In this document: one piece after another, positions 1 through 20,000 of the stretch | Layout: each line of letters begins with the position of its first letter | Position numbering within the stretch: position 1 is the stretch's first letter | DNA from: an uncultured virus (IMG/VR IMGVR_UViG_3300020349_000009) | Taxonomy: Duplodnaviria; Heunggongvirae; Uroviricota; Caudoviricetes | DNA length: 20,000 nt | Strand: one strand, 5' to 3' | Virus record (IMG/VR): IMGVR_UViG_3300020349_000009 | Program-made: the position numbers and the translations under genes | Notes under the pieces: model-generated | What the model saw: only the letters and a program-made list of their open reading frames with translations | Database searches by the model: none | What the model was told of the DNA's origin: nothing

Positions 1-1
1 A

Positions 2-340
2 ATTGCTAAGCAGTCAGACAATGAAGTTGTAGGATATATTAAAGGCTTAGGAACTGGAACGACTTTAAAGTTTACAAATGCTGTGTTTAGAGATGATTTA
101 ATAGGAGATAGCTACGGAAACGATTTGTTTATAGATACTCATTCTTTTTGGAAGTCTCTTGGTTTTAAAGAATTAAAAGCCTGTTTAGTTAAAACAGCTA
201 CAGAAGTTGTAGAATTTACAAAGAATGAATGTCATCAGCCAGAGCTATTTCAATTTAGAGCTGAAGACGAACATCCAAAAGTACATGAAGACGAGGAGTT
301 CCCCGACTTAACTCTTGTAACTTTAAAAATAATTAACTAA
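2..340 (+). CDS. Hypothetical protein, 5'-truncated by the window edge (possibly GNAT-like fold)
   Basis: The frame of ORF 83..340 is open back to position 2 (IAKQSDNEVVGYIKGLGTGTTLKFTNAVFRDD...), so the GTG at 83 is probably internal. The 'VVGYI...' strand and 'FWKSLGF' pattern loosely resemble GNAT folds; function uncertain. Confidence 0.6.
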   Translation: MAKQSDNEVVGYIKGLGTGTTLKFTNAVFRDDLIGDSYGNDLFIDTHSFWKSLGFKELKACLVKTATEVVEFTKNECHQPELFQFRAEDEHPKVHEDEEFPDLTLVTLKIIN

Positions 341-356
341 AGGTATATATAAAACT

Positions 357-542
357 ATGACAATCAAAGACCTGTTAGCTCGAATAGAAAAGCATGAGGC
401 GGAGTGCGCTATACGCTGGAAGAATGTTGAAGACCAGCTTAAAAGCGGTGGAGCAAAGATGACACGCCTTGAGACTAGGATCTACGGCTTTAACGCAATA
501 CTGCTAACAGGCATTGTTGCAATCTTATTTAAAATAGTTTAA
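357..542 (+). CDS. Small coiled-coil protein with C-terminal transmembrane helix (XhlA/holin-like architecture)
   Basis: 61 aa; AAGG upstream; heptad-like N-terminus (HEAECAIRWKNVEDQL...RLETRI) then hydrophobic YGFNAILLTGIVAILF. Confidence 0.75.
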   Translation: MTIKDLLARIEKHEAECAIRWKNVEDQLKSGGAKMTRLETRIYGFNAILLTGIVAILFKIV

Positions 543-563
543 AAGAATAAAGGAACTAAACTA

Positions 564-2834
564 ATGAGTAAATATTTAAATGCTTTAAAAAATAAAAGGT
601 CTAAGTTTCATGGAGGCGGCCATAATAACCTTGCGGATGGGACTTGGAGTCCTCATGATCCAAACGAAAGAGCGCATGTAGACAAAGAACTTGAATATTT
701 AGAAAGTGATGCAGACTTTGATAATGATGGTAAAGTTTCTGAAGCAGAAAGACATAAAGCAAGGCAAGCTCTTGGAAGAACAAAAAATACAAAATATGAC
801 ATGGACAGAACAAATGCTGCTGGTACTGATGTAAGGGCAGGAAAAGACGGCATAACTTCAAAAGAAAATAGGAACTTAAAAGAAGGCGACATAGCTCTTC
901 AAGGTACAGACAGTTCTTTAGCACGGCAGAAAAAAGATAATGAGTTCTTAGTTAATAAAGGATATGATCTTAATAATGATGGTGTAGTATCTAATCAAGA
1001 GCATGTAGCAGCCAAAGAAGATAAAGCTCTTTTAAGAACTGAGGAGCAAGTAAAAAAAGGACAGAAGGATCGTAAGCTAGGCTATGATACAAAGTATGCT
1101 CCAGTAGATATTCATACTGAAAAACAAGCAGACAAAGCTACGGTAACTGATGCAAAGACAGGCCTTGCTGCGGATATTTCAAAAGATGATGAAGCGGCTG
1201 CTCCTTTTTTAACTGATACAGACGACATTCAACAAATTTCAACAACCCCTACTGCAATAACATCACAGACTGTATCGGCTGAAACCTTAGCGCCTGCAGC
1301 AGCACTTAAAGCAAGTCAAGCGGCATCTAGCGATCCTGTAAAAGCAAGTAAATATCAAGCAGTAATGGCTGTAGATTTAGTAGGTCAAATGACTCCTGCT
1401 GAAAGAAACCAAGCGGCTGGCGAATTTCAAAACAGTCCTGAAGTAAAAGAATATAATAGGCTTTCTACTGAACTTCAAAACAGCCCCGCTTACAAAAATG
1501 CTGCAAAGAAGATTAATCTTTTAGTTGGCGCTGGCGTAGATCCTGAGTCTTCTGAATTTAAACAAGCTATAAAAGAAATGGAAACCCTTCAAGCTCCATT
1601 AGTAGAAAAATCAAATAAACTTGCAATAGCTCAGCAACAACACATAAAAGATTTTAAAAAGAATCTTTTAGGAGAAGTCCCGCAAGGTACTGCCGTTTCT
1701 GTTTTAGATGCAATAGACGTTACTAAAAAACAAACTACTGCTCAGGCAGGCTCTAAGTTAGCAAACGAAAATGGCGTAGACAGTGAATTAAGTGACGCTA
1801 TTGCAAATGATCCTGTAGGCGCTTTAGATAAAATGGACGGCACAGACATTGAAAGTCGTGCAAATATAGCAGACCTTCCAGAAGAAGCTCTTATGTCTAC
1901 GCAACTAGACGGTTTACTTGCAGGCATGGAAGAAGGAAAGACTCCGCTATGGGCAAAGCCAGCAGTAGATAAAGTAAATGCTATGATGGCTGCAAGAGGC
2001 ATGTCTGCTTCTACTGTAGGCCGAGATGCTTTGTTTAGTGCTATTATTGAAAGCGCAATGCCTATAGCACAAGACAATGCTAAAGCCTTGCAAGCACGAG
2101 CAGCTCAAAAATTAGATGCTGCTGTTCAATTTAAAAAGCAAGAAAAAGACTTCGAGCAACAAATGAAGATAACAAATCTTCAAAATCAACAACAAGCTTT
2201 TATTCAAGGTCGAGAGCTAAGACAACAAACTATGCTTGCAAACCAAGCGGCTCAAAACGCTTCTTTGCAATTTAATGCGTCAAGCCAACAGCAGACAGAT
2301 CAGTTTATGGCTTCAATGAAAAACAACATTAATCAATTTAATGCTACTCAAGATAACGCAATGAAGCAGTTTAATACAGCCGAAATAAATAAAATGAATG
2401 CAATAAATGTAGGGAATAAATTACAAGCAGATCAATTTACTGCCAATTTACGACAAGACGCTGAAAAGTTTTATGAGTCTAATGTACTTCAACGTGAACA
2501 ATTTAATGCAACGAATGCTCAAGCAGTACAGCAATCGGATATAGCTTGGCGCAGGAATACAAACACTGCCGCTACCGCAGCTTTCAATGCTGCAAATCAG
2601 CAAAATGTTCAAAACGAATATAACTTAACAGCTCTTGATCAGGCTCAAGTATGGTTACAAATAAGAGACAACATGGCTTATATACGACAAAACTACGAGA
2701 ATGAACAACAACGCATAGCTCAACTGTACGCAACTGCAATAGGTAACGAAGCGTCTATGGGAGCAGCTAAATCATCTGTAACAACGGCTAATCAAAAAGC
2801 GTCTGCTGATTTTATTGATACCCTGTTTAGTTAA
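564..2834 (+). CDS. Putative internal virion/ejection protein with Gln/Asn-rich 11-residue repeats and N-terminal EF-hand-like loops
   Basis: 756 aa; AAGGA RBS; A/Q/N-rich helical C-terminal third with QFNA-type repeats every 11 aa; first gene of a block of large helical proteins preceding the lysis genes. Confidence 0.7.
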   Translation: MSKYLNALKNKRSKFHGGGHNNLADGTWSPHDPNERAHVDKELEYLESDADFDNDGKVSEAERHKARQALGRTKNTKYDMDRTNAAGTDVRAGKDGITSKENRNLKEGDIALQGTDSSLARQKKDNEFLVNKGYDLNNDGVVSNQEHVAAKEDKALLRTEEQVKKGQKDRKLGYDTKYAPVDIHTEKQADKATVTDAKTGLAADISKDDEAAAPFLTDTDDIQQISTTPTAITSQTVSAETLAPAAALKASQAASSDPVKASKYQAVMAVDLVGQMTPAERNQAAGEFQNSPEVKEYNRLSTELQNSPAYKNAAKKINLLVGAGVDPESSEFKQAIKEMETLQAPLVEKSNKLAIAQQQHIKDFKKNLLGEVPQGTAVSVLDAIDVTKKQTTAQAGSKLANENGVDSELSDAIANDPVGALDKMDGTDIESRANIADLPEEALMSTQLDGLLAGMEEGKTPLWAKPAVDKVNAMMAARGMSASTVGRDALFSAIIESAMPIAQDNAKALQARAAQKLDAAVQFKKQEKDFEQQMKITNLQNQQQAFIQGRELRQQTMLANQAAQNASLQFNASSQQQTDQFMASMKNNINQFNATQDNAMKQFNTAEINKMNAINVGNKLQADQFTANLRQDAEKFYESNVLQREQFNATNAQAVQQSDIAWRRNTNTAATAAFNAANQQNVQNEYNLTALDQAQVWLQIRDNMAYIRQNYENEQQRIAQLYATAIGNEASMGAAKSSVTTANQKASADFIDTLFS
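2169..2630 (+). repeat. Protein-level hendecad (11-aa, 33-nt) repeat array
   Basis: QFNA(2268), QFMA, QFNA, QFNT, AINV, QFTA, KFYE, QFNA(2499) are spaced exactly 33 nt apart; the register continues more weakly on both sides. Confidence 0.8.
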
Positions 2835-2847
2835 TTAGGAGAAAGAA

Positions 2848-4332
2848 ATGGGATTAAAATTTAAACTTAAATTTAAAAAATTTAAAAAGTCTGTAAAGAA
2901 ACGTATAAAGAGCGTTGGCAAAGTAATTAAAAAAATAGCCAAAGCTACAGGCATAGACAAAGCTGTGCGTTGGGTAGGCGGCAAAATTAAAAAGGCTTTT
3001 AAATCTTTTGGAAAGTTTATGGGCAAGATAGGTGTCGTAGGTCAGATAGCTATGATGTTTATACTTCCTGGAATTGGTGGAGCTTTAATGAAAGGTCTTT
3101 CAGCTTTTAGTCAAGCTGCAATAGGCGCAAGTAATTTTATTGTTCAAGGAGTTGGGCATTTAGCTAAGTTCGCACATACAGCAATAAGTACGGTTGGTAA
3201 CGTATTTAGCAATGTTACAAAAGGTGTAATGGACACGCTTGGGAACTTTGGTAAAACGCTTGGAAAGAAAATGGGCTTTGATACTGGAGGCGCACAGAAC
3301 TTTTTTGGTTCAGGCGACAGTGCTTTTAGTCGAAGCTTTACCAATAAAGACGTTAGCCGTTTTCAAAATTTAACTTTAGGTGAAGACGCTTATCAGAAAA
3401 AACTTCTTAGCGGAATGGAAAAAATAAATGCTGAAGCTGCTTTAAAGGCTTCTAATATTCAAGTAGTAGAAAGCAAGCCAGACTTTGTTAAGGGCGCACC
3501 AGACGCTTCTCAAGTTTATGGAGATACTGTTCCTACAATAGATTCTACTATGGGAATGACAGACCAACAAATTATAGAGTTTAATAAGACAGCTATTGAT
3601 GGTGGAGTTACTGTAGCAAACCCTGACGGAAGTTTTAGTCTTTTAGATCAGCAAGTAGTTACTCCTGAAGTAATGGAAATACCTGTAGGGGAATTAGGCA
3701 CAACTGGATCAAATCCTTTTCTTGATTCTAGGGGCGGTTTTGAAGCTGTTTCAGATAGCGTACTTTCGCCTGAATTAACAATGGATCAAAAAATAGCTCA
3801 AGGTTATGCAGGAAAAGGAGCAGATCTTTTAGCTTCTCAACAAAATGCAGGAATGAATTTATCAAATCAAAGTTTATTAGATAAAGCTAAAACAGGAATA
3901 AGTGATTTTTATCAAGACTCTAAAGCTGCGGTAGGTAAAAAAGTTGGTGAAGGTATTGATTTTATTACAGATCCCGAAGCTATAATTGATAAAGGCGTTG
4001 AGCTAGGTGGAGATGCAATAGGTAAAGCGGTTCAAGTTTATGGAACAACACGAGCGCAAGAAATGGCTTTAGTTGCTGAGCATGGAGAAGGCTTTAGGAC
4101 TCCTGTTGATAACAGCGTAAGTAATGTTTATAGAACTTACATACCTGAATTTACTACAGCAACTATGGGGCAAACAGGTGCAGGCTATGCCGACACAACT
4201 AACCAGTACGAGTCTCTTGCTTATAGTGGACAACAATACGGAAATACAGCTTATCAATTAGACACTGGTTGGAGTTCTTATATAAACAGAGTAGGGCAAG
4301 GCTCTCAATTTAATGCAAGTAGTTGGGGTTAA
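2848..4332 (+). CDS. Putative internal virion/pilot-like protein with cationic amphipathic N-terminus and Gly-rich membrane segment
   Basis: 494 aa; AGGAG RBS; MGLKFKLKFKKFKKSVKKRIKSVGKVIKKI followed by hydrophobic IGVVGQIAMMFILPGIGGALM; low-complexity G/S/T/Q-rich remainder. Confidence 0.65.
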   Translation: MGLKFKLKFKKFKKSVKKRIKSVGKVIKKIAKATGIDKAVRWVGGKIKKAFKSFGKFMGKIGVVGQIAMMFILPGIGGALMKGLSAFSQAAIGASNFIVQGVGHLAKFAHTAISTVGNVFSNVTKGVMDTLGNFGKTLGKKMGFDTGGAQNFFGSGDSAFSRSFTNKDVSRFQNLTLGEDAYQKKLLSGMEKINAEAALKASNIQVVESKPDFVKGAPDASQVYGDTVPTIDSTMGMTDQQIIEFNKTAIDGGVTVANPDGSFSLLDQQVVTPEVMEIPVGELGTTGSNPFLDSRGGFEAVSDSVLSPELTMDQKIAQGYAGKGADLLASQQNAGMNLSNQSLLDKAKTGISDFYQDSKAAVGKKVGEGIDFITDPEAIIDKGVELGGDAIGKAVQVYGTTRAQEMALVAEHGEGFRTPVDNSVSNVYRTYIPEFTTATMGQTGAGYADTTNQYESLAYSGQQYGNTAYQLDTGWSSYINRVGQGSQFNASSWG

Positions 4333-4337
4333 TAATA

Positions 4338-5024
4338 ATGGTTGATGAAGAAGTTAAAAAAGAACAAGCACAAGAAGAATTAGATTACGATACTTATTCA
4401 AAGCAAGCAATGATAGATGGGCCTATTGCTGGACAGTCTTTATTAACAGACCCAGCAAGTCCTCGACCTGACGAAAAGCCTCCGTTTTTTACGGCTCTCA
4501 AACCTGCTTTAGAATATGTGTGGTCTAAATTAATAGAGCCTGAAAAATATACAAAAGTTATGCAGCTTTTAGGCGCTGAAGTTCCTGTGCTTAGTTTAGC
4601 TAAAGGCATGTTGTTTGTAGGCGTAAGAGATGGTAAATGGAACCCTGACATGATGTTACTTTTGTTAGAGCCTGTTTCTTATATGCTTATTGCCCTTGCA
4701 GAACGTCAAGGAATACCTTTAGTTATCTATGAAGGCGAACAAGACGATGAAGAAGCTGAAGAAGATATGATGGGAGTTTCTATTGAAGAGGAGCAACTTG
4801 CAGATCTTAGACGTAGCGCAGAGTCTAGTCGAGTACCAGAAGGTATTTTGTCTGCAAAGATGCAAGCAGATTTAGAATCTATTCCAAAGCGTTCAGGTTT
4901 TGAGGTAGATGAAATGAACACAGGCGCTTCTGGAGAAGAACGCCCAAGCACATCTGATGAGCCTATGCCTGAAGCGGAACGGCCAGCAGAGCCTCAAGAA
5001 AGTTTAATGTCTAAACCAGAATAA
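4338..5024 (+). CDS. Conserved phage hypothetical protein (probable virion-associated), acidic
   Basis: ATG at 4338 with GGGG upstream is a better start than TTG 4323 (228 aa). The 'DGPIAGQSL...EKPP' and 'GKWNPDMMLLL' motifs resemble a family I recall from marine podovirus structural arms; acidic, disordered C-terminus. Confidence 0.65.
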   Translation: MVDEEVKKEQAQEELDYDTYSKQAMIDGPIAGQSLLTDPASPRPDEKPPFFTALKPALEYVWSKLIEPEKYTKVMQLLGAEVPVLSLAKGMLFVGVRDGKWNPDMMLLLLEPVSYMLIALAERQGIPLVIYEGEQDDEEAEEDMMGVSIEEEQLADLRRSAESSRVPEGILSAKMQADLESIPKRSGFEVDEMNTGASGEERPSTSDEPMPEAERPAEPQESLMSKPE

Positions 5025-5038
5025 AGGAAATATATAAT

Positions 5039-7033
5039 ATGTCTATTCAAGATGTAGGTCAGTCGTTATTAGCTAATGTTCGTGAGCGCAAAGATCAACA
5101 GTATGAGCAATATAAAAAAGATCAAAGAGATGCTCAAAGAACTGCGGATCGCAAAGAGCGTCAAGAGAAATTGCTTAATTATGGAATTGGGTTTTTAGTT
5201 GATGTAGGCAATAACATTGTTGCTAACAAAACAAAAGATTTTTTAACTTCTGAAGATCAACTTGCAAAAACAGCGAGCATTAAAAATGCTAACGCTTTTG
5301 CTCAAGACTATGCAAACACAGAAGCGCAAATAAAAGCTTATAGTGGCACTTCTCAAGATTATTTTGCTGAGCAAGCTTTGCCTACCGTTCAAACTTTAAT
5401 TAATACTAAGTATAGCGTAGGCTATAACGAAGCTGAAAAGCAAGCCGCTACGGCAGCTTTATCTATGAAGTATGGCAAGTCGCTCTACGATGCTCATGAA
5501 CTACAAAGAGGTGTTTACGATAGGCTAGTTGCAGGAGACGTAAACTTTATAGAATATAAAAAAGAAATAGCTGATCTTCAGCCTACAACTATGCTAGGCG
5601 CTTTAAAACAAAAAGCTGCTAGTTTGTTTAGTAAAGGCGAAGACATTGGTTATCAGACAGCAAGATCAATGGGCATGTTAGATATTGTAGATAGCGCATT
5701 AGATACTGATGACGATGGTATAGTTAGTGCGGAAGAAAGAGGCAAAAAAGCTTTTTATAATGTTTATCGGCAGTCAAAAAATAATATTTTTGCTACCCAC
5801 GATCTTCTTCAAGACCTTAAAGACGCAGGAATTAACATATCTAAAGCTACTCCAACGCTAGGTAAGCCTACTAATATTTATACAGTAAATGACTATGGAG
5901 AACAAAGACAAGTATCTATTCAAGAAAAAACAATTAATGGCGTTTCTGTTGGTTGGTATGAAGTAGGAACAGGCAACCCTTTTACAAGTCAAAATGGTGA
6001 AAGCGTTGACGTTTTAAAAGAAGCGGCAGTAGTACAGTTAGCTAAAGTTAAATCAATACAGCCTCAAATTAATGAACTTATAAACCAAAACGATGATGCA
6101 AGAGACGCTTGGTCAATAGCCATGAATGCTTTAATAGGAGATGCTTCAGATTCAACAGTACAAAAAGAACGTACAGAATTTGTTGAACGCAGAATGTTTT
6201 GGCCTATTACTAAGACAGCTAAGAAACTTCAAAATACTTATGGAGTAAGTAACCGAGCAGCAATGCAAATAGCTGTTGAGATGCACACTTTAAACTATGG
6301 GTTTATTGCAGAAAAAGGTGGTTTTTTTCGTCAGAAAGATGAAGTAGACATGAGCATGAGCTTGATGCCTGATTTAAAATGGAACAGTCAGCTTGCAGCC
6401 GCAGCGGTCTATAATATAGAACAAGACCAAAGATGGAGTTCGTATGTCCGAGTAAATGACTCGTCAGTAGGAGCAAATGATGGCCTTATGACTTCGTTAC
6501 TTAATGAGCCTCCAAAAGACATGTCCCTTAAACAAGTAGAGGCTTTTATTGGTGATGTAGAAGAAGGAGGCAAAGGTGGTTTCTTAGGTCAGGCTAGGTT
6601 TAGAGGTATGCCTTTTTACAGTGAAGTAACAAACCAAATAAAAGTACAACAAGTTAAAAACATTACTCAAGCTGAAGAATCTGTAAATACTTCACAAAGA
6701 GATTCGGTTGATGAAGTTGTTCAGTACTCTCAAGACGAAGCTAAACATTGGTTTATACAACATTTTGGAGCAAGTAGAGATTACGAAGATGCTATTAAAG
6801 CAACTCCAGAACAGCAACAAGCATTGATTAGAGCAACTGGTGGCGATGTTTATTTAAATAAACGTAGAAACAGAGAGCTTGTTCATCAAAAAGCTTACGA
6901 TTGGATTGGTAATAAATTATTAAAAGCTAAAGCTATTAGCGAACTAAGTCCTACTGATCAGTTGCTTTATAGAAGAAGCGAAGACAAAGACGCTTTCTTA
7001 GCTAATATTTACGGAGAAAAATTCAATGGTTGA
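5039..7033 (+). CDS. Putative internal virion protein (positional analogue of T7 gp15)
   Basis: 664 aa; AAGGA RBS; N-terminal coiled coil plus short hydrophobic segment; lies directly before the giant protein with an 8-nt overlap. Function inferred from position only. Confidence 0.6.
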   Translation: MSIQDVGQSLLANVRERKDQQYEQYKKDQRDAQRTADRKERQEKLLNYGIGFLVDVGNNIVANKTKDFLTSEDQLAKTASIKNANAFAQDYANTEAQIKAYSGTSQDYFAEQALPTVQTLINTKYSVGYNEAEKQAATAALSMKYGKSLYDAHELQRGVYDRLVAGDVNFIEYKKEIADLQPTTMLGALKQKAASLFSKGEDIGYQTARSMGMLDIVDSALDTDDDGIVSAEERGKKAFYNVYRQSKNNIFATHDLLQDLKDAGINISKATPTLGKPTNIYTVNDYGEQRQVSIQEKTINGVSVGWYEVGTGNPFTSQNGESVDVLKEAAVVQLAKVKSIQPQINELINQNDDARDAWSIAMNALIGDASDSTVQKERTEFVERRMFWPITKTAKKLQNTYGVSNRAAMQIAVEMHTLNYGFIAEKGGFFRQKDEVDMSMSLMPDLKWNSQLAAAAVYNIEQDQRWSSYVRVNDSSVGANDGLMTSLLNEPPKDMSLKQVEAFIGDVEEGGKGGFLGQARFRGMPFYSEVTNQIKVQQVKNITQAEESVNTSQRDSVDEVVQYSQDEAKHWFIQHFGASRDYEDAIKATPEQQQALIRATGGDVYLNKRRNRELVHQKAYDWIGNKLLKAKAISELSPTDQLLYRRSEDKDAFLANIYGEKFNG

Positions 7034-10000
7034 TTCTTTAGCTCAAAGAACATTAGACTTATATGCTCAAAGAGAGGCGGGAGGAGAAATTACTCCTGAA
7101 GATACTTTAATACAAACACAAGAAGAAGCAAACAATATTCAACGGTTATTAAAACAACCAAGAGACGTTACTGCTTTTGATCAAGATCCTGAAGTTCTTA
7201 AAGACTTTGAAACTGTAACAGACTACTTTGGTAACAACCAAACTTTCATGAGTGGTCTGCTTGATCCTGCAAGCATGTTTAATGATAGACCTTCTGAAGC
7301 TATGAGAGACGAGTTTAGAATTTCTACGCTTGCAAACAGAGCTATGGATATGAAAGATGCAACTCCAGAAGTTAAAGAGGCGTATAATAGACTTCGAGAA
7401 AAGTGGGAAGGCGCAGACATTCAAGGCTTTGACGAGTGGGCGGGTTTTGTAAAAGACTATGGCATAGATCTTATAGCTAATTTTGAAACAATACCAATGA
7501 TAGCTGCTGCTTTTTATTCAGGCGGAACTGCCCCTGCTGCTGCAAATGCAACGGTTAGGAAAGCTCTTCATAGCTCTTTAAAGAAAGGAGCTACAGCGGC
7601 CAGTAATAATCCGTTTAAGTTTGGTGCGGCCTATGGTGGTACGTTTAGTGGTGCTGCGGATATAGCAGCTCAGAATTTAAACATGAACTTAGATAATCAA
7701 GAAGAGTTTAGCTACGGTCAAAATGCTTTGTCTACTGGTCTGGGCGCTGTGCTAGGTGGGGGCATTAACTGGGGCTTGTCTAAAGTAATTAGCAAAGCGG
7801 CAACAAGACGAGCAGAGCGAGCGACCGATAATAATAGCGTTCCTTTATCGCAATCAAGAGGCTTAGAACTTTTTGATGAAGGAATAGAAGGCGAGTGGAT
7901 TCCTGCTTCTGGCGATGAAATACTTGATGGAGTAGATCAACTACTTGCAGGCAATAGATTTGCAAGAGAAGTAGATCTTGATGATATAGATCTAGGAGAC
8001 TTTGATGAAATCTTAGACGACTTTGTAGCTGATGTTGGTGGCGGTCAAGCTACACGAGATCAGTTAGATGAAGTTGTACTAGGCGAATTAAAGTCTGGAG
8101 CAACTGGAGAAGTTATAAAAAATAATATAGCTTTTGCCTTGTGGAAAACATCTACCGAGTTAATTGGCACAATGTTTGGTGGCAAGTCTTCAGGTATTCT
8201 TACAAGCTACGTGCCTTATTCAAAGACTGCTGAGACTTTAAGGCAGCGTTTGTCTTTTGACTTTGGCATAAAAGCTACTCAAAAACAAGACGAAGTGGTA
8301 GGCATGGACTTTGCTGAAGTAGCTCGAAGATATACTGGTATTTTTAGAGAAAGGTATAGAGAAGCTTTAGCTCCTGTTGGTTTAGATTCTGTAAATGGTT
8401 CAATTGAAGACAGCGTTAGTGGTGCATTAAATAGAGCTATTCGTGGTCAAATGTCTCCAGACATGACTATAAATACAGCGGCAAAAAACATACAGAACAT
8501 GTTTAAGCAGATAGGTGAAGAGCTACATGCGGCAGGTGTAATAGACGAAAAAGTAGAAAACTACATTCCTCGTATGTGGAACGGCAAAGCTATTAAAAAT
8601 AACAGAGATGAGTTTGAGCGTTTGTTAGTTGAAGAAGGCGAAGCTGATAGTTTAATAGAAGCACGAAGAATTGTAGATGAAATGCTAGATATTAAAAATC
8701 AGTTAGATGGTGGGACAACAGGGCATTTCTTTTCTTCTAAGCGTAAATTTACAGATATAAAAAATGAAGCTAAATTTACAGAGTTTTTAGAAGACGATTT
8801 GTTAAGCGTTATTGAAACTTATAACTTTCAAGCTGGTAAGTCTTTAGCTAAAGTAAAAGTATTTAAAGCTAGAAACGAAGAAGAGTTTAAAGAACAATGG
8901 TTAAATCCTATAGTAGCTGAAATGCAAAAGGCTGGAAGAACTTTAAGTCCAGCAGATAGAAAAAGAATTGTAAATCTTTATCGACTTACTACTGGAGAAA
9001 ACGTAGAGCGTTTTGGCAACTCGCTACAAACAGGAGTAGATGGGTATCAGTTAGCTACTCGTTTAGCAATGCTTCCATTAGCTACAGTAGGTAGTGTAAC
9101 TGAGATACTTATTAATCTTGGTAAAGGAGGAGTGTTAAATACTGCTAAAGGTTTTAAAGAAGCCTCCGAAGTAGCTTATAAAACTATTACAAATGACCTG
9201 CACTCAGAACTTAAAAACAGACATGGTTTAACAACTAATGAAGTATGGCGAGAGTTGCAGTCTTTTGGAAAAGCAATGGATCAGTCTGTAGGTCAAATAG
9301 GTAATCGTCTCGCAGGCGATGATTTAATCCACGAAGGGATGCAAGAAGTAAGCAATAAGTTTTTCCGTTTAAACTTGCTAGATCAATGGACAAAGTTTGT
9401 TCAAATATCTTCGTATGCTACAGGTAAAAATTTAATTGAAGATAATTTAAGAGCTATAGCTGCTCACGGATCTAAAGCTAGAACAGGCAAAATAGATTCA
9501 ATGCTTGGCGAATTAAATGAACTAGGCATAGACTATAAAGCTGGAGTAAATTGGATTAATAGTGGAGCAAAAAAATCTGACGATTACTATAAAGAATTTA
9601 CACGAGGCGCATCACGATATGTAGATGGCGTAATTTTACAGCCTACAGCAATGTCTAACTTAAAGCCAACTCTTTACTCTAATCCTAAGACTACTATTTT
9701 ATTTCAACTTTTAGGTTATCCAGCAGCTTTTACAAATACTGTTCTTAAAGGAGCTGCAAAGTCTGTAATGAAAGACCCTAAACGAAACGGTGCTAAAGTA
9801 ATGGGCGCTGCTTTGTCAATGACTGCGGCAGCTAGGTTCATGAACTGGGTACGTTCTCGTGGCGAAAGCGAAGCTTGGCACATAGATGAGTCAGAAAAAA
9901 ACCTAAGAGCTATTGCACGTTGGGGCGGTAATGGTTTATTTTTAGATACTTTTTCAAGATCTAAAAAGGAAGCTCTTTACGGTCAAAACCCTGCTGGCTA

Positions 10001-13000
10001 TCTTACAATGCCATTCGGCCCTTTTGCTGGAGAAATGTTAGACATAGCTAGAGGCAGACCTGCCGAAGTGCTTGGAAACAAAGTCCCTCTTGTTGGATTA
10101 GGTACAACTCTTTTTGGTCAGGACGCAATGCGTAAGTACCGTAAGACTTTAAAAAATATTGATAAAGGTATTTCTGACAAGTACGTTCCTGACTTTGAAT
10201 ATAACGTAGGCAAAGAAATGTTTTCTAAAGGTGGCGAAGTTGAAATAGCTAGAGCAGCTTCAGAGCCTGATGAAAGAATGAATAAAGTAACAGGCGTACC
10301 TTACAACGTAGAAGCTGGCACAGCCTTTATGGACGAGCTTGATGAAGGAAGAACCGAGCGCTTTGGTTTTAATATAGGCGGTAAGATAGGTCAAAAATTA
10401 TCTTCTAAATTGGCTGAAGAAATAAATGTGCATACAGAAGGCTTGTTTAATTCTAAAGCTATTAATAATGTAGCGGACGACATTAATGAAACTGTTACTC
10501 TTGGAGGAAACCTTAAAGGCATACAAGACGCACCAGCTACTACAGACGACTTTGATACTTTAAGTTTACAAAGTATGTTTACTGACGAATACGATTTTGA
10601 CGAATATGTAGACGTTGTAACTAAATCAGTTCTTGAAGGAAATGTGTCGTCTAATGAACTGCTTACAGAACTTGCAGAAGAAATAGATCCAAATTACGAA
10701 ATGTTTGGAGCAATTAATGCGTCCCTTGAAAATTTAAAAATTAAAAAAGATAACTTGCTTCGGCCTGAGTTTAAAGATTTAAATTTAGGAGAAGAAGAAG
10801 AGTTAATTGAGCCTCTTACTAAATTTGTAAGTAAGCATATTAGCAAGATGTACTCTAATACTTTAAGTAAAGAAGGCGCAGAAAAAGCAGCTAAGCAGCA
10901 CATAGCTAATTTAATAGTTAAAGCTGACGCAGATGATGAGATGGCTGGGTTTATAAAAGAAACTGCGGAAATAACTCCAATAGATAGAAATAGTGATGTT
11001 GCAATTGCAGCTAATAAAAATTTAAATGTTTCTAAAGAAGAATTTATTGCTGACTCAGAAGTCACAGTCCCAGTATTTAGAGGTGTGTCTAGTTTTAATA
11101 ATCATAACTACGATATTGCGTATGCCTTTCCACGAGAAATGGGAGTCCATTACGGCAATCAAGGTCAAGCAAACTACCAAGCTTTAAAAGAAATTAATTT
11201 TGATAGTGCCGTAGATAATTTTGCTTTGGCTGCAACAGGCAGGCAGAGAGTAAGTAAAAAAGCAATGTTTGATACGTTTAGAAAAGAAATGGAAAAAAAT
11301 AAAAACTTAACTAATCAAGGTTTTGAAGAAGATGTTCCTCCTGTAACTATATTAAAAGGTTATTTAAATATTAAAAATCCTTTGTTTATAAACTCGGATA
11401 TGGGATCTTGGAGCGTAGACAATCTTTTAACTAAAGACTATGACTTAGTAGAAAATGCGATAGAAGATGAACTTGGTAGAGAACTTAATGATATTGAAAT
11501 AAATTTAATAGATGAAATGTCTTTTAGAGCTGTTGCTCTTGAATCTAAATTTATTCTTGAAGCTTCAGAAGATGCAAACAGTGGAGGAACAAACAAGGTT
11601 CAAAACGAAATTGCAATGCTTCTTGATCATGCAAGACTAACAAAAGATTTTCAAAGTTTCTTAAAAGGTTTAGGTTTTGATGGCATTAAATACAAAAATC
11701 AAGTAGAGCCACCGTTCCAAGGCGAAGAGTTTTATTCATATATTGCTTTTGACCCACAGCAGTTTAAAAATGCAAGCGCTGCTAAGTTTGATTTAAATGA
11801 TCCTAGAGATATGTACTCTGAAGGCGGATCAGTTATAGCTAGGAAGCTTGGTATTCCTGACGAAGCTTTGTCGTGGGCTAGAAGCCAACGAGATAGGTTT
11901 CCAAAGAGCGAAAGCTATGACGGAATCGGAGATGCGGCAGCTCATTTAGCTCTTGGTTTTATAACTAAAAATGCTAAATATCCTAAAGCTGCTTTGTTTG
12001 CAGCAAACGCTAGGGAGTTTGTAACTCTTGATCATGTTGGCGGCAAGATGGATATTCATAACAATAAACTAGGTTCTCAAATAAAGGCTAGGGATTTTAA
12101 ACAAGCAGAGCAGGTCATTGATAAATTAATAGCAGACCGAAAAGCTGTATTTATGACTCCATCTGAAAGTAAAGCAAGACGAGGCTACAGTGAAGGAGGC
12201 CAAACTTCATATACAGTTGAGTCTGGAGATACTTTAACATCTATAGCTAGGGATGCTGGCACAACAATAGAAGCTATAATGGGCGTTAATGATATTAAAG
12301 ATGCTAATTTAATTTATGTAGATCAAAAGATTGTATTGCCTACAGAAAAAACATTTGAAGAAAATAAAGTAGTTAGTTCTCTTTCTTCAATGCGTGAAAA
12401 ACAAGGAAGAAACAATAAGGCAGGAAAGGCGCTTAATAGACTCCGTAAACTTCGTCAAGATTCAGGCATATCGTCAGATACTTTAAAGGCTTTAAAAAAC
12501 ATTAAAGAAAGATTAGTGCCTAAAGAAAAAGAGCCTGAAGAAAAAAGTTTTATTGCAAGCATACGGCAGGCCGCAAACAATCAAGTGGTTAGGAACTTTG
12601 CAGATTTCTTTAATCCGTTTCAAGGAGACAAGACAGAAGCAGACTACAACCCAAGTGTAATTGAAGCGTTGCGTTTTGCAGCAAAGAGCGCTTTAAACAA
12701 AGGTAAATTTAATATTGACTACAGTGATTACAATTTACAAGAGTCTAATGTTAGAGGTCAAGTAGCTTATCCAGAGCAAAGAGAACGAGACAATCTGCAA
12801 GCTCGTATGATTCGAGGCGACATTACGCCTACAGAAGAAGCGGCTTTTTCAGTAGGTGGCGCTCAGCTTGCTGTTGAAGACGGCAAAGTATACGTTACAG
12901 ATGTCTATAACTTTAATAACATAGGCGAGCGTATATCTACAGCACTGCCTGACAACTACACTAAACTTAGGACTCTTATGGGTAAGATTAAAATACCTAC

Positions 13001-14723
13001 TAATGACTATAAGAGCAAAATATATGTAGGAGAATTAGATGAGCTTCAAGACAACAGCAGATCTAAAGTAAACATAGGCGGCAAGATTGCTGCAAAATTA
13101 GCTCCTCGTATGGCAGAAGGTTTTTATAGCCCTTTAGAAAAAGCAGCATTGAATCTTACTCGTGAAAAAGGTACGGGTAATTCGTTCCTGCAAGATTTAA
13201 AAAAAGGCGACAAGGGCAGAGTAACTGACGAAGAATTACTTTTTACAGGCGTACAAAACAAACTGAAAGGTTTGCCTAGTACAACAAAAGAAGAAGTTCA
13301 AAAAGTTGTTTCCGATAATAAAATTGAGTTAGATACTCTTAGAGGTAAAAGAGGATTGACGCTAGAAGAACAAGGTTTTGATGAGCTTTCTTTTAACGAA
13401 GCTGTTGAAGAACATGGTCTGTATGCTTTTGATGATAATTTTGTCCGTAGCACTTTAACTCCAGCACTGTTAAGAAAAGTTGAAGCTGGTATAATAGATC
13501 CTAATGATCCTAAATATGTTGAGCCATTAAAAAAAATGTATTTAGCTAAGATGACTAGAGTAGCTAAAAAAGACATAGGCGAAAAATCAGGGGGCAAGTA
13601 TGCCTTTGCGGCTGAGTTTTCAGATTATACACTAGCTAGTCAAGCTGGCTATGAGCCTTCTAATTACAGAGTTATTGCACTGCGTACTCCAAAAGACACA
13701 GGCAACCCTATGTTAGATAATATTTCTCATGCAGAACCCGAGCATTTTGGCGCTGTTCTTGAAAACACTAATGAGTCAATTGATAATATCATAGCGCATA
13801 TTAGGGTTACTGACGGTTTAAGTGGCGACAATTTTAATAAGACAACTATGTTAATAGAGGAGATACAATCTGATTATCATAAGCAAGGCGGCAAACACGG
13901 GTATACTAAAATAGATAAGCCCCTTCCTTATAATAAAGAAGAAAAAGAAAAAATTTTTATGACAGAATCAATGAAATTTTACGATGGTTATTTAAAAGAA
14001 GTAAAAAAATACTATGATGACTTTGAAGAAGCAGACAAATTAGCTGAAGAATTTTCTGATGACGCTGCTGTTATAATACAAAATTTATTAGATGCTAAAG
14101 TACCTGCAAAAGAAATTAAAATGTTTTCTGATAAATTTCTTGAAGTTAAAAATAAAGAATTAAAACTCCAACAAGAATATGTCAAGGCAGTAACGGAGAA
14201 AAAACCATTAGCGGTTGCAACGGAATTTCAAGCAGAAATATATTCTTTAAACAAAAAATTTATAAAGGATTTAAATGAAGTAAGTCCAGAAGTACATAAT
14301 ATTTATTTAGACTATGAAGATGTTGCTGTTCGAGAGTCTTTAGATGCTGTTGTTGATGCTCCGTTTAAAAATAGCTGGCCTCGATTAACCCTAAGCAAAG
14401 CTCTTATTGAAGCTGTTGAACATGGAAACAAACGAATTGCTTTAACTACAGGCAAGTCTCAAGCTGAAAGATATATAGATGAAATGGGGAATAAACAAGT
14501 AGGCTTAGGTGAAAAGTATGATACTAAGTTCTTAAAGCAGTTCAAGAAGCTTGGCAGTAAATACAATTCAAAAGTAAATGTAGAAGAAGTTGGCGTTGCT
14601 ATAGACGGCAATGAAGTATTAGCAACTGAGCCTATGTATGTTATGGATATAACGCCAGAGCTAGAAAATGCTGTGCGGCAAGGGTTACGGATGTTTTATG
14701 AAGGAGGTTTGATTGATGCCTAA
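7026..14723 (+). CDS. Giant internal virion/polyvalent protein: helical core (gp16-like position) + ART-like, DUF6973-like, LysM and EEIQSD modules
   Basis: 2565-aa uninterrupted ORF with GGAG RBS; N-terminal ~1060 aa helical with Gly/Ala-rich membrane-like segments and an 'ENYIPRMW' motif; C-terminal half has recognisable domain signatures (listed separately). Confidence 0.8.
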   Translation: MVDSLAQRTLDLYAQREAGGEITPEDTLIQTQEEANNIQRLLKQPRDVTAFDQDPEVLKDFETVTDYFGNNQTFMSGLLDPASMFNDRPSEAMRDEFRISTLANRAMDMKDATPEVKEAYNRLREKWEGADIQGFDEWAGFVKDYGIDLIANFETIPMIAAAFYSGGTAPAAANATVRKALHSSLKKGATAASNNPFKFGAAYGGTFSGAADIAAQNLNMNLDNQEEFSYGQNALSTGLGAVLGGGINWGLSKVISKAATRRAERATDNNSVPLSQSRGLELFDEGIEGEWIPASGDEILDGVDQLLAGNRFAREVDLDDIDLGDFDEILDDFVADVGGGQATRDQLDEVVLGELKSGATGEVIKNNIAFALWKTSTELIGTMFGGKSSGILTSYVPYSKTAETLRQRLSFDFGIKATQKQDEVVGMDFAEVARRYTGIFRERYREALAPVGLDSVNGSIEDSVSGALNRAIRGQMSPDMTINTAAKNIQNMFKQIGEELHAAGVIDEKVENYIPRMWNGKAIKNNRDEFERLLVEEGEADSLIEARRIVDEMLDIKNQLDGGTTGHFFSSKRKFTDIKNEAKFTEFLEDDLLSVIETYNFQAGKSLAKVKVFKARNEEEFKEQWLNPIVAEMQKAGRTLSPADRKRIVNLYRLTTGENVERFGNSLQTGVDGYQLATRLAMLPLATVGSVTEILINLGKGGVLNTAKGFKEASEVAYKTITNDLHSELKNRHGLTTNEVWRELQSFGKAMDQSVGQIGNRLAGDDLIHEGMQEVSNKFFRLNLLDQWTKFVQISSYATGKNLIEDNLRAIAAHGSKARTGKIDSMLGELNELGIDYKAGVNWINSGAKKSDDYYKEFTRGASRYVDGVILQPTAMSNLKPTLYSNPKTTILFQLLGYPAAFTNTVLKGAAKSVMKDPKRNGAKVMGAALSMTAAARFMNWVRSRGESEAWHIDESEKNLRAIARWGGNGLFLDTFSRSKKEALYGQNPAGYLTMPFGPFAGEMLDIARGRPAEVLGNKVPLVGLGTTLFGQDAMRKYRKTLKNIDKGISDKYVPDFEYNVGKEMFSKGGEVEIARAASEPDERMNKVTGVPYNVEAGTAFMDELDEGRTERFGFNIGGKIGQKLSSKLAEEINVHTEGLFNSKAINNVADDINETVTLGGNLKGIQDAPATTDDFDTLSLQSMFTDEYDFDEYVDVVTKSVLEGNVSSNELLTELAEEIDPNYEMFGAINASLENLKIKKDNLLRPEFKDLNLGEEEELIEPLTKFVSKHISKMYSNTLSKEGAEKAAKQHIANLIVKADADDEMAGFIKETAEITPIDRNSDVAIAANKNLNVSKEEFIADSEVTVPVFRGVSSFNNHNYDIAYAFPREMGVHYGNQGQANYQALKEINFDSAVDNFALAATGRQRVSKKAMFDTFRKEMEKNKNLTNQGFEEDVPPVTILKGYLNIKNPLFINSDMGSWSVDNLLTKDYDLVENAIEDELGRELNDIEINLIDEMSFRAVALESKFILEASEDANSGGTNKVQNEIAMLLDHARLTKDFQSFLKGLGFDGIKYKNQVEPPFQGEEFYSYIAFDPQQFKNASAAKFDLNDPRDMYSEGGSVIARKLGIPDEALSWARSQRDRFPKSESYDGIGDAAAHLALGFITKNAKYPKAALFAANAREFVTLDHVGGKMDIHNNKLGSQIKARDFKQAEQVIDKLIADRKAVFMTPSESKARRGYSEGGQTSYTVESGDTLTSIARDAGTTIEAIMGVNDIKDANLIYVDQKIVLPTEKTFEENKVVSSLSSMREKQGRNNKAGKALNRLRKLRQDSGISSDTLKALKNIKERLVPKEKEPEEKSFIASIRQAANNQVVRNFADFFNPFQGDKTEADYNPSVIEALRFAAKSALNKGKFNIDYSDYNLQESNVRGQVAYPEQRERDNLQARMIRGDITPTEEAAFSVGGAQLAVEDGKVYVTDVYNFNNIGERISTALPDNYTKLRTLMGKIKIPTNDYKSKIYVGELDELQDNSRSKVNIGGKIAAKLAPRMAEGFYSPLEKAALNLTREKGTGNSFLQDLKKGDKGRVTDEELLFTGVQNKLKGLPSTTKEEVQKVVSDNKIELDTLRGKRGLTLEEQGFDELSFNEAVEEHGLYAFDDNFVRSTLTPALLRKVEAGIIDPNDPKYVEPLKKMYLAKMTRVAKKDIGEKSGGKYAFAAEFSDYTLASQAGYEPSNYRVIALRTPKDTGNPMLDNISHAEPEHFGAVLENTNESIDNIIAHIRVTDGLSGDNFNKTTMLIEEIQSDYHKQGGKHGYTKIDKPLPYNKEEKEKIFMTESMKFYDGYLKEVKKYYDDFEEADKLAEEFSDDAAVIIQNLLDAKVPAKEIKMFSDKFLEVKNKELKLQQEYVKAVTEKKPLAVATEFQAEIYSLNKKFIKDLNEVSPEVHNIYLDYEDVAVRESLDAVVDAPFKNSWPRLTLSKALIEAVEHGNKRIALTTGKSQAERYIDEMGNKQVGLGEKYDTKFLKQFKKLGSKYNSKVNVEEVGVAIDGNEVLATEPMYVMDITPELENAVRQGLRMFYEGGLIDA
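11040..11804 (+). other. ADP-ribosyltransferase-like domain (ART-PolyVal type) within the giant protein
   Basis: Ordered motifs PVFRG, MGVHYG, GYLNIKNPL, GFDGIKYKN, YIAFDPQQFK...FDLNDP match the ART domain pattern of phage polyvalent proteins (YHGT...G.yF...YL...nP...GyDG...vF.p.QIK...FD). Boundaries approximate. Confidence 0.7.
11835..12176 (+). other. DUF6973-like helical domain within the giant protein
   Basis: DGIGDAAAH...ANARE...MDIHNNKLG resembles the DAxRH...HE...MDLHNNxxG signature. Confidence 0.55.
12210..12341 (+). other. LysM peptidoglycan-binding domain within the giant protein
   Basis: YTVESGDTLTSIARDAGTTIEAIMGVNDIKDANLIYVDQKIVLP is a canonical 44-aa LysM consensus match. Confidence 0.95.
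13089..14684 (+). other. C-terminal 'FYSxLE...EEIQSD...APF' module of unknown, possibly enzymatic, function
   Basis: Motifs GFYSPLE, NYR, HF, AHIR, LIEEIQSD (EEIQSD at 13857-13874), DAPFK, QAERY; a pattern I recall from large phage virion/polyvalent proteins, family name not certain. Confidence 0.55.
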
Positions 14724-15066
14724 GTTTAAATATTTTAGCATAGACGAGTTTAATTGTCAAGAGACAGGAGAAAATAATATAAGTGAAGAGTTTATACACA
14801 GGCTTGACGAGCTTAGGGAGGCGTGTGGGTTTTCGTTCACTGTTACTTCTGGCTATCGTAGTCCTAATCATAGCATTGAAAAGCGCAAGTCTAAAGCAGG
14901 CACTCATGCTCAAGGCATTGCCGCAGACATCAGAGTCTCTGGCGGTGGTCAGCGAAGAACAATAATTGAAGAGGCTTTGAAGCTAGGCTTTAATGGTATA
15001 GGAGTAGCTAAGTCTTTTGTTCATGTAGACATTAGAGAAACTACTCCTGTAATATGGTGCTATTAA
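14716..15066 (+). CDS. Peptidase M15 (D-Ala-D-Ala carboxypeptidase-like) zinc peptidase, probable endolysin
   Basis: SGYRS, HxxGxAxD (HAQGIAAD) and FVHVD motifs; AAGGAGG RBS at 14701-14707 favours ATG 14716 over TTG 14713; adjacent to a holin-like gene. Confidence 0.9.
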   Translation: MPKFKYFSIDEFNCQETGENNISEEFIHRLDELREACGFSFTVTSGYRSPNHSIEKRKSKAGTHAQGIAADIRVSGGGQRRTIIEEALKLGFNGIGVAKSFVHVDIRETTPVIWCY

Positions 15067-15067
15067 T

Positions 15068-15445
15068 ATGTTTAATTTTACATCACTGATTGCTCCAGTT
15101 GCAAACTTAGTAGGTTCGCATTTAAATAACAAGAAAGAAGAAAAGCAAGCTAAGCACAAAGCTAAACTAGCTGTCATAGAAAACAACGCTGATTGGGAAT
15201 CTAAGATGGCTGATGCGTCTGCTAACTCTTGGAAGGACGAGTTCTGGACTATTGTGCTTTCTGTGCCTATCTTTATGATTGGCTATGCAATAGCGGCTAA
15301 TGACGTTGCTGTAATCGAAAGAGTTACTTTAGCTTTTGCAGCTTTAAATGACTTGCCTGAATGGTATCAGTATCTTTTATTCATAGCTATCTCTAGTAGC
15401 TTTGGAATAAGAGGCGCTAAAAGTTTAATGAATATGAGGAAATAA
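15068..15445 (+). CDS. Holin-like membrane protein (3-TM GTA-holin-like, 'SWKDE' type)
   Basis: 125 aa; N-terminal amphipathic helix, SWKDEFWTIVLSVPIFMIGY and LPEWYQYLLFIAISSSFGIR hydrophobic segments, basic C-terminus; 1 nt after the endolysin stop. Confidence 0.7.
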   Translation: MFNFTSLIAPVANLVGSHLNNKKEEKQAKHKAKLAVIENNADWESKMADASANSWKDEFWTIVLSVPIFMIGYAIAANDVAVIERVTLAFAALNDLPEWYQYLLFIAISSSFGIRGAKSLMNMRK

Positions 15446-15448
15446 TAT

Positions 15449-15763
15449 ATGGATATGGAAAATGTTCCTATGGTTAGATTAACTTGGGAAGATGCTCAAG
15501 ACTCTGATGGAGCTTGGACAGACATTGAAGATATTTTAAAACACGAATGCGCTATATGCCAAGAAGTTGGTTGGCTTGTATATAACAGCGATGATAAAGT
15601 AATAGTAATGAGATCTAGGATAGTAGCTGAAGAGCTAGAAGAAGGTGGAGCTTTTGTAACTATCCCTAAGACTTGGGTAATGAAAATAGAAGAGTTGACA
15701 GTAAATGAAGAGACTAATAGCATTAGTAATTTTAGTTCTTATAAGTCCGTACACGCACAGTAG
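15449..15763 (+). CDS. Conserved phage hypothetical protein (small beta-rich domain, possibly Sm/SH3-like)
   Basis: 104 aa; GAGG RBS; VRLTWEDA...W...CQEVGWLV...TIPKTWV pattern. Confidence 0.65.
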   Translation: MDMENVPMVRLTWEDAQDSDGAWTDIEDILKHECAICQEVGWLVYNSDDKVIVMRSRIVAEELEEGGAFVTIPKTWVMKIEELTVNEETNSISNFSSYKSVHAQ

Positions 15764-16274
15764 TGGCAGTGAAGCAACTGTAGGGGACTTTGGAACTAAT
15801 CAACAAGCAGAAACTATTACAACCACAACCGAAACTACAGTGAACCAAGAAGGTATGCCTGTCACTACAGCAGTAGCGCCAGCAACTCCGACATATCAAG
15901 CAGATACCTGTATTGTTACGTCAGGTTCAGGCGTACAAACTTTGCAAATAGGAATTAGTACGTCTAAGATGAAAGTTGATGAGAACTGCGAGCGTTTAAA
16001 ATTAAGTCGTCAGCTTTCACAATTAGGTTTAAAAGTAGCCGCCACGAGTGTTCTTTGTCAGGACAATCGAGTATGGTGGGCTATGAGAAACGCCCAAACG
16101 CCCTGCCCCATCAAAGGAAAAATAGGAGATGAAGCCCTTGAATACTATATCCAAAACCCTGAGTACGTCCCTGATCGCCCTGTCGTTATCAAGTCTGACA
16201 AGTGCGGGGGAGAACGACTTCGATATGACCCAATTAAGCGAAAGCACATCCGTAATAACGACTGTAATAAATAG
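15705..16274 (+). CDS. Exported cysteine-containing protein of unknown function
   Basis: 189 aa; signal-peptide-like MKRLIALVILVLISPYTHS; Thr-rich linker; six Cys including DENCERLKLS, LCQDNRV and TPCP. Confidence 0.75.
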   Translation: MKRLIALVILVLISPYTHSSGSEATVGDFGTNQQAETITTTTETTVNQEGMPVTTAVAPATPTYQADTCIVTSGSGVQTLQIGISTSKMKVDENCERLKLSRQLSQLGLKVAATSVLCQDNRVWWAMRNAQTPCPIKGKIGDEALEYYIQNPEYVPDRPVVIKSDKCGGERLRYDPIKRKHIRNNDCNK

Positions 16275-16950
16275 TAACATGCAAGAGTATATTCAGTGGA
16301 CTACACAGTCTATGCTGGATGGTAATACAATTATCTATAACAACGATGATGGTACACAATATGAGCTAACACCAGAACAGATGAACACATTTAACCAAGC
16401 TTATGCTGACGGTTTAGCGAACAGCACACCAGAGGCTCTAACAGCCGTTCTACTGAACGATATGATTGACGTAGAGCAGGGTACATATGAGGAGGAGAAA
16501 GGAGATCTGATTGAAGCTGCAAGCGAGATAGCGGCTGTTACAAGTATAGCTGAGATGATTGTTGATGGTGATCAGCAGACTAAGATTAATGCAGAAGCGT
16601 ATGCAACTGAGAATGATTTACGGGCTATTAAAGAGTCTAGTCGTCAGCAGTTCAACACCAGCATTGACGGTATGCTTGAGGCCAGTATGACTAAGAACAT
16701 GATCGAGGGATATGCTCAAGACTCATTTGTTATAGATACTATAGCCGCCTCATTTATGAACACAGGTACAGTCATGGACTTCTTTACTAACACTTCAGTT
16801 TCTATAGATTCCTTGATACCAAGCCAGCTTAATCTTCAGTGGATGGAGAGTAGTGTAGGTGTCGAGAGTGCCATGTACTTGATGTACAACAACAACCCAA
16901 TGTACCCAGAAATGCAAACTAAACCATTACCAATAGGAGAACAACCATGA
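16129..16950 (+). CDS. Exported acidic helical protein of unknown function
   Basis: 273 aa; AAGGA at 16114-16118; signal-peptide-like MKPLNTISKTLSTSLIALSLSSLTSA; stop overlaps the next start (ATGA). Start site less certain because of the 146-nt overlap. Confidence 0.7.
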   Translation: MKPLNTISKTLSTSLIALSLSSLTSAGENDFDMTQLSESTSVITTVINSNMQEYIQWTTQSMLDGNTIIYNNDDGTQYELTPEQMNTFNQAYADGLANSTPEALTAVLLNDMIDVEQGTYEEEKGDLIEAASEIAAVTSIAEMIVDGDQQTKINAEAYATENDLRAIKESSRQQFNTSIDGMLEASMTKNMIEGYAQDSFVIDTIAASFMNTGTVMDFFTNTSVSIDSLIPSQLNLQWMESSVGVESAMYLMYNNNPMYPEMQTKPLPIGEQP

Positions 16951-17330
16951 AACCACAAGACGTAGCCTTATGGATAGGTATAGCAAGTTCAATAGGCGGT
17001 GCGGCAGTTGGCTATGGAACACTAACTGAGAAGGTATCTACATTAGAAGCTAGTACAGATGCCACTCATCTTGAAGCAAGATTAACTAAACTAGAAACGA
17101 GGATAGAAGATAATGATATATCACACATTGGTACAGAAATGCAAGAGCTTCGTGGACACATTGAAAACAATACCGACAAAGTTAAAAGCATTGTTGTCCC
17201 GAATACGAGCAAAATTAAATCAGATGTACGGCTCCTTCAAGAGCAAGTTAAAGACCTTAAAGTCGCAATTAAAATAACAAATGATCAAATAAAAGCTATA
17301 AATAGCAAACCAGATAATCCTCTTTTATAG
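16947..17330 (+). CDS. Membrane-anchored coiled-coil protein (N-terminal TM, C-terminal NPLL)
   Basis: 127 aa; AGGAG RBS; VALWIGIASSIGGAAVGYG followed by heptad-rich helices. Confidence 0.75.
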   Translation: MKPQDVALWIGIASSIGGAAVGYGTLTEKVSTLEASTDATHLEARLTKLETRIEDNDISHIGTEMQELRGHIENNTDKVKSIVVPNTSKIKSDVRLLQEQVKDLKVAIKITNDQIKAINSKPDNPLL

Positions 17331-17731
17331 TGGCTTATAGCAAAGAAGTAATAGATCATTACGAAAATCCAAGGAACGTAGGTAAATTAGATATAGAAGA
17401 TAAGTCTGTTGGTACAGGCATGGTCGGTGCGCCAGCTTGTGGTGATGTTATGAAATTGCAGATAAAGGTTAAAGATAACATAATTGAGGACGCTAAATTT
17501 AAAACTTATGGTTGTGGTTCTGCTATTGCTAGTAGTAGTCTTCTCACAGAGTGGATCAAGGGCAAATCTCTTGACAGTGCCGCAACAATCACAAATGAGG
17601 CTATTGCAGACGAGCTTGCTTTACCACCAGTTAAAATCCACTGTTCTGTTTTGGCCGAAGATGCCGTAAGATCTGCGATAAATGATTATAAGGAGAAAAA
17701 CAATGCCGATGAAAAAAAAACCTACGCCTAG
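17330..17731 (+). CDS. iscU: Fe-S cluster assembly scaffold protein IscU (phage auxiliary metabolic gene)
   Basis: MAYSKEVIDHYENPRNVG, GAPACGDVM, FKTYGCGSAIASSS, LPPVKIHCS: all three Cys, the Asp, the His and the HscA-binding LPPVK motif are intact; GTG start overlaps the upstream TAG. Confidence 0.97.
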   Translation: MAYSKEVIDHYENPRNVGKLDIEDKSVGTGMVGAPACGDVMKLQIKVKDNIIEDAKFKTYGCGSAIASSSLLTEWIKGKSLDSAATITNEAIADELALPPVKIHCSVLAEDAVRSAINDYKEKNNADEKKTYA

Positions 17732-17918
17732 AATTAAGAAAAGCGCAGGCTCAACAGTAAACAAAGCTGGTAATTATACTAAGCCTACTATGCGTAAGAA
17801 TTTATTTAACAAGATAAAGGCTGGTAATAAGGGCGGCAGTTCAGGTCAATGGTCTGCACGTAAAGCTCAGATGCTGGCTAAAGAATACAAAGCTAAAGGC
17901 GGAGGTTATAAGTCATGA
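17703..17918 (+). CDS. Small basic protein, similar to the N-terminal part of DUF5872-type proteins
   Basis: AGGAG at 17691-17695 supports ATG 17703 (71 aa); YTKPTMR...GNKGG..GQWSARKAQMLAKEYKAKGGGY signature. Confidence 0.75.
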   Translation: MPMKKKPTPRIKKSAGSTVNKAGNYTKPTMRKNLFNKIKAGNKGGSSGQWSARKAQMLAKEYKAKGGGYKS

Positions 17919-18058
17919 AGGTTAAAGCACCAGCAGGTTTTCATTGGATGAAACAAAAAGATGGAAGCATGAAGCTTATGAAACATAAAGGTAAGTTTGT
18001 TAAGCATAAAGGCGCTTCTCTCGAAGCAAACTTTGCAGTTCAAAAGGTACATAAGTAA
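17915..18058 (+). CDS. Small basic Lys/His-rich protein (47 aa), not in the ORF track
   Basis: MKVKAPAGFHWMKQKDGSMKLMKHKGKFVKHKGASLEANFAVQKVHK; GGAGG RBS at 17901-17905; ATGA overlap with the upstream stop and TAATG overlap with the downstream start, filling the gap exactly. Confidence 0.85.
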   Translation: MKVKAPAGFHWMKQKDGSMKLMKHKGKFVKHKGASLEANFAVQKVHK

Positions 18059-18315
18059 TGGCTGGATTAAAGAAACCTCAGAAGTCTTTAAAGAAATGGA
18101 CTAAACAAGATTGGAGAACTAAGTCTGGTAAACCTAGTACTCAAGGCGCTAAGGCTACAGGAGAACGCTATCTCCCTGCTAAAGCTATCAAGTCTATGTC
18201 TAGCAAAGAGTATTCTGAAACGTCAGCTAAGAAACGCAAAGACACTAAAGCTGGTAAGCAACATAGCAAACAGCCTAAAGCAATCGCAAGAAAAACTCGG
18301 AGGCATCGTAAGTAA
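18058..18315 (+). CDS. Small basic protein, similar to the C-terminal part of DUF5872-type proteins
   Basis: 85 aa; QKSLKKWTKQDWRTKSG...GERYLPAKA...KKR...GKQ signature; TAATG coupling at both ends. Confidence 0.75.
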   Translation: MAGLKKPQKSLKKWTKQDWRTKSGKPSTQGAKATGERYLPAKAIKSMSSKEYSETSAKKRKDTKAGKQHSKQPKAIARKTRRHRK

Positions 18316-18602
18316 TGGCCAAGAAAAAAGATCCACGCTTAGCAAGAGCTGGCGTAACAGGGTTCAATAAACCTAAACGAACCCCTTCACACAAAACTAA
18401 ATCGCACGTTGTTGTAGCAAAGCAAGGTGATCAGATAAAGACTATACGTTTTGGTCAGCAGGGCGTAACAGGAGCTGGCAAGAATCCTTCAAGTGCAAAG
18501 GACAAGGCTCGTAAGAAGTCTTACTACGCTCGCCACAATGCACAAGACTCTAGCCCTAGTAAACTATCAGCTCGTTACTGGTCGCACAAAACTAAGTGGT
18601 AG
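18315..18602 (+). CDS. Small basic phage protein ('IRFG...ARH...ARYWS' family)
   Basis: 95 aa; GGAGG RBS; KTIRFGQQG...RKKSYYARH...SARYWSHKTKW, a motif set I recall from small viral proteins of unknown function. Confidence 0.75.
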   Translation: MAKKKDPRLARAGVTGFNKPKRTPSHKTKSHVVVAKQGDQIKTIRFGQQGVTGAGKNPSSAKDKARKKSYYARHNAQDSSPSKLSARYWSHKTKW

Positions 18603-18813
18603 GATGATTAAGAGCTTCTAGTTCTAGTTCTAAATAAGAATGAAGAGGCTCTAGTTTTTCAGAGCAAAGTTTTAAAAGCTTACGCATCAGTTGAAGGTCA
18701 TCACCTTTAAATACTTTGTGCAGATCCTCTTCAGGTACTCCTGACATTTCTGTCATAACAATACCTGAAGAGTTTACTACTACTTTAAAGCCTATTAAGT
18801 TTCCTTCTTTCAT
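18592..18813 (-). CDS. Hypothetical protein, last gene of the leftward arm
   Basis: 73 aa; ATGA overlap with the reductase stop, with GGGAG upstream on the - strand. Confidence 0.7.
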   Translation of the reverse strand: MKEGNLIGFKVVVNSSGIVMTEMSGVPEEDLHKVFKGDDLQLMRKLLKLCSEKLEPLHSYLELELEALNHPTT

Positions 18814-20000
18814 ACAATTTCACAACTCCCTGCTACGCAAGCTAACTCCTGTGTTCCTGTAGTGGTATCTTCCGTTTCAAACTTTCCAAGCTCATCCCAA
18901 TCAATAGTCTTAGGCATCTTAGATAAAGCTTCTTTATATTCTTCTTTAGTGATTGCTGTATAAGGCGCTTGCTGATATACATGATCTGTACGGGGCAAGA
19001 AACTAATACCTGAGCAACTATCTAACCGTTCCCATAACCACTGTCCAGCCGCTAAGAACTCTTCGTCTGCGTAGTATATAGTTACGCTAGGCTTATGCTC
19101 ACACCAATGGTTCTGGTATATTTCCCACAAGTCTAATTGCTGTTGAACATTCAACTCATCTACGCTTGTTGATCCAGCAGGGGCTTTGATGGGGAACGAG
19201 AACACATAGTTGTCTTCGTTCATCACATCTTTTTCCCACGGAACTCCAGCATCTACTAAGAAAGCTGAGATAGGGTCTTTGCCATCACTGCGTACTGTAC
19301 GAATGTACTGATCAGAGAACCTAGCATGTATGCCTGACGCACTGTCTACTAGCTGAGACACAGTGCCACTAGGCTTAACTGCTGTAATAGCTGTTGATTG
19401 ATTGATGCCTAACTTCTCAGCCCACTTCTTGTTAATCTTTACTGCCGTAGCTTTAAGCTTTTCAAGTACGTCAGGAAGATTTGACATATTAGGATGCTCG
19501 AACCAAGTGCCTTTCTTTTGAGCGCCTGACATAACAGGATGATCCATAATGCCTGTCATGCTTACGCCAAGCAAGGCTTCTTCTGCTGTGTTCTTTTTCC
19601 AGATAGATCGTACATATCTGAAGTCAGTAAGAGAAGCTTGAAGTGTGCCGAGTATAGTAGCAATCTCAACCTTTCGGTTTAAATCATCGAAGGTGTCAGT
19701 GCTTCGTATAACTATCTCGGAAAGATTACACACTTGTGCAGACCTCAAGATTATCTCAGAGCATGGATTAGTTCCAAACGAATGGTCTACTTCTCTACGT
19801 CCGTGTCGCTCCGATTGTTTCTTTGCCGCAGTCCTAGAGAAGATGCCACGCTCGCCAGCTTTAGACTTATACAACGCAACCCATTCTTCCAAAAAGGTTT
19901 CAAAGTCTGGCCTGTCTGTGTATACAGCACTGTTATTAGCAAGCGCACGTTGTGTATCAGTCTCCCACCAATTACCAGACTTAGCATGACGCATCCGATC
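18810..20000 (-). CDS. nrdJ: Class II (adenosylcobalamin-dependent) ribonucleotide reductase, C-terminal part; 5' end beyond the window
   Basis: GTNPCSEI active-site loop (19752-19775), CNLSE, VKPSGTVSQL, C-terminal redox pair CVAGSC; frame open to 20000 (DRMRHAK...). Class II call rests on resemblance to monomeric RTPR-type phage enzymes. Confidence 0.88.
   Translation of the reverse strand, partial: DRMRHAKSGNWWETDTQRALANNSAVYTDRPDFETFLEEWVALYKSKAGERGIFSRTAAKKQSERHGRREVDHSFGTNPCSEIILRSAQVCNLSEIVIRSTDTFDDLNRKVEIATILGTLQASLTDFRYVRSIWKKNTAEEALLGVSMTGIMDHPVMSGAQKKGTWFEHPNMSNLPDVLEKLKATAVKINKKWAEKLGINQSTAITAVKPSGTVSQLVDSASGIHARFSDQYIRTVRSDGKDPISAFLVDAGVPWEKDVMNEDNYVFSFPIKAPAGSTSVDELNVQQQLDLWEIYQNHWCEHKPSVTIYYADEEFLAAGQWLWERLDSCSGISFLPRTDHVYQQAPYTAITKEEYKEALSKMPKTIDWDELGKFETEDTTTGTQELACVAGSCEIV

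What the first reader, a model, noticed from the sequence alone, without database searches (positions are those of the whole stretch)
10212..14723. A recurring [RK]xx[FYV]xxGG motif marks the module junctions of the 2565-aa virion protein: candidate effector polyprotein
Seen: six copies at KEMFSKGGEV (10212-10241), RFGFNIGGKI (10359-10388), RDMYSEGGSV (11805-11834), RRGYSEGGQT (12177-12206), RSKVNIGGKI (13059-13088) and LRMFYEGGLI (14685-14714, two residues before the stop). They fall directly after the helical core, directly after the last ART motif, directly before the first LysM residue, just before the FYSPLE module and at the C-terminus. Copies 4, 5 and 6 each deviate at one position. Inference: the motif is a protease cleavage site (di-Gly ends recall ubiquitin-like and viral polyprotein processing) or a capsid-packaging/ejection tag, so one gene yields a core ejection protein plus about five separable cargoes. 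I do not know of a description of this motif as a module delimiter, but cannot exclude one.
Basis: partly seen in the sequence, partly recalled or inferred. Interest (0 to 1): 0.9.

Follow-up and report, generated by a model that had tools for sequence, protein, structure and literature searches.

The report
Shared junction tag in phage cargo proteins
A short glycine-centred peptide motif marks the flexible joints and ends of the modules of a giant injected phage protein and also occurs in a second head protein, so it is probably a shared loading or processing signal for proteins carried inside the capsid, though which of the two is not yet shown.

Summary
ORF 7026-14723 (2565 aa) has five exact [RK]xx[FYV]xxGG copies plus one deviant copy 4 aa from the C-terminus. 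Shuffles expect 0.23 (0 of 3000 reach 5).

The motif is conserved in 62 homologues down to about 33% identity. Its consensus is R-x-[GM]-[FY]-[ANS]-x-G-[GS]-x-[VI]. All six copies lie in or next to low-confidence linkers or tails of two AlphaFold models.

Cutting homologues after each motif yields reusable modules: core, 49-aa peptide, weak ART-like, DUF6973-like, LysM-containing, and a roughly 500-aa widespread domain. Two of them occur in both orders. BLAST homology breaks pile up 0-5 aa after the GG.

The motif is not confined to this gene. The 530-aa protein encoded just after the portal, and 42 of 59 of its homologues, carry it, often at the extreme N-terminus.

No protease other than an M15 cell-wall peptidase was detected in the reconstructed genome of about 50.5 kb.

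Best reading (0.45): a linear tag of capsid-internal proteins, read by one common partner for loading or tethering, and possibly also cleaved. The main rival (0.30) is a polyprotein cleavage site. The cleavage-versus-tag question is unresolved. I rate it a new variant of a known kind.

The parts
7026..14723 (+). Giant internal-virion (IVP-D-like, polyvalent) protein gene, 2565 aa
   Evidence: ORF list and translation. phrog_7348 E 6.7e-287 and phrog_6958 'virion structural protein' E 8.5e-17. tblastn to structural proteins of Slicky01 and LUZ24-like phages. 63 homologues.
7026..10235 (+). Module A: conserved core (aa 1-1070), ending in motif copy 1
   Evidence: Present in 62 of 62 homologues, occupancy about 1.0. 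The Slicky01 homologue is core only and has no motif.
10212..10235 (+). Motif copy 1, KEMFSKGG (aa 1063-1070)
   Evidence: PWM 22.5. Core conserved in 61 of 62. Lies in the pLDDT<50 segment 25-53 of model 1.
10236..10382 (+). Module E: conserved but disordered 49-aa peptide between copies 1 and 2 (..PNAP.EPDER..TG.PY..)
   Evidence: Segment cluster E, 19 members of 45-50 aa. pLDDT < 50. Alignment.
10359..10382 (+). Motif copy 2, RFGFNIGG (aa 1112-1119)
   Evidence: PWM 21.4. Lies in the pLDDT<50 segment 77-93 of model 1.
10383..11828 (+). Module C (aa 1120-1601): helical region plus alpha/beta domain, weakly ART-like
   Evidence: PF18760 ART-PolyVal E 3.6e-4, below cut-off. PARP-domain rows Z 4.6-4.7 and cyanophage A4 pre-ejectosome chain Z 5.3. 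Cluster C, 41 members.
11805..11828 (+). Motif copy 3, RDMYSEGG (aa 1594-1601), the best-scoring copy; the family-wide conserved region ends here
   Evidence: PWM 32.6. Occupancy drops from 0.88 to 0.27 right after it. Lies in the pLDDT<50 segment 568-571.
11829..12200 (+). Module F (aa 1602-1725): small helical domain, DUF6973-like
   Evidence: PF22322 E 1.6e-4, below cut-off. VIA Z 8.9, rmsd 3.6, 116 aligned to the B. fragilis T6SS effector BteO. Cluster F, 10 members of 124-148 aa.
12177..12200 (+). Motif copy 4, RRGYSEGG (aa 1718-1725)
   Evidence: PWM 20.9. Next to the pLDDT<50 segment 690-693 of model 1.
12201..13082 (+). Module D (aa 1726-2019): LysM (aa 1729-1772) plus an unassigned alpha/beta domain
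   Evidence: PF01476 E 9.7e-13. LysM structures Z 9.0, rmsd 1.2. In homologues this slot carries lysozyme or pesticin families (precomputed Pfam).
13059..13082 (+). Motif copy 5, RSKVNIGG (aa 2012-2019), the weakest copy
   Evidence: Regex hit. PWM only 7.5. Lies in the pLDDT<50 segment 312-334 of model 2.
13083..14708 (+). Module B (aa 2020-2561): widespread roughly 500-aa domain, possibly a GNAT-like fold with a helical insert; always ends in KGLP[MQ]FAEGG-type motif
   Evidence: 3477 representatives at E<=1e-3. GNAT-fold rows Z 7-8.3, borderline. Cluster B, 42 members.
14685..14708 (+). Motif copy 6, LRMFYEGG (aa 2554-2561), 4 residues from the C-terminus
   Evidence: PWM 21.1. Core conserved in 47 of 49 aligned homologues. 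Tail pLDDT < 50 from model residue 860.
14713..15066 (+). Neighbouring gene: M15 peptidase (MepK-like cell-wall endopeptidase), probably the endolysin; the only peptidase found in the phage
   Evidence: PF08291 E 4.4e-10, phrog_894 endolysin E 6.7e-33, weak NF053624 MepK hit.
17682..17918 (+). Small basic protein (phrog_17747) with a weak motif-5-like sequence (TPRIKKSAGSTVNK) near its N-terminus; membership uncertain
   Evidence: PWM 11.2, kept in relatives L002-L004. ORF and PHROG. An equally weak hit in the RNR gene shows that scores this low also arise by chance.

Best explanation
The motif (consensus [DK]-x-R-x-[GM]-[FY]-[ANS]-x-G-[GS]-x-[VI]) is a short linear peptide tag. It lies in the disordered joints and termini of proteins that travel inside the capsid of this marine podovirus lineage. 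In the 2565-aa internal virion protein, one copy ends each module. The same tag sits at the N-terminus and inside the variable protein encoded just after the portal. I propose that one common partner reads all copies during head assembly, most plausibly the inner face of the HK97-fold capsid shell or the scaffold/portal core. On that reading the tag acts as a multi-copy loading and tethering signal that brings each passenger module into the procapsid and keeps it ordered until ejection. It may also be trimmed or cut at the glycines, as the T4 capsid-targeting sequence is. Shown: the motif is real and conserved, it lies in linkers and at termini, it is modular, it is shared between two protein families, and no recognisable protease is present. 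Inferred: the partner, the loading role and any cleavage.
For: The motif is far above chance and conserved at 33-91% identity while the surrounding linker sequence is not alignable. Five GG pairs lie in pLDDT<50 segments and the sixth lies beside one, while only 10-14% of model residues are below 50. It behaves as an autonomous element. It occurs 4-6 aa from the C-terminus in 10 of 62 family members. It occurs as tandem copies 8-12 aa apart in several homologues. It occurs at residues 5-20 of post-portal proteins, for example MLLQDDRKKYAAGG and MSLLNNDREQYSTGS. It is shared with a second, unrelated head-module family: 42 of 59 unique homologues have a PWM>=8 hit, 62 hits against 1 in shuffles. 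In the genome it is confined to these two proteins at PWM>=12. It also appears in other proteins that carry the B domain: 26 of 148 listed, 36 hits against 2 shuffled. Some of those are clearly the same family or contig-end fragments. No prohead or other protease was found among 42 ORFs scanned with Pfam and PHROGs, of which 19 plus five module segments of the giant protein were also scanned with NCBIfam. No peptidase family is listed among the precomputed Pfam domains of the homologues. The G-S subclass (YALGSIVKK, FALGSVVRG) resembles the encapsulin targeting peptides GSLxIGSLK, LTVGSLRR and TVGSLIQ. Those bind the interior P-domain of an HK97-fold shell (PMC10960027, passages read). This phage's capsid protein is HK97-type (phrog_267 E 2.3e-68).
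Against: No binding partner has been shown. An invariant first glycine with a small second residue is the classic signature of a narrow protease cleft rather than of a docking groove. The core-only homologue of phage Slicky01 (1223 aa) has no motif, so the core can evidently be packaged without it. Terminal LysM/lysozyme-type modules carry no terminal copy, so not every module needs one. The resemblance to encapsulin peptides covers only the G-S subclass and about five positions. Many ORFs of the phage have no assigned function and could hide a protease.
Confidence: 0.45

Rival explanations
1. The motif is an endoproteolytic cleavage site, cut at or after the glycines. The giant protein would then be a polyprotein released as a core ejection protein plus separate periplasmic (LysM/hydrolase) and cytoplasmic (ART-like, GNAT-like) effectors. 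The N- and C-terminal copies would be trimmed like T4 head-protein propeptides. The protease would be a host enzyme or an unrecognised phage protein.
For: The first G is invariant (146 of 146 unique sites) and the second position is G, S or T in 145 of 146, with conserved positions running from -6 to +3. The motif sits exactly at module boundaries, and homology breaks 0-5 aa after the GG (1114 of 5145 internal HSP ends). The modules have different likely destinations: LysM in the periplasm, ART-like in the cytoplasm. The polyvalent-protein paper argues that such proteins must be processed into units (PMC5512222, passages read).
Against: No protease domain was found in the phage genome of about 50.5 kb or listed for the giant-protein family. 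In particular, the MPTase that the polyvalent-protein model invokes is absent. A strongly conserved copy 4 aa from the C-terminus (47 of 49) would release only a tetrapeptide. IVP-D proteins are thought to carry lysozyme and cytoplasmic passenger domains uncleaved (PMC4819975, passages read).
Confidence: 0.3
2. The motif has no specific partner. It would be a conserved flexible hinge or joint of the linkers, with Gly-Gly flanked by anchoring residues. It could help the long chain to unfold and thread through the tail, or be kept because module swapping by recombination happens there.
For: It always lies in low-confidence linkers. Modules are exchanged and reordered exactly there.
Against: The six copies share no DNA-level identity (different Gly codons). 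Homologues keep the peptide while the flanking linker sequence diverges beyond alignment, which argues for selection on the peptide itself. A passive hinge does not explain the conserved Arg at -6, the aromatic at -3 and the Val/Ile at +3. It also does not explain copies at the extreme termini of two protein families.
Confidence: 0.15
3. Chance or compositional artefact: glycine-rich linkers happen to match a pattern chosen after the fact.
For: The regex was defined post hoc. Copy 5 is weak (PWM 7.5). Equally weak matches occur in unrelated genes such as RNR and DNA polymerase.
Against: 0 of 3000 shuffles reach the observed count. There are 180 PWM hits in 62 homologues against 1-3 in shuffles, though that PWM was trained on this family. 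Two test sets not used for training are also enriched: 62 against 1 and 36 against 2.
Confidence: 0.02

Closest known systems
T4 capsid targeting sequence (CTS) of internal proteins IPI-III and Alt (from my own knowledge; no paper read here)
   Same: A short peptide shared by several unrelated proteins that are packed in the head and injected with the DNA. It is terminal, and it combines targeting with removal by cleavage. One T4 cargo (Alt) is an ADP-ribosyltransferase.
   Different: The T4 CTS is N-terminal only and is cut at (L/I)-x-E by the prohead protease gp21. Here the sequence is different, the copies are internal, N- and C-terminal and multiple, and no prohead protease gene was found.
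Encapsulin targeting peptides (GSLxIGSLK, LTVGSLRR, TVGSLIQ; PMC10960027, passages read)
   Same: Short Gly-Ser-centred peptides with flanking hydrophobic and basic residues, on flexible linkers at cargo termini, that dock on the inner face of an HK97-fold shell. The G-S subclass here (YALGSIVKK, FALGSVVRG) has the same hydrophobic/G/S/hydrophobic/basic pattern.
   Different: Most copies here are G-G with an aromatic at -3 and an Arg at -6. They occur in a tailed phage, mostly between modules of one giant protein. No binding to the capsid protein has been shown.
Polyvalent proteins of phages and conjugative elements (Iyer et al. 2017, PMC5512222; passages read)
   Same: A giant virion-delivered protein that strings together effector-type domains (ART-PolyVal-like, peptidoglycan-targeting, others) with mosaic architectures.
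   Different: That work proposes release of the domains by an embedded zincin-like MPTase, and none is present here. A search of that paper's main text found no use of the word 'linker', and the passages I read describe no junction motif. Its supplementary files were not opened.
T7 gp16 / IVP-D family internal virion proteins with passenger domains (Hardies et al. 2016, PMC4819975; passages read)
   Same: A large core protein encoded in the tail/internal-protein gene block that carries lysozyme-type and cytoplasm-destined passenger domains. Residues 468-929 match structural proteins of LUZ24-like phages and Slicky01.
   Different: Direct homology to T7 gp16 was not tested. The passages I read of that paper do not mention a recurring delimiter motif.
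Viral polyprotein Gly-Gly sites (adenovirus protease, ASFV pS273R, ubiquitin-like processing; from my own knowledge)
   Same: Gly-Gly with an upstream hydrophobic residue marks the boundaries of virion core polyprotein products.
   Different: Those systems encode a cognate cysteine protease and none was detected here. The hydrophobic residue is at a different spacing, and 20% of sites here have S, T or K in place of the second Gly.
Junction motifs of polymorphic toxins (Rhs DPxGL, CdiA VENN; from my own knowledge)
   Same: A conserved peptide marks the point where a conserved core gives way to interchangeable C-terminal modules.
   Different: The sequence and the carrier differ. Here there are several junctions per protein, plus terminal copies and copies in a second protein.

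Membership tests
Polyvalent proteins (Iyer et al. 2017) | Several unrelated effector-type domains in one polypeptide of a phage or conjugative element | tested here: met
   Six modules separated by low-pLDDT linkers. Modules recur independently in homologues. LysM E 9.7e-13.
Polyvalent proteins (Iyer et al. 2017) | Signature domains such as ART-PolyVal or LPD families | tested here: inconclusive
   PF18760 E 3.6e-4, 21.7 bits against a cut-off of 31.2. PARP-fold rows only Z 4.6-4.7. A B-domain relative, P0068, carries ART-PolyVal (E 1.9e-14) and LPD38.
Polyvalent proteins (Iyer et al. 2017) | Embedded MPTase (zincin-like) peptidase proposed to process the protein | tested here: not met
   No peptidase family in P0001 by Pfam, PHROGs or NCBIfam. 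None is listed among the precomputed Pfam domains of the homologues.
IVP-D / T7 gp16-like internal virion protein | Sequence relationship to established IVP-D-group structural proteins | tested here: inconclusive
   tblastn aa 468-929 to Slicky01 (E 8e-17) and LUZ24-like phages (E 1e-8 to 6e-6) at 23-24% identity. phrog_6958 virion structural protein E 8.5e-17. No direct test against T7 gp16.
IVP-D / T7 gp16-like internal virion protein | Encoded in the late structural block downstream of the tail genes | tested here: met
   Order TerL, portal, P0224, scaffold-like, MCP, adaptor, nozzle-like, 1277 aa..., 664 aa, giant gene, lysis peptidase.
T4-type capsid targeting sequence | Removed by a phage prohead protease | tested here: not met
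   No prohead protease family in 42 ORFs of the genome of about 50.5 kb. Unassigned ORFs remain.
T4-type capsid targeting sequence | Necessary and sufficient for incorporation of a protein into the head | not testable with these tools
   Needs expression and packaging assays.
Encapsulin targeting peptide | Short conserved Gly/Ser-centred peptide on a flexible linker at a cargo terminus | tested here: inconclusive
   Terminal and linker copies. The pattern match is limited to the G-S subclass. Comparison is with the consensus quoted in PMC10960027.
Encapsulin targeting peptide | Binds the interior of an HK97-fold shell protein | not testable with these tools
   The capsid protein is HK97-type, but binding could not be established here.
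Viral Gly-Gly polyprotein processing (clan CE type) | Virus-encoded cognate cysteine protease | tested here: not met
   None found by Pfam, PHROGs or NCBIfam.
Self-cleaving G|S motifs (SEA-domain type, recalled) | Ser/Thr/Cys nucleophile directly after the glycine | tested here: not met
   The second position is Gly in 116 of 146 unique sites and S/T in 29. All six copies in the window are G-G.

The most novel reading that the evidence does not exclude
Tailed phages of this abundant marine lineage load their internal cargo with an encapsulin-like targeting-peptide system. On this reading, multiple copies of one Gly-centred peptide dock each passenger module of the giant ejection protein, and other head-internal proteins, onto the inner surface of the HK97-fold capsid. 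The motif would then be the phage counterpart, and perhaps the evolutionary source, of encapsulin cargo loading, and a ready-made handle for packing foreign proteins into phage heads.
Probability: 0.2. Interest if true: 0.85.

Novelty: new variant of a known kind. Interest (0 to 1): 0.62.

Why it matters
Little is known about how podoviruses choose and arrange the proteins they carry inside the capsid and inject, or about how giant polyvalent proteins are assembled from modules in evolution.

A single conserved peptide here marks every module joint. It also tags a second head protein in a lineage whose capsid gene has at least 591 relatives in IMG/VR. That gives a concrete, mutable handle for testing loading against processing.

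It also gives a rule for reading the architecture of thousands of unannotated giant viral ORFs: cut at the motif. If it proves to be a loading tag, it could be used to pack chosen proteins into phage particles.

Tried and rejected
- **Complex prediction.** I ran capsid protein (alignment A3) + scaffold-like protein (A4) + giant-protein linker aa 1055-1125 as partner. The verdict was 'no answer' (score 0.00, mark 0.32, controls not run). This counts neither for nor against binding.
- **Fold searches.** Foldseek against the PDB with both models found nothing at E<=0.001 except the LysM-type rows. The VIA wide searches gave only borderline rows: GNAT-like for module B, BteO-like for module F, PARP-like for module C. 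The models hold several domains each, so single-domain folds were poorly tested.
- **Split forms of module B.** A search among shorter proteins gave one hit (P0065). It starts inside a motif and is probably a truncated gene call.
- **Cultured phages.** tblastn of module B against cultured phages found no match, so no virion proteomics exists to consult. A cluster look-up gave no organism names.
- **ESM Atlas with module B.** Only unnamed viral clusters came back.
- **Literature.** The searches for a described motif found nothing relevant among the rows listed. One search listed 25 of 611 papers, and all matches were unrelated words.
- **DNA-level repeat or recombination signal.** Rejected, because the copies use different codons.
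- **SEA-type self-cleavage.** Rejected, because most copies have no nucleophile.
- **M15 peptidase as the processing enzyme.** Considered because Gly-Gly can mimic D-Ala-D-Ala, then set aside. It looks like an ordinary endolysin.
- **Module B as the receptor for the motif.** Set aside, because family members without B still carry motifs.
- **Earlier notes of this scan.** Look-ups by place and by sequence returned nothing.
Full report
**What is there**

The window is the late region of a phage. All genes from 564 to 18602 lie on the + strand. ORF 7026-14723 encodes 2565 aa. Pfam sees only a LysM domain at aa 1729-1772. PHROGs place aa 47-1607 in phrog_7348 (E 6.7e-287) and aa 626-916 in a 'virion structural protein' family. 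tblastn against cultured phages finds only distant matches (23-24% identity, aa 468-929). These are to structural or hypothetical proteins of Pseudoalteromonas phage Slicky01 and LUZ24-like Pseudomonas phages.

The window overlaps the IMG/VR record held as G001. The window starts at G001 position 30526. G001 begins with the N-terminal part of a ribonucleotide reductase gene and the window ends in its C-terminal part. Together they therefore give an essentially complete, circularly permuted genome of about 50.5 kb.

This genome encodes the following:
- T7-like replication genes.
- A large terminase and an SU10-type portal and adaptor.
- An HK97-type capsid protein (phrog_267, E 2.3e-68).
- A block of unassigned large proteins upstream of the giant gene.

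The capsid protein has at least 591 relatives in IMG/VR at about 70% identity, so the lineage is abundant.

**Checking the observation**

The six coordinates are correct. Five copies fit [RK]xx[FYV]xxGG exactly. The sixth (LRMFYEGG) deviates and lies 4 residues from the C-terminus.

Shuffling the protein gives a mean of 0.23 matches, and 0 of 3000 shuffles reach 5. Because the pattern was picked after the fact, I relied on homologues instead.

A word-indexed search returned 63 proteins, P0002-P0064. I kept 62 proteins of 33-91% identity for the family, counting the query and leaving out P0063 and P0064, which match only a small part.

A position weight matrix built from the regex seeds and iterated gave 180 hits in the 62 proteins, against 1-3 in shuffled copies. 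This is partly circular, because the matrix was trained on this family.

In the alignment, the core [FYWLM]xxG[GST] is present at the aligned site as follows:

| Copy | With core / aligned |
|---|---|
| 1 | 61 of 62 |
| 2 | 42 of 60 |
| 3 | 48 of 56 |
| 4 | 11 of 16 |
| 5 | 2 of 10 |
| 6 | 47 of 49 |

The consensus is [DK]-x-R-x-[GM]-[FY]-[ANS]-x-G-[GS]-x-[VI]. The first G is invariant in 146 of 146 unique sites. The second position is G in 116, S in 25, T in 4 and K in 1. Copy 5 is the weakest (PWM 7.5). The six copies use different glycine codons, so the repeat exists at the protein level only.

**Relation to domain boundaries**

Two AlphaFold models were made with family alignments. One covers aa 1031-1790 (mean pLDDT 77). 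The other covers aa 1700-2565 (mean pLDDT 79). Both show confident domains separated by short segments with pLDDT below 50.

The GG pairs of copies 1, 2, 3, 5 and 6 lie inside such segments. Copy 4 lies directly next to one. Only 14% and 10% of model residues are below 50. Other low-confidence segments carry no motif: model 1 residues 130-141 and 397-404, and model 2 residues 77-100 and 128-138. So not every linker is tagged.

**Modularity**

I cut every homologue after each PWM hit and clustered the pieces. This gave recurrent units:
- **A**: core, 1052-1128 aa when cleanly cut.
- **E**: a 45-50 aa disordered but conserved peptide.
- **C**: about 520 aa.
- **F**: 124-148 aa.
- **D**: LysM or lysozyme-containing, variable.
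- **B**: about 500 aa.

The orders differ between family members. The window's protein and P0005, P0006, P0008 and P0014 read ..D|B. P0025-P0055 mostly read ..B|D. Others end in D or in a short H unit.

Family-wide conservation stops exactly at copy 3: occupancy falls from 0.88 to 0.27.

I took 7467 internal BLAST HSP endpoints beyond residue 1000, from pairs at or below 70% identity. Of these, 24% lie within 5 aa of a motif's second G, against 2.6% of random positions. HSP ends pile up 0-5 aa after the GG (1114 of 5145). The pairs are not phylogenetically independent, so these are descriptive figures and not probabilities.

Module B always ends in a KGLP[MQ]FAEGG-type copy, whether it is internal or 4-6 aa from the C-terminus. 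Terminal D modules have no terminal copy.

**What the modules are**

- **C** gives a sub-threshold ART-PolyVal hit (E 3.6e-4) and weak PARP-fold rows (Z 4.6-4.7).
- **F** gives a sub-threshold DUF6973 hit. It also gives Z 8.9 (rmsd 3.6, 116 aligned) to the Bacteroides T6SS effector BteO.
- **D** holds LysM. In homologues the same slot holds phage lysozyme or pesticin families.
- **B** is a very widespread domain, with 3477 representatives at E<=1e-3. It gives a consistent set of borderline GNAT-fold rows (Z 7-8.3).

These assignments are weak. Both models contain several domains each, which blunts fold searches.

**The motif outside the giant gene**

In the window's six frames, strong hits occur only in the giant ORF. 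In the whole reconstructed genome, the only other ORF with a PWM>=12 hit is the 530-aa protein P0224, encoded directly after the portal. P0224 carries IGRFGFDEGGMPVD, an N-terminal KYAVGSVAQK and YAYGSMV.

I found P0224 homologues in loci fetched through the capsid gene. Among 59 unique homologues:
- 42 have at least one PWM>=8 hit, 62 hits in all against 1 in shuffles.
- 24 have a motif within the first 30 residues, for example MLLQDDRKKYAAGGITKI and MSLLNNDREQYSTGSIVKK.

This family was not used to build the matrix, so it is an independent confirmation.

Among 148 further proteins that share the B domain, 26 carry PWM>=12 hits (36 hits against 2 shuffled). Some lie near N- or C-termini. Some of these proteins belong to the same family or are contig-end fragments.

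The Slicky01 homologue, which is core only, has no motif.

**Is there a protease?**

The Pfam and PHROG scans covered 15 window ORFs and 27 G001 ORFs. The NCBIfam scan covered 19 of those ORFs plus five module segments of the giant protein. The only peptidase found is the M15 (MepK-like) peptidase next to the giant gene, which looks like the endolysin. No peptidase family is listed among the precomputed Pfam domains of the homologues. Several large ORFs remain unassigned, so a novel protease cannot be excluded.

**Interpretation**

The motif is an autonomous short linear element, selected at the peptide level. It lies in disordered joints and at both kinds of termini, and it is shared by two unrelated families of head-associated proteins.

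I think it most likely (0.45) that one common partner reads it during head assembly, as a multi-copy loading or tethering tag. It may additionally be trimmed.

Two precedents exist:
- The T4 capsid targeting sequence (recalled, no paper read).
- Encapsulin targeting peptides, whose consensus GSLxIGSLK / LTVGSLRR / TVGSLIQ and binding to the interior of an HK97-fold shell I read in passages of PMC10960027. The G-S subclass of the present motif has the same pattern.

The main rival (0.30) is a cleavage site that turns the protein into a polyprotein. The invariant glycines, the exact boundary position and the argument of PMC5512222 (passages) that polyvalent proteins need processing favour it. 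The missing protease, the conserved copy 4 aa from the C-terminus, and the view that IVP-D proteins carry uncleaved passenger domains (PMC4819975, passages) count against it.

A passive hinge or recombination joint (0.15) does not explain the conserved Arg, aromatic and Val/Ile positions or the terminal copies. Chance is excluded for practical purposes.

**Novelty**

Giant modular virion proteins, capsid-targeting peptides and Gly-Gly processing sites are all known kinds.

I found no description of this motif, or of any junction motif in such proteins, in the following:
- Passages of PMC5512222 (the word 'linker' occurs 0 times in its main text).
- Passages of PMC4819975.
- The paper searches, where I read listings only.

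I did not open supplementary files of those papers, and a description there cannot be excluded.

An earlier unchecked AI note of this scan (e1-5975408) reports an analogous glycine-hinged boundary motif in the cargo proteins of a crass-like phage. It is a lead, not evidence, and I did not test it. I rate the present finding a new variant of a known kind.

Noticed in passing
G001 19714-21306 (outside the window; locus L008 714-2306): A 530-aa protein is encoded between the portal and the scaffold-like gene. It has acidic ends and a very basic middle, and it carries motif copies. Its conserved C-terminal stretch (..SDSIPARLSDGEFVFTAKAV..) matches only short regions of tape-measure PHROGs. In relatives the family varies from about 200 to 785 aa. 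Its position recalls SPP1 gp7/MuF-type head proteins (recalled).
   Followed up: partly
window 17682-17918 and 18058-18315: These are small, very basic proteins (phrog_17747, phrog_14910). The first has TPRIKKSAGSTVNK near its N-terminus, close to the junction sequence TPRVKKNLGSIVSK of homologue P0014. The N-terminus of the second (KKPQKSLKKWTKQDWRTKSGKPSTQG) is found fused to the front of post-portal proteins in loci L020, L043 and L073. They may be further capsid-internal proteins.
   Followed up: partly
window 10236-10382: A 49-aa segment between motif copies 1 and 2 is predicted disordered yet strongly conserved (..VPNAP.EPDER....TG.PY..). It is present in 19 homologues. It may be a second linear motif with its own partner.
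   Followed up: no
window 13083-14708: Module B is a very widespread unannotated viral domain, with 3477 representative proteins at E<=1e-3 and no Pfam family in 24 relatives tested apart from neighbouring domains. It gives borderline GNAT-fold matches that include the tRNA-acetylating toxins TacT and AtaT (Z 7.4-7.9).
   Followed up: partly
window 11829-12200: Module F (DUF6973-like) gives its best fold match to the Bacteroides fragilis T6SS effector BteO (Z 8.9, 116 aligned, rmsd 3.6).
   Followed up: no
window 17330-17731 and 18810-20000: The phage carries a NifU-like Fe-S scaffold gene (PF01592, E 4.4e-52) and a ribonucleotide reductase gene. The reductase gene joins the start of G001, which shows the genome is circularly permuted and about 50.5 kb long.
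   Followed up: partly
loci L010, L038, L052, L067, L068, L086 (post-portal proteins): Several post-portal proteins start with an EF-hand/dockerin-like loop (..DLNKDGKVTQADVLKGRGVFAEGG..) placed directly in front of a motif copy.
   Followed up: no
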